In this document: positions 1 through 64,000 of the stretch, piece by piece | Layout of the letters: each line of letters begins with the position of its first letter | How positions within the stretch are numbered: position 1 is the stretch's first letter | Assembly: GCA_900770645.1 (NCBI GenBank) | Contig: CAAGKY010000102.1 | Span: forward strand, 1,053-65,052 | Reading direction: 5' to 3' | From: Bacilli bacterium | GTDB lineage: Bacteria > Bacillota_I > Bacilli_A > ML615J-28 > CAG-313 | Length of the DNA stretch: 64,000 nucleotides | Made by a program: the position numbers and the translations under genes | The notes under the pieces: model-generated | Database searches by the model: none | Told to the model about the DNA's origin: nothing | What the model saw: only the letters and a program-made list of their open reading frames with translations

Positions 1-1
1 T

Positions 2-289
2 CAATGTCTAAATGACGATGATTTTTCTTGGAGTCCATATGATACAGTATTTAGTCCAAGCTATTTACATTTAGATGCTATAACAACGGACTTTGAACTA
101 GGTATTGAACCTACTGGAAAACAAGTTCAATGGTTAACAAAAGCAAAATTAATGACTAAATCAATGACTAAACAGGAAGCTTGGAAAATTATGAATGACG
201 CTTTTAAAACTTTAGATTTATCTGCTTACGCTACTAAAAAATATATTAACAGTATTGAACAAGAAGTATTTGATTTAGATGTATATTAG
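2..289 (+). CDS. 3' end of an upstream ORF (C-terminal fragment), function unknown
   Basis: Frame is open from the window edge to TAG at 287-289 and lies immediately upstream of the next gene's RBS. Confidence 0.35.
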   Translation, partial: QCLNDDDFSWSPYDTVFSPSYLHLDAITTDFELGIEPTGKQVQWLTKAKLMTKSMTKQEAWKIMNDAFKTLDLSAYATKKYINSIEQEVFDLDVY

Positions 290-297
290 GAGGTAGA

Positions 298-780
298 ATG
301 TCACCAGAAATTATTTTATTTATTATATTACAAATAGTTAACGTAGTATTATCTACAATTAAATCTCTTATTTTAATTAAAGGTTATAAATGGGCCTCAA
401 TCATCGCAAATACAATTTATTTTGGTGTATATACGGCAGTATTAAAGCAATTAACTTTAATTGATAACATTTGGTTATTAATTATTATTACTATGGCCGC
501 TAATTTTTTAGGAACATGGGTAGGCATAGTAATTACTGATAAAGTTCGAAAAGCTGACTTATGGACGATTGCAACAGTAGTTAAGAAGGAATATATAAAA
601 GATTATAAACAAGCTTTAAATGAAGCTAAGATAAAATATATTTCATATCAAACAACTTGGGATGAATGCGCAGCAATAGATATTTTTTCAGAAAATAGGT
701 CACAGAGTAAGGCTATTAAAGAAATTTTACTTAGATTTAATGCAAAATATTCTATTCAGACGTCTCATAGAAATTTATAA
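298..780 (+). CDS. small membrane protein, about 3 TM helices in the N-terminal half, unknown function
   Basis: RBS AGGAGG 6 nt upstream of ATG. Hydrophobic N-terminus (IILFIILQIVNVVLSTI...). Followed by a terminator hairpin. Confidence 0.6.
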   Translation: MSPEIILFIILQIVNVVLSTIKSLILIKGYKWASIIANTIYFGVYTAVLKQLTLIDNIWLLIIITMAANFLGTWVGIVITDKVRKADLWTIATVVKKEYIKDYKQALNEAKIKYISYQTTWDECAAIDIFSENRSQSKAIKEILLRFNAKYSIQTSHRNL

Positions 781-790
781 TACTAGATTA

Positions 791-816
791 TTCTCCTTTT
801 TTAGGAGAATTTTTTA
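791..816 (+). terminator. rho-independent terminator
   Basis: Stem TTCTCCT/AGGAGAA followed by a T-run. Confidence 0.6.
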
Positions 817-898
817 TAAAAATTAAATTTTTGTAAAATTTTACCAATTATTTATCGTATTATATTATATAAATTATAAAAAAAGAAAGGAAGAAAAA

Positions 899-1183
899 AT
901 GAGAAGTAGTAAATATTTAGGAATGGTATTTGATAATTGTTGGACAGTCATTCGTGCAAGTAAGACTGATGCTACTCATACTAGATTTACACTAGTGCGT
1001 CCTACTAGTGACAATAAAGCGTATAAGCATATTACATTAATGGGAAATGAGCTAGCTAAAATCGCTAGAGGAGAAAGAACAGTAGAATCTTATTTAGATG
1101 GAAAGTTATTTCAAAAAAACAAATTAAAACGTAATATTTTTAGAAACAATATCTTTTATGTCTTTGAAAAAATAGGTGAGTAA
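899..1183 (+). CDS. hypothetical protein
   Basis: ORF with A-rich RBS. Its stop abuts the next start (TAAATATG). Confidence 0.5.
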   Translation: MRSSKYLGMVFDNCWTVIRASKTDATHTRFTLVRPTSDNKAYKHITLMGNELAKIARGERTVESYLDGKLFQKNKLKRNIFRNNIFYVFEKIGE

Positions 1184-1185
1184 AT

Positions 1186-1476
1186 ATGGCAAGTAGAATT
1201 TACAGTTATGCAGATAAAGTTGGAACTGTCTCGAATGTATTAAGAGCACATCGAGCAGAAATTCGTTCTATAGAAAAATTAGATGAAGCAAAGAGTTTTA
1301 CGATTAATGTATTAGCTTCAGAAGCAAAGATTAGTGGTACAACAGCTGTAAAGTATATTGATTGGATTAAAAACAATATTCATAACATTAATCACTTACA
1401 TAACTATGTTGATGCAGTAATTAGACGTGGTGAAGAGTATCCAACAGACTCATTAAGATATCAAAATTGGAATTAA
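1186..1476 (+). CDS. hypothetical protein
   Basis: Compact ORF directly after the preceding stop. Confidence 0.5.
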   Translation: MASRIYSYADKVGTVSNVLRAHRAEIRSIEKLDEAKSFTINVLASEAKISGTTAVKYIDWIKNNIHNINHLHNYVDAVIRRGEEYPTDSLRYQNWN

Positions 1477-1548
1477 TTTTAATTTAGTATTAAAATTTAC
1501 TTCAAAACGTTGTATAATATATCATATTAGTTTTATTTGGAGGTAATT

Positions 1549-1776
1549 ATGAATAATAAAAGATTTTCTTTAGAAGATTTACAGAATAAAGATGTTGAAA
1601 ATTGCTATGTTGCATTATTAAGTTATTTAAATAGTATTCCTCTTGGAAACGCTCGTGAGTGTGCTTCTGGTAAAGTGTGGGTAGAGCTAGTTGGAGTACT
1701 AGACATTGATGGCTTACCATTTGAAGTTACGATGAGTATTGAAGATTATGATAACATAAAAAAAATTACAAAATAA
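1549..1776 (+). CDS. hypothetical protein
   Basis: GGAGG RBS 6 nt upstream of ATG at 1549. The track start at 1537 lacks an RBS. Confidence 0.45.
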   Translation: MNNKRFSLEDLQNKDVENCYVALLSYLNSIPLGNARECASGKVWVELVGVLDIDGLPFEVTMSIEDYDNIKKITK

Positions 1777-1804
1777 TTAAAATTTATAATAAGAAGGTGA
1801 ATGT

Positions 1805-2182
1805 GTGAAGATAAGAGAAATGATAGAAAGATCAAAAAGTGTTCGTGAGATTAAGAAGATGAAGCCAATTTGCGGATTTGAAGATTATTTAATTAGTAAC
1901 TCTGGAAGAGTCTATAGCTTAAAGAGTAATAAGTTTTTAGCAATAGGTAATAACGCAACTGGTGGTTATTATTATGTAGATTTGTACAAAAATGGTAAAA
2001 AATATCGTAAACGAGTTCATGTAGCAGTTATGGAAGCTTATTCAAAAAAACCTGACTTATTTTATGAGATTGATCACATTGATGGAAATAAAGCTAATAA
2101 TAATTTAAATAATTTAGAATACGTAACGCACGCTGAAAATATTAGACGATATCATTTAAGAAAATGCGTAGTTAATTCTTAA
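1805..2182 (+). CDS. HNH homing-endonuclease-like protein with an N-terminal NUMOD4 module
   Basis: GTG start after GAAGGTGAA. Motifs FEDYLISNSGRVYS (NUMOD4-like) and IDHIDGNKANNNLNNLE...HAEN (HNH). Confidence 0.7.
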   Translation: MKIREMIERSKSVREIKKMKPICGFEDYLISNSGRVYSLKSNKFLAIGNNATGGYYYVDLYKNGKKYRKRVHVAVMEAYSKKPDLFYEIDHIDGNKANNNLNNLEYVTHAENIRRYHLRKCVVNS

Positions 2183-2191
2183 AGTAAACTG

Positions 2192-2220
2192 AGGTTGTAT
2201 TAATTTACAACCTTTTTATT
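2192..2220 (+). terminator. rho-independent terminator
   Basis: Stem AGGTTGT/ACAACCT followed by TTTTTATT. Confidence 0.5.
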
Positions 2221-2232
2221 GTATAATATTAT
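2219..2232 (+). promoter_or_regulatory. extended -10 promoter (TTGTATAATATTAT family)
   Basis: One of about 19 near-identical copies of TTGTATAATATTAT in the window. It sits upstream of the methyltransferase gene. Confidence 0.5.
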
Positions 2233-2254
2233 ATACGAACTAAAGAGGTAAAAT

Positions 2255-2833
2255 ATGTCAAAAAAATCTATTAACACATTAGGTGCAACAAATCATAGCA
2301 AAAAAGAACGAAGTAAACTAGATTATTATGGAACAGACCCAAGTGCAGTTAGAGCATTGTTAAAAGTTGAGCAATTTACTCATAATATTTGGGAACCTAC
2401 TGCTGGACATCATAATATAGTGAATGTATTAAAAGAATTCAATTACGAAGTCAGATCTACTGATATTTTTGATTATGGATTTAATGACGAGCTCATAGAT
2501 TTTTTAGCTATTTCAAGTTCTCTTAATCGTGATAAATTTGAAGACATTATAATGAATCCACCATACTATAACGCAGGACCGTTCGTTCAAAAAGCTTTAG
2601 ATTTAGTACAGCCTGGCAGAAAAGTTGCAGCATTTTTACGACTATTGTTTTTAGAAGGTCAAGGAAGATACGAAAATATTTTTAGAGATAATCCTCCTAA
2701 AACTATTTATATATTTAGTAAACGTCAAGTATGTTCAAAAGTAGATGATTTTACTGAAGGTTCAGCTGTTGCATATTGCTGGATTATTTGGGAAAAAGGT
2801 TTTACTGGAGATCCAGTAATTAAATGGATATAA
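2255..2833 (+). CDS. small gamma-class N6-adenine methyltransferase-like protein (motif I then NPPY)
   Basis: WEPTAGHHN (motif I, EPxxGxG-like) precedes IIMNPPYY (motif IV). Only 192 aa, so there is no obvious target-recognition domain. Confidence 0.55.
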   Translation: MSKKSINTLGATNHSKKERSKLDYYGTDPSAVRALLKVEQFTHNIWEPTAGHHNIVNVLKEFNYEVRSTDIFDYGFNDELIDFLAISSSLNRDKFEDIIMNPPYYNAGPFVQKALDLVQPGRKVAAFLRLLFLEGQGRYENIFRDNPPKTIYIFSKRQVCSKVDDFTEGSAVAYCWIIWEKGFTGDPVIKWI

Positions 2834-2852
2834 AAATTTAGGAGGTTTATTT

Positions 2853-3305
2853 ATGAAAAGACAAGAATATGGAAAACCAGATGTAAATTTAAGCTGGATT
2901 ATTGCGGCCGATTCTTACGCCAAAGAAAAATTTAAAGTTACATTAGACACAGAAAAAGGTAAACTACAATTAGCAGATACTATTTTAATGCTATTAGAAC
3001 AAGGCAATGAGATTAGAATTGGAACAGATGGGTACTGTTTAGTTTTAGAGGCGAATATGGCAGAAGATGAATTTACTGATGCCTGTTATCAATATATAGA
3101 TGATCAACATTTTGTAGGAGAACTTACTAAAGATGGCTGTTATCCAGACTATTATCCAGAAGCAGTTAGTAATGCCATAAAAAATGTAATAGATATTATG
3201 GCGGATAATTTACCACAGTCGGTCTCTGAGGAGTTCGCTGAAGCTGAAAAAGAAATTTATAAACAATATTCAAATTATTTAAAAGAGGATGATGCTGATG
3301 AGTAA
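2853..3305 (+). CDS. hypothetical acidic protein
   Basis: GGAGG RBS; overlaps the next start. Confidence 0.5.
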   Translation: MKRQEYGKPDVNLSWIIAADSYAKEKFKVTLDTEKGKLQLADTILMLLEQGNEIRIGTDGYCLVLEANMAEDEFTDACYQYIDDQHFVGELTKDGCYPDYYPEAVSNAIKNVIDIMADNLPQSVSEEFAEAEKEIYKQYSNYLKEDDADE

Positions 3306-3900
3306 ATTTAGTGGAAAATGTGATTTATATGATCATGTGATGATGGAAAAAACTTATCCAGATCCAAAAAATCCTAACATTTTAATTAGTGATGAATTAG
3401 AATGTTTTGAAATATTCAAAAAGAAAACTGGTGGAATTTTACATCAATGTCATAAAGTTAAATTAGATGACTGGAATATTGATTATTGGATTAATTATTA
3501 TAATAATCCAGAACGTTTGTCAAAAGAAGCTCATACAACTATTAAAGAAGATAAACGCTGTAAAGATGGTAAAAAAGAAATTACTACCTATACTTATAAG
3601 TACTGGGGAAAAACTTATAACTCTTTAAAAGAACTAAATAATAATGGATTTTACGGAACTATTGAAATTAAATTTAATACATTATTAGATTTACTTCCAT
3701 ACTATCCATATATTGTTACAATGATGGCTTGTGATCAAGAACAAGAAACAATTTATATTTCTAATTCGTCTTATGTTGATTCATATGTAAAAGATGTTGT
3801 TAATTATTCCGAACCTAACTTTAGGATGATTGAAATATATCGAGAAGAGTTAAAAAAGCACTATGTAAAAGTAATTAATGAATATGGATTAATTGAATAG
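3289..3900 (+). CDS. hypothetical protein
   Basis: ORF overlapping the upstream stop (ATGATGCTGATGAGTAA). Confidence 0.5.
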   Translation: MMLMSKFSGKCDLYDHVMMEKTYPDPKNPNILISDELECFEIFKKKTGGILHQCHKVKLDDWNIDYWINYYNNPERLSKEAHTTIKEDKRCKDGKKEITTYTYKYWGKTYNSLKELNNNGFYGTIEIKFNTLLDLLPYYPYIVTMMACDQEQETIYISNSSYVDSYVKDVVNYSEPNFRMIEIYREELKKHYVKVINEYGLIE

Positions 3901-3911
3901 GAGTGAATTGA

Positions 3912-4157
3912 GTGATAGATTTTGTTGCAAATATAGAATATGTAAATAGAAAACAAGAAATAATTGAAAAAACAATTTCTGTACTAAAAGATTTAGAAGA
4001 TTATAAACTAATTAGTGCGCCAGAAAATGTAGCTGAGATTAAAAAAGCTATTACTTCTTTAGATAATATTAAGATTAGTTTGAATAAATTAGAAGCTACT
4101 TTAACAGCACTATTTTATGAAGAAGCTGAGTTTATTTCATCTTGTTACTCAGAATAG
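3912..4157 (+). CDS. hypothetical protein
   Basis: GTG start after GGAGTGAA. Confidence 0.4.
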   Translation: MIDFVANIEYVNRKQEIIEKTISVLKDLEDYKLISAPENVAEIKKAITSLDNIKISLNKLEATLTALFYEEAEFISSCYSE

Positions 4158-4212
4158 TTTTGAATACTCGTTTAGTCTATAATTTACTGACTAGTACTGA
4201 GAACTAATTTAA

Positions 4213-4246
4213 ATAGCATCATATGAATTCGATGCTATTTTTTTAT
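4213..4246 (+). terminator. rho-independent terminator
   Basis: Stem ATAGCATC/GATGCTAT followed by a T-run. Confidence 0.55.
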
Positions 4247-4343
4247 TGTAAATAGTTAAAAATGAGATCTTTCTATAAATAAATTGGCTAAATTAAATGA
4301 TATTGTTGATAAGACATATAAAAATTCTTTAAGGAGGTTCTAA

Positions 4344-4679
4344 ATGAATAGACTAGAAGAACTATTACTAAAAATAGTCAATAAAGAGCCTATTGGAAAA
4401 TGAGGTTGTGAAAATAGATTAGAGCAATACTTGTTTTGCATTATTGCAAAAGGTACTCCTGAAGCGACTGAAGAGTATGAAAAAATAAGATCATTAGATG
4501 GAAAAGTAGAAATAAACGGATTAGAAGCTTATTTAGATCTTATTTACAATATGACTCCAAATGGAACTAGTGAAATTATTGGCGAAATTATCGCTGCTAG
4601 ACTTGAACAGGTTGACCCAGAACCTACTATAGAACCAGTTGAAGTTATTAGTGGTCGATTAGAAGAAATAAAAGAATAG
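4344..4679 (+). CDS. hypothetical protein; first gene with an in-frame TGA (read as Trp)
   Basis: AAGGAGG RBS before ATG at 4344. TGA at 4401-4403 is in frame. The track shows only the 4431.. fragment. Confidence 0.5.
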
Positions 4680-4689
4680 GAGAAAAATA

Positions 4690-4914
4690 ATGGCAACATA
4701 TAGACTATGATTAACTATTAAGGACAGTACTGGAAAGACTAAAGAGATTGACGGTGGTACTATTAATGTTGATCTTACAAAATTAACTGATTTAGAAGTT
4801 GATACTTTATCTGCTGTTTTAGACCCAATCTACGTTACAGATAAAGAAGTAGAAGAAGTTGTATCAAATGCTGACACTATTAAATACTCTGATTTTAAAT
4901 TAAAAGAAGAATAG
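4690..4914 (+). CDS. hypothetical small protein (one in-frame TGA)
   Basis: GGAGAAAAATAATG. TGA 7 codons after the ATG. Ends at TAG. Confidence 0.45.
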
Positions 4915-4929
4915 TAAGGAGACGTAATA

Positions 4930-7455
4930 ATGATAGATTTTAAAGATTTTAAGATAAAGCGTGGTCCTGCTAAAGATCTTCATAGTCCGAGACTTATCGT
5001 AGAAGAAGGATATTGATATCTAAGTACTGATTCTGCTGAGTTATTTATTGGTATTGTAGTAGATGGTATACCACAATTAAAACCAATTAATGATACTTTA
5101 TTTGAGGCTAAACTAGCAAATTATGCTACAGTAGATTTTGTAAGAGAGGCTTTAGAGAGTATCGATATTCCAGAAATTAGTGTAGACGATTTTGCGACAA
5201 AAGAAGAATTAAATAATAAGGCTGATACTAGTTATGTAGATGAAAAAGTAGCTAATATTGTTAGTTCTGAAGGACTTGCAACAGAAGAATGAGTAAAAAA
5301 ACAAAACTACTTAACTGAGCATATAGATATTTCTGGAAAACAAGATATTATTGATGATCTAGAAGAGCTTAGAATTGGTGCAGCTTTAGGTAAAACTGCT
5401 CTTCAAGAAATTCCTACTGATTATGCTAAGAAGGACGACTTATTTAATAAAGATTACAATGAGTTAATTAATAAGCCTGAAGGATTAGCGACAGAGTCTT
5501 TTGTATTAGAAAAAATAGCTGAAGCTGAAATTGGTGAGAAAGAAATAGATCTATCAGTTTATGCTAAAAAAGAAGATCTATTCAGTAAAGACTATTATGA
5601 CTTAGAAAATAGACCAGATATTCCAGAAGCTTACGATGACAAAGAAGTTCGTAATTTAATTGCGAATAAAGCTGAAAGTTCATATGTAGACGAAAAAATT
5701 TTAGAGATTAATAGTAAAATCGATACCTTAGAGTCACATGAGCCATACGATGACTCTGAGTTACGTGAACTACTCAACGGAAAGTCCGACAAAGATCATA
5801 AGCATGACGAATACATTCAAGATTTATCTCATTTAGCTACAAAAGAAGAGTTATCTAACTATATAACTGAAGATATTTTAAATTCTAAAGGTTATATTAC
5901 AGACGTATCTGAAAAGCAAGATATAATTGAAGATTTAAGTGAAATCAGAGCAAATGCAGAATTAGGTAAAACTGCCTTACAAGCTATTCCTGAAGAGTTT
6001 ATTACAGAATCTGAATTAGAAGCTAAAGGATATTTAACAGATCATCAAAGTTTAGATAATTATTATAATAAAACAGAAGTTGACAATTTAATTAATAGTA
6101 TAGAATTGACTCCTGGTCAAAATGGTATTGATGGAAAAGACGGAGAAAAAGGTGAACAAGGTGAAGCTGGTAAATCGGCTTATCAAATCTGATTAGATCT
6201 AGGAAATACTGGAACTGAGCAAAATTTTATTGATTCACTTAAAGGCGAACAGGGAATCCAAGGTATCCAAGGTGAACCTGGAGTTCAAGGAGAAAAAGGT
6301 GAACGTGGAGAGCAAGGTCTTCAGGGGCCACAAGGTGAATCTGGTAAAGACGGATTAACTACAGCAGTTAAAGTTGGAACAACTACTTATACTCACGAAA
6401 ATGGCGTTATTAATCTTCCTAATTTTGTTGATAGTGATTATGTGACAGAGTATGTAGGCTCTGAACTTGACGATAGAGTTACCACAATAGGTAGTCAAAT
6501 AGCTGCTAATTATGCTACTAAGACATATGTTGATGATGCTATTAATAATGCATTAACTCCAGATAACCTTCCAGATGTGTTACCTGATGTATTACCTGAA
6601 GTTATTCCTACTGCTGTAACTTTAAAAGATTTACAAATTGGCGAAACCTTTACTACAGACGTGACAGTTGGTAAGTTAGAAGCTGGTACAGAGATTAAAT
6701 CAGAAATGACTTTTGGCGAATTATTAAAAGCTGTTTTCGGAGTTAGATGTAATCATGATTGACAAGAAGCAACATGTACTGAACCTAAGACTTGTAAACT
6801 TTGTGGAACTACCGAAGGAGTAGCATTAGGACACAATCCGTTACCAGCGGTAGAAGAAAATAGAGTTGAACCAACAACTACTTCAGTAGGAAGCTATGAA
6901 TCAGTAGTTTACTGTAATAGATGTGATGAAGAACTAAGTCGTGAAACTATTGAAATTCCAATGTTAGCACCTGAAGAACCAGAAATTCCAGAAGGATTAA
7001 TTGGTGATATTATAACAAATAAACGTGAAATGTATGTAGTTAACCACGACGGTTCATTGGAAGCAATTCCGTTTGAAATAAACATTTTATCTGAAGAGCA
7101 AGCAGCACAAGAACCTAATAGATCTGGTTTTTACCAAGTAGTTACAAATGAAGGTAATACTTTAGAAGCTGGCTATCATGATTTATCAGTATTAAATCCA
7201 GAATGAGTTTATATGGTAGTACTTCCTAAAGAAGTAAAAGCAGAAAATATTAGTGTACAAACTTTCTCAGATGAAGATCAAATTTGAGAAGATAGTACAT
7301 TCGAACTTACCAATGATGTAGATATTGTTGCTGACATTTGTGATATTTATGAAATGGATATAAGTGCTATAAATCCAGAAACACACACTGTATGAGTATC
7401 AGTGACTGAGCAACTTTGTACAGGAAGTAAAATAAGATATATAATAACAGACTAA
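4930..7455 (+). CDS. tail fibre protein with a collagen-like G-X-Y domain
   Basis: Single frame of about 841 codons interrupted only by TGA. Contains GQNGIDGKDGEKGEQGEAGKSAYQIW(tga)LDLGNTGTEQNFIDSLKGEQGIQGIQGEPGVQGEKGERGEQGLQGPQGESGKDG. N-terminal motif (KRGPAKDLHSPRLIVEEGYW) is shared with the other fibre genes here. Confidence 0.8.
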
Positions 7456-7476
7456 TGTAAAGGAGCTAAATAATTT

Positions 7477-7902
7477 ATGGCGGTAATGAAAAAAGATCAA
7501 TTATTGTATATTGGGCGTGGTCCATTAGATTCTAGATCGCTAGTCACTAGATATGATGACCTTTTTAAGGATACTACATGAGTAAAAAGTGTAAAAGCAG
7601 ATGATGGCACTACTCAAAACATTTGTGTTGCACATAATGGTATGATTGTAGCTGTTTGACGTAATACTACTGATACCACTAAAAATGGTATTTATTTCTT
7701 ACACGATCCAAATGTAGTAAAAACAACAGTAGACCCAGACTATAAGAATGAAGCAAACTGACATCGCTTAGATAAAAATGATGGCAGTGACATTAGTGAA
7801 GTAATTTCAAGACTCGCAGCTCTTGAAGAAAGCTTTGAAGAACATGCAGAAAGTGCTCCGCAAATCACTAAGATTTGTGGAGGAACCGCTTTCGGTGAAT
7901 AG
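7477..7902 (+). CDS. small structural protein with the shared fibre N-terminal motif
   Basis: AAGGAG RBS. Three in-frame TGAs. N-terminus LLYIGRGPLDSRSLVTRYDDLFKDTTW matches the anchor motif. Confidence 0.5.
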
Positions 7903-7968
7903 TGGTTTTATTCTAGTAATTCTAGATAAAATATATAAAAAGATAAATTTATAAAGGAGAAAGACTAA

Positions 7969-9036
7969 ATGGCACAAACTATTAATACAATTATTGTGTT
8001 AAGAAATGACCAAACAACTAACTGAGAAATCTCCTCTTATGTTATGCTTAAAGGTGAAGTTGGTATTGGTTATTTAAAAAATGGTAATGTTATTGCTAAG
8101 TTAGGTAATGGTGTCGATACTTGGAAAGACCTTCCTCAAATCGAAGGTGTATTCGAAGACGACGTAACATTAACTTATAACTTTGGTAAATACACTATCG
8201 ATTCAACAGTTGGTTATGTAAACGCTGGTGGTAAGGGTATGACTACTTCAGAATGGCTAATTGATGCCTTATCAGTAATTCAAGACCCAAATATTACTCA
8301 ACCTGAATGTTCATTATCAGCTTCTTGCACTGGTTCTGGAGCAGAAATTGGTTCAAAAATTACTAAGATCAATTGGGACGGAAATACAACTTTTGGAGAA
8401 TACGAATACGGTCCAGAAACTGGTTTAAGCGAAGCTAATAGAACTTGAACAATTTCTAATAATATTAATGATTTAACTTCTGAAGACGAAGATGGAAGTT
8501 TTGTAGTTGATATTCAATTAGATCAAGAAGCTAGTAAAACATATGCAGTGATTACTGGTAAATGCGTTTTAGACGCTTCAGAAGCTGCTTATGCAAAAAA
8601 TAATGTTGGTGCAACAACTACTTTACGCGTAAGTGGTTTAGATATTACTAAGACCGCTAATGCTACTGCTACAGCTTATAGAAAACCTTTCTGAGGCGTT
8701 CTTACTCCTGAAAGCGTAATTGATGTTGAAAACTTAACAAGTGAAATTATTAGAGGATTACCACAAAGTGGAACTTCAACAAAAGGTTTACCAAAATCTA
8801 TTTCAGTTCCAGCAGGAACTCAAATGGTAATCTTTGCTGCAAAAGCTGGTGCTTATAGCTCATTAACTGCTACAGATGATAAAGCTATGAATGCAACAGT
8901 AGGATTTACAAAAGTAGCTGATGCAGTTCAAGTTAAAGGTGCTAATGACTTTACTGCAACAGCCTACGATATTTGGTATGTTGACTGGCAAGCTGGTATT
9001 GGTTCAGCTAAACAATTAACATTAAAATGGGCATAA
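7969..9036 (+). CDS. fibre or baseplate-like structural protein (shared N-terminal motif)
   Basis: AAGGAG RBS. TGAs at conserved W (RNDQTTNW-EISSYVMLKGEVGIGY...KLGNGVDTWKDLP). One frame through 8448 and 8700 to TAA at 9034. Confidence 0.6.
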
Positions 9037-9058
9037 TTAAGAAAGGGGACAAAAGATA

Positions 9059-11572
9059 ATGGCAAAAAATTATACAGAAATTCTTGCTTTAGCTAACAAG
9101 AATAACATAGGCTTATCTAATACTATTAAACGTGACTATGGTATTCCTCTAGATTATAGCTCTGTTCAAGAAAGTTATGAAAAAGCTTTAGAGTATGCAC
9201 AATCAAGTACACTTGCATACATTGGTCAACCAATTTCAGTTGGTGACGTTCTTTATGTAGTTACTACTCCAGAAAATGGATACTTAAAACAAGTTGGTGT
9301 TAAACCAGTTGGTGATGAAAAATCAATTGAAGTATCTGAAGAAGGTGTTGTATCTATTTATGGTTTTGAAGCTGCAGGCGACGCAACACTTCCTAGAAAG
9401 AATTCAGACGGTTCAATTTCTTGGATTACATTAGCTGATATTGCAGGTTCTACTGATACAAATACTAAAACAGTTGTTGCAGTTGCAGAAGATTCTGATA
9501 TTACTGTAAATTATTCTTACGATGAAGAAACTGATACTAGAACATATACATTAGATGTTCAATTCCCTGCAATTCCTGAGTATTCTGTTGAAAAAGTAGA
9601 AGGTGAAAATGAAGTTACTTACAAAGTAACAAAAGATGGTGTTCAAGTTGGTGAATCAATTGTAGTTCCTAACGCATTCGACCCATCTGAAATTTTAGAA
9701 TCAATTGAAACATTACAAGGTTACTTTACTGAAGGTGAAGCTAACGTTGCAGTTGAAGCTAAGGGGTATGTTGAAGGTGCAGCTATCGATTTAGAATTCA
9801 AACGTTTAGCTGGTTTAATTAGCGGTTTAGCTGGTGTAGACACAGATTTTACTAAAGAATTAGAAGAGTTAGAAAATAGCTTTAAAGCCTTCATGGAAGG
9901 AAACGGTGTAGAAGATGTTATCGATACATTAGCGGATATCAAAGCTGCAATTGAAGCATTACAAGCTCATGCTACTGCTTATGAAGCAAAAGTTGATCAA
10001 AATATTGAAGACATTACTGCTATTAAAGGACGTTTAGATGTAGTTGAAGCTATTGAACATCATGAACATGAGAACAAAGCTGAATTAGACAAAATCGTTG
10101 AAGGTGATGTTGAAAAATGGAATAGCTTATATAACTATGACGATTCAGAAGTTAGGGGATTAATTGAACCAAAAGCAGACAAATCTTACGTTGATGAAGA
10201 ATTAGCTAAGAAAGTTGATGTTGAAGGCTATGTTGCTTATTCTCAAGAAGAAAAAGAAAAATTAGCTGGTTTAGAAAACTATAACGATTCTGAATTATCT
10301 GGTCGTGTATCTATAGTTGAAGGATATTTTGCTGAAGGTATTGCAAATGACACTGCTAAATTAGGTGGACAATTACCTGAATATTATGCTTCTAAAGCAT
10401 CTGTTGAAGAAGCAATTGCAGGTGTTCATAACCATGAAAATAAAGATATTTTAGATGGTATTTCTACTGCAGATATTGAAAACTGAAATGCTGCTGAACA
10501 AAATGCTAAATCTCATTCTGATAGCAAACTTAGTGAAGCTGTTAAAGCTTTAGAAGGAAAAATTACTGCAGAAAAAGAAAGAGCTGAAGGTATTGAAGCT
10601 GATTTTGAATCTAGAATCGGTGTATTAGAAGCTAAAGAACCTACTAAAGTTGAAGCTTCTGAAGAAAATGGAAACATTTTAGTTGATGGTCAAGAAGTTA
10701 AAGTTTATGATGATGCAGAATTAGTTGCTAGATTAGAAGTTGTTGAAGGTAAACCATTTGACACTTATGCTGTTAAATCTGAAGTTGAAGAAGCTTTAGC
10801 TGGTAAAGTAGATAATGCTACGCTAGATAGCTACTATACTAAAGGTCAAACAGAAACTAAGATTTCTAAAATGATTTCTGACATCAACGGTGGTGAGTCT
10901 GCTGGTGAAGTATTAAGTCAATTAAATTCTTATAAGACTTTAAATGACGAAAGAGTTGCTGCAGTAGAAGCAAAAGATACTGAACAAGATGCAGCAATTA
11001 AAGCTAATGCTGATGCTATCGAAGTATTAAATGGTTCAGGTGAAGGTTCAGTTGCTAAACAAGTTGCTGAAGCTATCGCTGAAGTTGTTGCAGAAGCTCC
11101 TGAAGCATTTGACACATTAAAAGAAATTGCTGATTATATCGCTGGTGATAAAACAAATGCTGCTGAATTATTAAATAAAGTAAATGCTAATACTGAAGCT
11201 ATTGCTGCTGAAGTTACACGTGCTGGAGAAAAAGAAGTTGAATTAGCTGGTTTAATTAGTGGTTTAGATGCTGCATATAAAGCTGCAGATGAATTATTAA
11301 TTGCTGAAGACGCTAGATTAGCTGGATTAATTGGTGCAAATGCTGAAGCTATCGCTGTATTAAACGGTGATGCTGAAGGTTCAGTTAATAAGAAAATTGC
11401 TGATGCAATTGCTGCAGTTCCTGCTGCTACAGCTAATACTTTAGGTTTAGTTAAACCTGGTGAAACAATGTCTATTGATGCTGAAGGCACAATCAATGTT
11501 GCTAAAGTTTCAACTGATATGTTAGAACAAGGTCTACAAGAATTAGTTCTTAATGGAGGTTCAGCTAAGTAA
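9059..11572 (+). CDS. long fibrous Ala/Glu-rich structural protein (about 837 aa) with internal repeats
   Basis: Single frame across TGA at 10484. Repeated LAGLISGL and NG(S/D)(G/A)EGSV(A/N)K(Q/K)(V/I)A(E/D)AIA motifs. Predicted coiled coil. Confidence 0.65.
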
Positions 11573-11626
11573 TTAGCTGTTCCTACCTATAAATATAAAT
11601 AGAATATTATAGGAGAAAATAAATAT

Positions 11627-13414
11627 ATGGCAGAAAAAATTCTTCAAACTAGAATTATTAACAAACATGACTCATATGAAGCTTGGAAAACGAGTTCATT
11701 AGTTTTAAAAGCTGGTGAAATTGCGTTAGCTTCTATTCCAACTGAAGTTAAAGACAATGACGGAGTAATCACTGTAAGACCAACTTATTTAATGAAAGTT
11801 GGTGATGGTGAAAAAACTTTCTCTCAATTAAATTGGTTATCAGCAACTGCTTCTGACGTTTATTCTTGGGCAAAAGTTGCAACTGCTGAACAAGTTTTAG
11901 TTAAAGCTGAAGGTGAAGCTACTGGTAAAGCTCTAAATGTTTGGTTCAAAGACTTAGTTGCAAAAGATTCTGCTCAACAAGCAGAGATCGCTGCATTACA
12001 AACAGCTATTGGTGGTAGTTCTGTTGCTAACGCTATTAAGGCAGCTATTGAAGCATTAGACGTTGCTGACGAAGCAGTTAATGGACAATTTGTAACAGCT
12101 GTAGCTGAAGCTGATGGAAAAATTTCAGTAAGTAGACGTGCATTAGCCGCTGAAGACATTCCAGCTTTAGGAATTGATAAGATTACTGGATTACAAGCAG
12201 CTTTAGACTTAAAAGCAACTATTGCATATGTTGATGCTGAAGTTAATGAATTAGATGCTAAAATTGCAGTTAACACTGGAGCTATCGGAACTGAAAAAGG
12301 TCGTGCAGAAGGTGCAGAAAAAGCTTTAGGTGAAAGAATTGATGGTGTTATTATTGATTATAAAGCTTATGCTGATCAAGCTGAATTAGACGCAATTGCT
12401 GCTGCTAAATCTTATACAGATGGTAGAGAAGCTGCTATTAAGACTGCTTATGAAGCTTACGCAGATCAAAAGAAAGCAGAAGCTCTTTCTTCAGTAGAAG
12501 ATGAAGCAACTGCTCGTGCGAATGCAGATAAAGATTTAGATGATCGTGTTAAAGTAGTTGAAAATTGGAAAGGTACTATTTCTAATGTAATGGACTTTGT
12601 TGGTGCTGTTGCTGCTTTACCTGAAAGTGTTGAAGGTTACCAAAAAGGTGATGTAATTGTTGTTACAGCTTCTGGAAAAGAGTATGTTAATGACGGTGTA
12701 AAATGGAACGAATTTGGTGTAGGTTCAGCTAATGAAGCTGCTATCTCTGGTTTACAAGGTAGAATGACTGCAGCTGAAGGAGAAATTAGCACATTAAAGA
12801 CTGGTGTAGCAGCTAATGTAGTTTCAATCGGACAAAATGCTACAAATATTGCTACAATTAATACATCTTTAGCAGAAGGTGGAGAAGTTAACAATTTAAT
12901 TAAAGCAGCTAAGAAAGCTGGTACTGATGCTCAAGCTGAAGTAGACGCATTAGAACAAGTTGTAGCAGCATTAAATTCTACTGTTGCATCTAATAAAACA
13001 GCTGCTGAAAACGCAGTAAAAGCTGAAAAAGAAGCTCGTGAAAGTGCAGATAACGAAATTAATATAACTTTAGGTACTCATACTGAAAATATTGCTAAAA
13101 ACGCTGGAGATATTAAAACTCAAGGTGAAGCAATTGATGCTTTAGAAGCAGAATTTGCAGCTGGTGGTAAAGTAAAAGTATTACAAGAACAAATGGCTGT
13201 TGTTCAAGGTAGTGGTGCTGGATCTATCGCTAAAGCATTATCTGATGCAAAAGCTTACACAGATTCTTTAGCTAATGGACAAGTTAATACTAATAAAGTT
13301 GCTATTGCTACTTTAGATCAAAGAATTGGTAAATATGACGGATTCTTTGGATTAGGTAATGATTCAGCTGGAGACTTCCCAGTATTAGTATTCGATTGCG
13401 GTGGAGCTGAATAG
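11627..13414 (+). CDS. tail fibre protein (shared N-terminal motif, Ala-rich shaft)
   Basis: N-terminus KHDSYEAWKTSSLVLKAGEIALAS...KVGDGEKTFSQLNWL matches the HylP-like fibre N-terminal motif. Ends at TAG. Confidence 0.65.
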   Translation: MAEKILQTRIINKHDSYEAWKTSSLVLKAGEIALASIPTEVKDNDGVITVRPTYLMKVGDGEKTFSQLNWLSATASDVYSWAKVATAEQVLVKAEGEATGKALNVWFKDLVAKDSAQQAEIAALQTAIGGSSVANAIKAAIEALDVADEAVNGQFVTAVAEADGKISVSRRALAAEDIPALGIDKITGLQAALDLKATIAYVDAEVNELDAKIAVNTGAIGTEKGRAEGAEKALGERIDGVIIDYKAYADQAELDAIAAAKSYTDGREAAIKTAYEAYADQKKAEALSSVEDEATARANADKDLDDRVKVVENWKGTISNVMDFVGAVAALPESVEGYQKGDVIVVTASGKEYVNDGVKWNEFGVGSANEAAISGLQGRMTAAEGEISTLKTGVAANVVSIGQNATNIATINTSLAEGGEVNNLIKAAKKAGTDAQAEVDALEQVVAALNSTVASNKTAAENAVKAEKEARESADNEINITLGTHTENIAKNAGDIKTQGEAIDALEAEFAAGGKVKVLQEQMAVVQGSGAGSIAKALSDAKAYTDSLANGQVNTNKVAIATLDQRIGKYDGFFGLGNDSAGDFPVLVFDCGGAE

Positions 13415-13436
13415 TAATTTATAATTAAAAAAAATA

Positions 13437-13469
13437 AAGAGTAGACTTATTTTGAGTCTACTCTTTTTA
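13437..13469 (+). terminator. rho-independent terminator
   Basis: Stem AAGAGTAGACT/AGTCTACTCTT followed by a T-run. Confidence 0.6.
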
Positions 13470-13545
13470 CTATAGGATTAAAAAATTTGCTAAATTATAC
13501 GAACAGCTTGTTTAAAAGCGTATTTTATAAAATAAGGAGTAACTT

Positions 13546-16500
13546 ATGCTAAAAATGATTGTACAACATCGCAGAGGTACGACTGCTGAATGAAAATTAT
13601 CTACAGTAATTCCACTAGAAGGTGAACTTTTAATCGAAGAAACAGTTTCTGATGGAATTAAACTTAAAATTGGTGATGGTAAATCAGGATTCTTAGGCTT
13701 ACCTTATATCACAGATTTACTATCTGATAAAATTACTGCCGCTGAAAAAGAATTGAAAAATGTACAAAGCACTGTTACTGATAATGAAGTTATTAGAAAA
13801 TTAAGAAAAGATTTATCTGACCTTGACACCGAAATTAATCTCTTAAATAGAGAACTAGTAAAAGTTCAAAAAAACGTTGGTGACAAGACTATTAACCCAG
13901 AAACAAACGAAATAACTTATTCTGGACTTCATGCACAATTACAGACAATTAGAAACAGTGTTAATATGTTATCAAATAGAATTAGTGGTTTTACATCTCT
14001 TGAAGAAGGTAGTGTGACAGGAGATGCTGAATTACTAGATATTAGACATGGATTTAACGGAATCGACTATTCGTCTGCTGGAGACGCTGTTAGAGCTATT
14101 GGAGACGAATTACAAGCTTTTAAAGATGCTCTTCCTAGTTTTATTCCTGATAATGCTGTTGATGGATTATCTTATGAGAATAATAAGTTATATCTAACTT
14201 CTCAAGGTATTCAAGTAGGTGACGCAGTAACAATTACAGGAGGTGGCGGCGGTGGCAGCACATCTAGTACAATTATCACTTTAAAGAATAATGAGGGAAC
14301 AACTTCTAATATGTCTGTTTCAAAAGGAACTAAAGTAGAAATTAGTTTTAATTTTAGTTCTATTGAAGAAGGCGTTCCTACAGGAGACGGCGTATATAAT
14401 TTAGAAGTAAACAGTAACCCAGTTGAAACAAATGTTCAACTTTCACAAGGTAATAAGACAATCGATTTAACTAAATATTTAAAAGCTGGAATGAATAGAG
14501 TAAAACTTACTTGTTTCGATTATACTGGTTCTTATAAAAGCTTAGCTTATACGATTAATTTAATAGAGTTATCTATTGATTCATCTTTTGGCCCAAATAT
14601 AAATGATATTACTATATTTGAAGCTGACAATGCGGATGAAAATTTTGTTAGCGTAAATTATAATTATACTACTTATGGACAAGTTACAAAAATTGCTCAT
14701 TTCATATTAGATGATCAAGAAATTACTAATGCAGAAGGAAAACCTCTAATTCAATCACTAGGGGCTGGTGAAAAATCTTCTTCTATTAAGTTTAAGATTT
14801 ACGGACATGGTTGCCATAAATTTCAAGTTTATCTTACAGCCACAGTGAATAATAAAACTATTGAGAGTAATAAATTAACTTATAATATTTTATGTAATTT
14901 ACCAGATCCTGAAGCTACTAGACATCCAGCGATGATCGATTCAGTTTTCGAGATTACTAAAGCGACTCAAGGAGATTTGTTAGAAATACCATACAGAGTA
15001 TATGACCCAAATACTGGTCAAGTAACTGTAAATCTATTAGTTGGATCTGGAACAAAAGATAATTATGTAATAGATGAAAAATTATCTAAAGAAGAATTTG
15101 TCGGTAGAACAAAGCAAAAATGACCGATAAAAAATTATCCTATTGGAAATACTGTATTTATTATTAAATGTGCTTATCAAGTATATAACGAAGAAGGTAT
15201 ATTAACAACATATTATGCAGAAAAAATTCATGAAGTATTTGTAGAAGCACTAGATATTCCAGTAGAAGCTGAAACAGCTAATTTACAACTTTGATTAAGT
15301 GCAAACGGAAGATCTAATGCTGAGCTTAATCCTGCAGTATGAGAATATACTCAAACTGTTGAAACTGCTAATGGAATAGAAGAATTAGATACTATTAGAA
15401 CAACTTTTTCTAACTTTAACTGAGTTAATAACGGATGACTTTCTGACGTTAATGGTGATACTTGTTTAAGATTAAATGGTGCCGCTAAGGCCGTAATTGA
15501 TATTAAACCATTTGAAAAGAACTTTGTTAATACAGGTAAAACTTTTGAATTTGATTTTGTAATTAGAGACGTAAATAATCGTGATAGTACTGTAATTAAC
15601 TGTTTTAGTGGAAATAGAGGCTTTAAAGCTACTGCTGACACTTTTACATTCAGAAGTGAATCTGTTCAAATGTCTTGTAACTATAAAGACGTAACATATT
15701 TAACAAAATTAAATGATAAAACTCAAAAAGAAGAGACTATAGAGCAACTTGAACGAACAAGAATTTCTATTACTATTGCTCCATCTAGTTTAATCGCAGA
15801 TAATGCACCAGATTTGAACACTTATTTTATCTCGATGTATATTAATGGTATTTTATCTAATTGTCAAAAATATGGTGGAATAGATGAAGGATTTACTCAA
15901 AGTAATCCAGTAAAAATTTCTTTAGGTTCAGAAGACTGTGGATTAGATTTATATAGTATACGTATATATGATAGTGCACTTTCTCATAAAGGAATTGTTG
16001 ATAATTATATTGCGGATAGTGCTAATGGTCCAGATAAAATAGATTTATATAGAGAAAATAATATTTATTACGCTGATTCTGAGTTATCAGATCAAATTTC
16101 ATATGAAAGTTTAAAAGGAAAAATTCCAATTGTCACTTTTACTGGTAGAATGCCAACATATAAAGGTGATAAAAAGACAAATTCTGTGCTAATGAAGTTC
16201 GAACATCCAGAACATCCAGAGCTAAATTTTGAAGAAGTATTAAAAGAAATAGACGTACAAGGTACTTCTTCTCAATTCTATGTTCGTAAAAACTGAAAAA
16301 CAAAACATTACGACAAGCATGCTCATATGAAAGGTGAGATTCCAACTAAGGTTTTCTGTTTAAAAGTTGACTACGCTGAAGCCACTGGTACTCATAATAC
16401 TCAAGCTGCAAATTTTGTAGAAACATTATATAATCGTTCTGAAGCTCTTTTACCACCACAAGAAAAAGATTCTAGAGTTCGTTCTACGATTACTGGTTTT

Positions 16501-19500
16501 CCATGCGTTATTTTTGAAAAAGAGACTGCTTCTTCTCGACCAGTTTTCTCAGCAAAAGCAAACTTTAACTTTGACAAAGGTTCTGAAGAGGCATTTGGTT
16601 TTACAGAAGATTATGATGTAGAATCTTGAGAATTTTGTAATAACACTTCAGGTGCATGTAATTTCTTAGAAAAAATTAATACCGAAGCTTGAGCAGCTGT
16701 TTATAGATTATCAGGTGCTACTGAGAATACGTCTATTACGATTACGGCTAATTCTCCTGAAGAGGCTGAAATTATTGCTCGTGAATTATTAGCTACGAAG
16801 TCTTCTGAAGATGCTCAATGAGTTAATGCTAAATATATTGGTGTACATCCTTATTGATTAACTGACTTTGAAGCTAGATATGCTCAAAATACTATGAAGT
16901 ATAGCGATGGTTCTACATTTAAATTTGATAAAGATGAAATGTTCTCTATTGATAGATTTAAAGAGATGCATGATTGAGTTTGTGATACCGCAACAGTTAT
17001 GTACGCTAAGCCAGAAGCTAAGGATGGCTACTGATGAGTAGGTAATAAAAATACTGGATTTGAAATTCTTACAGACGATGATGGAAATATAATTCAACCA
17101 GAGATTATTGAAGACGAAGCAACAAAATCTAAGAATTGATATATTAATGGAGTAGATTCAAAAATATCTAGTCTTGATATCGTTCCAATAAATGTATTCC
17201 CTTTACCTAAACCTGTGACTATTGGAACAGTTGAATATAGAGAAGATAACGTAGATTATCGTAGAGCAAAGTTCGTCAAAGAATTTACAAACTATTTTGA
17301 TGAACACTATGCAGCGGTTTATTATGTATATACTTTTGTCGCATTAATGACCGACCAAAGAGCCAAAAATATGTTCTTAACTTATTGAGGTGAGACTGGT
17401 AAATGATATCCATATTTCTATGATAATGATACTTCTTTTGGTATCAATAATGAAGGTGCTCTTGTTTTCGATTATTATCATGAAGATACTGATACATTAG
17501 ATGGTGCACTAGTTTACAATGGTCAAAATAGTGCATTATGAACAAACTTTAGAGAAAATTTCGAAGACCTAGTTTCTTCAACATATCAAAACTTAAGAAA
17601 TAATGGTAAATTAGATTACGAAAAATTTGTAGAGCAATTTATTAATTGTGGAGCTAAGAAGTGGTCTGCATCTATTTATAATGCTGACGCAGAATATAAA
17701 TATGTGTCTATGGCACGACCTGACAATTTAGGAAACTTTGATGCTGCAAACTTATATCAAGTTAAAGGTTCTGCTGAACAACATTTTAAATACTTTGTTG
17801 CAAATAGATTAAAGTATTGTGATAGTAAGTGAAACTGTGGTGACTACCCGGACGACAAGATTTTCTTACGTATTTATACTCCATCTACAGGTGATAATGC
17901 TATTTTAAATGAGCCAAAACAGATTGACGGATATTGATGGATTGATGGTGTAAACACTGGATACTTAGTTAATACAGATAGCAGTGATCAAATCATAATT
18001 CCAGAAATAAGTGAAAATAATACTTGGATTCTAAATAAAGGTTTAGAAGATCAAGAAATTGATACAGAGATAGAGGTTAGATACGGAAAAGTTGAATTAG
18101 CAGTGGCACCAAATGCTAATATTAGTTTAAAAACATTTTCAGATATGTATGCAGGTGTTAAATACAAAGCAAATGGTACGTTATTAAGAAAGAGAGTTAA
18201 GAAAAATGTAATGTTAACTGGAAAAGACGCATTTATTCCTCCAAAATCAGCTAACGGTTTATCTGAAGTATTTAATGATACTGAAACTGCGATTTATGGT
18301 GCGAGTGAAATTTCTTCTCTTGGAGACCTATCTGGACTTTATTGTGGTGTTATTGATGTTTCAAAAGCTACGAAGTTAACTGAACTAAAAATTGGTAACA
18401 GTACTACTGGTTATTTTAATGATAACTTTAGAGATATTCAATTAGGTAATAATAGATTATTGAAAAAAATTGATTTAACAAATTGTCGAGGTTTAGGAAT
18501 CGCTGGAAAAAGCCCTCAAAAATCTTTAAATGTATCAGGTTGTCCAAACATCGAAGAAATTTTGGTTAAGGGTACAAGTTTAGAATCAATTAACTTGCCA
18601 GCTTCTGGATATATTACAAAACTTGAATTACCAAATACTTTGACAGGTCTAAATATTAGAAATCAAATGTACTTAACAAATAGTGGTATTTTATTGGACG
18701 ATTATTCTAAACTTAAAAAATTACGTATTGAAAACTGTAAAAATATAGATACTTTAGCTCTTCTTAGAAATTGTATAGATAGTTCGAATAACTTTACAGT
18801 TGAACGAATCAAATTAACTGGAATAGATTGAACATTTGATGATCCTGAATTCTTATTATCACTTATGAGTATTAAAGGTATGGACGCAAATGGTTTAGAT
18901 ACTGATCATGTATATCTTGGCGGACATGTTCACATAAAAGAACTTACTGGAGCACAATATACTCGAATATTTGATTACTATAATACTTATCACACTAATG
19001 AATCACTTTTAAAAATTACTTTTGATCGTATGACATCTTATGTATCGTTCTATACTAACGTAAAAGATGGAAATGGAAACTATATTCCATTTACATTCTC
19101 AGATGGAACACCTTGAATCCAAGAAGTTACAAATACACTAAACGATAAAGGAGAAATTGTTCGTAATACGACTGATCCAACAAAAGTTCCTTATTTATAT
19201 GATGGAAAAGAGGAAAAATTACAAACTCCAACTCAAGAAAGCACTATTGAGTTTTCTTATGCATTTAATGGTTGAACACGTACGCCTAATGCTCCTGCTC
19301 AAGTAGATGCATTATTAGACGTTACAGGTGATCGATCTGTTTATAACGCATATGTAAAAACTATTAATAAGTATCCAGTTCAATTTTATACTTATGGTTG
19401 AGATGGTCCAGAGTTATTAAATACGGTTATGACTAATTATGGTGAAATTGCAGAGTATTCTGGTGATACAGCGTTACTGATTAAAGGTAATACTAGTGTA

Positions 19501-20871
19501 CCAGAACGATATGAATTTGTAGGATGATCGCCTGAACCATTAGTTAAGCCTACTACTTTTGATGAAGTTATTAAGACTTACGCTCAGTTTAACTTAGTCG
19601 ATCGAGATGAAGACGGAGATATTTCTGATGAGTGACATATTCCATTACTTGGTGATATTAATTACTCTATAGATGACACTTCAAAGAAGATGAATATTAC
19701 TGCTTACTATAATACTAGTGAACCATTAGTTTATATACCAGAATCTTATTTTATTGGAGACGAGGAATATTCTGTTTACGAGGTTGGTGGTTTTAACGCT
19801 ACAAATGTAGAACATGTTAAATTAGCTGAAGGAATAGAATCTATTTATGGACACCCAATAAATGGAGCATTTGCTGGTGCACAAAATTTAGTTGAAGTAG
19901 ATTTACCAGAAAGTTTGACTACGATTAAAGACAAAGCTTTTTCACAAACTCCTAGATTGACAGAATTATACATTCCAAAAAATGTACAAAGGATCGAAAG
20001 ATCAATTTTAGGTGAAGGTGGACATGTGAAAAATATTACCGTAGATAAAGATAATAAGATCTACGAAGCTATAGATGGATGTTTATTGGGACCTTATTCT
20101 TTATATTCTGCAAATGGAAAAGAGAATGAAAAGATAGTTCTTGCATGTAACACTAATGATGCTTTACCAGACTCTGTACAAGATAAAAATATTGTATGTA
20201 TAGGTACAGATGCATGTAGACAAAATCATTGTACCGAAATAACTATACCCAATACAGTTAAAATATTAGAAAACTTTGCTTTCTTTAGTTGTAAGAATCT
20301 TAAAAAAGTTAACTTATCTAGTAATGTTGAAGAATTTGGATCTGGAGCATTTGGATATTGTGAAAACTTAGAGTCTATCACTTTACCAGAGACTTTAGTT
20401 CAATTATCAAACCATGCGCTAGTTGGATCAAACCTTGAAGAAATTATTGTGCCAGCAAATGTAAAAAATATCTCAATCGAAGCCTTTAGTAAATGTAAAA
20501 ATCTTAAAAAGATTACTTTTATGGGTAAACCTGATAAGATTTCTTGGTCTATACTCGCAGATTCTGGTCATGAGGATGGCTTAGAGATCTATGTAGCTTG
20601 AAATAAAGAAGATAATCGCACGATTGGTGCTGGAGATACTGCCAAACTAGGTGACCCATATACTGCTATACCTTGTGCTTGAGGTGCAGGAGCGCCTATG
20701 CCACAAACACTTGATACAGAATCTGATTATGCCTATAACCGAGAAATTAAGCGTACTCGTAATGTAAAAATTATTTATAAAAATGGTGAAGAGCAATTAT
20801 TATTAGCAGGCGAAAAAGCTTGACCTGATTGATCAGCTATTTCAACATTTATAGATCGAGGAGACAATTAG
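13546..20871 (+). CDS. giant multidomain virion protein (about 2441 aa): fibre N-terminal motif, CotH kinase-like domain, LRR and BspA-type LRR
   Basis: I checked frame continuity across every junction; there is no in-frame TAA or TAG from 13546 to the TAG at 20869-20871. More than 20 in-frame TGAs. CotH-like DQRAKNMFLTYWGETGKW(tga)YPYFYDNDTSFG. LRR region 18100-18830. BspA-like LRR IPxxVxxIxxxAFxxCxxLxxI at 19690-20600. Confidence 0.7.
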
Positions 20872-20872
20872 T

Positions 20873-21565
20873 ATGTATAAAATAATTTATAATAACAAAG
20901 TTATTGAAGTAATTGAAAATCCAAAATTTATTCGATTTTTAGCTAAAGGTCATGTTGGTATTACTAGTAAGTCAGATGCGCAAGGAGTAATCAGTGAAAA
21001 TAGCTCTACTGTATATCGTTTTGATTATAGTGCTCAGACAACTAGAAAAAATATTCTTGATATTAAACTTGAAAGAATTTCAATAGAAGAATTTAGAAGA
21101 TTAGAACATCTTCTAAATTCTGGCAAACAGCCAGACGCAGACTTATCCGCACTATCTGTTGCAAAAAGAAATAAAATTTCAGCATTATCAGAAGAATGCA
21201 ATAGACAAATTATCTCAGGAATTAGCTTAGTCTTATCTGATAATCAGATACATCAATTTAAATTGACAATAGAAGACCAATTAAACATATTATTGTTAGA
21301 GAACCAATTAAACTCTGGTATAACTACGTTTGTTTATCATAGTACCGGTGAGCCTTGTAAAGTATTTAATAAAGAAGACATGTATAAAATTATTTCTTCT
21401 ACTAGATCTCATATTCAATATCACACAACATATTTTAATTTACTAAAGCAATATGTTAATACATTAGTTACTTCAGAAGAAGTTCAAAATATTTACTATG
21501 GAATAGACGTAGAAAAAATTTCTACTGATAAGACCATGAAGACATTTTTGCGAACTTTAAAATAG
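20873..21565 (+). CDS. hypothetical protein, possibly a fibre assembly or chaperone protein
   Basis: ATG overlaps the giant ORF's stop (TAGTATG). No TGA. Confidence 0.45.
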   Translation: MYKIIYNNKVIEVIENPKFIRFLAKGHVGITSKSDAQGVISENSSTVYRFDYSAQTTRKNILDIKLERISIEEFRRLEHLLNSGKQPDADLSALSVAKRNKISALSEECNRQIISGISLVLSDNQIHQFKLTIEDQLNILLLENQLNSGITTFVYHSTGEPCKVFNKEDMYKIISSTRSHIQYHTTYFNLLKQYVNTLVTSEEVQNIYYGIDVEKISTDKTMKTFLRTLK

Positions 21566-21603
21566 TTTGATAAATATTGTATAATATTAAGGAGATACAA
21601 GTT

Positions 21604-21861
21604 ATGGAAAATAAAACTAATATAATAGCACGTATTCAACAACTACATAATACTGAAGAAGTTTGAAGCTCAAGTAAATATTCAGAATTTATTCCAAGAG
21701 CAGGAGAACTTATTATTTTCGATGTGGACTCTACTCATAATTTTACTAGATTTAAATTTGGTGACGGTGTAACACCTTTAAAACATCTTCCATTTGCAAT
21801 AAATCCTATTGGTGAAGTATTAGAAGATGGGTCTATCAAAATAGACGCTGGAAGAGTCTAA
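21604..21861 (+). CDS. stand-alone fibre N-terminal-domain protein (85 aa)
   Basis: N-terminus IIARIQQLHNTEEVW(tga)SSSKYSEFIPRAGELIIF...KFGDGVTPLKHLPF. Consists of the shared anchor motif only. Confidence 0.5.
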
Positions 21862-21873
21862 TTATTCTGCAAT

Positions 21874-21915
21874 AAATAGGGTTTTAATTATTTTAAAGTT
21901 AAAGCCCTATTTATT
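21874..21915 (+). terminator. rho-independent terminator
   Basis: Stem AAATAGGG(T)TTT/AAAGCCCTATTT. Confidence 0.5.
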
Positions 21916-22018
21916 TGCTAAATTAAATGTAACAATTGAATATTTAGAATTAGTTTGGAATGATAACTAATTCTTGTATCGAAAAAATTTGGAAAAATAA
22001 TTTAAAGGAGATACTTAT

Positions 22019-22771
22019 ATGGCAGAACAACGCATTGATAGGATTCGAATTCAGATGAAGCGTGGATCTAGCTTAGATTGGCACAAAGCCAGTGAAGCTA
22101 CGACTCCATTTATTCCAAAAGAAGGAGAATCCATTTTTTATACTGACATGAACATGCTAAAAATTGGTAATGGGACAAGTACTCCAGACCAATTACCTTT
22201 TTTAGATGTTGAACATCCAGATGAAACTTTTAAAACTTTTGCAGTGTCAAATTATGACTGCGATAAATGTACAGAAGCTGGTGTGTATTTAATTTCTGGT
22301 GGAACTGATACGCCAGAAAGCTATGTTGGTGGAAATTTACTAGTAATTCCAAATACTGACTACATCACACAAATGTTATTTGTTCCAGGAAATGCTGCAA
22401 ACATTCGTGGTACAATGTTCTTTAGATACTACATTAATAAAATTTGGACAACTTGGGAACAAATCACAACATCTAAACATGTTCATCAAATTACTTTTAC
22501 TCCAACTGGAACAATTAGCTCTCCAGATATTATAGTGTCTGTTGAAACAGACGATGTAATAGGTAATTTTGTACCTGGATCTGGTAGTGCTAGTTTAGGA
22601 GTAGAAATTGATCACAAAAGATTATCTTTTGCGTTACAACATTCTCATGTAGCTTCAACTACTAGTACTAAAACAGTTCTTACTGCGGCTACTGCGAGAC
22701 TTAAGGATGCACCAGTATTTACTGGGACATCTACAACTATTGGCACAAATAATGCTATAGAAGAAAAATAA
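22019..22771 (+). CDS. fibre-like structural protein (shared N-terminal motif)
   Basis: N-terminus RIDRIRIQMKRGSSLDWHKASEATTPFIPKEGESIFY...KIGNGTSTPDQLPFL. Confidence 0.6.
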   Translation: MAEQRIDRIRIQMKRGSSLDWHKASEATTPFIPKEGESIFYTDMNMLKIGNGTSTPDQLPFLDVEHPDETFKTFAVSNYDCDKCTEAGVYLISGGTDTPESYVGGNLLVIPNTDYITQMLFVPGNAANIRGTMFFRYYINKIWTTWEQITTSKHVHQITFTPTGTISSPDIIVSVETDDVIGNFVPGSGSASLGVEIDHKRLSFALQHSHVASTTSTKTVLTAATARLKDAPVFTGTSTTIGTNNAIEEK

Positions 22772-22805
22772 TATTAAAAAAACTAAATAAAGGAGAAACT
22801 AATTT

Positions 22806-24995
22806 ATGGCAACCGTTAAAACTGTTATTGATTCGTTATTTTACACCAATCCTGCTAATGGTGATGTAACAGAAGCGAACTTTACCTTACCTTTTGGTAC
22901 ATGTGAAACTGCTGCTGCTACTGCAGCTAAAGCTGTAACATGTGCGAACTTTGTAGCTTTAGAAACTGGAGCTTCAGTAGTAGTTAAATTTACTTATGCA
23001 AATACTGCTTCTTCAGCTACATTAAATGTTAATAGTACAGGTGCTAAAACTATTAAAACTTCAGACGGTCAAGCTTTATCTGGATCAAACTTAAGTCCAT
23101 GAAAAGCTGGCGATATCGTAAATTTTGTTTACGATGGTACTAATTGGCGTAGTTATGCTGCAATCACTAGAAAAGATTTAGTAGATGCAATTGCACAAAA
23201 TGACGCATTAACTTACAAAGGAACTATTCCTGTTAGTTCTACTGTAGATATTTTCCCAGAAACTTTCCCATTAGCTGTTAATCGTGGTTGAACTTATAAA
23301 GTTGCAGCTGCAGGATACTTAGGTTCAGTTAAAGTTGAAGCTGGTGATATGATCATTTTCAATACAGACTGTGATGGAACAAATACTAAAGCAAATTCAA
23401 CTACATACTTTGATGTAATTCAAGGTAATATGGATATGAAAGCTTTAGAGGATAAATTCTCAGAAGCTGATCATACTCACTCTTATTCTCATACTCATAA
23501 AGTATCTCATACTCCAGCTGGTACAAATGAGAATACTTCTATTACTCCAAAAGGTAGTGTTGTAAGTACTTTTAGTGGTAATACTGATACATTAACTGGA
23601 GCAGTTACAACTAAGTCTGCTGGTGGACATACACATACATTTACTGGTACTGCTGCAGAACATGACCATACTTTTGCTGGATCTGCTGCAACAATCTCTG
23701 TTAAAGGCACACCTACTGGATCTGTTTCTAGTACTTCAGTGACTCCAGATGGAAATATCACTGAAGTTACAGTTGACTCAACTCATACAGCAAACTATAC
23801 TCCAAAAGGAAGTATAACTGCAAGTTTCTCTGGAACTGAAGCAAGCCATAATCACTCATTTACTGGAACAAAAGCAACTTTATCAGTAGATTATACTCCT
23901 GAAGGTAACAATGCTGAAGTTACTTTAACTCCAGATGGTGTTAACTCAGCTGTATCACACTCTCATACATTAGATTTATCTGGTAGTTTTACAGGAATTG
24001 CTGCAACGATTACAAGTTCTGAAAAATTTGTTAAGTCTGGTTCTATTGGAAATGCTGGTGGTCATACTCCTACTGGTACTATCTCAAGTACTACAAATAT
24101 TCCTAGTGGAAAAACTGCAAACTACACTCCTGCTGGATATGTTCCTCAAACTAGTATTACTGTAGGATCTAATGATATAGTTTCAGCAGTAACAAGCGTA
24201 ACACACGGAGCTGGTTCACACGTACACAATCCTGCAACTTTAACAATGAGTGCTACAAGTAAAAAATTATCTATTACTTTTAGTGGAGGTTCTGGTTCAC
24301 ACTCTGATCCAACTGTATCTACAACTACAGATAACGTAATAGGTACAGCTACTACTTTCAACCTTCCAAAAACAAATCTTACAGGTACTCCAGCATACTT
24401 CACTTTTGCAGGTACAGCTGTAGCTGATCATACTCATACATTTAGTCCATCAACCGAAAATGTTTCTGCTAGTTATACTCCTACTGGTTCTGTATCTGTG
24501 TCTGGTACTGCATCGTCAGATTCTCATACACATACATTTACAGGAACTACTGCTGCGCATACTCATGCATTTACTGGTACTGAAGCTACTTTAAGTACTG
24601 AATATACTCCAGCTGGTTCTATTGGAAACAAAGCTATTACTCCTGCAGGTACAGTTAGTGCATCATTCTCTGGTACTGCAACTCATTTAGACTTTGTTGG
24701 TATTGCCGCATCTCATGATCATACATTTACTGGTTCAGAATTTACTTCTTCTGGTTCTTATACTCCTGCTGGTACAATTGCTAAGACTTCTATTACTCCT
24801 GCCGGAACTCTTGACACTCAAGGTAGTCATACTCATGATGCTACATTAGCTATGGATGGATATACTCCTTCTGGAACAGTTTCAAGTACATTTACAGGAA
24901 CAGCTGAAGAACATACTCATACATTTACTGGTACTGCTGCAACAATTACTACAACTGATCAATCTGCTACTACAACAAGTGCAGCAAATAAATAG
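22806..24995 (+). CDS. tail fibre with tandem His-x-His repeats (T4 gp37/gp12-like phage fibre repeat)
   Basis: One frame across TGAs at 23100 and 23289. About 14 repeats of GxHTHTFTGTAA/SHxHxFTGT. N-terminus GTCETAAATAAKAVTCANFVALETGA is shared with the 25161 gene. Confidence 0.7.
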
Positions 24996-25160
24996 TAAGA
25001 ACTTAAAATTTAAAAAAATAAATATTTAATTAAAAAACTAGCCGTTACATTAATAGTGTTAAGCTATGTGTGACGGCTAGTTATCTTTAAATTTTCTAAT
25101 TTAAAATTGTATAATATTAAAAATAAACATTTTGACAATGAGAAAGGAGATTTCTTTTAA

Positions 25161-27137
25161 ATGGCAAATAAAGTAATTGATTCCATGACATATGGAAGCG
25201 ATACGTATACGATTTCGACGCCTTATGGAACCTGCTCGACTGCTGCAGCAACAGCAGCTAAAACTGTAACATGTGCTAACTTCGTAGCATTAGAGACTGG
25301 AGCAAAAGTTACAGTACTTTTTACTTATGCTAACTCAGTTGCAAATCCTACTTTAAACGTAAATAGTACAGGTGCGAAATATATTTTATATAGAAATACT
25401 AAATTAGATACTTCAGCAGAATATTGAAAAGCAAATGATACACTTACTTTTGTATATGATTCTACTTGAAGTTCTAATACTGGTGCTTGAAGATTAGAAG
25501 GTCATTTAGATACTGATACAAATACTAACACAACTTATTCAGTAACTACTGGTGACAATAATGGTCAAATTAAAGTTGCACCTAGCGGTGGAACTGCTTA
25601 TAATGTGAATGTTAAAGGGTTAGGATCATCTGCTTTTGTACCTACTTATAAGGCAGCTGAATGCACATCTTACTCTTCAGATGATGGTAACTGTACACCT
25701 GCAGCTGTAAATAAAGCGATTACTCAAGGAATTTTTCCAGCTAACTCTACTGCTTATGGTACAATTAAAGTATCTTCTGTTAATTCTTCTGCAGTTACAG
25801 TAAATAATGAATCTTCAACTGCTGGAAGATATTATCCAATAGAATTAAATAGTGATGGAAAAGCTATTGTAAATGTTCCTTGGACAGATACTGACAATGA
25901 TACAACATACTCAGCTGGAACTGGACTAACTAAAACTTCAACTACTTTTAAAGCAAACTTAAGAAGTGAGACAAAATTAACTAATGATTCTGCTGCAGCT
26001 ACTGAAGTTGCTAATAGAGTTTATCCAGTAGCGGTAGATAAATCAGGGTACTTATCAGTAAACGTTCCTTGGGTAGATACTAATACTCACGACGGTAATG
26101 ATAATCAAAAAGTTAGTGCTGGAACTACAACTTTTGGTATAAATGATACTGTTAAGTTTGTTGCTGGTAGCAATGTTACGATTACGCCTGATGCAACAAA
26201 TAAAACAATTACAATTAGTTCAACTGATACTAATACGGACACTAACACATCTCATGATCACACTGCGGGCACAGGATTAATTATTAGTGGTAGTGGTGGA
26301 ACATCTGGTACGACAACATATTCAGCAAATCTTAACAGTACAACATCTTTAGGAACTATTGGAACCACATCTAAGCTTTATGCTGTTGGTGTAGATGCTA
26401 ATGGTAAATTATGTGTAAACGTTCCTTGGACAGATACTAATACTGATACTAATACTCATTACACAACAGGTTTATATGTTGGAGCTAGTAATGCAAAATC
26501 TAATGCAGCTACTTCTAATGGTGGAACATACTTAAAACTGTATGACGACAGTACAAAACGTGCTGAATTTAAAATTACTGGGTCTGGTGCGACTACAGTA
26601 ACTTCTGATTCAAGTGGTAATATTACTATTAGCTCAACAGATACAAACACAGATACTGGAGCTACTAGTGTAGAAGTTACTGGGTCAGGTAATGCAGTAA
26701 CTGCTGCTTCTTATGATGCGTCTTCTAGAAAAATAACTCTAACAAAAGGCACTACTTTTTTAACTTCACATCAAACAATGTATTATAGACCTATTCGAGT
26801 GAATGGTACTCAAATTTTAGCTAATACTTCAAGTACAGCTTTAAACTTAAAAGCTGGAACAAACGTGTCTATTAGTAATTCTAGTGGAACAGTGACAATT
26901 AGTGCAACTGATACTAATACATGGCGTGGTATCCAAGATAACTTGACTAGTACATCTACTACTGAGTCATTAAGTGCAAATCAAGGTAAAGTATTAAAAG
27001 GATTAATCGACGGAAAATCAGACTCTGGTCATACTCACACTTCAGTTAATGGTTATACTATTACTGTTTTATCTCAATCTTCTTGAAATAGTCTTTCTTC
27101 TAAATCGTCTTCGACAATATATTTTATAACTGCATAG
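25161..27137 (+). CDS. paralogous fibre protein with VNVPWTDTNT repeats
   Basis: Same N-terminus (GTCSTAAATAAKTVTCANFVALETGA). Repeats Y(P/A)V(A/G)VD..G.L.VNVPW(T/V)DT. One frame through five TGAs to TAG at 27135. Confidence 0.65.
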
Positions 27138-27147
27138 GTGAATAAAT

Positions 27148-28389
27148 ATGGCAGTAAAAAAAATATATAAAGGATCGAGTGTAATAAATAACCTATCTGT
27201 TGGAAGCACAGAAGTTAAAAAAGTAGTTGTTATAAATAGTAGTGGTACTTCTAATACTGTTTATGAAAAAGATTTTGATACATACATTACTGTCGTAACT
27301 CCTGCTGGGACAGTTATAAACAAACAAATGGTGACAGCTGGCACAAGTCTTACAACGTCTACTCTTCTTGGTAAAGTACTATCTTATAAATCTTCTGAAT
27401 ATACATCTAATAATCTATACTATTATGATGTACCATGCGATATAACTGTTACACTCTACGATGAAAATAATCAAGTAATTAGGAATATTTTTACTACCGC
27501 TGACGATTTCTATGATGATTTAGCTTCTTATAATTGTGCTACTTCTGGAACATATTATCATATAAAAGCTGAAGTAGAATCTACTTCAAAAGTCGCAGTT
27601 ATGCTTAATATTGATGTTTATTATTATATGTCTTTTGCGCTTTCTGGACTAGTTTTTACTAAAAGTTATCATAAAGGCTCGACATATTCTCAAATTATTA
27701 ATGATTCAGGAAGACCTTCGAGTGAAGTTGTCACTACTGGTGGCTGAAAATATTCTTATTATTATCATCATTTAAGATATGACGACGATACGTCATCTAC
27801 TATTAGCTCTTCAGATCGTATTTTGTCTAGTAGAGCTGTTGAGTATTATTATGCGTATGATCTAGAACAAGTTGACACTAGCGCAGATGGCGCACCGACT
27901 TATTCTGGAGTATTCTTAAAGGCAAGTGATGGAACGTGGCAAACAGTTTTCTCTTGTAGCGGAAACTCTTACGGCGCTATTTATGGAACAGTTAATGCGT
28001 CTGGATCAGACGGTGCTTATAGTGGATATACTTATTCTCTTTTGCTGAAATTCTGAATTGTAACTCCGCCTGGGACAAGTGAAGGTAAAGGATGAAAAGT
28101 TACAGTATATAGTAATAGACAATATATAACTAGTGATGTAACTGCTTTTGATACTTCAAGCGGCTTTATTTTTCCTGGAGTAAACTCAAGAGGTACAGGA
28201 TTTAATAATGTTCGTTTAGGAACATACCAACAAGGTTCTCACAATCTTGGAACAGGGTGATTAAAATTAAAAGCTGCTGGAACAGATATTGTTGGAAGTC
28301 TTGGTGTTGAAAATCAAGAACTTACTAATAACTGTACTATTTATTGAGATGCTAACAACAGTAATTCATCTTCTGGAGGAGGAGACTAA
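27148..28389 (+). CDS. structural protein, unknown function
   Basis: One frame through TGAs at 27745, 28054 and beyond. Stop TAA overlaps the next start (TAATG). Confidence 0.55.
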
Positions 28390-29945
28390 TGAAAAAAAAT
28401 TATTTATACGATCTTGTGAAAGATGCAAAAAGCAATATATTAAATCATTTTGAAGTATTAAAAAATCAGTATCCAAATATTTTAAATTTTAATTCTTTTA
28501 ATGAGTTGCTAGAGAGAGTAAAATCTAAAGAACTATTAGATGCAATTAAAAAATTAATTTCTAATTTTTCTTTTGACGAAAATACAAAAAATATTTTGTT
28601 AAATCGTCTTGATGATACTGAAGATAGAGATCCTATTGTTATTGGGATCACTGGAACTGTGGGAAAAACTTCAATTGCTTATTTACTTAGCGAATATTTT
28701 AAAGCGTATGGAAAGAAGGTAACTCTTCTTTCTAGCGCTGAAATAGATAATCCAATACTTTCTATTTCAAAAAATTTTCCAATTGACGTTCCAATTACAT
28801 CTTTAGATTTTTTAAAATACTTCATAAAGGAAAGTTTAAATTATAATAGTGATATAATTATTATTGAAGTATCTGAAGAAGCTCTTAAAGACGGCAGAGT
28901 TGATGGTATACCTTTTGATATTAAGATTTTATCACATTTTTGGTCTACATGGTTATTTCCTGACACTTCTGAAGAGAATTATTTTCAAAACAAGAGTAAG
29001 TTTTTTGAAAAAGAAGATGACGTAATGTATTTTATTAATAATAATGCGAAAATGGTTCGTAGATTTATTGATAAAGTTAAAAATTATAAACTATTTGGTG
29101 CAAGAGTAAATAGTCAAGATATTAAGAATGAAGATACTAATTATATCGAAGAGCATTTATTTCAAAGTATAAAAAATCAAGCATATGTTATAAAAGGAGA
29201 AAAAGGTTCTTATACTTTAAAGAGTAAAAATATGTTTGGTACTCATCATATGGTTAACTTAACTTGTATTGTTGGAGTACTAGAATATTTAAATATGTTA
29301 GATACAGATATTTTAAGCCAAGTTCTTTGCTCAACAAAAGTTCCAGGTAGAGAAGTAATTACTGCAGGTGATAGAACATTTATTGTAACACTTAATTATT
29401 TAAATGAAATTAATTTTATTCGTGAATATTTAGCTAAAGAATATTTTGAAGAAAATGCATTAGGTGAGTCTTTGTTTAACGAGAAATTTAATTGTGAGAT
29501 AAATAATATAGTATTACTTGACGGTATAGAAGGATTTTCTCCAAATTGAAAAACTAGAAGTGGAAAACCTTTGACTGAAGAATTATTTAGATCTATTAAA
29601 GAGAGAACAAAGAGTGATTATAAGAGATGGAAGTCATTAGGTTTTGATGGATTATCTAAAATTTATTTAACTCCAAATAATCCAGGTCATGCAGACCCAG
29701 AAGAACTTGTTGAATATCTTCGTGAATTATACGAACCATCGCAAAAACCGATTACTACTATTTCTGATAGACGAAAAGCTCTTCAACAAGTTGTATTTGA
29801 CTCTGAACCTGGTGATATTATTTTTATCTCTGGTAGAGGTAATTTCCAATATTATGAGTTAAAAGATGAGACTTTATTCTTTACAGATAGTGCGATAATT
29901 ACAGATACAATAAAGAATTTACCTTGAAGTAAAGATTTAGCATAA
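28389..29945 (+). CDS. Mur-ligase-family protein (MurE/FolC/CapB-like nucleotide-binding domain)
   Basis: P-loop VIGITGTVGKTSIAYLLSEYF. Single frame through TGAs at 29547 and 29925 to TAA at 29943. Confidence 0.55.
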
Positions 29946-30039
29946 TAAAATAATCAATAAAGCAACTATTATAGGTTGCTTTATTTTTTACGAAAAAATA
30001 TTGTATAATATAATATAAATACTAGTGTGTCATATCGGT

Positions 30040-30195
30040 GCGATTAAAGTATAGAGACTTGTGTAAAGAGTAGATATGAGAAACACTTGGTTAACTGGAT
30101 ACTTTACACAATAACTATTGATCAGGTTATTTAATCCCAGAGCTAAGTGGTTAGCGGTTTGCTAGTTTTCCCGCTAGATTTTTAAATAAAAGAGA
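30040..30195 (+). promoter_or_regulatory. structured 5' leader (candidate riboswitch or regulatory RNA) upstream of the HAD phosphatase gene
   Basis: Promoter-like TTGTATAATATAAT at about 30000. 10-bp stem TTGTGTAAAG...CTTTACACAA. Second stem CTAGCGG...CCGCTAG. GC-richer than surrounding DNA. Confidence 0.3.
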
Positions 30196-30196
30196 G

Positions 30197-30712
30197 GTGA
30201 TGATTACTATGTCTAATTATATTTTTCTAGACATAGACGGCGTAATGAATAATCGTCGAGACTGGATGTCTAAAGTAGACAACAAGACAGAACAATTTCA
30301 TAGCCATAGAATGTTTTGTGACGAAGCTTGGCAACTATTGAGTGATGTTTGTCAAAAAACAAATGCAAAAATCATTTTATCATCATCTTGGCGCTTAGGA
30401 CTTACTTATGATGAAAATGATAAGGTTATAGCTAGAGACCATACTTGTCATTTATCTACAAAACTAATTGAATATTTTGATAAATATGATATTAAATTAG
30501 TTGGCATTACTGTTAATAATTGGTCTGAACGTGGACAACAGATAATGAAATATGTTATGGATCATCTTGAAATAGAAGATGATTTTGTAGTAATAGATGA
30601 TGAATCTTTTGATATCAGAGAATATGTTTCTGAAGATCAGTTTATAAAAACAGAATTTGAAACTGGATTGCTTCCAGAACATTGTGAAAAAATCATTAAA
30701 TATTTTAATTAG
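30197..30712 (+). CDS. HAD-superfamily phosphatase-like protein
   Basis: Motif I FLDIDGVMN; true start possibly ATG at 30215. Confidence 0.6.
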   Translation: MMITMSNYIFLDIDGVMNNRRDWMSKVDNKTEQFHSHRMFCDEAWQLLSDVCQKTNAKIILSSSWRLGLTYDENDKVIARDHTCHLSTKLIEYFDKYDIKLVGITVNNWSERGQQIMKYVMDHLEIEDDFVVIDDESFDIREYVSEDQFIKTEFETGLLPEHCEKIIKYFN

Positions 30713-30891
30713 AGGTTCGAAAAACGTTTATTTTAAACGTTTTTTTATTTTATATATCTTTTATTACCTTTTTTCAAAAGTTTATTTGGGATTAATTTTG
30801 AAGCTCTATTATTAATATTTAAATTAACTTTATGAATTATTTTTTGCTAAATTATATGATATTAAAGTACGTTCACAAGAGGAGAAACGTT

Positions 30892-31305
30892 ATGGCTAAA
30901 AATATAATAAGAATGAATCGTGGCGACACTTTTCCGTTTACCGCAATTGTAGAAGATCCTAAAAATCTTAATTCGTTTTATAAATTAACTAACACAGATA
31001 TTTTATATTTTGCAATTCTTCCACCTCACAGTCGATTTGAAGACGCAGAAAAAGATGGTGGAATAATTCGATATTTCTTAGCTGAAGATCAAAAAGATTC
31101 TGGATCTTTTGAGATAGTTTTAAACGCTAAAGATACTAAAGATTTACACCCTGGAGTTTATTATTATTGCTTAAAGTTACAAAAATTGCCTGCAGAAGAG
31201 TACGGAGAATCGTTTAAAAATAATTTAGAAAATATTGTTGGTAATTTTGAATTAGGAGAAATTCAAACAGTGGTTAAACGAACTAAATTTGTCATTAATG
31301 AATAA
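30892..31305 (+). CDS. hypothetical protein
   Basis: AAGAGGAG RBS before ATG at 30892. The track's upstream start lacks an RBS. Confidence 0.45.
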   Translation: MAKNIIRMNRGDTFPFTAIVEDPKNLNSFYKLTNTDILYFAILPPHSRFEDAEKDGGIIRYFLAEDQKDSGSFEIVLNAKDTKDLHPGVYYYCLKLQKLPAEEYGESFKNNLENIVGNFELGEIQTVVKRTKFVINE

Positions 31306-31325
31306 TCTTTAGGAGGAATAGATTA

Positions 31326-32255
31326 ATGATTAGAGGAAACGTTAAAAATAATGACATTACGACTGTTATTGGTCAAATTTCTCAAGCTGAACCTATTACG
31401 GCAGAAATAGGTAGAGGCGATCATAGTGAGCTTCTAAATAGAGATTTACCAAATCAGCATAGTATTGAAGCAATTTTTGGATTACGAGAAATTATTACAG
31501 AACTAAAGCAAAGTAATAGTGAACTAAGAGAGTATTTATCTGGAGAAACTTCATATACTTTAGAAAGTATTAAGAATTTTAATTCTATATTAGCAGATAT
31601 AGACAAAAAATTAGTTAATGAGATTTCTAGAGCGATCTTAGCTGATGAATCAAACGAAAATAAGACATTAATACTTGAAAGAAATCTTTCAGAAATTCAG
31701 AAGACATTGTCAGCTAAAATCTCTGAAGAGAGACAAAGTATAAGTTTATTATTAGATGAATTAGAAACAAAGTATAAGACTGCAGACAAAGATTTAGAGT
31801 CAGAAATTAATACTCTGCAAAATCGTGATGATCAAATGTCTGACGAAATAGGAATCTTACAAAATAAGTTAACTCTGACAATTGATGACTTGAATAAAAA
31901 AGAAGAATATTTAAAGTCACTAAATGATGCATTAAGCACTCGTGTAACTGTTTTGCACAAAGCAATTGAGATAGAGACTAGAAAATTTGAAGAAAAAGAT
32001 TCTATTTTATTAGAAACTATTAATAGTGAGACTGAACGAGCTATTTTAGCAGAAAGTGATTTACAAAAGACTTTGCAAGAAGAAGTAGCTAGAGCAACCG
32101 CACAAGAGTCTTCTTTACAAACAAATTTTACTTCTGATTTAAGAAGATTAGAAACTAATGTTCAAAACAAGCTTGACGCTAAAGCAGATCTAAAAAATGG
32201 TAAATTATTAGAAGAGCAAGTGCCATTCTTAAATGTTGTCTGTACACTAGAGTAA
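31326..32255 (+). CDS. coiled-coil protein
   Basis: AGGAGGAATAG RBS. Heptad-rich sequence. Confidence 0.5.
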   Translation: MIRGNVKNNDITTVIGQISQAEPITAEIGRGDHSELLNRDLPNQHSIEAIFGLREIITELKQSNSELREYLSGETSYTLESIKNFNSILADIDKKLVNEISRAILADESNENKTLILERNLSEIQKTLSAKISEERQSISLLLDELETKYKTADKDLESEINTLQNRDDQMSDEIGILQNKLTLTIDDLNKKEEYLKSLNDALSTRVTVLHKAIEIETRKFEEKDSILLETINSETERAILAESDLQKTLQEEVARATAQESSLQTNFTSDLRRLETNVQNKLDAKADLKNGKLLEEQVPFLNVVCTLE

Positions 32256-32257
32256 AA

Positions 32258-32294
32258 AAGATACTAGTATAACTAGTATCTTTTTATTTTTTTA
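32258..32294 (+). terminator. strong rho-independent terminator
   Basis: Stem AGATACTAGT/ACTAGTATCT followed by T9. Confidence 0.7.
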
Positions 32295-32356
32295 AAAAAT
32301 AGTTTAAAAAACATTGTATTATATTATGTAAAAAAATTTAAAAGGAGATTATAAAA

Positions 32357-32692
32357 ATGTTTAAATTAATTAGAGATAATGTTCCTTCTATTATGAAGAA
32401 AGAAGATAAGGTTTGTAATTATGCAGCTGTTCAAAATGATGAATTGTATTTTGAACTATTACGTGGAAAATTAATTGAAGAAGTTAATGAATTTTTAAAT
32501 AATGGAGCAGTTGAAGAGCTAGTCGATATTGTGACAGTTGTTAAAGCAATATGTACAGCTTTAGGTATTAATGAGAAATCTTTTGAAGAGTTTTATAATG
32601 ATAAACTTGAAAAACAAGGTAGCTTTGATAATAAGTATATGATCTTCTTACCAGATCAACCTCAAGTACTACCTGAAGAAGATAATAAATAA
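32357..32692 (+). CDS. MazG/HisE-like nucleotide pyrophosphohydrolase
   Basis: LIRDNVPSIMKK...EELVDIVTVVKAI pattern typical of the MazG-like all-alpha NTP-PPase family. Confidence 0.55.
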   Translation: MFKLIRDNVPSIMKKEDKVCNYAAVQNDELYFELLRGKLIEEVNEFLNNGAVEELVDIVTVVKAICTALGINEKSFEEFYNDKLEKQGSFDNKYMIFLPDQPQVLPEEDNK

Positions 32693-32737
32693 GATATTAT
32701 AAGAGAAATATAAAGAAGAAAGGAATTAAACTAAAAT

Positions 32738-33769
32738 ATGTTTATTGGAGTTTTATTAGGAATTATTTTTGTTGCTGCTGCAATTGGTTTAGGTTTTGCA
32801 GCATATTCAGCTTTTGGTAATGAGCGAAGTGTAGGTGGAGCATTTTCTGTTGTTGGTTGTATTATTTTTGTAATTGCTTTTTTAGCTGTTCCATTTAGTA
32901 TTAGAACAGTAGATACTGGTAATATTGCAGTAGTTAAGCAATTAGGTGAAGCAAAATATACTAGATCTGCCGGAACTCATTTTGATTTTTGGATGACTAA
33001 GACTTATACTACATATGATGCGAAAGTTCAAAATGTAGATATTACTACACAAGCTTATTCAAGTGATGCTCAAACAATGGAGATTGCAATGACGCTTCAA
33101 TATCAAATTATTTCAGATAAAGTAGTTGATATTGCAAAAGAATATGGAACATTAGATATTTTACAAAATCGTATTCAAAGTATTGCGATAGAGAAAACAA
33201 AATCAGTATTATCAGCTTATAAAGCTATGGATATTATCGAAGATCGTGCTAAGATGTCACCGTTAGTAGAAGAAGCTATTAAAGAAGCTATTGGTGAAAA
33301 ATATTTTGTTACAGTACAAACTGTTGTGTTAACAGATATTTCATTCTCAGAAGCTTTTGAAAAAGCAGTTGAAGAAAAAATGGTAGCAGAACAAGCTAAA
33401 CTACAAAAAGATTATGAAAACCAAGCTGCTGAGGCTGCAGCAGAAACAGCTAAAAAAGTAGCTGAAATGCAAGCAGATGCAGAAGCTTATGCAAAAGAAA
33501 AAGCAGCTGAAGCAGAAGCAAAAGCTATTATTGCTAAAGCAGAAGCTGAAGCTGAAGCTTTAAATATTCAAACATTAGAAGTAGCTAAAATGCTAGGATT
33601 TACTGAAGTTGTAGATAATAAAGAACAAATTAAAGAAAATTTAACTTTAGAAGAAGCTAAATTAATTAAGGCATATATTGAATATATTAAATATATGGAA
33701 GCTTGGAATGGAGAATTACCAGATACTGTTGTTGGCAGTGATGCAAGTATAATTCTTCCAGCAAAATAA
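32738..33769 (+). CDS. SPFH/Band-7 (prohibitin/HflKC-like) membrane protein
   Basis: N-terminal TM segments, SPFH core and an Ala/Glu/Lys coiled-coil tail. Confidence 0.7.
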   Translation: MFIGVLLGIIFVAAAIGLGFAAYSAFGNERSVGGAFSVVGCIIFVIAFLAVPFSIRTVDTGNIAVVKQLGEAKYTRSAGTHFDFWMTKTYTTYDAKVQNVDITTQAYSSDAQTMEIAMTLQYQIISDKVVDIAKEYGTLDILQNRIQSIAIEKTKSVLSAYKAMDIIEDRAKMSPLVEEAIKEAIGEKYFVTVQTVVLTDISFSEAFEKAVEEKMVAEQAKLQKDYENQAAEAAAETAKKVAEMQADAEAYAKEKAAEAEAKAIIAKAEAEAEALNIQTLEVAKMLGFTEVVDNKEQIKENLTLEEAKLIKAYIEYIKYMEAWNGELPDTVVGSDASIILPAK

Positions 33770-33810
33770 AAAATATTTTTTAAAAAATAATTAAAATTTT
33801 GAAAAAAATA

Positions 33811-33828
33811 TTGTATAATATTATGTAA
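33811..33828 (+). promoter_or_regulatory. extended -10 promoter TTGTATAATATTATGTAA
   Basis: Consensus copy, directly upstream of a structured RNA region. Confidence 0.5.
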
Positions 33829-33840
33829 ACAAAAAGAGAT

Positions 33841-34000
33841 GTAGCGGATGCATGAGTTACTTCGTATAATGGTTAATACACTTTTCTTTTAAAAAAGCTA
33901 AGCTGGTTCGACTCCAGCAGTAAAATGCTCGTGCAGTTATTCACATCTTTTCTAACTTAATATTATTATTGACCTAGCGGTAACAGCAGTTACTTCGGAA
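33841..34000 (+). ncRNA. candidate structured ncRNA with a tRNA-like T-arm, possible Y-RNA-like partner of the Ro60-like gene
   Basis: Promoter-driven. Contains GCTGGTTCGACTCCAGC (canonical T-stem/loop) but no acceptor or anticodon partner. Direct repeat AGTTACTTCG appears twice. No ORF. Confidence 0.3.
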
Positions 34001-34135
34001 TTAAAATTAAACTACAAATTTTTTGATGAATATTTTTTTGATAGAAACATAAACTGCTGTTAAATATTCAGGTCAATTAAATTTACTATATATCTCTTTT
34101 TGTTACAAATATAACAAAAGGAGATTTTTTATTTT

Positions 34136-35794
34136 ATGTCAAAAATGTTAGACTCAGTTAAAGAAATTCGTTCAGATGTTAAATCAAAACAAGTTACAAA
34201 TTTTATGGGCGGAAATTCTTATGAATTAAACGCTATTGATACTTTAAAGATGATTACAGCTTCATCTATTTTTGGAGAACCTTCATATTACCGTAATGGT
34301 GAATTTGATGATGCAAAAATTACTGATGCATATTATGATGTTAATTCTTTATTTAAAGAATTTAGTGTATTAGATGATTCTAAATTCTCTGGTAAAAAAA
34401 CTTCTGAAATTATGGAACAAGTTATTGATGAAGCATTAACAGAAGATTTTGGGGCTGTTTTAGATTGGGCAGTTGAGCTACGTAAAAACTATTTAATGAG
34501 ATTAAACCCTCAAGTTATTATGGTACGTGCAGCTATGCATCCAAATAGAGTTAAATTTAATGAAGAAAATCCAGGTAAATTTAAAGAAACAGAAAAATTA
34601 GTTATGTCTCGTGCTGATGAACCTGCTTCTCAATTAACTTATTATTTATATAAAAATAAGAATAAAAATAATTTACCAAATATTTTAAAACGTTCTTGGG
34701 CTGAAAAATTAGGTAGTTTAAATGCATATCAAGTTTCAAAATATAAAAATACAGGTTTAGGAATGATCGACGTAGTTCGTATTTCACATGCAAAATCTAA
34801 AGTTTTAGATGAACTTATGAGAACAGGAACTGTTGTTGTAGCTGAAGAAGATAAAACTTGGGAAAATCTTAAATCAGCTGGAAAAACATGGAAAGAAATT
34901 CTTGAAACTATTAAATTAGGCCATATGGCTCTTTTAAGAAATCTTCGTAATATTTTTACAGAAATTGATGATAGAGCTATTTGTATTAAAGTTCTTGAAG
35001 ATTTAAAAGCTGGTGTTTTATCTGGTAAACAATTTCCATTTAGATACTATTTAGCATATAAAGCAGTTGAAGAGTCAAGTATGAACTTTAAACCACTAGT
35101 TTTAGATGCATTAGAAGAATGTATTGATATTTCATTAGATAACATGCCAAAACTTTCTGGTAAAACTATGACATTATCTGATAACTCTGGTTCTGCTTGG
35201 GGAACAATTCCAACAGAATATGGATCAGTTAAAGTTGCAGAGATTGATAACTTATCTGCTGTTATTACAGCAATGCTTTCTGATGAAGGTTATGTTGGTG
35301 TATTTGGAGATAAATTAGAAATTATTCCAATTAAAAAACGTGATGGTGTTTTATCTCAGATGAAACTTGTTACTGAAAAAGGTAGTAGAGTAGGTAGAGG
35401 AACAGAAAATGGTATTTGGTTATTCTGGGACAAAGCTATTAGAGAAAAAGAACATTGGGATAATGTATTTATTTATTCAGATATGCAAGCAGGTCATGGT
35501 GGATTATACGGTATTGATGCACACTGGTATAACGAATATAGATGTCGTGGTAGTTATATTGATGTTATGAAGCTAGTTTCTAAATATCGTTCAACAGTAT
35601 CTGGCATAGTAAATGTATTCTCAGTTCAAACTGCTGGATATACAAATGTAGTAATTCCAGAATATGCATATAGATCTAATGTAATGTATGGCTGGACAGG
35701 TAAAGAAGTTGTATTCGCTGACACAATGATTAATTTTTGGAATGAAAAAGATTTAGAGAGATTAATCAAAATTAGAAAAAATAATCAAAATTAA
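34136..35794 (+). CDS. Ro60/TROVE-like protein with C-terminal vWA domain (Rsr-like)
   Basis: 552 aa. Large alpha N-terminal region followed by a vWA MIDAS motif LSDNSGSAWG (DxSxS) at about residue 345. Flanked on both sides by ORF-free structured RNA and a tRNA island. No TGA. Confidence 0.45.
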   Translation: MSKMLDSVKEIRSDVKSKQVTNFMGGNSYELNAIDTLKMITASSIFGEPSYYRNGEFDDAKITDAYYDVNSLFKEFSVLDDSKFSGKKTSEIMEQVIDEALTEDFGAVLDWAVELRKNYLMRLNPQVIMVRAAMHPNRVKFNEENPGKFKETEKLVMSRADEPASQLTYYLYKNKNKNNLPNILKRSWAEKLGSLNAYQVSKYKNTGLGMIDVVRISHAKSKVLDELMRTGTVVVAEEDKTWENLKSAGKTWKEILETIKLGHMALLRNLRNIFTEIDDRAICIKVLEDLKAGVLSGKQFPFRYYLAYKAVEESSMNFKPLVLDALEECIDISLDNMPKLSGKTMTLSDNSGSAWGTIPTEYGSVKVAEIDNLSAVITAMLSDEGYVGVFGDKLEIIPIKKRDGVLSQMKLVTEKGSRVGRGTENGIWLFWDKAIREKEHWDNVFIYSDMQAGHGGLYGIDAHWYNEYRCRGSYIDVMKLVSKYRSTVSGIVNVFSVQTAGYTNVVIPEYAYRSNVMYGWTGKEVVFADTMINFWNEKDLERLIKIRKNNQN

Positions 35795-35815
35795 TTAAAT
35801 TTTAGAAAAATTTAT

Positions 35816-35831
35816 TGTATAATATAATAAT
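35816..35831 (+). promoter_or_regulatory. extended -10 promoter (TTGTATAATATAAT)
   Basis: Consensus-family copy preceding the RNA island. Confidence 0.45.
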
Positions 35832-36083
35832 CGGTATGGTGCATTCGTTAAATATCATCCTAAATTAATGGGTGCACTTGGCATCAATAAGTCAACCTCC
35901 ACGTGGTGATGCTGGATAATAAAAGGAGTCATGACCTTTTAAACTAATGACTAATAGTGTATGTAAACAGACACGAAGTATACAGAGAAGTGTTCGTCAC
36001 CTTGGCTAGATTGCGCGGAGCAACTGTAAGACCGAGGTCAGGGTAAGCTCGGCCGTTAGACCCAATACACTATTTATTTATTT
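35832..36083 (+). ncRNA. candidate structured ncRNA between the Ro60-like gene and tRNA-Met, a second Y-RNA-like candidate
   Basis: ORF-free and GC-elevated. Local hairpins CGAGGTCAGGGTAAGCTCG and CCACGTGG. Promoter upstream. Confidence 0.25.
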
Positions 36084-36161
36084 GGCGGGGTAGAGCAGCT
36101 TGGTTAGCTCGGGGTCCTCATAAGTCCCAGGTCGTGTGTTCAAATCACACCCCCGCAACCA
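36084..36161 (+). tRNA. tRNA-Met(CAU), initiator-like
   Basis: GGCGGGGTAGAGCAGCTTGGTTAGCTC...CTCATAA...GTGTGTTCAAATCACACCCCCGCAACCA is near-identical to E. coli tRNA-fMet. Position 1/72 mismatch (G1-A72). Encoded CCA. Confidence 0.85.
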
Positions 36162-36164
36162 TTT

Positions 36165-36238
36165 GGGCACTCTTATTGGTATCCTTTAAGAATTAGCGCT
36201 ACTTAAATGTCGAGGTTCGATTCCTCGGGTGTCCACCA
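36165..36238 (+). tRNA. degenerate tRNA-like element (no canonical anticodon arm)
   Basis: Acceptor GGGCACT/GGTGTCC with two G-U pairs. Perfect T-arm CGAGG-TTCGATT-CCTCG. Encoded CCA. I could not fold a D-arm or anticodon stem. Confidence 0.35.
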
Positions 36239-36241
36239 TAT

Positions 36242-36317
36242 CTGAGCTGATAGCTTAACACGGTAAAGCGCCTGCCCTGACCAGGTGGGAGTTGTGGTTC
36301 GATTCCACTGGCTTAGA
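36242..36317 (+). tRNA. tRNA-like, putative Gln(CUG) with non-canonical features
   Basis: Acceptor CTGAGCT/GGCTTAG (two G-U pairs). T-loop TTCGATT. Anticodon stem GCCTG/CAGGT. Loop CCCTGAC has C at position 33. Confidence 0.4.
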
Positions 36318-36481
36318 CTGTAACTTTAAAATCCTAGTTATTTTTAAGGTCAGGAAGTAGAGTAGCCGTAATTCCTGTAGCTATATTGGTAGTGCTTTAT
36401 AACTAAAAGATAAAAGTATATTTTTAATGGGAGTCACTAACCATATTAAAAATCTATGAATAGTCAAACGGTGAATTCTTT

Positions 36482-36556
36482 GGTGCTATAGTATATCGGT
36501 TAATATCACTGGTTGTCGCCCAGTAGCGGGGGGTTCGACTCCCCCTAGCACCGCCA
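36482..36556 (+). tRNA. tRNA-Asp(GUC)
   Basis: Acceptor GGTGCTA/TAGCACC. D-stem GTAT/ATAT. Anticodon arm ACTGG-TTGTCGC-CCAGT. T-arm GGGGG-TTCGACT-CCCCC. Encoded GCCA. Confidence 0.8.
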
Positions 36557-36633
36557 TATTCAAATTTAATTTTCATCGCCAAAATATGTGCTAAATTAAA
36601 TGTAAAAATATTTAAAATATGGAGATTTAATTT

Positions 36634-37386
36634 ATGTATAAATGTGAGTGTGGAAAAGAATTTGAAAAACCTAATAGCTTTAATGCACATAAATCTAACT
36701 GTAGAGAACATTACATAGCTAAATATGGTTCTGATAAAAAGTGGCTTGAAATTAAAGAACGACGTAGTAAAAATAGTTTAAATACAAGTAAGGTTAATTT
36801 CAAACAGAAACAAGTTGAAGAATTGAACATCTGACTTTCTGAACAACATACTTGTGAAAGATGTCATAAAATAATGACTAAATGATACGGTTCTGGTAGA
36901 TTTTGTTCTCAAAGTTGTGCTAATAGCAAAGATAATTCAGGTATGAAATATACTTGTAGCTGTCAGTATTGTGAGAAACAATTTGTAAAAGATACAGCTA
37001 AGGCTCGTCATGAAAAATATTGTGAGTTAAATACAAACAGACCACCTAAAGCGGGACAACATAAATATAGATTAGATAAAAGTGTAGATTTTTATAGAAT
37101 TGGTAGTATGCATCAGATATTAGTAAATACTATCGAAGATGTTGAAAATTATTTATCTGCACATCTTACTTGTGAAATTTGTGGCAAAACGGTTGAAGAA
37201 ACGGTCAAATGAAAGTCTAAACATGCACCTAAGCGTCTATGTGTAGATCATGATCATGCAACAATGCAGTTTAGAGGTGTTTTGTGTTCTGTTTGTAATC
37301 GTCAACTCGGATGATATGAAGCAAACAGAGAAGCTATTAATAAATATTTAGAAAAAGATTTTCCTCTAGAAGATAAATCAAAATAA
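36634..37386 (+). CDS. HNH endonuclease with N-terminal C2H2-like zinc finger (homing-endonuclease-like), several in-frame TGAs
   Basis: One frame through TGAs at 36832, 36883, 37210 and 37312 to TAA at 37384. HNH motif LCVDHDHATMQFRGVLCSVCNRQLGW. GSGRFCSQSCANSK is shared with the 50751 gene. Confidence 0.65.
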
Positions 37387-37717
37387 TATAGTAGCAGCGC
37401 GGTTTAGGGACGTGCATACAAATATTAGGGATTAGGTAGTTTAACTCTGATGTAACTACCAGTAGTGCAATTCTACCTACTATATTTTAAATATATGTGG
37501 TTTTAGTTTAAATATTATAAGAAAACACCAAGCAGAATTATGGTTAGATATCCTAGGAAATGTCTTATAAAATTCCATTAAGTGTAAGTAATCTTGGAGA
37601 GAAAAGTGCAAGACTTTTAGACCACCCAAATTAAAAAATAACAATGGTATCAAGGACTCAACCTAGATTTAAATTGATATAGAGTGTGATTTGAAGTTTA
37701 ATATCAGCCATATAATT

Positions 37718-37804
37718 GCTCGGATGGCGGAATAGGTAGACGCGCAGGACTTAAACTCCTGTGGCCGAAAGGTCGTGTGGGTTCAATTCCCACTCTGAGC
37801 ACCA
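37718..37804 (+). tRNA. tRNA-Leu(UAA), type II
   Basis: Acceptor GCTCGGA/TCTGAGC. Anticodon arm CAGGA-CTTAAAC-TCCTG. Long variable arm. T-arm GTGGG-TTCAATT-CCCAC. Encoded ACCA. Confidence 0.85.
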
Positions 37805-37977
37805 ATTAAAAAGAGATTAAGTCTTTTCTTGCGTTAATAAAAGCAAGTGGTGCCCGAAGAGAGTTTCCAATGATCTTTCACTAAAACATTGGTGGTGGAA
37901 AGGACATGGATTCTGCAGCGTGTCTTTCCGGTTTACTGCAGAGTTAGATTGTTAGCTATTAATAGTTAACAATTTAC

Positions 37978-38054
37978 GGATCCTTAGCTCAGTTGGTTAG
38001 AGCTACCGGCTCATAACCGGTCGGTCCCGTGTTCGAGTCACGGAGGATCCACCA
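37978..38054 (+). tRNA. tRNA-Met(CAU), elongator or Ile2 lysidine type
   Basis: GGATCCTTAGCTCAGTTGGTTAGAGCT ACCGG-CTCATAA-CCGGT ... CCGTG-TTCGAGT-CACGG AGGATCC ACCA. Confidence 0.85.
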
Positions 38055-38124
38055 TAAAACAAAAAATATTTAAAAAATAATTAAAATTAATTAAATTTTA
38101 GAAAAATTTATCGTATATTATTAT

Positions 38125-38170
38125 AGAACGGGCCACAAAATTAGCTGCTTGAGTGTTGGCCCGTGCTCAA
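38125..38170 (+). other. H-type pseudoknot-like RNA element
   Basis: GGGCCA...GCTTGAG...TGGCCC...CTCAAGC gives interleaved complementary segments between two AT-rich promoter-like stretches. Confidence 0.3.
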
Positions 38171-38227
38171 GCCAAAAATAAAAATAATTTAAAATTTATA
38201 AAAATATTAAAAATTATACTGTTTATA

Positions 38228-38245
38228 TTGTATAATATTATGTAA
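38228..38245 (+). promoter_or_regulatory. extended -10 promoter TTGTATAATATTATGTAA
   Basis: Consensus copy upstream of the intron-containing tRNA. Confidence 0.5.
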
Positions 38246-38332
38246 CTAAGTGAGTATTTATATTTTATTAAAAAATGATTCCCTATGATTACTTATGTCA
38301 TTTCTTTCATAAGTGCTCACCTAGTTTTATAT

Positions 38333-38625
38333 AGGGGCTTCGTACAACGGCAGTACATCGGTCTTTTTGAAAAAACAGTGGCCAACCACTTATGGAGCAC
38401 CTAGTTGGAAACATCTAGTGTGAATGCTGGCTAATTCGGCGAAGGTTGGAGAACGCCGAGCTAAGTGGAAAGTAATTTCCTAAATGTGTAGAGACTATAC
38501 ACCAGCTACCTAAACAGAAATGCACGGTAAAGACATAGTCCACTAAGATTAACGTATTCTTATGTCAAGAACTAACTTCTTAGGCAAAACCGCGAATGTG
38601 GGTTCGATTCCTACAGCCCTTACCA
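38333..38625 (+). tRNA. tRNA gene interrupted by a group I intron of about 220 nt; anticodon unresolved (Lys or Leu candidates)
   Basis: 5' exon: acceptor AGGGGCT, D-arm GTAC-AACGGCA-GTAC, anticodon stem TCGGT. 3' exon: T-arm GTGGG-TTCGATT-CCTAC, acceptor AGCCCTT plus ACCA. Interior carries group I P7 elements R-like GTAGAGACTATAC and S-like AAGACATAGTCC. Confidence 0.55.
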
Positions 38626-38738
38626 TTTAAAAAATTCAAGCACGATTAATTTCGTGCTTTTCTTTTATTTTGCACTAAAATTAGCTTTATTTTTATCGTA
38701 TAATATTATATATAATGAATATAATGGAGGTTATTAAT

Positions 38739-39527
38739 ATGAAAAAAATTCTTATTACTGCAGGCCCTACTAACGAGTACATTGATGAGGTAATGAAAAT
38801 TACTAATATGTCAACTGGTCGTCTAGGTATTGAGCTATCTCGTGAACTAACTGCTCGAGGAAATGAAGTTACATTAATTTGTACAAGAAGCGTTGCTAGA
38901 AGTGGATTATATGAAAGATATAATCTTGCCAACAATGATAAATTAAAAACAATTCAAATTGAAACTACTGACCAAATGCTAATGGCGTTAGCTGATGAAA
39001 GCACAAGTGGTACAGTTTATGACTTAGTTGTTCATGCTGCAGCTGTTGGAGATTATAAAGCGGATTTCAGTTTTAGAATGGAAGATATGGCTTTAGAAAT
39101 TGCTGAATACTTACATAATAAATATGATGAAATTCCTAGTATTTGCGATTTCCATCAAGACATTTTGAAAATTATGACAAACCCTAAATGTAAAGTTAAT
39201 GATGATACTAAGATTTCGTCTTATGAGCCAAATTTAACAGTTAAATTAGGATTAACTCCAAAATTAATTTCTCATTTAAAAGAATGGTTCCCAGAAGCTA
39301 CTTTAGTTGGATTTAAATTATTAGAAAATGTTACAAAAGATCATATTATTGATGTTGCTACAAAACTATGCAATAAAAATAATATGAACTACATTATTGC
39401 TAATGATTTACATGATCTTCGTCAAGGTAAACATATTAGTTATTTAGTAGATAAAAATGGTTATTGTAATTTTGATTTTCATTCACCTGATGATATCGCA
39501 AATAAAATTATTAGCTTTGTAGAATAG
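38739..39527 (+). CDS. CoaB-like (phosphopantothenate-cysteine ligase / DFP family) protein
   Basis: GGAGG RBS before ATG at 38739. KKILITAGPTNEYIDEVMKITNMSTGRLG resembles the CoaB signature (ITAGGT.E.ID.VR.I.N.SSG..G). Confidence 0.5.
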   Translation: MKKILITAGPTNEYIDEVMKITNMSTGRLGIELSRELTARGNEVTLICTRSVARSGLYERYNLANNDKLKTIQIETTDQMLMALADESTSGTVYDLVVHAAAVGDYKADFSFRMEDMALEIAEYLHNKYDEIPSICDFHQDILKIMTNPKCKVNDDTKISSYEPNLTVKLGLTPKLISHLKEWFPEATLVGFKLLENVTKDHIIDVATKLCNKNNMNYIIANDLHDLRQGKHISYLVDKNGYCNFDFHSPDDIANKIISFVE

Positions 39528-39538
39528 GAGAAATAATT

Positions 39539-40048
39539 ATGCCTAAATATAGAGTAAAATATACATTTGAAGTAGAAGTTGAAGCTCCAAATAAAAATAT
39601 TGCAAAAATTAATGCTGATTATCATTTAGATAATGACCTTGACGAATATTATTTATGGGATTATGAAACACATACCGAAGTTGTTGAGTTAGAAGTTCCA
39701 GAAGATTTAAAAGAAGAAATAGAAACAGGTAAAGATATCGCATTGAGCTTTGAATTCAAAGATAATTATGATCCTATTACCGATGAATTTGTAGCAGATG
39801 AATTCATTAAAGATGAAAATCTTAGAAAAATGATTTGGCCGGAAGATGAAAATAAAGTTTTTCTTACTGACGATTCTGAAGTAATAGAAATAAAAGACAT
39901 AAAAACAAAAAAACCATCTGAGTTATATGCACAACGTATGCATATGAGTGGGATAAAATATACTTGTACAGATTGTCCCGATTGTGTCAAATGTAAATAT
40001 GCTTTTGATGACTATTGCACAGATGGTGATTGTTTAATGGAAAAATAA
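39539..40048 (+). CDS. acidic protein with a C-terminal Cys cluster
   Basis: GGAGAAATAATTATG. C-terminus CTDCPDCVKCKYAFDDYCTDGDC. Confidence 0.5.
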   Translation: MPKYRVKYTFEVEVEAPNKNIAKINADYHLDNDLDEYYLWDYETHTEVVELEVPEDLKEEIETGKDIALSFEFKDNYDPITDEFVADEFIKDENLRKMIWPEDENKVFLTDDSEVIEIKDIKTKKPSELYAQRMHMSGIKYTCTDCPDCVKCKYAFDDYCTDGDCLMEK

Positions 40049-40082
40049 ATTCTAAAGTCACTAAATCTTCAGAAAAAATTAT

Positions 40083-40098
40083 TGTATAATATTATGGT
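40083..40098 (+). promoter_or_regulatory. extended -10 promoter (TTGTATAATATTATGG)
   Basis: Consensus copy directly upstream of an ORF-free, GC-elevated segment. Confidence 0.5.
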
Positions 40099-40099
40099 A

Positions 40100-40510
40100 T
40101 ATATCTCCTGGCAGTGCTGGGTAAGTGGCCAATTGGATGAAACTCGCTGGTGCGACCCCAATTACGGCAAGGTATATAGGAGAAGGAAAACTCCTCAAAC
40201 CAGCCTTGACTTCGTGTTAAGGTCTTGGACAACTCGAGTGTCGAGTGGGTGTTAACAGCCCTTATAAGGAATGATTGTGGCAGGGGCCACTCCTTCGTGG
40301 ACATTCCCTATATAAAGTGTTAATTGCCCCCACGTAGGGCTCGACTAAGTATGGATAGTTACAAATCATTGCCCGCTGCTTGGTCAATTTGTGTATATAT
40401 CGAGAGGCTTGATGTATACCAACCTAGCACTAACACTATTACTTGGGTAGGGTCTATGCGACCTTCGCCTTCAAAATTATTAAATGCGCGCGGTGTTAGT
40501 GCTTCTTTGT
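40100..40510 (+). ncRNA. candidate structured ncRNA of about 400 nt (unknown family)
   Basis: Promoter-driven. GC-elevated. No credible ORF. 5' motif TCTCCTGGCAGTGCTGGGTAAG recurs at 48723. Many short GC stems. Confidence 0.4.
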
Positions 40511-40637
40511 AATAAGCATAGATAAAAAACAATATTATAGTAATGGTGAATGAAATAGTATTGGAAACCTGTAAGACTAAGTTATATTAAACTTGATAGT
40601 TTCTTTGTCTATGCTTACTAGAAAGAGAGACTAGTGT

Positions 40638-40865
40638 ATGAAGCTAACTAAAAGAACAATAAAAAAATTAGAAAAGAAATACAATAAAGAAGCTCAAAAG
40701 GAAACTAGAAAAGTAGTTGTTTGTAAAGACTGTGGAAACTTATTTCCTATTGAGGAGACTTATATTGAATTTGATCTACAAACAAGTGAAAAAGAATTTC
40801 AATGTCAATATTGTAATGATAAAGAGCCTAAGGGCACATTAGAAGATTTACTAAACGCGGTATAA
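40638..40865 (+). CDS. small zinc-ribbon protein
   Basis: CKDCGN...CQYCND motif. Confidence 0.5.
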   Translation: MKLTKRTIKKLEKKYNKEAQKETRKVVVCKDCGNLFPIEETYIEFDLQTSEKEFQCQYCNDKEPKGTLEDLLNAV

Positions 40866-41433
40866 TTATGATAAAATGTAAAGTTTTTACTTCGACAGAT
40901 AGTAATTGGATTAACCAATTAATTGAAGAATACTATAAACAATATGAAGTTATAGATATTAAATTTTCTACAACTGATGCTGCTGGCAACGCTTTTGATA
41001 GAAGAGATGTAAAATATAGTATTATGATTATTTATAAGTAAGGGAGAAATAATAATGCCAAAATTTTATGTAAGTTTTGATTTAGGAATGGAAATCTACG
41101 CTGATAATGAAGACGAAGCTAGAGAGTTTTTTATATCTGAAATAGAATCTCGTATTTATGGTTTTAGTGAAGACAACATTGATGTAGAAAAACTAGAAGA
41201 GGTTGATGGTAATGAAGAAGAATAAAGATATTAAATCATTAAATACTTTATTTGTAACATCATTTCTTATTTTTGTTTCAAGTTTTATTGTTGTTATAAT
41301 TCTTTATGTCATCAAAATAGTTATTATGCTATATGTTTTGTAGGAACATTTTCCTCATTAGTGCTTTGTACTTCTGTATTAAATGAGTGTAAAGAAATAG
41401 AAGACGATAAAAAATAGTATCGCAGAAGATAGA

Positions 41434-41730
41434 ATGGAAGAAATAATTATGATAGAAGCTAAAGATGCAATTTTTGTAGACTTAGATATAATTGAAAAAG
41501 TATTAGAAGTTATTGATTATATTGATTATGAAAAACTTAAAAGAGTATTTATAGTTTTAGTTCAAAATATATTTAGTAATGAAGATTTTTCAATTGAGGA
41601 AAAAGTTAAGGAGAGATTATTAAAAATCGAACCAAAAATTTATAGATATCTTGAAACATTAGAAGATTCAGATAAAAAGATTGGTTATTTTGACGCAATA
41701 TTTGAATTGATTGCAGAAACATTAGCATAG
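41434..41730 (+). CDS. hypothetical protein
   Basis: ORF with RBS. Confidence 0.45.
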   Translation: MEEIIMIEAKDAIFVDLDIIEKVLEVIDYIDYEKLKRVFIVLVQNIFSNEDFSIEEKVKERLLKIEPKIYRYLETLEDSDKKIGYFDAIFELIAETLA

Positions 41731-41740
41731 GAGAATAATT

Positions 41741-42379
41741 ATGACTAAAAAATACAATTATATAGATGACTTTGATAAACGATATATAACAACATATACT
41801 TTAAAAGATGGAGAAAAGTATATGGAAACTTCTTATAATTATCCAGATTTAGCTAATTATATTTGTCCACACTGTGGCACATATCCTATGAAATATCATA
41901 AAGTAGATTTAGGGGAGTGGGATGGTTGGAGAACAGAATTCGGTTGTATAGCTTGTATGTCAAGATATGAAGAGGGTGATAAGAGTTTAAAGCCTGCACC
42001 TATCAAAGATTTTGATGATATTGTTGAAGTTGTTAACACAAAAGTTGTCGAACCTAAATCTCGCAATGTTAAATATACAGATGAATTTTTAAAAAAAGCT
42101 AAAGACTCAATCAATAAATGTATAGCTACTAATCGAGATATCCAAACCTCAAGATTTAGTGATATTCCAAATATTAAAGAGTGTCTTACTATACCAACAA
42201 CTCCGATAACTGATGCTAGTTTTACAATTGTAGAACCTAGTGATGAAATATATTTAGGTAATAAATGTATTATTTGTGGCAGTCATAATTGTGAAATTGA
42301 TAGCATGATTTGTAAAGATTGTAAAGATGCTGTTGCATTTGCTAAACGTTTACGAAATGAGGAAAATAAATATGAATAA
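41741..42379 (+). CDS. hypothetical zinc-finger protein
   Basis: CPHCG...CIAC and CIICGSHNCEIDSMICKDCKD clusters. Confidence 0.5.
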   Translation: MTKKYNYIDDFDKRYITTYTLKDGEKYMETSYNYPDLANYICPHCGTYPMKYHKVDLGEWDGWRTEFGCIACMSRYEEGDKSLKPAPIKDFDDIVEVVNTKVVEPKSRNVKYTDEFLKKAKDSINKCIATNRDIQTSRFSDIPNIKECLTIPTTPITDASFTIVEPSDEIYLGNKCIICGSHNCEIDSMICKDCKDAVAFAKRLRNEENKYE

Positions 42380-42417
42380 AAAATTAGTATATCAAATAGA
42401 AATAACTCTACAAACAG

Positions 42418-42798
42418 ATGGAGATTTTAGTTTTAGGAAAGAATTATTACCTTCTGATTTTTTTTGATAATGATTGTAGAGAAATTATTGAATTTACTGA
42501 AGATACTTTTAAATGTAATATTTATGAAAAAGATATGTCAGCTGATGGTTGGAAGCCGGGTATGTGGAGTAAGTGTGTTGCTCGTAATACCTTTCAAGGT
42601 TATATTTCAGCAATTCACGTAAGCTGGACTCATTTATATATTTGGCCCTCTCTTTTAGAGTGTGAAGAAGAGATAACTCTTCATATTTTTGAAGATGAGT
42701 GGAATTCGTCCAATGAATTTTATAGAACTATTGGTGGAAATTATGATGGTACAGAATTTTATATAAGAAAAATTGATAGAAGTGAGGATAACAAATAA
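42418..42798 (+). CDS. hypothetical protein
   Basis: ORF from the track. Confidence 0.4.
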   Translation: MEILVLGKNYYLLIFFDNDCREIIEFTEDTFKCNIYEKDMSADGWKPGMWSKCVARNTFQGYISAIHVSWTHLYIWPSLLECEEEITLHIFEDEWNSSNEFYRTIGGNYDGTEFYIRKIDRSEDNK

Positions 42799-43130
42799 TG
42801 AAAAAGAAAATTAAATTTTATTTTGCTAGATTATTTTTTGATGGAATGTTTTTTGCATTAATCTTAGTAAATACCACAGATATTTTTGTTAACAAAAAAG
42901 GTTGGTTTAGTTGTGTTAGTGCGATCTTATTAACACTATTTTGGATTGGTATTATTTATGTAGATTTCCGTAATGCTATTAAAATAGTAAATGAAGCAGA
43001 TAAAGTAGAGCCTGAAGACACTTCTATTTTAGGTGCTCAATTATATGGAAAGGCTAAGCTTGAAAAGAAAAAACAAGATGATGATTTAGATATCAAGATG
43101 TTACATGATCTAGAAAAGAAAAAGAGGTAA
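42798..43130 (+). CDS. small membrane protein
   Basis: Two hydrophobic segments and a charged C-terminus. Confidence 0.5.
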   Translation: MKKKIKFYFARLFFDGMFFALILVNTTDIFVNKKGWFSCVSAILLTLFWIGIIYVDFRNAIKIVNEADKVEPEDTSILGAQLYGKAKLEKKKQDDDLDIKMLHDLEKKKR

Positions 43131-43133
43131 CTT

Positions 43134-44123
43134 ATGAATAAAAAAAGAATGGTAAGCGGGATCAAGCCTACGGGAAAAATTTCAATCGGAAATTATTTAG
43201 GCGCAATTAAACAATTTATTAACTATCAAGATGAATATGATTTATATGTATTTATTGCTGATTTACATGCTCTAACTTTACCAATTGATCCGGAAGAATT
43301 AAAACAAAATATTGAAGATTTAGTTGCTATTTATTTAGCTTGTGGATTAGACCCAGAAAAATGTAAAATTTTTAAACAATCTCAAATAATTGGTCATACT
43401 GATTTAAGTTGGATTTTAACATGTAATTCTAATGTAGGTGATTTTACTAAAATGCCTCAATATAAAAATTATATTGAAAAAAATAGTACTAATGGTGTTC
43501 CAGCTGGAATGTTAATGTATCCAGCATTAATGGCAGCAGATATTTTATTATATGATGCTGATTACGTTCCTGTTGGAATTGATCAAATGCCTCATGTTGA
43601 TTTATGTAGAGATATGGCAGAAAAGTTTAATAAACGCTTTCCAGATACTTTTAAATTGCCTTCTGGTGTTTTAAATAGAACAACTAGTAAAATCATGAGT
43701 TTATCAAATCCAACGCGAAAAATGAGTAAATCTGAGTCTGATAAAGGAACAATTTATTTATTAGATGACATTGAAGTTTCTAAGAAAAAAATTATGAAAG
43801 CTTTAACAGATTCTGAAAATAAATTTTATTATGATCCTTTCTTAAAACCAGGCCTATCTAACTTAATTAATATTTATTCAGCATTATCTGGACAAGCTGT
43901 TGAAGAAGTTGTTGAACAATACAGAGATTCTGAAAATTATGGCGTTTTTAAAAGAGCTTTATGTGAACTGTTAGAAAAAGAATTACTTCCAATTCAAGAA
44001 AGAGTGAAAGAAATTAAAGAAAGTAAATCTTATGTTCAAGTATTACAAGATGGTAATTGGGCAGCTCACGATCTAGCTTTTTCAAAGATGAGAGAAGTTT
44101 ATAAAAAATTAGGTTTAAAGTAA
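43134..44123 (+). CDS. trpS: tryptophanyl-tRNA synthetase
   Basis: Near full-length collinear similarity to bacterial TrpRS. SGIKPTGKISIGNYLGA (HIGH-region equivalent), ADLHALT, MYPALMAADILLY, KMSKS. 329 aa. No TGA; all Trp codons are TGG. Confidence 0.95.
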   Translation: MNKKRMVSGIKPTGKISIGNYLGAIKQFINYQDEYDLYVFIADLHALTLPIDPEELKQNIEDLVAIYLACGLDPEKCKIFKQSQIIGHTDLSWILTCNSNVGDFTKMPQYKNYIEKNSTNGVPAGMLMYPALMAADILLYDADYVPVGIDQMPHVDLCRDMAEKFNKRFPDTFKLPSGVLNRTTSKIMSLSNPTRKMSKSESDKGTIYLLDDIEVSKKKIMKALTDSENKFYYDPFLKPGLSNLINIYSALSGQAVEEVVEQYRDSENYGVFKRALCELLEKELLPIQERVKEIKESKSYVQVLQDGNWAAHDLAFSKMREVYKKLGLK

Positions 44124-44510
44124 ATGAAACATTATTTTTATTTATTAGTTGCAGGATCTAGAGATTTTAATAACTATGATTTACTAGAAGAGTTCATTGA
44201 TTATTCTTTAAGATATAGAACTGAACCCATTTGTATCGTTTCAGGCGGTGCAAGAGGTGCTGATACATTTGCTAAGCAATATGCCATTGATAGAGGCTTT
44301 AGCTATATTGAATTTCCAGCAGATTGAAATAAATATGGAAAATCTGCAGGCTATATTAGAAACGAAGAAATGCATAAATTTATAGCTCAGTTTGAAAATA
44401 GAGGTGCAATATATTTCTGGGACGGAAAATCTCGAGGTACAGCTCATAATTTTGATTTAGATTTAAAATATAAGATTAAAAATTTTATTATAAAATATAA
44501 AGAACTTTAA
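44124..44510 (+). CDS. SLOG/DUF2493-like Rossmann protein
   Basis: VSGGARGADTFAKQYA motif. One in-frame TGA at 44325. Ends TAA at 44508. Confidence 0.45.
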
Positions 44511-44555
44511 AAATAAATATTGTATTATATTATATATAACACAGGAGGATTTATT

Positions 44556-45086
44556 ATGTTTAATATTAATTTCAATGCAAAAGATACAACTTGGACTCCA
44601 GCAATGGAAGAACATGCTAGAAAAGTAATTGAAAAAATCTTTACTCGCATTGCAATACCTACAGAAGCAAGTTTTTTTGTTAAAACATCGATTATCGATA
44701 AGAAAACAAAAATGATTAAAGTTGAATTAAGTGGTGCTGGATTTAGAGCTCAAAGTGTAAATAAAGATTTTTATGCAGCAATGACCGCTGTAACTAATAA
44801 ATTTAAATCTTTAATATTAAAACAAAATAAAAAATATGTAACAAAGAAAAAACATATTACTTTTGATGATGATAGTTTCTTAGAAAACGATTCTATCGAT
44901 GTTAATAATTTAATTACTAAAGAAAAAGTATTTATCATTGATGAGTGCTCTTTAGAAAAAGCTATAACAAAATTTGAGCAAACAGACTACTCATTCTATA
45001 TTTTTAAAGAGTTAGATTCAGATGATGAAATGGCTGTATTATATAGACGTGCTGATGATACTCTTGGTATTATTAGATGTCGCTAG
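44556..45086 (+). CDS. hpf: ribosome hibernation promoting factor (HPF/RaiA, long form)
   Basis: AGGAGG RBS. N-terminus MFNINFNAKDTTWTPAMEEHARKVIEKI and FYAAMTAVTNKFKSLILKQNKK are collinear with bacterial HPF/YfiA. Confidence 0.65.
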   Translation: MFNINFNAKDTTWTPAMEEHARKVIEKIFTRIAIPTEASFFVKTSIIDKKTKMIKVELSGAGFRAQSVNKDFYAAMTAVTNKFKSLILKQNKKYVTKKKHITFDDDSFLENDSIDVNNLITKEKVFIIDECSLEKAITKFEQTDYSFYIFKELDSDDEMAVLYRRADDTLGIIRCR

Positions 45087-45095
45087 GAGATAGTT

Positions 45096-45452
45096 ATGAC
45101 AGAAATTAAAAGTTATTCTATTTCAGCTGAAAATAAATTATATAAGTATGAACAATTTGCAAGAGTTCATGATAATATATATGATCAATTTGCAAAAAAT
45201 GTTGATAAATATTATGATTCAGAAATTGAAGAAAATGTTGCAAAATTAAAAGAAGCTTGGTATCAACTAAGCCAACAGTGGGAAGTAGATCCTTTATTAG
45301 TTAATGATGAATCTATTGCTAAATTACAAGATATGACTATTTTATCTATAAACCAAATTGCCAAAGTTAGAGATAGATACATATCAGCAGTTCAAAGACC
45401 TACTATTGTTTGTCCAGCTGTTGAGGCAGTTGAAAAATTAAAAAATAATTAA
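45096..45452 (+). CDS. hypothetical protein
   Basis: ORF with a GGAGATAG RBS. Confidence 0.45.
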   Translation: MTEIKSYSISAENKLYKYEQFARVHDNIYDQFAKNVDKYYDSEIEENVAKLKEAWYQLSQQWEVDPLLVNDESIAKLQDMTILSINQIAKVRDRYISAVQRPTIVCPAVEAVEKLKNN

Positions 45453-45480
45453 ATAATTTATTAAAATTGTAAAAATAATA

Positions 45481-45498
45481 TTGTATAATATTATGTAA
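45481..45498 (+). promoter_or_regulatory. extended -10 promoter TTGTATAATATTATGTAA
   Basis: Consensus copy upstream of an ORF-free structured segment. Confidence 0.5.
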
Positions 45499-45499
45499 C

Positions 45500-45690
45500 T
45501 AATTTTCCTACTTAAGGCTGCTGTACAGAGTCTTAGACAAAAGAAAATGCAAGGTGAAACCTATTTCTAGCAGGTTCTAATTGGGGAGTAGCCACCTATA
45601 TGATCAATTAGTTTTCTGGTGAGAACAATCCGCTGCAGCTAGGACATCTAGGCAGGTTCAATTCCTATATTGATCACTTAATTTATATTC
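45500..45690 (+). ncRNA. candidate ncRNA with a degenerate tRNA-like 3' module
   Basis: ORF-free. Perfect 7-bp acceptor-like pairing GATCAAT...ATTGATC flanks a TTCAATT T-loop-like motif. No anticodon arm. GCTGCAGC palindrome. Confidence 0.3.
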
Positions 45691-45854
45691 ATTAAACTAA
45701 TATAGCGTTTTTTAGAAATTATATTATTAATTTCATCATATAGGCGTTCTTATATGATTAAGAGAAGATTCTTTAAAATAATGATAAATCATTATTTATT
45801 TTGTTAATTTGTTTCACACAGAGTATATTAGTTTAATTTTTTTGAGGTAATTAA

Positions 45855-46256
45855 ATGAAATTTCAAATGTTATTAGATCAATATGAAACAATGCTTAATA
45901 TTCTAAATATTCATCAACAAAGAGACAGAAAACCAGTTGATTGGATTTTAGGAGCACATTGGGCAAACTCTATTTGGTTTAGAGAGTCAAAATTATTTTG
46001 CAAAGATTTTCCTAAAATGGAGTCATTAACAGAAGAAGAAGCAAATAATTATATTGACAAAGAGACAAATGAAAAAGCTTCATTTAGATTAAAATATAGA
46101 GATAAAATAATTCCAATTTGGGTAGATGATGCTGGACAACAATTTTATGCTATTTATGAAGACACATTATTTAGCTCTGGCTCATATTGTTTATGCCCAG
46201 AAATTGTTTTATCAGACCAAATAGATTCAATTATTGATCAAGAATTTTTAGATTAA
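45855..46256 (+). CDS. hypothetical protein
   Basis: ORF with a GAGGTAA RBS. Confidence 0.45.
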   Translation: MKFQMLLDQYETMLNILNIHQQRDRKPVDWILGAHWANSIWFRESKLFCKDFPKMESLTEEEANNYIDKETNEKASFRLKYRDKIIPIWVDDAGQQFYAIYEDTLFSSGSYCLCPEIVLSDQIDSIIDQEFLD

Positions 46257-46458
46257 TTTAGTTTTTAAATATGTCAATGTGAACAAATTAAATAATTTTT
46301 AGCTAAAATTATTTATATTAATTTGAGAGGTCACTGTAAAGTCAGACACTGCGGAAATCGGCGCAGAATAGAGTTTCCCATTGGTACCTAAATAACTCGA
46401 TAAAAATGCAAATGGGCGAGTGTAAAGAGAGACCAAAGACGTATTTATTTTTATAAAC

Positions 46459-46549
46459 GGAGAATTACCCAAGCGGCTGAAGGGGCGGGCTTGGAAAGCT
46501 CGTAGGTCGGTAACACGGCGCCAGGGTTCGAAACCCTGATTCTCCGCCA
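46459..46549 (+). tRNA. tRNA-Ser(GGA), type II
   Basis: Acceptor GGAGAAT/ATTCTCC. Anticodon arm CGGGC-TTGGAAA-GCTCG. Long variable arm. T-arm CAGGG-TTCGAAA-CCCTG. Encoded GCCA. Confidence 0.85.
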
Positions 46550-46553
46550 TTTT

Positions 46554-46646
46554 GGAGATTTACTCAAGTCGGTGAAGAGGACGGTTTGCTAAACCGTTAG
46601 GCCGGTGAAAATCGGTGCGAGAGTTCGAACCTCTCAGTCTCCGCCA
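46554..46646 (+). tRNA. tRNA-Ser(GCU), type II
   Basis: Acceptor GGAGATT/AGTCTCC. Anticodon arm ACGGT-TTGCTAA-ACCGT. T-arm GAGAG-TTCGAAC-CTCTC. Encoded GCCA. Confidence 0.8.
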
Positions 46647-46652
46647 TTATAT

Positions 46653-46727
46653 AGGGCTTTAGCCAAGCGGTAAGGCATCAGACTTTGACTCTGACATTCG
46701 TTGGTTCAAATCCATCAGGTCCTGCCA
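46653..46727 (+). tRNA. tRNA-Gln(UUG)
   Basis: Acceptor AGGGCTT/AGGTCCT with G-U pairs. Anticodon arm TCAGA-CTTTGAC-TCTGA. T-loop TTCAAAT. Encoded GCCA. Confidence 0.65.
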
Positions 46728-46802
46728 ATTATCAAATTGAGTCACTTTTTATTATGAATTCTTTATTTGATTTTTCGACGGAAATGTTATTTAAGGACAA
46801 TT

Positions 46803-46902
46803 CTTTTAAAAAGCGGGACTGCTCAACTAATGATAGATTCGCGGTATGATTTAGTTGTGTTGGTAGTTCGATCCTGCCCAATTTGACCGTAATAGTCATT
46901 GC
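46803..46902 (+). other. tRNA-like T-arm remnant plus 8-bp hairpin
   Basis: GGTAG-TTCGATC-CTGCC T-arm-like with no complementary acceptor found. Followed by GTAATAGT-CATTGCGT-ACTATTAC hairpin. Confidence 0.2.
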
Positions 46903-47005
46903 GTACTATTACTCTATGCCTAAGGTGAGATTATTTATTTAATCTGCTTCGTTCTAACAGTATTTTTGGACTGTAATCCTATTTGAGCCTTAATAGGTAA
47001 TTTAT

Positions 47006-47077
47006 GGATATTTAGTGTATGTGGTCAGCACATTAGCTTTATGCCGTGAAGAGTTGGTTCGAGTCCAACAATATCCA
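47006..47077 (+). tRNA. degenerate tRNA-like element (acceptor, D-arm and T-arm intact; no anticodon stem)
   Basis: Perfect acceptor GGATATT/AATATCC. D-stem GTGT/GCAC. T-arm GTTGG-TTCGAGT-CCAAC. Region 28-46 has no complementary 4-mers. Confidence 0.35.
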
Positions 47078-49250
47078 TCGGATCGTACTCTAGAAATCTT
47101 CGGAACTAGGGTTAGCAATTATGCTTAAAATAATCGCGCCACAGGTTGTGACAGGGGTGGTTGTACGAAGAAGCAGGTGTACGTAAAATAACCAAGGATT
47201 ATTAAGATGAGTCAGTGCGGACCACCTGAGGGTTGAAGAAGGCATGGAATAACCATTGGTCTTAATAATGAATTACAAAAACCAGTAATACCACAATGGC
47301 CGTAAACCGTATACGACTCTGGTTGAAGTAGGAGGCACATCGCTGAAATGCGAAGTTAACAAGTAAAAACGGTTTGAGTCAGGGTGATATCTGACAAGTA
47401 CCAGGTGGTAATGGTCATATTGTATAGGTTTTTAATAAGTTTATACTATACAAAATTATGGAGTATTATAAGTTTTTATAGCACCCCTATAAAAAGAGGC
47501 CCTTATAGTACAGAATTATAAAATAACTTAATAGTCGTTGAAAGTGGTATCCATCGGCTGGGATTGAATAGAGTTATAAGATACCCTCTATTCCGGATAC
47601 GTTTAAGGGTAAGACGATAACGAGGCCTATTATTTGGCTAATAATAGGGAAAACCCTTTTGGATCATACTTTAGTTTCTTCGGAGCTAAGGTTTTAAAAA
47701 ATTATTGGGCTGGGCGAAAGCTCTTGGTCCACCAACGACGGGGAATTGCCTCGTCTGGTGTTCAGCGAAAGCTGATAAGTTTATTAAGGGCGAAAGGTGT
47801 TGCGACACCAAGTAGCGATATACACGAGGTTGCGGAGATGCATGTGCGACTCATACAACACCGGCAGGGGGCTAGTTTAAGAGTACAATACCGCTCAGTG
47901 TATAGCTAGGCAACGTAAGTTGTAACAGATAATTCGAGAGTGGTAGAATTTTTGGGTTATCTTAAACGTATTTCTGCGGCAGCAATTGAGCTGTTCTAAG
48001 GAATATAAGAGTATTCAATATGTGTCATGGAGAATACTGCATTTAGGTGTTAGGAACGGACTGTAAGTAAGAAGACAGTATCAGAGATTTAACGACTGAT
48101 TTAGACTTCTTCTCCCTGACTAATTAAATGGAGTGTGATGAACAGCCTAAAATTGTTAAACGGTTCGGGTATACATCGAGAGTATACATTGCTAATCTGT
48201 GGATTAGTTATCTTATTAGTTTCCTGTTCATTTGTGAATTGAGGTAAAGCAATAAGCAAAAGCTAATAATTTTGATCACTTACCGTTGGTGAGATGTGAC
48301 CTCCACTTGGTTGATAACTAGAGTGGCATTAAACTGCCGAATGACTATTCCTTGGGCCAAGGATACGGAAACCTCAGAAGCGGAAATCGCTAACCGTGAT
48401 TGTCATTGCACGTCGGAAACCCTTTTCCGTAAAATTGGGGACTTAATAGTAACTAGGTTAAAAAACTACTATTGATGTCGCGTATCGTCAGCCGATCTAG
48501 TAGGCTTGTGTTAGTACTAACAGGGACGCTCTCTGTAATCCTACAAGCGATAGTAGGTAATTTTATTATAGTGGCTTTTGTATTAGACATTAGTTATTTA
48601 TAATAAAATTTATAACAAGTGTGGTTTCTACTATAAGTGAGGCCAACTAGCAGTAAGTCTAATTTTATATTTAGGATGTCGACAGATATAGATTAGCAAC
48701 TAGTATATATTTCTATTATTATATAATTCCTGGCAGCGCTAGGTTTAGCAAAGTTGAACGTAAAAAGATGGGTGTCTCAGTTCTAAGAAGTAAGTTATAT
48801 AAAATAGAAATTTGTAGACTTCTCCATCAGGCCTCTGCCTTTTGGTATGCACACTTGATGGCGATCTGCCAAATAGATCCATACACGCCGCCATTGTTGT
48901 TTTTGGGTTAATGTACTATTGAGCATGCAGGTCTTTGGACTTCAGTAGAGTTAACTCTGTGGTAATAAGTCTGTTTGTCAGACTCGGCGTACCATGTATG
49001 GCCATTTAATGCTCTTCAGGCAGTCTGTAAGAGTAGTATAGTAGTAAATTTTCTTCCCGCACCTCGGCAAGACAGCGAGACAGTTTGTGCATGTGCCCCA
49101 GGGAAGCAGAGCTTGATATCTCTATCGTCTCAAAAGTTATCCGTAACATTGAGCGCAGGTAAGCTAATTTAGTCTTGACCTGGACCGTGATAAAAACTTC
49201 CTTTACGTGAATGAGGACCTGACTGAGGATATGTTAGAAGTCAGAGCGCT
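47078..49250 (+). ncRNA. about 2.1-kb ORF-free, GC-elevated segment between tRNA genes: candidate giant structured ncRNA(s) or intron
   Basis: No ORF over 91 aa in any frame even allowing TGA. The two track ORFs (47634..47909, 48975..49172) lack an RBS and end at TAG. GC clearly above the genome background. Multiple GNRA-type hairpins (ACGGAAACCT, AGCGGAAATCGCT, CGGAAACCC). Internal promoter-like TATATAAT at about 48700 followed by TCCTGGCAGCGCTAGG. Confidence 0.45.
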
Positions 49251-49335
<85 letters not shown>

Positions 49336-49357
49336 TTTATAACAATTTAAATTAAGA

Positions 49358-49798
49358 GTGATTTTTATGAAAAATAAAGAAGAAAAATTAGAGATTAAAG
49401 CTAGAAAACAAGAGAAAAAAAGATTTTTCAAATGGCTTAGACAAAAACGTAAAGTTTATTTAAAATTCTTTAAGTCTTGGGCCCCATGGGACTCTTATTA
49501 TATCTATACTCCTCTTAAAATGATGCTACAAGATTTTTATGAATACTATAAAAACGGTGATTGGGTTATGGGAATTCCAATAACTACTGATGAAAATGGT
49601 AATTGTATTCAAAAAGATGATAGATTAGATACTTTAAAGATAGTATTAGATTTAATTCAAAAAGCTGAAGATTTAGAAGATAAAACAGATACTATTTTAG
49701 ATATAAATGAAGCAAATGCTATTTGGGAAGAAGCTAATAAAACTTTAGTTGAAGCTTTTGCTTTTATGGCTAAACATATGAGTAGTTGGTGGGATTAA
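49358..49798 (+). CDS. hypothetical protein
   Basis: ORF immediately after the tRNA. Confidence 0.45.
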   Translation: MIFMKNKEEKLEIKARKQEKKRFFKWLRQKRKVYLKFFKSWAPWDSYYIYTPLKMMLQDFYEYYKNGDWVMGIPITTDENGNCIQKDDRLDTLKIVLDLIQKAEDLEDKTDTILDINEANAIWEEANKTLVEAFAFMAKHMSSWWD

Positions 49799-49800
49799 TT

Positions 49801-50115
49801 ATGAAAAAATCAGAAGCTATTTATAAAGTAATTACTTTAGATATTAGAAGTGATAAATGGATGGATTTTTCTTCCGAAATGGCTGCTTGGTATTATTTAT
49901 TAGAAGATGCTATTTCATGCGTAGAAAATAATGCTTGCGATATTCAAGATCATGCTTATAATTATGCACTTATTTCTTCAAGTAGAGAAGGTTGTTATGG
50001 ATTTTATGATGAAGAACTTTATTGGTACAAATGGAATAAAGATTCTGAAAAGTGGATTCAAATTTCATTAGACGAACGCCCTGAAGCTTGTAAGCAGCTA
50101 CATATTATTGGTTAA
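49801..50115 (+). CDS. hypothetical protein
   Basis: ATG at 49801 (MKKSEAIYK), overlapping the upstream stop. Confidence 0.45.
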   Translation: MKKSEAIYKVITLDIRSDKWMDFSSEMAAWYYLLEDAISCVENNACDIQDHAYNYALISSSREGCYGFYDEELYWYKWNKDSEKWIQISLDERPEACKQLHIIG

Positions 50116-50126
50116 AGTACCTAGTA

Positions 50127-50200
50127 GCCCCTTTAGTTAAAAGGTATAACGAAGCAATGGTAATGCTTAATTCCAAGTTCAATTCTTGGTTGGGGCACCA
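50127..50200 (+). tRNA. tRNA-Thr(GGU), two acceptor-stem mismatches
   Basis: D-stem GTTA/TAAC. Anticodon arm AAGCA-ATGGTAA-TGCTT. T-arm CCAAG-TTCAATT-CTTGG. Encoded ACCA. Acceptor GCCCCTT/TTGGGGC has T-T mismatches at 6-67 and 7-66. Confidence 0.55.
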
Positions 50201-50272
50201 TATTTTTAAAATTCTCTTAATTTTTATTTGCTAAATTTATTATTGTTAAATTTAATTCGGAGGATTAGAAAT

Positions 50273-50482
50273 ATGAAATATTATTATAAGTTAAAAGTTA
50301 ATAAAAATTCATTTCTTTCAGTCTGTAGAAAATTTAAATCTAGAAATGCAGCTTTAAATTATATGTTTAAGAAGTTACCAAGTAATTCAGAATTAGATTA
50401 TGAAAACATAATTTCAAAACATAATATCGAGTATGTGTGTACAGATCATCATAGATTTTCTATAGAGCGTTGTACAGCTTAA
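50273..50482 (+). CDS. small hypothetical protein
   Basis: GGAGGATTAGAAATATG RBS. Confidence 0.4.
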   Translation: MKYYYKLKVNKNSFLSVCRKFKSRNAALNYMFKKLPSNSELDYENIISKHNIEYVCTDHHRFSIERCTA

Positions 50483-50624
50483 TTGCTTAGAAGAATTTCC
50501 TCCAATATTTTCATAAGGAGGATAAATTTATGTGAAAGAAAATTGCAGAATTTTTAGAATGACTTGCGGAAATCTTAGTTATTTGTGATGTGAATCCTAA
50601 TGATATTCGTTAGTTACTAATTAT

Positions 50625-50648
50625 CAGCAGCAACATGCTGTTTTTTTT
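50625..50648 (+). terminator. rho-independent terminator
   Basis: Stem CAGCA-GCAACA-TGCTG followed by T9. Confidence 0.55.
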
Positions 50649-50750
50649 ATATTTATTTTTTAATTAGACTTAATGTAATTGATTCGATTTAGAAACTATC
50701 CACCAAATATTTGCTAAATTAAATGTATTTAGTTAATTTAAGGAGTTTTT

Positions 50751-51731
50751 ATGAAAGTAATTAAGACATATATTTGCGAATGTAACAGAGAATTTAGTAA
50801 CCCACAAAGCTTTAACGGCCATAAGAGTCACTGCAAAATTCATATGATAGCTACAAATAAATATGATAAGTTTTTACAAGATGATAACATACGTCATGAA
50901 AAACAGAGAGCTACTATACAATATAAAAAAATAAATCAATTAAAAATAGCTGAACAAAATAGTGAAAACAATACAAAAATCTGAAAAGCTAAAAAATATA
51001 CTTGCGAAAAGTGTGGAAAAGTGATGACTGAAAAATTTGGCTCAGGTAGATTTTGTTCAAGAGCTTGTGCTAACAGTCGAAATCATTCAGAAGAAACAAA
51101 GAATAAAATTAAATTATCAAATACTGGAAAAACATTTATTTCTTCAAAAGTTGTTGATAGAGAAATTGCTATTGAACTATATAATCAATCTCCAAAATAT
51201 TGTATTGATTGCAATACTTCATTACCCTTTGAGCGTCGTAAAAAAGACAGATGTTTAGACTGTGCAGATATTCATAAAAGACAGTTGTTATCAATAAACT
51301 CAAAAAAATGAGTTGAAATCTATGGAGGTAACATAAACAAATTTGGCACAAGAGGCCGAGCTAAATACGGTTGATATAAAGGTTTTCATTGTGATAGCTC
51401 TTTTGAATTAGCTTATGTTGTGTATTGTCTAGAACATGGTATAAATATTCAGAGAAATAAACAAGGTTTTGAATATGAATATAATGATAAAAAGCATTTA
51501 TACTATCCAGATTTTATTGTAGATGATACATATATCGAAATAAAAAATTATTGAAGCTCTGAAGTGCAAGCTAAGATAAATTATTTTCCTAAGAATTTAA
51601 ACTATAAAATTTTATATAAAAAAGATCTGACAAGTATATTATCTTTTGTTATTGAGAAGTATGGGTGTGACTACACGGCAGCTCTCTATGATAGAACCCT
51701 ACCAAGTTATTTAGATAAAAATAAGAAGTAA
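50751..51731 (+). CDS. homing-endonuclease-like protein: C2H2-like zinc finger, NUMOD3 motif, PD-(D/E)xK-like C-terminal domain; several in-frame TGAs
   Basis: One frame through TGAs at 50982, 51309, 51369 and 51552 to TAA at 51729. CECNREF...HKSHC. GSGRFCSRACANSRNHSEETKNKIKLSNTGK (NUMOD3). YYPDFIVDDTYIEIK. Confidence 0.65.
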
Positions 51732-51821
51732 TTCATAAATGAGGCTTATTATAGTCTCATTTTTTTTATTTTTATTTATTTGCTAAATTAATTGATAAAT
51801 TTGAAGTATAGGAGTTTTACT

Positions 51822-52448
51822 ATGATTAATACTATTCAATTACGTAAAATGTTAGGTTGATTAGGTATGTTATTACCTTGGATTGTTGCCGCTTTATATA
51901 TGATTTTTGAAGTTGGCCGTTTTGTTTTTCCACAATCAATTTCAGCAACTTATTATGAAAGTAGTTGTATTACACCATTTATGATTATTTTAGGATCAGC
52001 TGGAATTTTATTAATTTGTTATGAAGGATATGATAAGCAAGATAATATTATTTGTACAATTGCAGGATTTTTTGGTTTAGGAATTTGTATTTTCCCATGT
52101 GATAATGCTGCTCTTGATAGAGTTGGAACTTTTCAATTACCTACAATGGTAAGTCATTGATTACATATGATTTTTGCAATAGCGTTCTTTGCATTATTAT
52201 CTTATAACTCATTATTCTTATTTACTAAATCTAGTGGTGAAATGACAAAAGAGAAAAAAATAAGAAATATTATTTTTAGAGTTTGTGGTATAGGAATGAT
52301 TGCATCATTTGTTTTAATTATTCCACTTTCATTAATTAATTATGGATCAACTTTCTGGTTAGTGGAAGCAATCGCATTAATGTTCTTTGGAATTAGCTGA
52401 TTAACTAAATCACAATGTTATAAGTGATTATTTAAAGACAAAGAATAG
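51822..52448 (+). CDS. polytopic membrane protein (about 6 TM helices), TGA-containing
   Basis: GGAG RBS. One frame across TGAs at 51855, 52158 and 52398 to TAG at 52446. Confidence 0.6.
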
Positions 52449-52496
52449 AGTAATTTATAATTTTTCTATAACTAACTGTGATATTTACACGAAAAA

Positions 52497-52540
52497 AACT
52501 GTATATTATTATATAACTGTAATATACAGTTTTTATTTTG
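52497..52540 (+). terminator. rho-independent terminator
   Basis: Stem AACTGTATAT/ATATACAGTT followed by TTTTATTTT. Confidence 0.55.
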
Positions 52541-52559
52541 ACTAGAGGAGAGTGTAAAT

Positions 52560-53228
52560 ATGTCATTAATCGTAGCAATTAAAGATAAAGACAGAGTTCT
52601 TTTAGGCGCTGATAAACAAGTTAGTGCAGGTGGAAAAAAAGACCATACTTCTACAAAGATTTGGGAAGTAAAGGAGTTGCCTGGAGCATTACTTGGTGGA
52701 GTTGGTTCTGCTAGAGCTTCTCAGATTATTCAGTACTCACAAATAGTTGATAAGAATGCGGCTATGAGAGGAATTGATACAGAATTTGTCGTGTGTTCTC
52801 TTGTTCCGACCATTGCGACAACTTTAAAAGCTGGAGGAATTGTTGTTGAACCACATAAAGATGGAGAATTCACGATGATGCCAAATGCTTTTGTATTTGC
52901 ATACAAATCTCAAGCTTGGGTTATTTGGAATGACTTAAGTGTTATTGAAATATCAGACTATTTTGCTATCGGTAGCGGTTCAGATGTAGCTAATGGTGCA
53001 TTATTCGCAACAAGAGATAAAAATCCTTTTGAGAGAATTGTTACTTGCATTTATGCAGCTGCAGACTCTACATTATTTGTAGATAATGGAATTGACTTAT
53101 TAGCTACTGAGCAAAGATCGAAAGATTTGAAACTTGCTAGTAAAGCTCTTGGAATCGATCTTCAAACAAATGCCAAAAAAGAAAATCGCACAAATAGTAC
53201 AGAAGAAACTACTGAAAATTTAGATTAA
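52560..53228 (+). CDS. HslV/proteasome-beta-like Ntn-hydrolase peptidase
   Basis: MSLIVAIKDKDRVLLGADKQVSAGG...AIGSGSDVANGALFA is collinear with the HslV fold. No HslU partner in the window. Confidence 0.55.
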   Translation: MSLIVAIKDKDRVLLGADKQVSAGGKKDHTSTKIWEVKELPGALLGGVGSARASQIIQYSQIVDKNAAMRGIDTEFVVCSLVPTIATTLKAGGIVVEPHKDGEFTMMPNAFVFAYKSQAWVIWNDLSVIEISDYFAIGSGSDVANGALFATRDKNPFERIVTCIYAAADSTLFVDNGIDLLATEQRSKDLKLASKALGIDLQTNAKKENRTNSTEETTENLD

Positions 53229-53323
53229 TAAATTAATAATTTAATAAAAACTTCGATAAAAATATTGGCTAAATTAATTGATTACGAAAGATGATTTTAG
53301 CCATACACGGAGGTTTTTTGTTC

Positions 53324-53932
53324 ATGAATCAAATTTGAATATCGGTATTAACAACAATTTGCACTGTAATAGCTTCATTAGCAGCTACATTAATATTTAA
53401 TAAATTAACAGGGTTACCTAAAAAAATAAAAGATCAAAAGAAAGCTGAAGCAGCTAAAGAAGCCCAATTAAATGATAGACTACAAGATTTTGATGATAGA
53501 CTTGCTAAAGTTGAAGAAGCTGTTAGTCATTATCCTGAATATAGAAATCAAAGTCTTGAGATGCAAAATCAATTACAATGTGCAGATAATGCAATTGTAG
53601 AACTTTGCAGAGAAATCAAAAATGACGTAGTAGCTAATGGTGAAATGATGAATGCTAGATTGTCTTCTCTAGAACGTCGTGAAAAGAATTCTTTACGTGC
53701 AAAAATTTTGGCTGAATATAGATTATATACAGATGAAATTAAAAATCCAATGCAAGCTTGGTCTGAAATGGAGCATCATTCATTCTTTAAATTAGTAGAA
53801 GATTATGAGTCTTTAGGTGGAAATGATTATGTTCATGGAACAATTTTGCCTGTAATGAATGAATTAGATATAATTCCAATGGATGATTTAAAAGCTTTAA
53901 AAAACTTATATACTAGCAGAAATGTTAAATAA
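53324..53932 (+). CDS. N-terminally membrane-anchored protein, possibly a lysis or spanin-type accessory protein
   Basis: GGAGG RBS. TGA at codon 5. One TM segment then a coiled-coil region. Continuous with the track ORF 53561... Confidence 0.45.
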
Positions 53933-53981
53933 TAAAAAGATTGAGTAGAGGGAAATTTATAGCTTAATATAGGAGTTTGAT

Positions 53982-54329
53982 ATGGTTGGTTGAATTGAAA
54001 CTACAAATGGAATAATCACATTAATAACTAGTTTACTAGGATTAGCTGGTACAGCTGTTGGAGCATATTTTGCAATAAAAAACTGGATTTCAGTATTAAA
54101 AAATAAAAACAAGCAAGAAATTTGGGTAATGATCATGCAATTAGCTGATGCAGCAATGAAAGAAGCTGAAGCATCAATGAAAGATGGAGAAACAAAAAAA
54201 CAAATGGTTGTCGATTCAGTAAAAGCTGGATGCAAAGCTGCCGGAGTTGATTTAGATTTGTTTATAGATCAATTGAGTGATTATATAGACGAGACTATTT
54301 CATTTGTAAACAGTATGCAAAATAAATAA
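53982..54329 (+). CDS. putative holin-like small membrane protein
   Basis: AGGAG RBS. TGA at codon 4. One TM segment (IITLITSLLGLAGTAVGAYFAI) followed by a charged amphipathic tail. Confidence 0.4.
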
Positions 54330-54338
54330 TAATAAAAA

Positions 54339-54367
54339 AGTTTATCTATTAAGATAAACTTTTTTTT
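54339..54367 (+). terminator. rho-independent terminator
   Basis: Stem AAGTTTATCT/AGATAAACTT followed by T8. Confidence 0.6.
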
Positions 54368-54368
54368 A

Positions 54369-54382
54369 TTGTATAATATTAT
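54369..54382 (+). promoter_or_regulatory. extended -10 promoter TTGTATAATATTAT
   Basis: Consensus copy. Confidence 0.5.
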
Positions 54383-54412
54383 ATATTAATGATATTTTGT
54401 TGGAGGACTAAG

Positions 54413-55228
54413 ATGAATCGAGAAGAACTAATTATGTCGAAAGTGACTGATCACTATAATACTGCAGTTTCACTAGGTTTTGAAGTAGTTGGTGTATTTT
54501 TGCAAGGATCTCAAAACTACGAATTAGACGAATATTCTGATGAGTATACAAGCGATGTTGATACAAAATGTTTTATTCTACCAACATTAGATGATATTGC
54601 TTCTGGAAGAGCTCCATATTCATCTACATATATTCGAGAAAATAGTGAGCATATTGACATTAAAGATATCAGGGTATTTTTTAATATGCTAGAAAAACAA
54701 AATACAGCTTATATTGAAACTTTATTTACTAATTTTTATATTATTAATCCAAAATATGAGGATTTAGTAAATGAATTATTAAGTAGAAATGAAAAAATTG
54801 CACGTATCAACGAAAATCAAGCTTTAAGATGTTTAGCTGGTATGAGTATGGAAAAATATAAAGCTTTAGAGCATCCATATCCAACAACTTTGGATAAAAT
54901 TGAAAAATATGGATATGATCCAAAGCAATTACATCATATTTTAAGAATTAATGATCTAATGAAAAAATATATTGCAGGAGTGTCTTATAAAGAATGTTTA
55001 TTACCAAATCATGCAAGTTATTTAATGCAAGTTAAAAAAGGATTGCACCCTTTATTTGAAGCTAGACGTGTAGCAGAAGAAACTGATTTAGCAAATAAAA
55101 AACTTAAAGAAGAAAATTCAACGCCTACAGACGTAGTTAACGCTGGAACATTATGTTTTCTTAATGAGCTAGAACGTAAATTTATTAAACGTTTCTTAAA
55201 AGAGGAGGTATTAAAAGATGAAGAATAA
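54413..55228 (+). CDS. nucleotidyltransferase-fold protein (Pol-beta superfamily)
   Basis: GGAGGACTAAG RBS before ATG at 54413. GSQNYELDEYSD...SDVD resembles the hG[GS]...D.D motif. Confidence 0.45.
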   Translation: MNREELIMSKVTDHYNTAVSLGFEVVGVFLQGSQNYELDEYSDEYTSDVDTKCFILPTLDDIASGRAPYSSTYIRENSEHIDIKDIRVFFNMLEKQNTAYIETLFTNFYIINPKYEDLVNELLSRNEKIARINENQALRCLAGMSMEKYKALEHPYPTTLDKIEKYGYDPKQLHHILRINDLMKKYIAGVSYKECLLPNHASYLMQVKKGLHPLFEARRVAEETDLANKKLKEENSTPTDVVNAGTLCFLNELERKFIKRFLKEEVLKDEE

Positions 55229-56087
55229 AAAATATTTTGTCGTAAGTGATATTCATTCTTTTTTTACCGCGTTAATTACAAATTTAACAAAAGCAGGCTT
55301 TGATAAAAATAATAAAGATCATATCTTAATTGTTTGTGGAGATATTTTTGATAGAGGTTTTGAAACATTAGAAGTATATAAATTTTTAAAAAGCTTACCT
55401 AAATCTCGTTGTATTCTAATTAAAGGTAATCATGAAGATTTATATTTTGATTTATTAAAGAAGGATTGTCCAAATTCATATGATTACAGTAATGGTACGG
55501 TTAGAACATTTGCAGCTATTGCAAAAGTTCACGAAAATAGCGTTAGTCCTTATTATCTAGCTATGCTTGGAGAAGACTTTAAAGAAAATTGGATAAAAGT
55601 AAGAGAAAAAGTTAAAAAATCTGCTATTACTAAATGGTTAATGTCTAATAGATGGATTAATTATTATGAATTAAAAAATAATATCTTTGTCCATAGTTTT
55701 ATTCCAGTTAAATTAAAAGATGCTTTTGCAGAAATTACTTCTCATAAGTTACCAGTAGAGTATTTTGAATATAATTCTGAATGGCGTAAAGCAGATAATG
55801 AATCTTGGCTAGAAGCTATGTGGGGATGTCCATATAAAAAATTTAGAGCTGGGTTAGCTAAAGGTGAAGTTGAAGATGGAAAACGAATTGTATGTGGTCA
55901 CTGGCATACAAGTGATTTTCATGAAAGTTTTGGAACAAGTGGAAAAACTGATGATTATGATATTTATTTTAGTGAAAATTTAGTTGCTATAGACGCTTGT
56001 ACTGCATTAACCGAAAAAGTTAATGTATTAGTAATATCAAATGAAGGTTATTTTGATCAATATGGAAACAAATTAGGAGATTTATAG
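55218..56087 (+). CDS. calcineurin-like metallophosphoesterase (lambda-type Ser/Thr protein phosphatase family)
   Basis: VVSDIHS...CGDIFDRG...KGNHED motifs (DxH, GDxxDRG, GNHE). Confidence 0.75.
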   Translation: MKNKKYFVVSDIHSFFTALITNLTKAGFDKNNKDHILIVCGDIFDRGFETLEVYKFLKSLPKSRCILIKGNHEDLYFDLLKKDCPNSYDYSNGTVRTFAAIAKVHENSVSPYYLAMLGEDFKENWIKVREKVKKSAITKWLMSNRWINYYELKNNIFVHSFIPVKLKDAFAEITSHKLPVEYFEYNSEWRKADNESWLEAMWGCPYKKFRAGLAKGEVEDGKRIVCGHWHTSDFHESFGTSGKTDDYDIYFSENLVAIDACTALTEKVNVLVISNEGYFDQYGNKLGDL

Positions 56088-56088
56088 T

Positions 56089-56718
56089 ATGGGAATGAAC
56101 TTCTATTTATTAAGAAAAATTAATTTTATAAATAATGAACAAACACCAGCTAGTTTAGGTTGTGGTTATGATGATGAAAGCTTCGTCACAGAGCTTGAAA
56201 ATGGTTTAGTTTGGGGAAATACTTATTATCCTTCCACAGAAGAGCTTAATAAGGTTTTCTATCAAAGAATTCATATTGGAAAATCTTCTATGGGCTGGCA
56301 TTTTGGCTTATGTATTTACCCAGATCAAAATATTAATTCATTAGACGATTGGATTAAGCTTTTTAGAGCACATGGAAATACTATAGTAGATGAAGAGGAT
56401 AGAGAACTAAAAACTTCCGAGATGCTAGATAGACTAGAAGATCGCAAGCAGCTAGAATTTGAAAAATATGAATCAGAGCAAGACTATGAAAAAGCTGTTG
56501 TTGAAAATTATAATAATATAAATAAAACAATTAATATATTTAAATATAAGATTTACAATAGCTATGACGAAATATTGATGGACAATCATGCTTGCCGTGG
56601 CCTAAATGGCTTATGGCGTAGACAAAAAGATCAATATACTAGTTATCCAATTCCAGATGGAACCTATGATTTAATTATTTCTGGAAATGATGTAGAAAAA
56701 TGTTGCATATTTAGCTAG
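56089..56718 (+). CDS. hypothetical protein
   Basis: ORF overlapping the upstream stop (TATGGGAATG). Confidence 0.5.
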   Translation: MGMNFYLLRKINFINNEQTPASLGCGYDDESFVTELENGLVWGNTYYPSTEELNKVFYQRIHIGKSSMGWHFGLCIYPDQNINSLDDWIKLFRAHGNTIVDEEDRELKTSEMLDRLEDRKQLEFEKYESEQDYEKAVVENYNNINKTINIFKYKIYNSYDEILMDNHACRGLNGLWRRQKDQYTSYPIPDGTYDLIISGNDVEKCCIFS

Positions 56719-56746
56719 AGAGAAATTAATCTCTCTAGCTTTTTTG
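56715..56746 (+). terminator. rho-independent terminator
   Basis: Stem CTAGAGAGA-AATTAAT-CTCTCTAG followed by a T-run. Confidence 0.55.
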
Positions 56747-56823
56747 CATTTATGCTTATAATTTATATACTTAACTAATAAAAGTTCAACAGAGGTTCAA
56801 TTTTGAGCTCCAAATTGCAAAAT

Positions 56824-56852
56824 AAAAAGCATAGTCAATAGACTATGCTTTT
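56824..56852. terminator. bidirectional terminator hairpin at the convergence point of + and - gene blocks
   Basis: Stem AAAAGCATAGTC-AATA-GACTATGCTTTTT with A-runs and T-runs on both sides. Confidence 0.5.
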
Positions 56853-56854
56853 TA

Positions 56855-58939
56855 TTATTTACTATTTACTGTACATACACAATTTTTAAGAGGTTTTACT
56901 CCAACGACACCACCAGCTCCACGGCCTTTATCTACTAAGTCTTTTATTTTTATTTCTTTATCTTTTTTTCCGTTATTTAGAATTATAGTATCTTCATCTG
57001 TAGCTAACTTGCATTCAATAATTTCATCGTCTTCTAAAACTTTCATAACTGGTGCACCAACAACTTTACTTAGTTTAACTACTAAATCAGTTTTAATCTT
57101 TTTAATTAGTCCATTTTTAGTAACAAAAATTAAGAAAGGTATCTGTTCATCTTCAGTATATATTCCAACAATTTTTTCATTAAATAATTCATATAAATTC
57201 ATTCCAGTAGAATTAATATTGCACAAATCGATTTTATTTACACTTAATTTGTACATAGTTCCAGTATTTGAAATTAATACAAATCTATCTTTTAAACTTA
57301 GTTCAACTGTATGAGTAATAGTATCTTCTTCAGTTAGTAGTTTTTGTTTCTTATTTGCATCATTCAAAGTCATACGTTTAATTGTATTTCCTTTAGTTAA
57401 AGCGATAACAAAGTTTTCTACTTTTTTCTCTTCATGTTTTTTAAGCATTGTTTTTTCTACATCTAAATCTATATCGATCACTTCAGTTCGTCTTGTCCAA
57501 CCATATTTATCTACAAAATTAGATAATCTATTTAGAAATTCTTTCTTTTGAAGATTTTTTGAGGCTAAAAATTTATTACATTTATTAATTACTTTATTTA
57601 GTTCAACTTGTTCTTTATTTAATTCAGTAATCTCTAAATTAGCTAATTTTCCTAATCTCATATCAACGATAGCTTTTGCTTGATTTGCAGTAAATGAATA
57701 TAAGTTGATTAGATTTGTTCTTGCTTCGTCAGAACTCTTAGAAGCTTTAATTGTCTTAATAATCTCATCAATAATAGAAATAGCTCTAATTAGTCCATCA
57801 ACTATCTCTAATCTTTTCTCAGCTTTATCTAGTTCGAATCTATATTCTTTAATTAAACAGTTAATATTATGTTCTACATAAACTTTAATATATTCTTTTA
57901 AGTTTAGTAAAGTTGGAATTCCATCTACTAATGCCATTTGATTAGCATTAAAAGTTGATTGTAATTCTGTTAATTTATATAACTTAGTTAATACAATATT
58001 TGGATCATCTGAACACTCAATTTCAATATTTAAACCATTATCGTCTGATTTGTTACAAATATCTTCAATACCAGTTAAAGTATTTGCGTTAACTAAATCT
58101 TTAATTTTTTGAATAAATGGTTCAGCATAAGTTTGATAAGGTAATTCGGTAATATTAATATTTTTCTTATTAATTTTCGTTTTACCACGTAATACTACAG
58201 CACCTTTTCCAGTTTCATAAATCTTTTTAATTTCAGATTTATTAATAATAATACCACCAGTTGGAAAATCTGGATAAATATTATCATATGTAATATTATT
58301 TGTGTCGACATATTCTTTAACTTTTTCGAAGAGTTCATTTAAATTTCCAGGTTCCCATTCTTGAGCTATTGTATAACCAATACCTTGTGAACCATTTACA
58401 AATAATCTTGGAAAAATCGCTGGAAATATTTTTGGCCAATACTCGTCTTCTGAAAAGTTTAAAATCATTTCAGAAGTATTTTTCTTAATATTTTCAAAGA
58501 AGCCATCTTCAACTGATTTAGCTAATCTACATTCTGTGTATCTTGAACTTGCAGCGTCTGGCCCACCTAATAGAGAACCATTGGCTCCATGAAAATCTAT
58601 TTCACAAATGTTATTTACCCACGGTTGAGACATACGAACAAGAGCTTCATATACTGAACCATCACCGTGTGGATGCCAAGTAGCAATAGTTCCACCAGTT
58701 ACTTTTGCTGATTTAACATGTGGTTTATTAGAAGAATAGTTTTTAACAAACATTTCCCATAATGTAGCTCGTTGAACTGGTTTTAGTCCATCTGCTGCAC
58801 TTGGAAAAGCACGATTGTTATTAACTTCTGTAGCATAAACTAAAAAGTCATTACTTAACTCTTCTTCAATACTAATTTCATTATTGTTTTGATTATCGTT
58901 TAAAATATCGTCAAATAATCCGTTTACTTTATCTTTCAT
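56855..58939 (-). CDS. DNA topoisomerase II medium subunit (GyrA-like; T4 gp52-like)
   Basis: ADGLKPVQRATLW and catalytic-Tyr region SSRYTECRLA. 694 aa. No TGA. Confidence 0.85.
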   Translation of the reverse strand: MKDKVNGLFDDILNDNQNNNEISIEEELSNDFLVYATEVNNNRAFPSAADGLKPVQRATLWEMFVKNYSSNKPHVKSAKVTGGTIATWHPHGDGSVYEALVRMSQPWVNNICEIDFHGANGSLLGGPDAASSRYTECRLAKSVEDGFFENIKKNTSEMILNFSEDEYWPKIFPAIFPRLFVNGSQGIGYTIAQEWEPGNLNELFEKVKEYVDTNNITYDNIYPDFPTGGIIINKSEIKKIYETGKGAVVLRGKTKINKKNINITELPYQTYAEPFIQKIKDLVNANTLTGIEDICNKSDDNGLNIEIECSDDPNIVLTKLYKLTELQSTFNANQMALVDGIPTLLNLKEYIKVYVEHNINCLIKEYRFELDKAEKRLEIVDGLIRAISIIDEIIKTIKASKSSDEARTNLINLYSFTANQAKAIVDMRLGKLANLEITELNKEQVELNKVINKCNKFLASKNLQKKEFLNRLSNFVDKYGWTRRTEVIDIDLDVEKTMLKKHEEKKVENFVIALTKGNTIKRMTLNDANKKQKLLTEEDTITHTVELSLKDRFVLISNTGTMYKLSVNKIDLCNINSTGMNLYELFNEKIVGIYTEDEQIPFLIFVTKNGLIKKIKTDLVVKLSKVVGAPVMKVLEDDEIIECKLATDEDTIILNNGKKDKEIKIKDLVDKGRGAGGVVGVKPLKNCVCTVNSK

Positions 58940-58952
58940 GCTTTTCCTCCAA

Positions 58953-60839
58953 TTAATTTATTAATGTTGAATCATAGTTATCTAATAAAAAAGTTCTTCT
59001 ACTCTCAACATTATTTCCAAAGAAACACTCTAATAGTTCGTCAGCTTTATTTTCATCAATAACTTTAATCGTCTTAACGTTTCTAGTTGCTGGGTCTAAT
59101 AAACAATATTTTAATTCTGTAGGATCTTGTTCACCTAACCCTTTGTTTCTTGAGATTAAATAGTCATTTTTTGGATGTTGTTTTTTGTATTTTTCTAATT
59201 CTGCTTTATCTTTTAAATAAATATATTTATTATCTTTAGTTGTAATTCTGAATAGTGGTGGAATAGCAACTGCAATATGTCCGTTGCTTAATAATTCTGG
59301 ACATAACCACCAAAACATATTAATTAATAATGATCGAATATTTGCACCATCTTCATCTCCATCGGCTGCAAGTATAATTTGATTATATCTTAATTTTTTA
59401 ATATCGTAAATTAGTTTACCAGTTTCTTTATTAATTTCTAAACCAATAGCTTTTACAATATTAGAGATTTCTTGATTTGCATAAACTTTATCTGTTGTTG
59501 CTTTTCTACAAGATAAAACTTTACCACGAATTGGGAAAATTGCTTGTGTTTTACCATCTCTTTTTGCAACTAAACCGTTTGCAGCAGAATCACCTTCTGT
59601 AATAAATAGTGAACATTCTAATCTATTTTTTGAATACGCATCAATCAACTTAGTTGGAAGATTAATGAACTTCTTTCCTTTTGTTGTTGCATTTCTAATT
59701 TTTTCTTTTGCTTTTTGAGAAGCTTCTCGAACTTTTCTAGCAACTAATGCTTTATCAATAATAATTTTTGCATCTTTTTGATTATTATTTAACCAAGATG
59801 CAAAGTCATTATTTAAAACATTATTAATTAAAACTTTATTTAAATCAACAACTTTTGTTTTTGTTTGTGAGTCGTATTTAACATTTGTTGTTTTAATGTT
59901 AAATACTAGGAATAATCCTTCAGAAATTTCTGCTTGAGTTAAAGCAGCATCATTTTTCTTTAATAAATTATTGTCTACAGCAAATTTGTTTAACTGTCTA
60001 GTTAATGCAGCTTTAACGGTTCCAATATGTACACCAGACTCAGTTAAACCATAATTTACATAAGCTGTAATATTTTCAGAATAATCTGAAGTATAAGTAA
60101 TAGCTACATCAAATAAATCATTATTAAATTCTTTTCTTAAACTAAATCTATTAGAAAGAATTTCTTTATCTCCAATTTTTTTATTCAATAAATCTTGAAT
60201 TCCATTTTTAGATTGGAATACATAAGTATTTGTTTTTTCTTTTTTAATTACTGTTAAGTTAATTGTTAGTTGTGGACATAGAGCTGAAATATCTTCAAAT
60301 AATTTCTTAATGTCTGTTTCATTAACTTCTACATTTTGAAAAAATTGCTCATCTGGTGACCAAGTTACAGTTGTTCCAGACTTATTATCTATATCTTTAT
60401 TAACTTCTCTTTTTACAAATACTCCATCTTCAAACCATATTTTTTCATATTTTTTACCGTTTGAAGAATAAACAATTAAGTAATGCGATAAATAGTTAGT
60501 TAGTTTTGAACCTATACCATTTAACCCAAGAGACGCTCCAGAATAAACTCCATCATCATCATATTTTCCAGATGTATTAAATCTATCAAAGGCTGCTTGA
60601 AGAATTGTTTCTCCGTCTTTTTCTATATTAATAGGAAAACCTTGACCATTGTCTTCGACAATATATTCGTTTTTGTCATAATTTAAAACAATATTAATAG
60701 CATCTCCATGACCGATAATGTGCTCATCTAAAGAATTACTAAAAATTTCTCTTACTAACTGCGTTGAGTATTCATTACTGCCTAAATACGTAGCTGGGCA
60801 GTTATCGCAAACGGGTAAATTCTCTTGGGTTAAGAGAAA
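58953..60839 (-). CDS. DNA topoisomerase II large subunit (GyrB-like; T4 gp39/gp60-like): GHKL ATPase, transducer and TOPRIM domains; start anomalous
   Basis: Hand translation of 60189-60839 continues the track ORF upstream. N-box EIFSNSLDE. G1 box IVEDNGQGFP. G2 TSGKYDDDGVYSGASLGLNGIGSKL. TOPRIM ITEGDSA. In-frame TAA at 60840-60842; only ATG is 60849-60851 (M-R-V-stop). Confidence 0.8.
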   Translation of the reverse strand, partial: FLLTQENLPVCDNCPATYLGSNEYSTQLVREIFSNSLDEHIIGHGDAINIVLNYDKNEYIVEDNGQGFPINIEKDGETILQAAFDRFNTSGKYDDDGVYSGASLGLNGIGSKLTNYLSHYLIVYSSNGKKYEKIWFEDGVFVKREVNKDIDNKSGTTVTWSPDEQFFQNVEVNETDIKKLFEDISALCPQLTINLTVIKKEKTNTYVFQSKNGIQDLLNKKIGDKEILSNRFSLRKEFNNDLFDVAITYTSDYSENITAYVNYGLTESGVHIGTVKAALTRQLNKFAVDNNLLKKNDAALTQAEISEGLFLVFNIKTTNVKYDSQTKTKVVDLNKVLINNVLNNDFASWLNNNQKDAKIIIDKALVARKVREASQKAKEKIRNATTKGKKFINLPTKLIDAYSKNRLECSLFITEGDSAANGLVAKRDGKTQAIFPIRGKVLSCRKATTDKVYANQEISNIVKAIGLEINKETGKLIYDIKKLRYNQIILAADGDEDGANIRSLLINMFWWLCPELLSNGHIAVAIPPLFRITTKDNKYIYLKDKAELEKYKKQHPKNDYLISRNKGLGEQDPTELKYCLLDPATRNVKTIKVIDENKADELLECFFGNNVESRRTFLLDNYDSTLIN

Positions 60840-60865
60840 TTATACTCTCATTAGTGTATAAATTT

Positions 60866-61492
60866 TTATCCGTTTTTTGCATCAGCATCACCTTCTTTCT
60901 TTATTTTAAAATTAATATACCAATCTTTTTGATTGTATTTGTTTTTACAGTAATCTATATATTTATTATACTCATTACTTGTAATAAATATCACATTATT
61001 TTGCAATCCACATTGATGCTTAGCTTCATATAAACCATCTTGGGAATGATCATATGGATTGCACATTGTACCATCCTTTTTAAAAAAATGGTTGCCCTTA
61101 ACTTCTAATAAGCTATCATTACTTACAAAATCTGGATAATATCTGTGCAGTTTGTCTTTATAAATAAACTCAAAATATAAATCAGTATTGCGAGAAATTG
61201 CTATGCCATTATCTATGAAGTATATAAATAAAGCTAATTCTGGAATTGTATCAAAGCTTGTGCTATTATACACATATTTTTTCTTTAATCGTTTAAAAAA
61301 TTCAGGACTTTGTGCGTAGTTGCGCACACCATATCTTTTTAATGTCGTTTCTTCTTGGCGTGTTTTTATTAATTTATTAAGGTCTTCTTTTGACTTAAGA
61401 TTATTGTTTCTAAGAGCTGTAGCAATAACTTTTTCAGAGAGCTCTTTACTCGCAAATCCGACACCGCCGTATTTTTCTTTTTGTAACCTCAT
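60866..61492 (-). CDS. endonuclease-like protein with tandem (K/R)YGG(V/I)G(F/N)ASK repeats and YYPDF...EVKG (PD-(D/E)xK-like) motif
   Basis: Track ORF. Same frame stays open upstream to 61921 with two more repeat units (RYGGIGNASKIIGDK; KYGSKTYFQTDEF) but no ATG, GTG or TTG start. Confidence 0.45.
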   Translation of the reverse strand: MRLQKEKYGGVGFASKELSEKVIATALRNNNLKSKEDLNKLIKTRQEETTLKRYGVRNYAQSPEFFKRLKKKYVYNSTSFDTIPELALFIYFIDNGIAISRNTDLYFEFIYKDKLHRYYPDFVSNDSLLEVKGNHFFKKDGTMCNPYDHSQDGLYEAKHQCGLQNNVIFITSNEYNKYIDYCKNKYNQKDWYINFKIKKEGDADAKNG

Positions 61493-62416
61493 ATTATTTT
61501 CAACAAATTCTTTTAATTGAAATACATAATCGACATTATAACGAGCTCTTGTTGTTTTTCTAATTTTATCACCAATAATCTTACTAGCATTACCTATGCC
61601 GCCGTATCTGTCATTTTGTATAGTTTTATTATACTGTATAAATTCATCAGTTTGAAAATATGTTTTAGAGCCATATTTTTCTAAATTAGTGTTTGCTACT
61701 TTTTCTCTAACTATTTCTAATTTATTTACATTTGTAACACCGTATAGTTCTAAACAAGTATCTTTTCTTTTTTTATTTGCAAATTGTACGTCTTCTGCTC
61801 GAGAATGAATACTTATATTGTTTTCCTGCAGAAATCTTATAAGCTTTTCTTTTCTACATTCAAAATGTTCTGCAGTGTCCTGAGTGCTATGATTTGTATA
61901 ATAGTCTAATACTTCATTTAGATTAAAAATTAATTTGTAATTAATTTTACATTGGCCAGGTACTCAGCCACTTGGCTGAGTATTCTCTTCAAAATATTTA
62001 CAGTCAATACCATTATTATAAATTTTTTTCACATTAATACCTACCTTAATATTGTTTATAAATAATTTAGCATATTATTTTAAATTACGTATAATTTCTG
62101 GGCACAGTCTCGTAAAATTACATCGATATTTTACGCAATATATAATATTATACAATAAAAATTACTCATATATACGCGCGTGCGCATTTAATTATATAAA
62201 AATATAAACTAGATATTAATAATATACAAAAAATATTTTTTTAAATTGATGATTATAAAAAAATAAAAAATAAAACTGTATAATATTTTGTGAGGTATTT
62301 ATGTATGGAAGATAGTAAAATTAAAGAACAAGACTTAGATTATGAAGGTTGGAGAAAATATATTGAGCAACTATATGCATTCTATCGACAAATAGATGAA
62401 GATAGCGAGAAGGAGA

Positions 62417-62737
62417 AAGAGAAAAATGATAACTAAAGAAGCTTTTTTGTCTGCTTTTGACACTATAAAACTGCACAGAAACCTTGAATTAAATCTATGT
62501 AGTACACTAGAGTCATTGACTGATGGATGTATTTGCGATGCTTTAATTTATTCTAGATATGAAGATTTAGTTGTTAATTTATTAGAAGAAATTTTTGACA
62601 CAACACTTATTTCTTATTATCTATATGAATTAGATTTTGGTGAAAGATGGACTAGTAATTGTTCACTAGATGAAGAAGAGGCAAATGCACTAAAAGATCC
62701 TGAATCTTTATATGATTATTTAATAAAAAATAAATAA
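62417..62737 (+). CDS. hypothetical protein
   Basis: GAAGGAGAAAGAG RBS before ATG at 62417. Confidence 0.4.
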   Translation, partial: KRKMITKEAFLSAFDTIKLHRNLELNLCSTLESLTDGCICDALIYSRYEDLVVNLLEEIFDTTLISYYLYELDFGERWTSNCSLDEEEANALKDPESLYDYLIKNK

Positions 62738-62814
62738 TTTTTAAGAACTAGTTAAAATTTAGAACTAGTAAATTGTATTATATTATATAGCAAATTTTCG
62801 GAGGTTTATTAAAA

Positions 62815-63261
62815 ATGAAAGAAATGAAAAAAATCTATTTAGCTGGTGGATGGTTTACTCCACAACAAGAAGAAGAACATACTCGAATATATAATTGCAT
62901 TAAAAATGATTTTGATGTGTTTAATCCTAAATTAGAGTCACTAGTTACTCCAGGAGCAACAGATGATTTTATGACTCAAACTCTTTTAGGAAATATTCGT
63001 GGAATTGAAGAAGCTGATTTAGTTTTAGTTATTTATGATTATAAAGACACTGGAACTATTTGGGAAGCTGGTCATGCTTATGCTAGTAAAAAACCAATTT
63101 TATACTATGCTGAAACTTTAGGAGATAAAAAATTTAATTTGATGCTAGCTAAGACTGGAAATTTTGTAGCTAATATGGAAGATTTAGTAGAAGCTTTAGA
63201 AAAAGAAGAAACATTTAAATATAAAGATGTTTATCATTCTTACAGTGGAGGTGTTGAGTAA
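62815..63261 (+). CDS. nucleoside 2-deoxyribosyltransferase-like protein
   Basis: KIYLAGGWF N-terminal motif and overall size typical of the NDT family. Confidence 0.6.
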   Translation: MKEMKKIYLAGGWFTPQQEEEHTRIYNCIKNDFDVFNPKLESLVTPGATDDFMTQTLLGNIRGIEEADLVLVIYDYKDTGTIWEAGHAYASKKPILYYAETLGDKKFNLMLAKTGNFVANMEDLVEALEKEETFKYKDVYHSYSGGVE

Positions 63262-63264
63262 AAA

Positions 63265-63822
63265 ATGATTATTGGTCATGAGAGTTATAAATTAGACGCA
63301 GCTGTAGATAAAGAATTATATAAGATGAGTAATATCTGGAGATATTCTTCTAGATTAATTCAAAAACCAGAGAATTTAGCTGAACATAGTTTTTATGTAG
63401 CGGTTAAAGTTCAACAATTAGGACACGCTTTTGGAATCTCTGAAGAAAGAATTACAAAAGCTACAAAAATTGCTCTATGTCATGATTTAGGAGAAATTTA
63501 TACTGGAGATATTCCTCATTCATTAAAATCATATTCTCCAGAGATTTGTCGTTTATCTGAAGAATTAGAATTAAAACTAATTAAAGAGAACTTTCCTTAT
63601 TTTGGAAAAGAATTTGAAGATTTTGTATCTAATGTTGATCCAGTAGTATCTACTCTAGTTGTATTAGCTGATGTAGCAGATGTAATTATGTTTATTGATA
63701 GAGAAGAATCTTTAGGAAATAAAGACCCAGATATTTTACAAATTAGATCTGAGAGCAACGAAAGATACATTAAATTAACAATTAAATTAGAAGAATTGTT
63801 AAAAGCTGAAAAAAATAATTAA
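63265..63822 (+). CDS. HD-domain phosphohydrolase (YfbR-like 5'-deoxynucleotidase family)
   Basis: EHSFYVA...ALCHDLGEIYTGDIP gives the H...HD...D metal-binding pattern. Confidence 0.7.
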   Translation: MIIGHESYKLDAAVDKELYKMSNIWRYSSRLIQKPENLAEHSFYVAVKVQQLGHAFGISEERITKATKIALCHDLGEIYTGDIPHSLKSYSPEICRLSEELELKLIKENFPYFGKEFEDFVSNVDPVVSTLVVLADVADVIMFIDREESLGNKDPDILQIRSESNERYIKLTIKLEELLKAEKNN

Positions 63823-63870
63823 ACTATATTGTATTATATTTTATAAAACTAAAAAGGAGACATTAAAAAA

Positions 63871-64000
63871 TGAGTAAATTTTATGACGGATTTGAAAATA
63901 TTTCTGTAAAATTAATTGATTTCGCTGGAAATGACCTTGCAAGAAGAGTTGTAATGTTCGGTAATCTAGCTGAATTTTATGAGGGAACTCATGAATATAG
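63871..64000 (+). CDS. 5' end of an ORF running off the window
   Basis: AAGGAGA RBS before ATG at 63871. Open to the end of the window. Confidence 0.35.

Follow-up and report, generated by a model that had tools for sequence, protein, structure and literature searches.

Large structured RNAs of phage tRNA islands, such as GOLLD and ROOL, are a standing puzzle. A gene-free island of about 2.2 kb (47080-49250), bounded by tRNA genes in a large AT-rich phage, raises the question of whether such a stretch specifies one giant RNA, several RNAs, or nothing with a function of its own. The island was analysed within a 64-kb stretch of the phage's DNA, here called the window, and all positions refer to it; loci and contigs used for comparison carry L numbers. 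An initial annotation made from the sequence had proposed one or more giant non-coding RNAs, possibly of the GOLLD, ROOL or HEARO classes, or ORF-less introns.

The segment contains no credible open reading frame, in agreement with that annotation. Between 47000 and 49300, no frame reaches 100 codons in code 11 or with TGA as sense (code 4), the reading that this phage probably uses, and the longest stop-to-stop frame has 98 codons. Reading TAG as sense gives longest frames of 101 and 105 codons, and reading TAA as sense, itself unsupported, opens longer ones. GC content is 0.36-0.42 over 47001-49500 vs 0.25-0.30 in the coding DNA on either side, which bears out the reported elevation. The coding density given for the rest of the DNA, above 90%, proved too high: coverage by frames of at least 100 codons is 0.83 when TGA counts as sense, and 0.70 under code 11.

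Complete tRNA genes flank the segment on both sides, as had been noted, and both lie on the + strand (Table 1). The 5' boundary tRNA has no encoded CCA and has weak anticodon-stem pairs; its homologues in L019 and L028 are called Gln(ttg). The non-coding island is wider than first described. It extends from tRNA-Ser at 46459 and includes a conserved 277-nt spacer, which has no ORF, is 90-94% identical in L019, L028 and L042, and has a minimum free energy (MFE) z-score of -2.4 on the + strand vs -1.05 on the - strand. The description of the segment as hairpin-rich, with many GNRA hairpins, was not upheld. Four GNRA hairpins occur on the + strand vs 2.0 ± 1.4 in dinucleotide shuffles, 76 of 500 of which reach four, and enrichment of UNCG and GNRA hairpins is not significant. 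Module folding energies are only modestly below those of shuffles, and the z-scores (-0.2 to -2.4) overlap coding controls and do not discriminate.

Table 1. Features of the tRNA-bounded island, in order along the window.
Feature	Position	Strand	Remarks
Conserved non-coding spacer	46728..47004	+	Between tRNA-Gln and the next tRNA; part of the same RNA island
5' boundary tRNA, called Ile(tat)	47005..47079	+	ARAGORN; Rfam tRNA 42.3 bits, non-standard pairs
UUCG-capped hairpin, repeat copy 1	47081..47113	+	GGAUCGUAC before the hairpin
Module A, structured RNA domain of ~475 nt	47116..47590	+	Always begins shortly 3' of a tRNA
Module B, 5' part	47590..47705	+	Hairpins 47626-47648 and 47661-47693 (UUCG copy 2), then an A-rich linker
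Module B core, DUF3800-XI motif	47706..47755	+	Hairpin 1 47706-47731, single-stranded CCAAC, hairpin 2 47737-47755
Variable linker C	47756..47918	+	~160 nt here and in L028; ~650-720 nt in L013, L019 and L042
Module D, domain of ~495 nt	47919..48413	+	Long invariant runs, optional peripheral hairpins; closing helix 48133-48141 / 48403-48411
Segment E, AT-rich window-specific insertion (~390 nt)	48414..48805	+	Terminator-like hairpin, promoter-like region
Module F, structured domain of ~445 nt	48806..49250	+	3' hairpin 49219-49224 / 49239-49244, then palindrome AGCGCU 49245-49250
3' boundary tRNA-Leu(gag)	49251..49335	+	ARAGORN; Rfam tRNA 45.1 bits; CCA encoded

The same block occurs in five related phage contigs and is bounded by tRNAs in every one. 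Homologous blocks lie at L013-L016, L019, L027, L028 and L042; they keep the order B-D-F throughout. Within them, the conserved modules A, B (47590-47760), D and F are separated by hypervariable linkers. Identity in the closer relatives is 85-98% for A, B and D, compared with 69-86% for most neighbouring protein genes in the same genome pairs. Indels are confined to helix tips and linkers and spare the cores. Many G-U pairs and lower + strand energies fit a + strand transcript, co-oriented with the tRNAs.

Covariation among the homologous phages, a comparison the initial annotation had called for, supports conserved, structured RNA. The sample comprises six distinct sequences only, and compensatory base changes in D and F lie well above controls. 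Module D has 125 predicted pairs, which are 97% paired across the alignment, and 12 of them carry double changes vs 4.4 ± 1.5 in shuffles (0/500). In module F, 76 pairs are 96% paired, with double changes in 24 vs 11.6 ± 2.0 (0/500). Slid controls give 1-3 double-change pairs for either module, a contrast that is inflated because each alignment served both to derive the structure and to score it. The core of D is almost invariant and is therefore silent on pairing, for or against.

Module A is 85-93% identical in L019, L028 and L042. RNAalifold assigns it 115 pairs, long-range helices included, with compensatory changes in 10. Its profile also matches L027 at 8610-8406, a different genomic place, 2.8 kb away and 44 nt past a tRNA-Leu(tag). 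The UUCG-capped hairpin ahead of A is one copy of a direct repeat (47081-47113 and 47661-47693, 580 nt apart), and the repeat pattern is unique within the window, with 0 chance matches expected. Linker C holds a conserved block at 47786-47820 (AAGGGCGAAAGG-hairpin-AAGUAGCGAUA), whose hairpin (47796-47809) stays paired through compensatory changes, the distant L010 included. Module D is 90-94% identical in five relatives. L028 lacks two of its sub-hairpins (47973-48038 and 48147-48273), and an insertion of 115 nt is present in L019 and L042. A 39-aa ORF within D (48128-48247), the only conserved-looking one, was rejected as a small protein because it is deleted in L027 and L028.

Segment E separates D from F in the window. 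It is missing in L013, L019, L028 and L042, and L027 has an unrelated 100 nt in its place. A terminator scan finds a terminator-like hairpin (48540-48557) with a U-run after it, and a promoter scan finds a promoter-like region at 48693-48727 (TATAAT at 48722-48727), after which comes the conserved start UUCCUGGCAGCGCUAGGU. For the promoter-like site originally placed near 48700, consensus matches occur at 48679-48722, but this AT-rich DNA holds many of them (42 found vs 27 expected). Better support comes from 48714-48744, which is alike at 27 of 33 bases to the promoter and RNA start of another non-coding RNA at 40090-40122. The segment is present in the window only. The terminator-like hairpin and promoter-like site together suggest that F is probably its own transcript. 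Module F is 67-87% identical in relatives. Its terminal palindrome directly adjoins the next tRNA, whose first base coincides with the end of the module in every relative, and in L042 GACGUC replaces AGCGCU there.

The Rfam comparison proposed for the segment returned one known family and none of those that had been named. The DUF3800-XI motif, overlooked at first, is the sole Rfam match in the island beyond tRNAs at gathering score. By covariance-model score, the core of module B belongs to this family (RF02975): positions 47706-47752 match with 53.6 bits vs a gathering score of 37.8 (E=2e-10, model 1-48/48). What defined the family was its occurrence near DUF3800 genes (Weinberg et al. 2017, PMC5737381). 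HEARO, the IscB omega RNA (RF02033), gave no Rfam match, and the region has no ORF for IscB/HNH. RNase P RNA and tmRNA likewise gave no Rfam match, and ARAGORN called no tmRNA. RNase P RNA, which the likeness of AAGGGCGAAAGGUG to GGGUGAAAGGGUG, a conserved part of the E. coli RNase P RNA, had suggested, was also rejected on the lack of P4-type sequences. A tmRNA, prompted by the GGGCUG...UCCACCA ends, was rejected as there is neither a T-arm nor a tag frame.

The window copy of the motif shares with the family the two hairpins and the conserved UGGGCUG...GGUCCACC sequence, hairpin 1 reading U GGGCUGG..GAAA..GGUCC A. The motif is kept in L010, L013, L019, L027, L028 and L042, and hairpin 1 of L013 and L027 is identical to that of the metagenome-assembled genomes (MAGs) L032, L034 and L036 over 26/26 bases, variable loop included. 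A gene-less motif is also found in tRNA arrays of the unrelated large phages L001, L004 and L005. The phage copy retains both hairpins and the conserved single-stranded ACC. In the examined MAG loci, the motif ends in a terminator before the gene, with hairpin 2 followed by AUUUUUU or UUUUAUUUU, whereas the window copy lies in a phage tRNA and non-coding RNA island and has neither a U-run nor a gene. Phage copies have UGGUGUU, AGCUAUA or ACAUAUU after hairpin 2 and lack the terminator. No DUF3800 (PF12686) gene adjoins the motif within the 64-kb window, and tblastn with 15 downstream proteins, mostly DUF3800, finds none in the window or in the examined DNA of the relatives in codes 11 and 4. 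A DUF3800 pseudogene, sought in the about gene-sized linker C of L013 and L019, was not found by tblastn either.

The window copy also carries a 5' extension like that of cow-rumen-3 (RF03083), and both hairpins of this 5' part stay paired through compensatory changes in L013 and L027. The cow-rumen-3 model ends 3' in the UGGGCUG...GGUCCACC hairpin, and 47608-47733 aligns to it end to end. This full-length match is weak (22.5 bits, E=0.03), and against a gathering score of 86.7 the window RNA is not a member. Drum (RF02958) adjoins the same hairpin and overlaps the start of DUF3800-XI in L002, L003 and L009. The resemblance suggests that cow-rumen-3 and drum describe alternative 5' domains on one hairpin, shared with DUF3800-XI, and the three entries may represent parts of related composite RNAs.

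In bacteria, the motif occupies a regular position. Ten low-GC MAG loci have a promoter, a small hairpin, the motif, a U-run, a ribosome-binding site and then a DUF3800 ORF. These leaders score 28-37 bits against RF02975 (E 1e-4 to 0.03), and Pfam PF12686 is confirmed on two of the proteins, one from a MAG (L036) and one from IMG/VR (L006). The bacteria with the leader are low-GC gut and rumen Acholeplasmatales, Mollicutes-like Bacilli and Clostridia. Low-GC gut bacteria are likely hosts of the phage, judging only by a comparable GC content and the motif they have in common. The nuclease fold of DUF3800 is RNase H-like, and published work connects the protein with retrons, Cas12a2/a3 loci and mobile elements (PMC10910872, PMC13594972, PMC7736814). 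It is a suspected defence nuclease.

The best explanation, favoured with slightly better than even confidence, is a tRNA-cotranscribed island of at least four separate RNA modules, in which B would serve as a trans-acting decoy. The island would be transcribed on the + strand along with the tRNAs. We infer that tRNA-processing enzymes (RNase P and 3' enzymes) would cut the block out, because it begins right past one tRNA and runs up to the first base of the following one. A, B, D and F are modules that fold independently and can move separately, joined by fast-changing linkers. As an extra copy of the host RNA, phage B would bind or titrate, in trans, the DUF3800 protein or a factor sensed by the leader. 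By analogy, it would blunt the host nuclease as pseudo-ToxI does ToxN. If a phage DUF3800 gene lay outside the DNA examined (the genomes exceed 100 kb), B would instead be the phage's own partner RNA.

The analogy draws on phage PhiTE, whose pseudo-ToxI RNA reportedly neutralises ToxN by mimicry (Blower et al. 2012). In that system, and as proposed for module B, the host has a small RNA gene, a terminator and a nuclease gene, and the phage has the RNA without the nuclease. However, ToxI is a tandem 36-nt repeat that is cut by ToxN, whereas the DUF3800-XI RNA is single-copy and structured, and DUF3800 is only a candidate toxin or RNA binder. No ToxI-like tandem repeat array is apparent in the host leaders or the phage block. 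Only the RNA-terminator-nuclease gene order of the hosts is common to type III systems, which makes the likeness an analogy and not membership.

A bolder and rather unlikely extension is that the tRNA islands of these recoded gut phages also serve as a store of decoy RNAs, with B accompanied by the further effectors A, D and F. The phage would have stolen B from the host, where this RNA controls or partners DUF3800, and tRNA-processing enzymes would free it from the tRNA precursor to disarm the nuclease in trans. A, D and F would act as RNA alone, by mimicking other host RNAs or by assembling themselves into particles. If true, such RNA-based anti-defence islands would form a class of their own, and DUF3800 and its 11 orphan RNA motifs would gain a first functional handle.

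The proposal that at least four modules act separately has to be weighed against one large RNA. The genomic setting is that of GOLLD and ROOL, as the initial annotation had pointed out: the block lies in a phage near tRNAs in the window and in all relatives. Like GOLLD and ROOL, it is large, conserved and structured, with conserved domains and variable linkers (PMC5737381, PMC12286853). It differs in having no sequence or structure similarity to them, in being longer (1.4-2.5 kb), and in consisting of separable modules instead of one fold. Neither GOLLD (RF01998) nor ROOL (RF03087) matches at E<=10 in 46700-49400, and neither is found at gathering score in L010, L013 and L019. The suggested membership in GOLLD, ROOL or HEARO is thus not supported, as none of the three gives an Rfam match there even at E<=10. 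In setting and size, the new structured RNAs A, D and F resemble GOLLD and ROOL.

A single giant RNA finds no support either. No supported long-range helix between modules was found, and a single global fold for B-D-F was rejected, as the one long-range helix predicted for it contains broken pairs and does not covary. In L010, tRNAs separate the B motif from the remaining block, and in the window the insertion of E splits it. The local folds, the lack of a joining helix, the position of A elsewhere in L027 and that of B apart in L010 indicate several RNAs and not one giant. The block, or its D-F part, could still be a GOLLD or ROOL analogue, that is, one large self-assembling multimeric RNA acting on translation or tRNAs during infection. 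The shared setting, the conserved 3' part, the variable 5' parts and linkers, and tRNAs that sometimes lie inside the block are consistent with this (PMC12286853), as is the B, D, F order kept in five genomes. The phage also has translation-related genes, for TrpRS and an S30AE hibernation factor. The palindrome exchange in L042 is suggestive, since palindrome switching served as evidence for intermolecular pairing in OLE and GOLLD (PMC12286853), but it is one event. The independent movement of modules, the terminator-like and promoter-like insertion between D and F, and the missing family matches and joining helices also argue against such an analogue, which is improbable.

One or more modules might alternatively be Y-RNA-like partners of the phage's own Ro60/TROVE protein, tethering it to RNA-processing enzymes in the manner of bacterial YrlA RNAs. 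The window encodes, at 34136-35794, a 552-aa protein that matches phrog_850 'RNA-binding protein', and its counterparts in L013-L017 and L045 have weak TROVE hits. Rfam gives no Y RNA elsewhere in 33500-41800, so a partner RNA of the TROVE protein is still to be placed. Bacterial Y RNAs have a modular build that includes a tRNA-like domain. Hairpin 1 of B reads U followed by GGGCUGG...GGUCC-A-CCA in this phage group and in low-GC MAG leaders, and we take it to resemble a tRNA acceptor helix (G-C, G-C, G-U, then A-CCA). The pattern of a tRNA-Ala or tmRNA-like minihelix is G1-C72, G2-C71, G3-U70, discriminator A73 and a 3' CCA. The hairpin has no T-loop. Other members of the DUF3800-XI family have G, C or U after ACC, so the CCA resemblance is not general. 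The modules do not match the Rfam Y RNA or YrlA models, the TROVE gene lies 11 kb from the island, and elsewhere the B motif goes with DUF3800 genes, not Ro. A Y-RNA role is thus given a low probability.

Still less probable, and already disfavoured, is that the region is mostly spacer or selfish DNA between tRNAs, built from decayed tRNAs, captured host DNA (the DUF3800 leader included) and insertions, and with no role except to be removed by processing. Large indels and lineage-specific insertions (C, E and the 115 nt in D) could be expected of such DNA, as could the unremarkable folding z-scores and the rarity of the family. For A, D and F, nhmmer profiles whose positive controls worked found no matches in host MAG loci, other phages or distant relatives. 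The 2.17-kb segment has no blastn match among GenBank phages or PLSDB plasmids, two neighbouring window proteins have no relatives in IMG/VR, and window proteins looked up by exact sequence are absent from the assembly index. When IMG/VR was scanned with 17- to 30-mers taken from D and F, L027 was the sole real match; L049-L051 were rejected as chance 17-mer matches in GC-rich coding DNA. Among JGI metagenomes, one contig exactly matches a 30-nt module D pattern, which with 27 fixed positions is too specific. The family is rare, with one IMG/VR contig, one JGI metagenome match and none in GenBank phages or plasmids. However, A, B and D are conserved above adjacent protein genes, compensatory changes lie far above shuffled and slid controls, indels avoid the cores, and tblastn reveals no DUF3800 pseudogene remnant.

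An explanation by ORF-less group I/II introns, by theta ribozymes of the HDV-like kind or by a protein gene that is recoded or spliced is largely refuted and has next to no probability. The absence of Rfam intron matches at E<=10 and of a split gene at the flanks tells against the introns originally suggested; the search is able to find introns, since it picked up one of group II in L035. Theta ribozymes are small structured RNAs that lie directly 3' of tRNAs in alternative-code gut phages (PMC10879173), and the boundary tRNA without encoded CCA would suit them. The fold looked for was a G1-initiated P1 helix, nested with P2, P3 and P4 and beginning no more than 5 nt to either side of a tRNA 3' end. 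HDV-like Rfam families do not match at E<=10, the tRNA junctions allow no HDV-like fold, and the GGAUCGU after the tRNA has, on reading the sequence, no ACGAUCY partner for a P1 helix within 100 nt downstream of 47080. The probable reading of TGA as sense would favour a recoded gene, yet no frame of at least 100 codons appears in either code, and the small ORF in D is deleted in L028 and L027.

The modular island with B as a candidate decoy thus brings to the puzzle of tRNA-island RNAs a different phage lineage and at least three structured modules that are strongly conserved and absent from the catalogues. It indicates that these islands can be mosaics of separable units. It also ties a phage RNA to the DUF3800-XI motif and the RNase H-like DUF3800 protein, which form an orphan RNA-protein pair in bacteria. 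A phage RNA without the protein is a hint that DUF3800-XI works in trans with its protein and that phages may exploit it.

The gene-free segment, which lies between a tRNA (47005-47079) and tRNA-Leu(gag) (49251-49335), is a genuine non-coding RNA island, conserved and structured. It is of the same kind as GOLLD and ROOL, although it is modular and not a single giant RNA. As the initial annotation had claimed, tRNAs flank it on both sides and it holds no credible ORF even with TGA as sense (no frame of at least 100 codons between the boundary tRNAs under code 11 or code 4). Its GC content is likewise elevated (0.36-0.42 versus 0.25-0.30 in the flanks). The reported abundance of GNRA hairpins did not stand, as the four present compare with 2.0 ± 1.4 in shuffled sequences, 76 of 500 of which reach four. 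Folding energies lie only modestly under those of shuffles (z = -0.2 to -2.4). Thus, the core of the earlier observation is right, and the description "hairpin-rich" is statistically unsupported. The 5′ boundary tRNA is called Ile(tat), has poor anticodon-stem pairs, and does not encode CCA; its ~90% identical homologues in the phage relatives L019 (9230-9299) and L028 (158-228) are called Gln(ttg). The window's boundary tRNA may be atypical or in decay.

The window is AT-rich (31% GC) and contains phage-type genes for topoisomerase II subunits, TrpRS, an S30AE hibernation factor, and a Ro60-like RNA-binding protein, together with 12 tRNA genes, every one on the + strand (ARAGORN). Long open frames cover 0.70 of the window, or 0.83 once TGA is counted as sense; TGA is read through in gene calls of related contigs, and relatives carry an anticodon-UCA tRNA adjoining a phage TrpRS. 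A large phage using code 4 is therefore the very probable source of the window. No close relative was found among GenBank phages. The translation-related cargo at 43134-45086 comprises a class I TrpRS (PF00579) and the S30AE/HPF ribosome hibernation factor. Among relatives, a gene for ribosomal protein S21 is also present, and the relative L014 carries an EF-P gene within a stretch not common to its near-identical contigs. The Ro60/TROVE-like protein (552 aa; 34136-35794) matches phrog_850, with weak TROVE matches in relatives, and an Rfam search found no Y-RNA match near its gene.

Gut and rumen assemblies contain many homologues (75-85% identity) of the TrpRS neighbouring the block, and relatives were gathered from the contigs of these homologues plus pattern scans. 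The block was found in five other distinct versions: L013 (nearly identical to L014-L016), L019, L042, L027 (from IMG/VR), and L028 (from a JGI metagenome). L010 and L048 carry a distant version, and the block is absent at the syntenic position in L011, L012, and L044. In every case the block extends to the first base of a tRNA at its 3′ end, and it starts just after a tRNA in all except L013. Multiple alignment A2 and blast maps depict a mosaic of conserved modules (A, B, D, and F), a variable linker (C), and an insertion (E).

Coordinates of block modules and related features (window positions unless a contig is named)
Feature	Position or length	Occurrence	Basis or remarks
Module A	47116-47590	L019, L028, L042	A2 alignment, blast maps
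Module B	47590-47760	all relatives	A2 alignment, blast maps
Linker C	~160 nt in window; 650-720 nt in L013, L019, L042		small conserved block 47786-47820
Module D	47919-48413	all five relatives	peripheral hairpins optional; 115-nt insertion in L019, L042
Segment E	48414-48805	this window only	
Module F	48806-49250	all five relatives	
TGA-as-sense evidence	whole window; L010 11363-11400; L013 6411-6487; L019 547-620		frame coverage, gene calls, UCA tRNA
Loci with the hairpin common to drum, cow-rumen-3, and DUF3800-XI	L002 11384-11537; L009 3610-3763; window 47608-47752		

Compared with L019, L028, and L042, the window is 85-93% identical in module A and 97-98% in module B; module B is 79-85% identical to L013 and L027. 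Identity across the five relatives is 90-94% for module D, and 67-87% for module F. Set against the adjacent protein genes of the same genome pairs (69-86%, with one exception at 96%), these values point to selection acting at the nucleotide level. In the tRNA array of L005, an unrelated phage, 30 nt directly 5′ of tRNA-Val (11346-11375) match the invariant AAAUGGAGUGUGAUGAACAGCC region of module D at 87% identity, a likeness that may be chance given that its E value of 0.003 comes from a small database.

The covariation check proposed in the initial annotation favours structured RNA. RNAalifold predicts 76 pairs for module F (96% of cells paired), of which 24 changed on both sides, compared with 11.6 ± 2.0 in shuffles (0/500) and 1-3 with slid partners. 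Module D, whose core is almost invariant, has 125 predicted pairs (97% paired) and 12 double-change pairs, compared with 4.4 ± 1.5 (0/500) and 1-3, respectively. Module A has 115 pairs, with double changes in 10 (four sequences). These counts draw on six sequences at most, and each structure was scored on the alignment that had yielded it. Indels fall in helix tips and linkers. The 3′ palindrome AGCGCU of module F is replaced by GACGUC in L042, a single event that echoes the palindrome switches marking intermolecular contacts in OLE and GOLLD (PMC12286853).

Rfam was searched at gathering score and then at E<=10 on 46700-49400. The suggested identities (GOLLD, ROOL, HEARO, or ORF-less group I or II introns) had no match at either level, nor did RNase P, tmRNA (also not called by ARAGORN), Y RNA, or HDV-like models. 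The sole family inside the segment is DUF3800-XI (RF02975; 47706-47752, 53.6 bits, E=2e-10); a weak end-to-end alignment to cow-rumen-3 (RF03083) includes this motif's hairpin. The Rfam families drum (RF02958), cow-rumen-3, and DUF3800-XI have a common hairpin, UGGGCUG...GGUCCACC, at or abutting their ends, and may represent pieces of related composite RNAs whose 5′ domains can be exchanged. Elsewhere, wcaG RNA gives a sub-threshold match (27.7 bits versus 42, E=0.05) at 37820-37906, in the interval from tRNA-Leu to tRNA-Met.

A giant ncRNA had been proposed; conserved structure stands, but a single molecule does not. All supported helices in the B-through-F core alignment are local, and the sole long-range candidate there has broken pairs and no covariation. 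In L027, module A matches its profile at 8610-8406, 2.8 kb from the D-F block and 44 nt past another tRNA, and in L010 tRNA-Met and tRNA-Asp lie between the B motif and other non-coding stretches. Segment E contains a terminator-like hairpin (48540-48557) followed by a U-run, and promoter-like sites. We conclude that the block consists of separable RNA units in a chain. The promoter-like site noted near 48700 is borne out as a likeness, with 48714-48744 matching 27/33 bases of 40090-40122 (the promoter and start of another conserved non-coding RNA); module F probably has its own promoter in this window. The second gene-free stretch, whose start shows this resemblance (40060-40630, GC 0.42), has promoter-like TGTATAAT/TATATAT and, after it, ~420 non-coding nt that L019-L024 match at 92% identity. 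It has no Rfam match and is probably another uncatalogued phage RNA. By eye, L010 contains a ~110-nt repeated unit (TATCGGTGCA...CGTTCAYCGAGGCG...TTCACNNTAAGCAA; 8490-8600 and 10575-10665) with TATAAT- or TATAGT-like boxes upstream; these repeats resemble additional small RNA genes within the L010 tRNA island.

Module B places a known motif, DUF3800-XI, in a new, gene-less phage context. A scan of bacteria (one genome per species) with the group-specific form of hairpin 1 returned 13 loci. Ten are in gut or rumen MAGs of low GC (26-34%), from Acholeplasmatales, Mollicutes-like Bacilli, Anaeroplasmataceae, and Clostridia. Where flank suffices, the MAG motif is preceded by a short hairpin and, before that, promoter-like sequence; its hairpin 2 leads into a U-run, and an RBS and ORF come within ~45 nt. 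These ORFs are homologous to one another (tblastn), and the two proteins scanned with Pfam, from a MAG (L036) and IMG/VR (L006), match PF12686 (DUF3800). The MAG leaders score 28-37.4 bits against RF02975, just below gathering score (E 1e-4 to 0.03). Hairpin 1 of phages L013 and L027 equals that of MAGs L032, L034, and L036 at 26/26 bases, variable loop included, and hairpin 2 is very similar as well. The phage copies lack the U-run, and no DUF3800 gene was detected in the 64-kb window or the relatives' sequenced stretches examined. In IMG/VR the MAG protein has a single close relative, encoded on a 5.5-kb contig that is unrelated; the gene-less motif also occurs in tRNA arrays of unrelated phages (139-176 kb). 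The neighbours of the L036 DUF3800 locus (100-6300) are large ORFs of uncharacterised product and one that resembles a transposase (translations judged by eye), and L035 (700-1650) has a group II intron domain adjacent to a DUF3800 gene that carries a frameshift.

DUF3800 proteins are described as having an RNase H-like fold and ties to retron type VII, Cas12a2/a3 loci, and mobile elements (PMC7736814, PMC10910872, PMC13594972), and the 11 DUF3800-associated RNA motifs were described as functionally unexplained (PMC5737381). Hairpin 1 resembles the acceptor helix of tRNA-Ala or tmRNA (U|G-C, G-C, G-U, then A-CCA), a likeness kept as a lead only because the base 3′ of ACC varies across the family. 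Transcription may run through the tRNAs and RNA modules, with RNase P and 3′ processing enzymes releasing the modules at tRNA borders. In trans, and on the model of pseudo-ToxI, module B would then be a surplus copy of the host DUF3800 RNA that could bind either the nuclease itself or what the leader senses. The decoy function of module B is a hypothesis, which these data make directly testable.

Follow-up and report, generated by a model that had tools for sequence, protein, structure and literature searches.

Programmed translational bypassing has been known for decades essentially from two sources, the gene 60 cassette of phage T4 with its homologues and a single lineage of yeast mitochondria. 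In the T4 case MobA and the 50-nt gap of gene 60 form one mobile element, the gap protecting against nicking by MobA, and endonuclease insertion has split both nrdA of Aeh1 and genes 39/60 of T4 into interacting halves (bioRxiv 10.1101/2022.08.31.505936). Re-pairing in the P site tolerates mismatches (bioRxiv 10.1101/2022.08.31.505936; PMC5009743). In the synthetic stop-hops of Weiss et al. (1987), as summarised in PMC5009743, nine nucleotides with matched codons around a stop encode a single residue; of natural in-frame stop hopping the same review, from 2016, states that "no occurences are known". In the account given in PMC1874602, a weak stop after a sense codon is a site of +1 frameshifting.

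In this work we describe the gene for the large subunit of a phage type II topoisomerase which carries a 7-nt insert, beginning with a stop codon, within one of its invariant coding motifs, and which lies directly downstream of a homing-endonuclease-like gene. The explanation that we favour, at a probability of roughly 0.55, is that of a mobile endonuclease cassette whose gap is crossed by peptidyl-tRNA-Arg hopping over the stop.

Results

The large-subunit gene in two frames

The window (the whole 64-kb stretch of DNA that was analysed) carries the following features at the topoisomerase locus.

56855..58939, minus strand: GyrA/ParC-like partner subunit of 694 aa, intact; the corresponding gene of relatives carries PF00521; dN/dS 0.058
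58953..60797, minus strand: segment 2 of the topoisomerase gene, 614 codons from CCA (Pro) to TAA, beginning PATYLGS, shifted by +1 from the frame of segment 1
60798..60804, minus strand: 7-nt coding gap TAACTGC, from alignment with two uninterrupted relatives, L001 and L003
60798-60800, minus strand: proposed landing triplet TGC, the last three gap bases in the sequence
60802..60804, minus strand: TAA stop of the start frame, in the sequence immediately 3' of the take-off codon and followed by C
60805..60807, minus strand: proposed take-off codon CGA (Arg26), the last codon before the insert that matches the relatives
60805..60882, minus strand: segment 1 of the topoisomerase II large subunit (GyrB-like), ATG 60882-60880 plus 25 codons, encoding MQKTDKNLYTNESIISLNPREFTRLR
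60840..60851, minus strand: the string ATG AGA GTA TAA, within segment 1 though in its +1 frame, with no role

Segment 1 opens with an ATG that is preceded by the Shine-Dalgarno-like sequence GAAGGTGA, and MQKTDKNLYTNESIISLNPREFTRLR is the conserved N-terminal arm of GyrB-type topoisomerases, a true homologue of the N-terminus of the relatives. The preliminary description had begun the gene at ATG-AGA-GTA-TAA, with this as the only possible ATG. The bases are there, and in frame with the long ORF, but they are not the start of the gene: the string (ATG 60851-60849, TAA 60842-60840) shares its bases with codons 11-14 (N-E-S-I) of the actual N-terminus, and the ATG at 60882-60880, 31 nt further upstream and in the other frame, opens the conserved frame of 26 codons. 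The supposedly conserved TQENLPVCDNC is a wrong-frame reading of SLNPREFTRLR plus the insert. Decoding of that TAA as sense, or reinitiation, with the spacing of T4 gp39 has to be abandoned, as the ATG concerned is in the wrong frame and the actual lesion consists of a stop plus a +1 change at codon 27. Two observations of the same description are borne out, namely that the N, G1 and G2 boxes extend the gene upstream of the annotated ORF (they lie 5' of TTG 60188), and that the gene is beyond ordinary decoding: the start frame ends at the TAA at 60804-60802 and the frame changes there.

The frame of segment 2, which closes with the stop at 58955-58953, has no ATG, GTG or TTG until the TTG at 60188, so that its first canonical start is 203 codons past the gap; a start-less lead of this length (217 codons) is found only in this gene within the 64-kb window when TGA is read as sense. 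The internal non-AUG start that had been suggested finds no conserved start codon at the site. When joined, the two segments give a protein of 640 aa that matches the NCBIfam GyrB and ParE models from end to end (E=1e-135, below the equivalog cut-offs), the alignment to the GyrB models beginning at model position 4. Pfam assigns PF02518 (HATPase_c), PF00204 (DNA_gyraseB), PF01751 (Toprim) and PF00986 (DNA_gyraseB_C) to the homologues, and the order of GHKL ATPase, transducer, Toprim and C-terminal domains is that of the ATPase subunit of a type IIA topoisomerase. The arm motif [RK]-x-[RK]-P-x-x-Y-I/L-G is contiguous with the ATPase core only if the segments are joined minus the 7 nt, which gives ...FTRLR|PATYLGS, and the relatives have the same contiguous motif.

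The genome in the window reads TGA as sense, and with this reading all other window genes are unbroken, including an ORF of 2442 codons. The 37 long genes end in TAA (25) or TAG (12) and in no other stop, and TAA 60842-60840, being in the wrong frame and within the real N-terminal codons, was also dismissed as a readthrough codon on this ground. An alternative genetic code was rejected as the cause of the lesion, which consists of a TAA and a frame change in a gene that has no TGA. The gap phages have about 30% GC and use TGA as sense.

Between the gap alleles dN/dS is 0.04-0.06, the first 200 codons of segment 2 included, and equals that of the partner subunit; for the approximately 200 codons upstream of TTG 60188 it is about 0.05. 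These low values could largely predate the insert, because the cassette moves between backgrounds. Six gap alleles, five of full length (1.8 kb) and one partial (L026, 1.3 kb), are free of secondary stops and frameshifts.

The insert and its second type

The insert falls between CGA (Arg26) and CCA (Pro), i.e., exactly at the Arg|Pro junction of RLRPxTYxG. TAACTGC is identical in four contigs, L023, L024 and L025 from three ENA assemblies (88.5% nucleotide identity to the window) and L026 from a Logan assembly (93.3%), which together represent four different assemblies and two sequence types besides that of the window. The same insert is implied by two further gene calls, P0262 and P0271, whose initial MTQENLPVCDNCPATYLGS corresponds to this DNA translated straight across the gap. 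Sequencing error, raised as an option in the preliminary description, is excluded because independent assemblies, 7-12% divergent from the window in nucleotide sequence, have the identical insert; no other gene in the window is broken, and an artefact of sequencing or assembly has next to no chance of being the explanation. The 7-nt insert is real and no chance feature. A tandem duplication was rejected as its origin on inspection of the sequence, since it repeats neither flank. The vicinity of the gap is among the better conserved stretches, with 3 differences per 100 nt where the average is 11.6; others match this level, and it was not taken as evidence of a signal.

A second type of insert was found in L012, a distant phage whose topoisomerase is about 64% identical to that of the window at the amino acid level and which has the same endonuclease family directly upstream of the topoisomerase gene, the two endonucleases being 48% identical. 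At the same codon L012 reads CGT TAG CGA CCC, a 6-nt gap in which matched Arg codons flank the stop. In both types a stop followed by C comes straight after an Arg codon, and codons 13-26, which are borne by the cassette, differ between window and L012 only synonymously. A single rule restores RLRP in both, namely to land on the first downstream triplet fitting [C/U]G[U/C/A]: this is at +7 in the window and at +6 in L012, and no earlier triplet in either gap fits. CGU and CGA of L012 are fully matched for an ICG anticodon, whereas CGA and UGC of the window are matched only with G.U at position 1. The two types may share ancestry and hence are not fully independent evidence.

The upstream endonuclease-like gene

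60866..62032, minus strand: homing-endonuclease-like gene, 388 aa in code-4 translation, Pfam DUF7487 (E=2e-17)
60870..62194, minus strand: 1.3-kb insertion relative to the endonuclease-free L003, delimited by breaks in blastn colinearity

The gene has a GTG start behind AAGGTAGGT and one in-frame TGA read as Trp (61966-61964), and with its final codons it overlaps both the Shine-Dalgarno sequence of the topoisomerase gene and the beginning of that gene. Its product has helical repeats and, C-terminal to them, a domain bearing a PD...ExK motif, and E265, P300-D301, E310 and K312 are invariant in 43 homologues. The gene matches PHROG 3339 and 12131, labelled "homing endonuclease"; the Pfam and PHROG scans gave no match to MobA, HNH or GIY-YIG, and a PDB sequence search with the protein gave no match. 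An AlphaFold model (pLDDT 88) returned only weak Foldseek matches in the PDB (all E>0.1), among them PD-(D/E)XK nucleases such as the homing endonucleases I-Bth0305I and I-Ssp6803I. From motif and weak fold matches the DUF7487 protein is assigned as a putative nuclease.

All five interrupted alleles with readable DNA lie directly downstream of a DUF7487 gene. At this locus the gene is present in the window, L023-L026 and L012, and as a variant in L010; it is absent from L001, L003 and L007-9, and the three plain relatives with upstream DNA all lack it. Relatives of the endonuclease adjoin recA-like, DNA polymerase, RNR and tail genes and occur in several copies in jumbo phages. Such presence/absence polymorphism, together with relatives beside other conserved genes, is the pattern of a free-standing homing endonuclease. 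The 1.3-kb insertion replaces about 55 nt, comprising the native 5' UTR, the start codon and the first codons of the topoisomerase gene, and the best explanation would be that a mobile cassette sits at the 5' end of the topoisomerase gene.

Plain relatives and other alleles

In the approximately 70 relatives inspected the RLRP junction is uninterrupted and no residue is inserted, which argues that the gap is untranslated. Plain alleles mostly use AGA for the junction Arg, and both insert types use CGN. The plain N-terminus is MAIDKTKYTEESIKSLSPLEFTRLR, from which the cassette-type N-terminus common to the gap alleles differs; L003 also encodes SLNPR. The gene body of the window is closest to a plain allele (99.0% amino acid identity to P0268 versus 93.6% to the gap allele L023), and despite this its first 26 codons are of the cassette type. 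Gap, plain and L010-type alleles fall together in one 90%-identity cluster. In L010, which has the endonuclease variant, the segment just after the junction is replaced by PGVYAGD; all three endonuclease-linked allele types (the two gap types and L010) are thus altered at or just after RLR|P.

A megablast search of the region against GenBank phages gave no match, and tblastn found only relatives at <=33% identity. Scans of IMG/VR, JGI metagenomes and GTDB genomes with degenerate DNA patterns of an interrupted junction returned chance matches only (L004/L005, L006 and L027), of which L004 and L027 were read and are unrelated and L006 was judged by its organism title. Two truncated gene calls were discarded as candidates for a gap allele: P0100 (L013) is odd in another way, with TAG in frame at codon 5, and P0243 (L028) comes from a short contig with unrelated sequence at its 5' end. 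An Rfam scan of the window found tRNAs and one DUF3800-XI RNA and nothing at the gap site; the window contains no tRNA-Arg gene.

Predicted RNA structures

60820..60838, minus strand: predicted 7-bp hairpin UUCUCUU-AACCC-AAGAGAA, its 3' end 12 nt 5' of the take-off codon
60777..60802, minus strand: predicted stem-loop ACUGCC/GGCAGU with a 14-nt loop, pairing stop and gap with the Gly-Ser codons

The 7-bp hairpin is predicted at -5.7 kcal/mol in the window, L023, L026 and L012, and is weak or absent (0 to -2.7 kcal/mol) in plain alleles and in the L010-type allele; L003 lacks it through synonymous differences only. It shows no covariation, because the gap alleles share ancestry, and as a possible 5' stem-loop it is only suggestive. 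[quoted passage not shown] L012 has an analogous 10-bp stem spanning CGU and UAG (z = -1.7), in which both partners of two pairs are altered. The analysis revealed no strong stimulator: the two predicted hairpins are modest and do not differ significantly from shuffled sequences.

Discussion

The cassette that we propose would comprise the endonuclease-like gene, a replacement ribosome-binding site and start, 26 topoisomerase codons and the 7-nt gap. The gap would disrupt the target DNA of the endonuclease, which we infer to cut the plain junction, and would make cassette-bearing genomes immune; since the gap would be untranslated, the invariant motif would stay unchanged. With CGA (Arg26) in the P site and UAA-C in the A site, termination would be slow, the peptidyl-tRNA-Arg, whose anticodon may be ICG or UCG, would unpair, the mRNA would slip by 7 nt and the anticodon would re-pair with UGC, a merely near-cognate triplet for which an ICG anticodon would need G.U at the first codon position. 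Decoding would restart at CCA, ten nucleotides thereby giving one Arg, in a protein reading ...FTRLRPATYLGS... with the junction peptide FTRLRPATYLGSNEYSTQLVR. CGU UAG CGA of L012 would be the textbook form, in which one tRNA reads both Arg codons flanking the stop. In both types the take-off codon stands directly before the slow A-site codon (CGA UAA in the window, CGU UAG in L012). Synthetic stop-hops were reportedly inefficient, which counts against hopping.

A hop appears to us more probable than a frameshift. Translation of the gap, by a +1 frameshift at CGA-U-AAC in the window and by readthrough of UAG in L012, is a rather unlikely alternative that deserves serious attention. In the window, quadruplet reading or, by analogy with antizyme, occlusion of the initial base of the stop would give RLR-Asn-Cys-PATYLGS, and readthrough in L012 would give RLR-X-Arg-PSTYLGS, both products having two extra residues in the hinge between N-terminal arm and ATPase core. 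A sense codon, a poorly terminating stop and then C make up the classic "shifty stop" layout of CUU UGA C in prfB and UCC UGA U in antizyme, and CGA is a minor codon (10% of the Arg codons in the window); moreover, each insert would add exactly two codons, and re-pairing with a non-adjacent triplet would be unnecessary. This reading nevertheless requires two different mechanisms for two inserts at one site, a +1 shift being unable to serve generally because the L012 allele is in frame, and it leaves unexplained why an Arg or Arg-like triplet precedes Pro in both. None of the approximately 70 inspected relatives tolerates an insertion at the junction, and were two extra residues acceptable, a stop-free in-frame sense insertion would have been simpler. 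A Shine-Dalgarno stimulator 3 nt upstream, as in prfB, is absent.

That the interrupted alleles are non-functional, the cassette killing genes and persisting by homing while the intact frames reflect a recent invasion, appears improbable to us. The cassette is mobile, the gene body of the window, 99% identical to that of a plain allele, may have been invaded recently, and the dN/dS values could be older than the insert; topoisomerase mutants of T4 are viable "DNA-delay" mutants. Yet the cassette supplies a Shine-Dalgarno sequence, an ATG and 26 conserved codons of its own, all of these are intact between lineages whose endonucleases have diverged to 48% identity, with only synonymous changes in the motif part, and both insert types preserve a layout that restores frame and motif. 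Six gap alleles lack secondary lesions and the partner subunit is intact. A somewhat smaller chance still is given to two polypeptides, i.e., a 26-residue peptide ending at the TAA and a re-initiated protein of 614 residues that would associate non-covalently as T4 gp39 and gp60 do. The splitting of a phage gene into interacting halves by an inserted endonuclease has precedents in T4 genes 39/60 and Aeh1 nrdA, and P0262 and P0271 have, 13 codons ahead of the gap, a TTG in the downstream frame; this TTG is unconserved, however, and the window, L023, L026 and L012 have neither ATG, GTG or TTG nor a Shine-Dalgarno sequence near the gap in that frame. Starting at the first canonical start of the window, 203 codons on, would skip codons with a dN/dS of 0.05.

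Should the hop be real, phage topoisomerases would have a second coding gap linked to an endonuclease, unrelated to the first, and endonuclease-driven coding gaps rescued by hopping would be a recurrent evolutionary solution; a gap as small as 6-7 nt, with an imperfectly matched landing triplet, would moreover suffice for hopping. We consider the chances about even that a short-range stop-hop maintained by evolution, with 9-10 nt per Arg, is seen here in nature for the first time, and that it arose independently of T4 gene 60, in the same enzyme, as the immunity scar of a different homing endonuclease. Some 80 nt make up a testable system for minimal stop-skipping signals, with in-frame and +1 natural variants and with plain alleles for comparison. 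For annotation, gene callers truncate the gene to 411, 587 or 626 residues, and such alleles are mislabelled as fragments or pseudogenes.

The preliminary description had suggested a programmed event like that of T4 gene 60; as an idea this was apt, although its specific model of an in-frame TAA is unsupported. As in gene 60/MobA (Huang 1988; Bonocora 2011; Manning & Atkins), the host gene is that of a phage type II topoisomerase large subunit and the non-coding insert, which interrupts an invariant coding motif, has a putative free-standing homing endonuclease gene beside it. The proposed take-off codon stands directly before the stop, one tRNA may be able to read take-off and landing triplets, endonuclease, flanking codons and gap travel together, and the probable role of the gap is protection from self-cleavage with the conserved protein segment unaltered. 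The differences are the following: the endonuclease is a DUF7487 protein with PD...ExK and not MobA or the GIY-YIG/VSR type replacing it; the site is Arg|Pro at codon 27, at the start of the ATPase domain, and not Gly46/Asp45 in the Toprim domain; the gene is unsplit, its remainder being one continuous frame, whereas that of T4 is split into two ORFs; and the gap has 6-7 nt with Arg codons instead of about 50 nt with matched GGA/GAY codons. The nascent-peptide signal (KKYK), the mini-SD and the barrier to forward slippage of gene 60 are absent here, and the two predicted stem-loops resemble those of gene 60 only loosely. With no sequence homology to the gene 60 cassette seen, the locus is not a member of the gene 60/MobA bypass family and the resemblance is one of logic only.

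The short mobile byps of Magnusiomyces capitatus, in the accounts of Lang (2014) and Nosek (2015), are also non-coding inserts in essential genes which translation skips, imperfect take-off and landing matches being possible and the A-site codon undecodable; as described there they differ in being 27-55 nt long and GC-cluster-like, in being present in 81 copies across the mitochondrial genome, in having no endonuclease link and in depending on special mitochondrial decoding. With prfB and antizyme the locus shares a sense codon, a stop plus C as weak context and, in the window type, a net +1 change; those systems are autoregulatory and move by a single base, through base occlusion or through overlapping re-pairing, whereas a +1 shift here would put two residues into an invariant motif. 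To the layout of the synthetic stop-hops CGU UAG CGA of L012 corresponds exactly and CGA UAA C UGC of the window as a 10-nt variant; a stop that is slow in the A site, with re-pairing in the P site, would underlie them and the hop proposed here alike. Those hops were engineered, while the layout described here is natural and occurs in a conserved gene, in four sequence types read from DNA and two more deduced from gene calls.

Structure of the interrupted topoisomerase gene

The sequence ATG AGA GTA TAA (60851-60840), noted in the preliminary description as an in-frame TAA three codons after the only possible ATG of the topoisomerase II large-subunit gene, is present and lies in the large-subunit frame. 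This GyrB-like frame is open on the minus strand from that TAA (60842-60840) to a stop at 58955-58953, with no ATG, GTG or TTG before TTG 60188. The ATG is not the only candidate start: ATG 60882-60880, preceded by GAAGGTGA, opens a second frame upstream which encodes MQKTDKNLYTNESIISLNPREFTRLR and then reaches TAA 60804-60802. LNPREFTRLR from this start frame and PATYLGS from the other together make up the motif found universally at the N-terminus of type IIA topoisomerase ATPase subunits. In L001, a 237 kb IMG/VR contig, the 66%-identical relative is a single unbroken ORF (MKKDKTLYTEDSIKTLSPRDFTRLRPATYLGSNEYSTQL...), and a three-way DNA alignment showed that the window has, with respect to its relatives, exactly 7 extra bases, TAACTGC (60804-60798), between CGA (Arg26) and CCA (Pro). 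The joined protein of 640 residues aligns to the GyrB and ParE models, starting at model position 4 and running through to their ends. The frames, the alignment and the model match mean that TQENLPVCDNC, previously taken for the conserved N-terminus, is a wrong-frame reading of SLNPREFTRLR plus the insert.

Sequencing error had been listed among the options; it is contradicted by the identical insert in other assemblies and by the lack of any other broken gene in the window. Contig L023 (ENA assembly), reached through a close homologue of the upstream endonuclease-like gene, aligns colinearly with window 62074-57963, with 88.4% of nucleotides identical, and has the same junction (...CGT TTG CGA TAACTGC CCA GCT...). 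The insert is also carried by L024 and L025 (ENA assemblies from different BioSamples, both identical to L023) and by L026 (Logan assembly, 93.3% identical to the window), while the database gene calls P0262 and P0271 (626 aa) start MTQENLPVCDNCPATYLGS, which is the same DNA translated through the gap. Among the best 120 database homologues of the joined protein, called lengths are 584-694 residues and 118 are full length (626-694); a contiguous R-x-R-P/A/S junction was found in every inspected homologue N-terminus (about 70 sequences). With TGA read as sense, the topoisomerase gene is the only one in the 64 kb with a long start-less lead, and unbroken ORFs reach 2442, 845 and 843 codons. We have high confidence both in the gap itself and in its link to the endonuclease gene.

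Genome context

The window has a GC content of about 30% and 12 tRNA genes, none of which is a tRNA-Arg gene or a suppressor tRNA. TGA is a sense codon (37 long ORFs contain it in frame 68 times, and it terminates none of them) and apparently codes for Trp, judging from contexts such as SAYQI-TGA-LDLG. In-frame TGAs are concentrated in structural or late-looking genes (4918-29945 and 50742-53932, e.g., 13543-20871), with 30 in the 2442-codon ORF, and the window's topoisomerase genes have none. Related contigs extend up to about 240 kb. The tRNA-gene-rich region contains an Rfam DUF3800-XI RNA match (47706-47752, plus strand; 53.6 bits, gathering score 37.8). Genes for a nucleoside 2-deoxyribosyltransferase-like protein and a YfbR-like HD 5'-deoxynucleotidase adjoin the topoisomerase locus (62815-63822, plus strand), and in L003 and L007 a Thy1 (ThyX) gene adjoins the equivalents of these genes; they may point to a link with modified nucleotide metabolism.

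The upstream endonuclease-like gene

62032-60866, minus strand: homing-endonuclease-like gene, 388 aa, GTG start after AAGGTAGGT

This ORF had been listed as 208 aa; its true length includes one TGA read as Trp, in PSGWVPG. The protein has hits to Pfam DUF7487 (E=2e-17) and to PHROGs with the annotation "homing endonuclease," and its E...PD...ExK residues are invariant across 43 homologues. The protein was modelled confidently (pLDDT 88), and among its PDB fold matches, every one of them weak, are PD-(D/E)XK nucleases and two homing endonucleases. Relatives in other phages adjoin recA-like, DNA polymerase, ribonucleotide reductase and tail genes, and jumbo phages carry them in several copies. 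A partial second match to the DUF7487 nuclease domain (51339-51545, plus strand; 41% over 70 aa) lies within ORF 50742-51731 (plus strand), which has four in-frame TGAs.

Behavior of the cassette

Compared with the syntenic, endonuclease-free contig L003, the window carries a 1.3-kb insertion (62194-60870) that takes the place of the native 5' UTR, the start codon and the first topoisomerase codons. In all gap alleles with upstream DNA (window, L023-L026, and L012 from a more distant phage) the end of the endonuclease gene overlaps the topoisomerase start, and the plain, uninterrupted alleles L001, L003 and L007-9 lack the endonuclease gene at this locus. After the gap the gene body of the window is 99.0% identical to the plain allele P0268 and only 93.6% to the gap allele L023, whereas its first 26 residues are of the gap-allele type, 10 of 25 aligned residues differing from P0268. 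The endonuclease gene, new start, 26 codons and gap (the cassette) therefore travel as one unit between different backgrounds, with the gap as its 3' edge; the endonuclease would presumably cut the plain junction.

A third allele type (L010, L011; gene call P0002) has a variant endonuclease in the same place, with the same nuclease domain and a different N-terminal part, and no gap; instead, topoisomerase residues 27 to about 130 are a divergent replacement starting exactly at the junction. In L010, the features, at 1726-2875 and 2862-3250, are:

CopG/RHH-like 54-aa ORF and 332-aa endonuclease variant, upstream of the topoisomerase
Topoisomerase segment with the divergent replacement, RLR|PGVYAGD

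The endonuclease genes of L010 and L012 also use in-frame TGA as sense in Trp-like contexts. One 90%-identity cluster contains gap, plain and L010-type alleles together.

The divergent intergenic region that separates the topoisomerase gene from the nucleotide-metabolism genes is a variable hot spot; a 113-aa ORF there (62396-62737, plus strand; PHROG 28377, unknown function) counts as an insertion when compared with L003, and L010 has it too. The window and L023 share identical stretches of 120 and 83 nt (60128-60247 and 58149-58231) on a background of 11.6% divergence, which suggests mosaic recombination among these phages. In L013 (Logan SRR3181106; topoisomerase P0100) the gene reads ATG AGT AAA AAA TAG ATA GGC GAT... 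(2203-2240) after a strong GAGGAG, with an in-frame TAG after codon 4, and no other start ahead of the conserved N-terminus; the ORF upstream is unrelated and has a weak PD-(D/E)XK match. Another recoding site, or else a junction scar, may be present here at the same hot spot.

A second insert type and probable maintenance of function

The L012 gene (P0115, a 587-residue call; topoisomerase identity about 64%) reads ATG ... TTT ACC CGT TTA CGT TAG CGA CCC TCT ACT TAT TTA GGT, i.e., F T R L R stop R P S T Y L G. The insert, 6 nt long and in frame, is a stop followed by another Arg codon, a layout with matched codons on either side of a stop, where one amino acid would take up nine nucleotides. 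The window sequence CGA TAA CTGC CCA minus one T becomes CGA TAA CGC CCA, which is the same layout. Matched codons around a stop are familiar from synthetic stop-hop constructs, and of natural in-frame stop hopping "no occurences are known" (2016 review, PMC5009743).

Codons 13-26 of the window and L012 cassettes differ only synonymously, while their endonucleases are 48% identical. Gap alleles compared with one another give a dN/dS of 0.04-0.06, whether all 614 codons or only the first 200 are counted; the partner subunit falls at the same level, and wrong frames give >1.5. The ratio is not decisive alone, because the cassette hops between backgrounds and much of the divergence may predate its entry. 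The six gap alleles have no secondary lesions. With moderate confidence, we consider that these sequences reflect a gene kept functional.

Proposed decoding across the gap

To make a full-length protein, ribosomes must get past the UAG in L012 and, in the window type, enter the +1 frame on going from CGA to CCA. A single mechanism could cover both cases: while the Arg codon occupies the P site and the stop plus C the A site, peptidyl-tRNA-Arg would unpair and then re-pair with the first readable downstream triplet. For an ICG anticodon this would be CGA at +6 in L012 and UGC at +7 in the window, the latter with G.U at the first position; the prfB shift likewise involves G.U at the first position. 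Neither gap contains an earlier triplet fitting [C/U]G[U/C/A], and in both types the codon after landing would be Pro, restoring RLRP.

The chief alternative pairs readthrough in L012 with a +1 frameshift in the window (giving RLR-NC-PATY). Either event would put two residues into the junction, where none of the inspected relatives has any. If extra residues were tolerated, a sense insert in frame would be simpler, yet both inserts begin with a stop, and this argues for hopping. So does the take-off Arg, which is CGN in both insert types and mostly AGA in plain alleles, as does the tolerance of mismatches in P-site re-pairing (bioRxiv 10.1101/2022.08.31.505936). Two RNA elements are predicted:

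60838-60820, minus strand: predicted 7-bp hairpin whose end lies 12 nt before the take-off codon
Second predicted stem in the window: 5' arm formed by the stop and gap

The hairpin is weak or absent in plain alleles, and L003 (also SLNPR) lacks it through synonymous differences only; the analogue of the second stem in L012 is 10 bp long and takes in the take-off codon, and two of its pairs are altered on both sides. Both elements are specific to or stronger in gap alleles, yet modest, non-significant against shuffles and from related cassettes, and we regard these predictions as leads only. Overall, a cassette whose gap is hopped, rather than frameshifted or read through, has slightly better than even odds (about 0.55) of being the full explanation.

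Comparison with known systems

The cassette has the same architecture as MobA with the 50-nt gap of T4 gene 60, which lets foreign DNA occupy a highly conserved coding region and shields against MobA nicking (bioRxiv 10.1101/2022.08.31.505936). In the searchable literature only gene 60 homologues are described. The window cassette would work like the MobA/gene 60 family, yet it is not a member: the endonuclease family differs from MobA, the site lies ahead of the ATPase core at codon 27 and not in the Toprim domain, the gap is 6-7 nt rather than 50, and the large-subunit gene is not split. In form, its closest counterparts are the synthetic stop-hops of Weiss et al. (1987).
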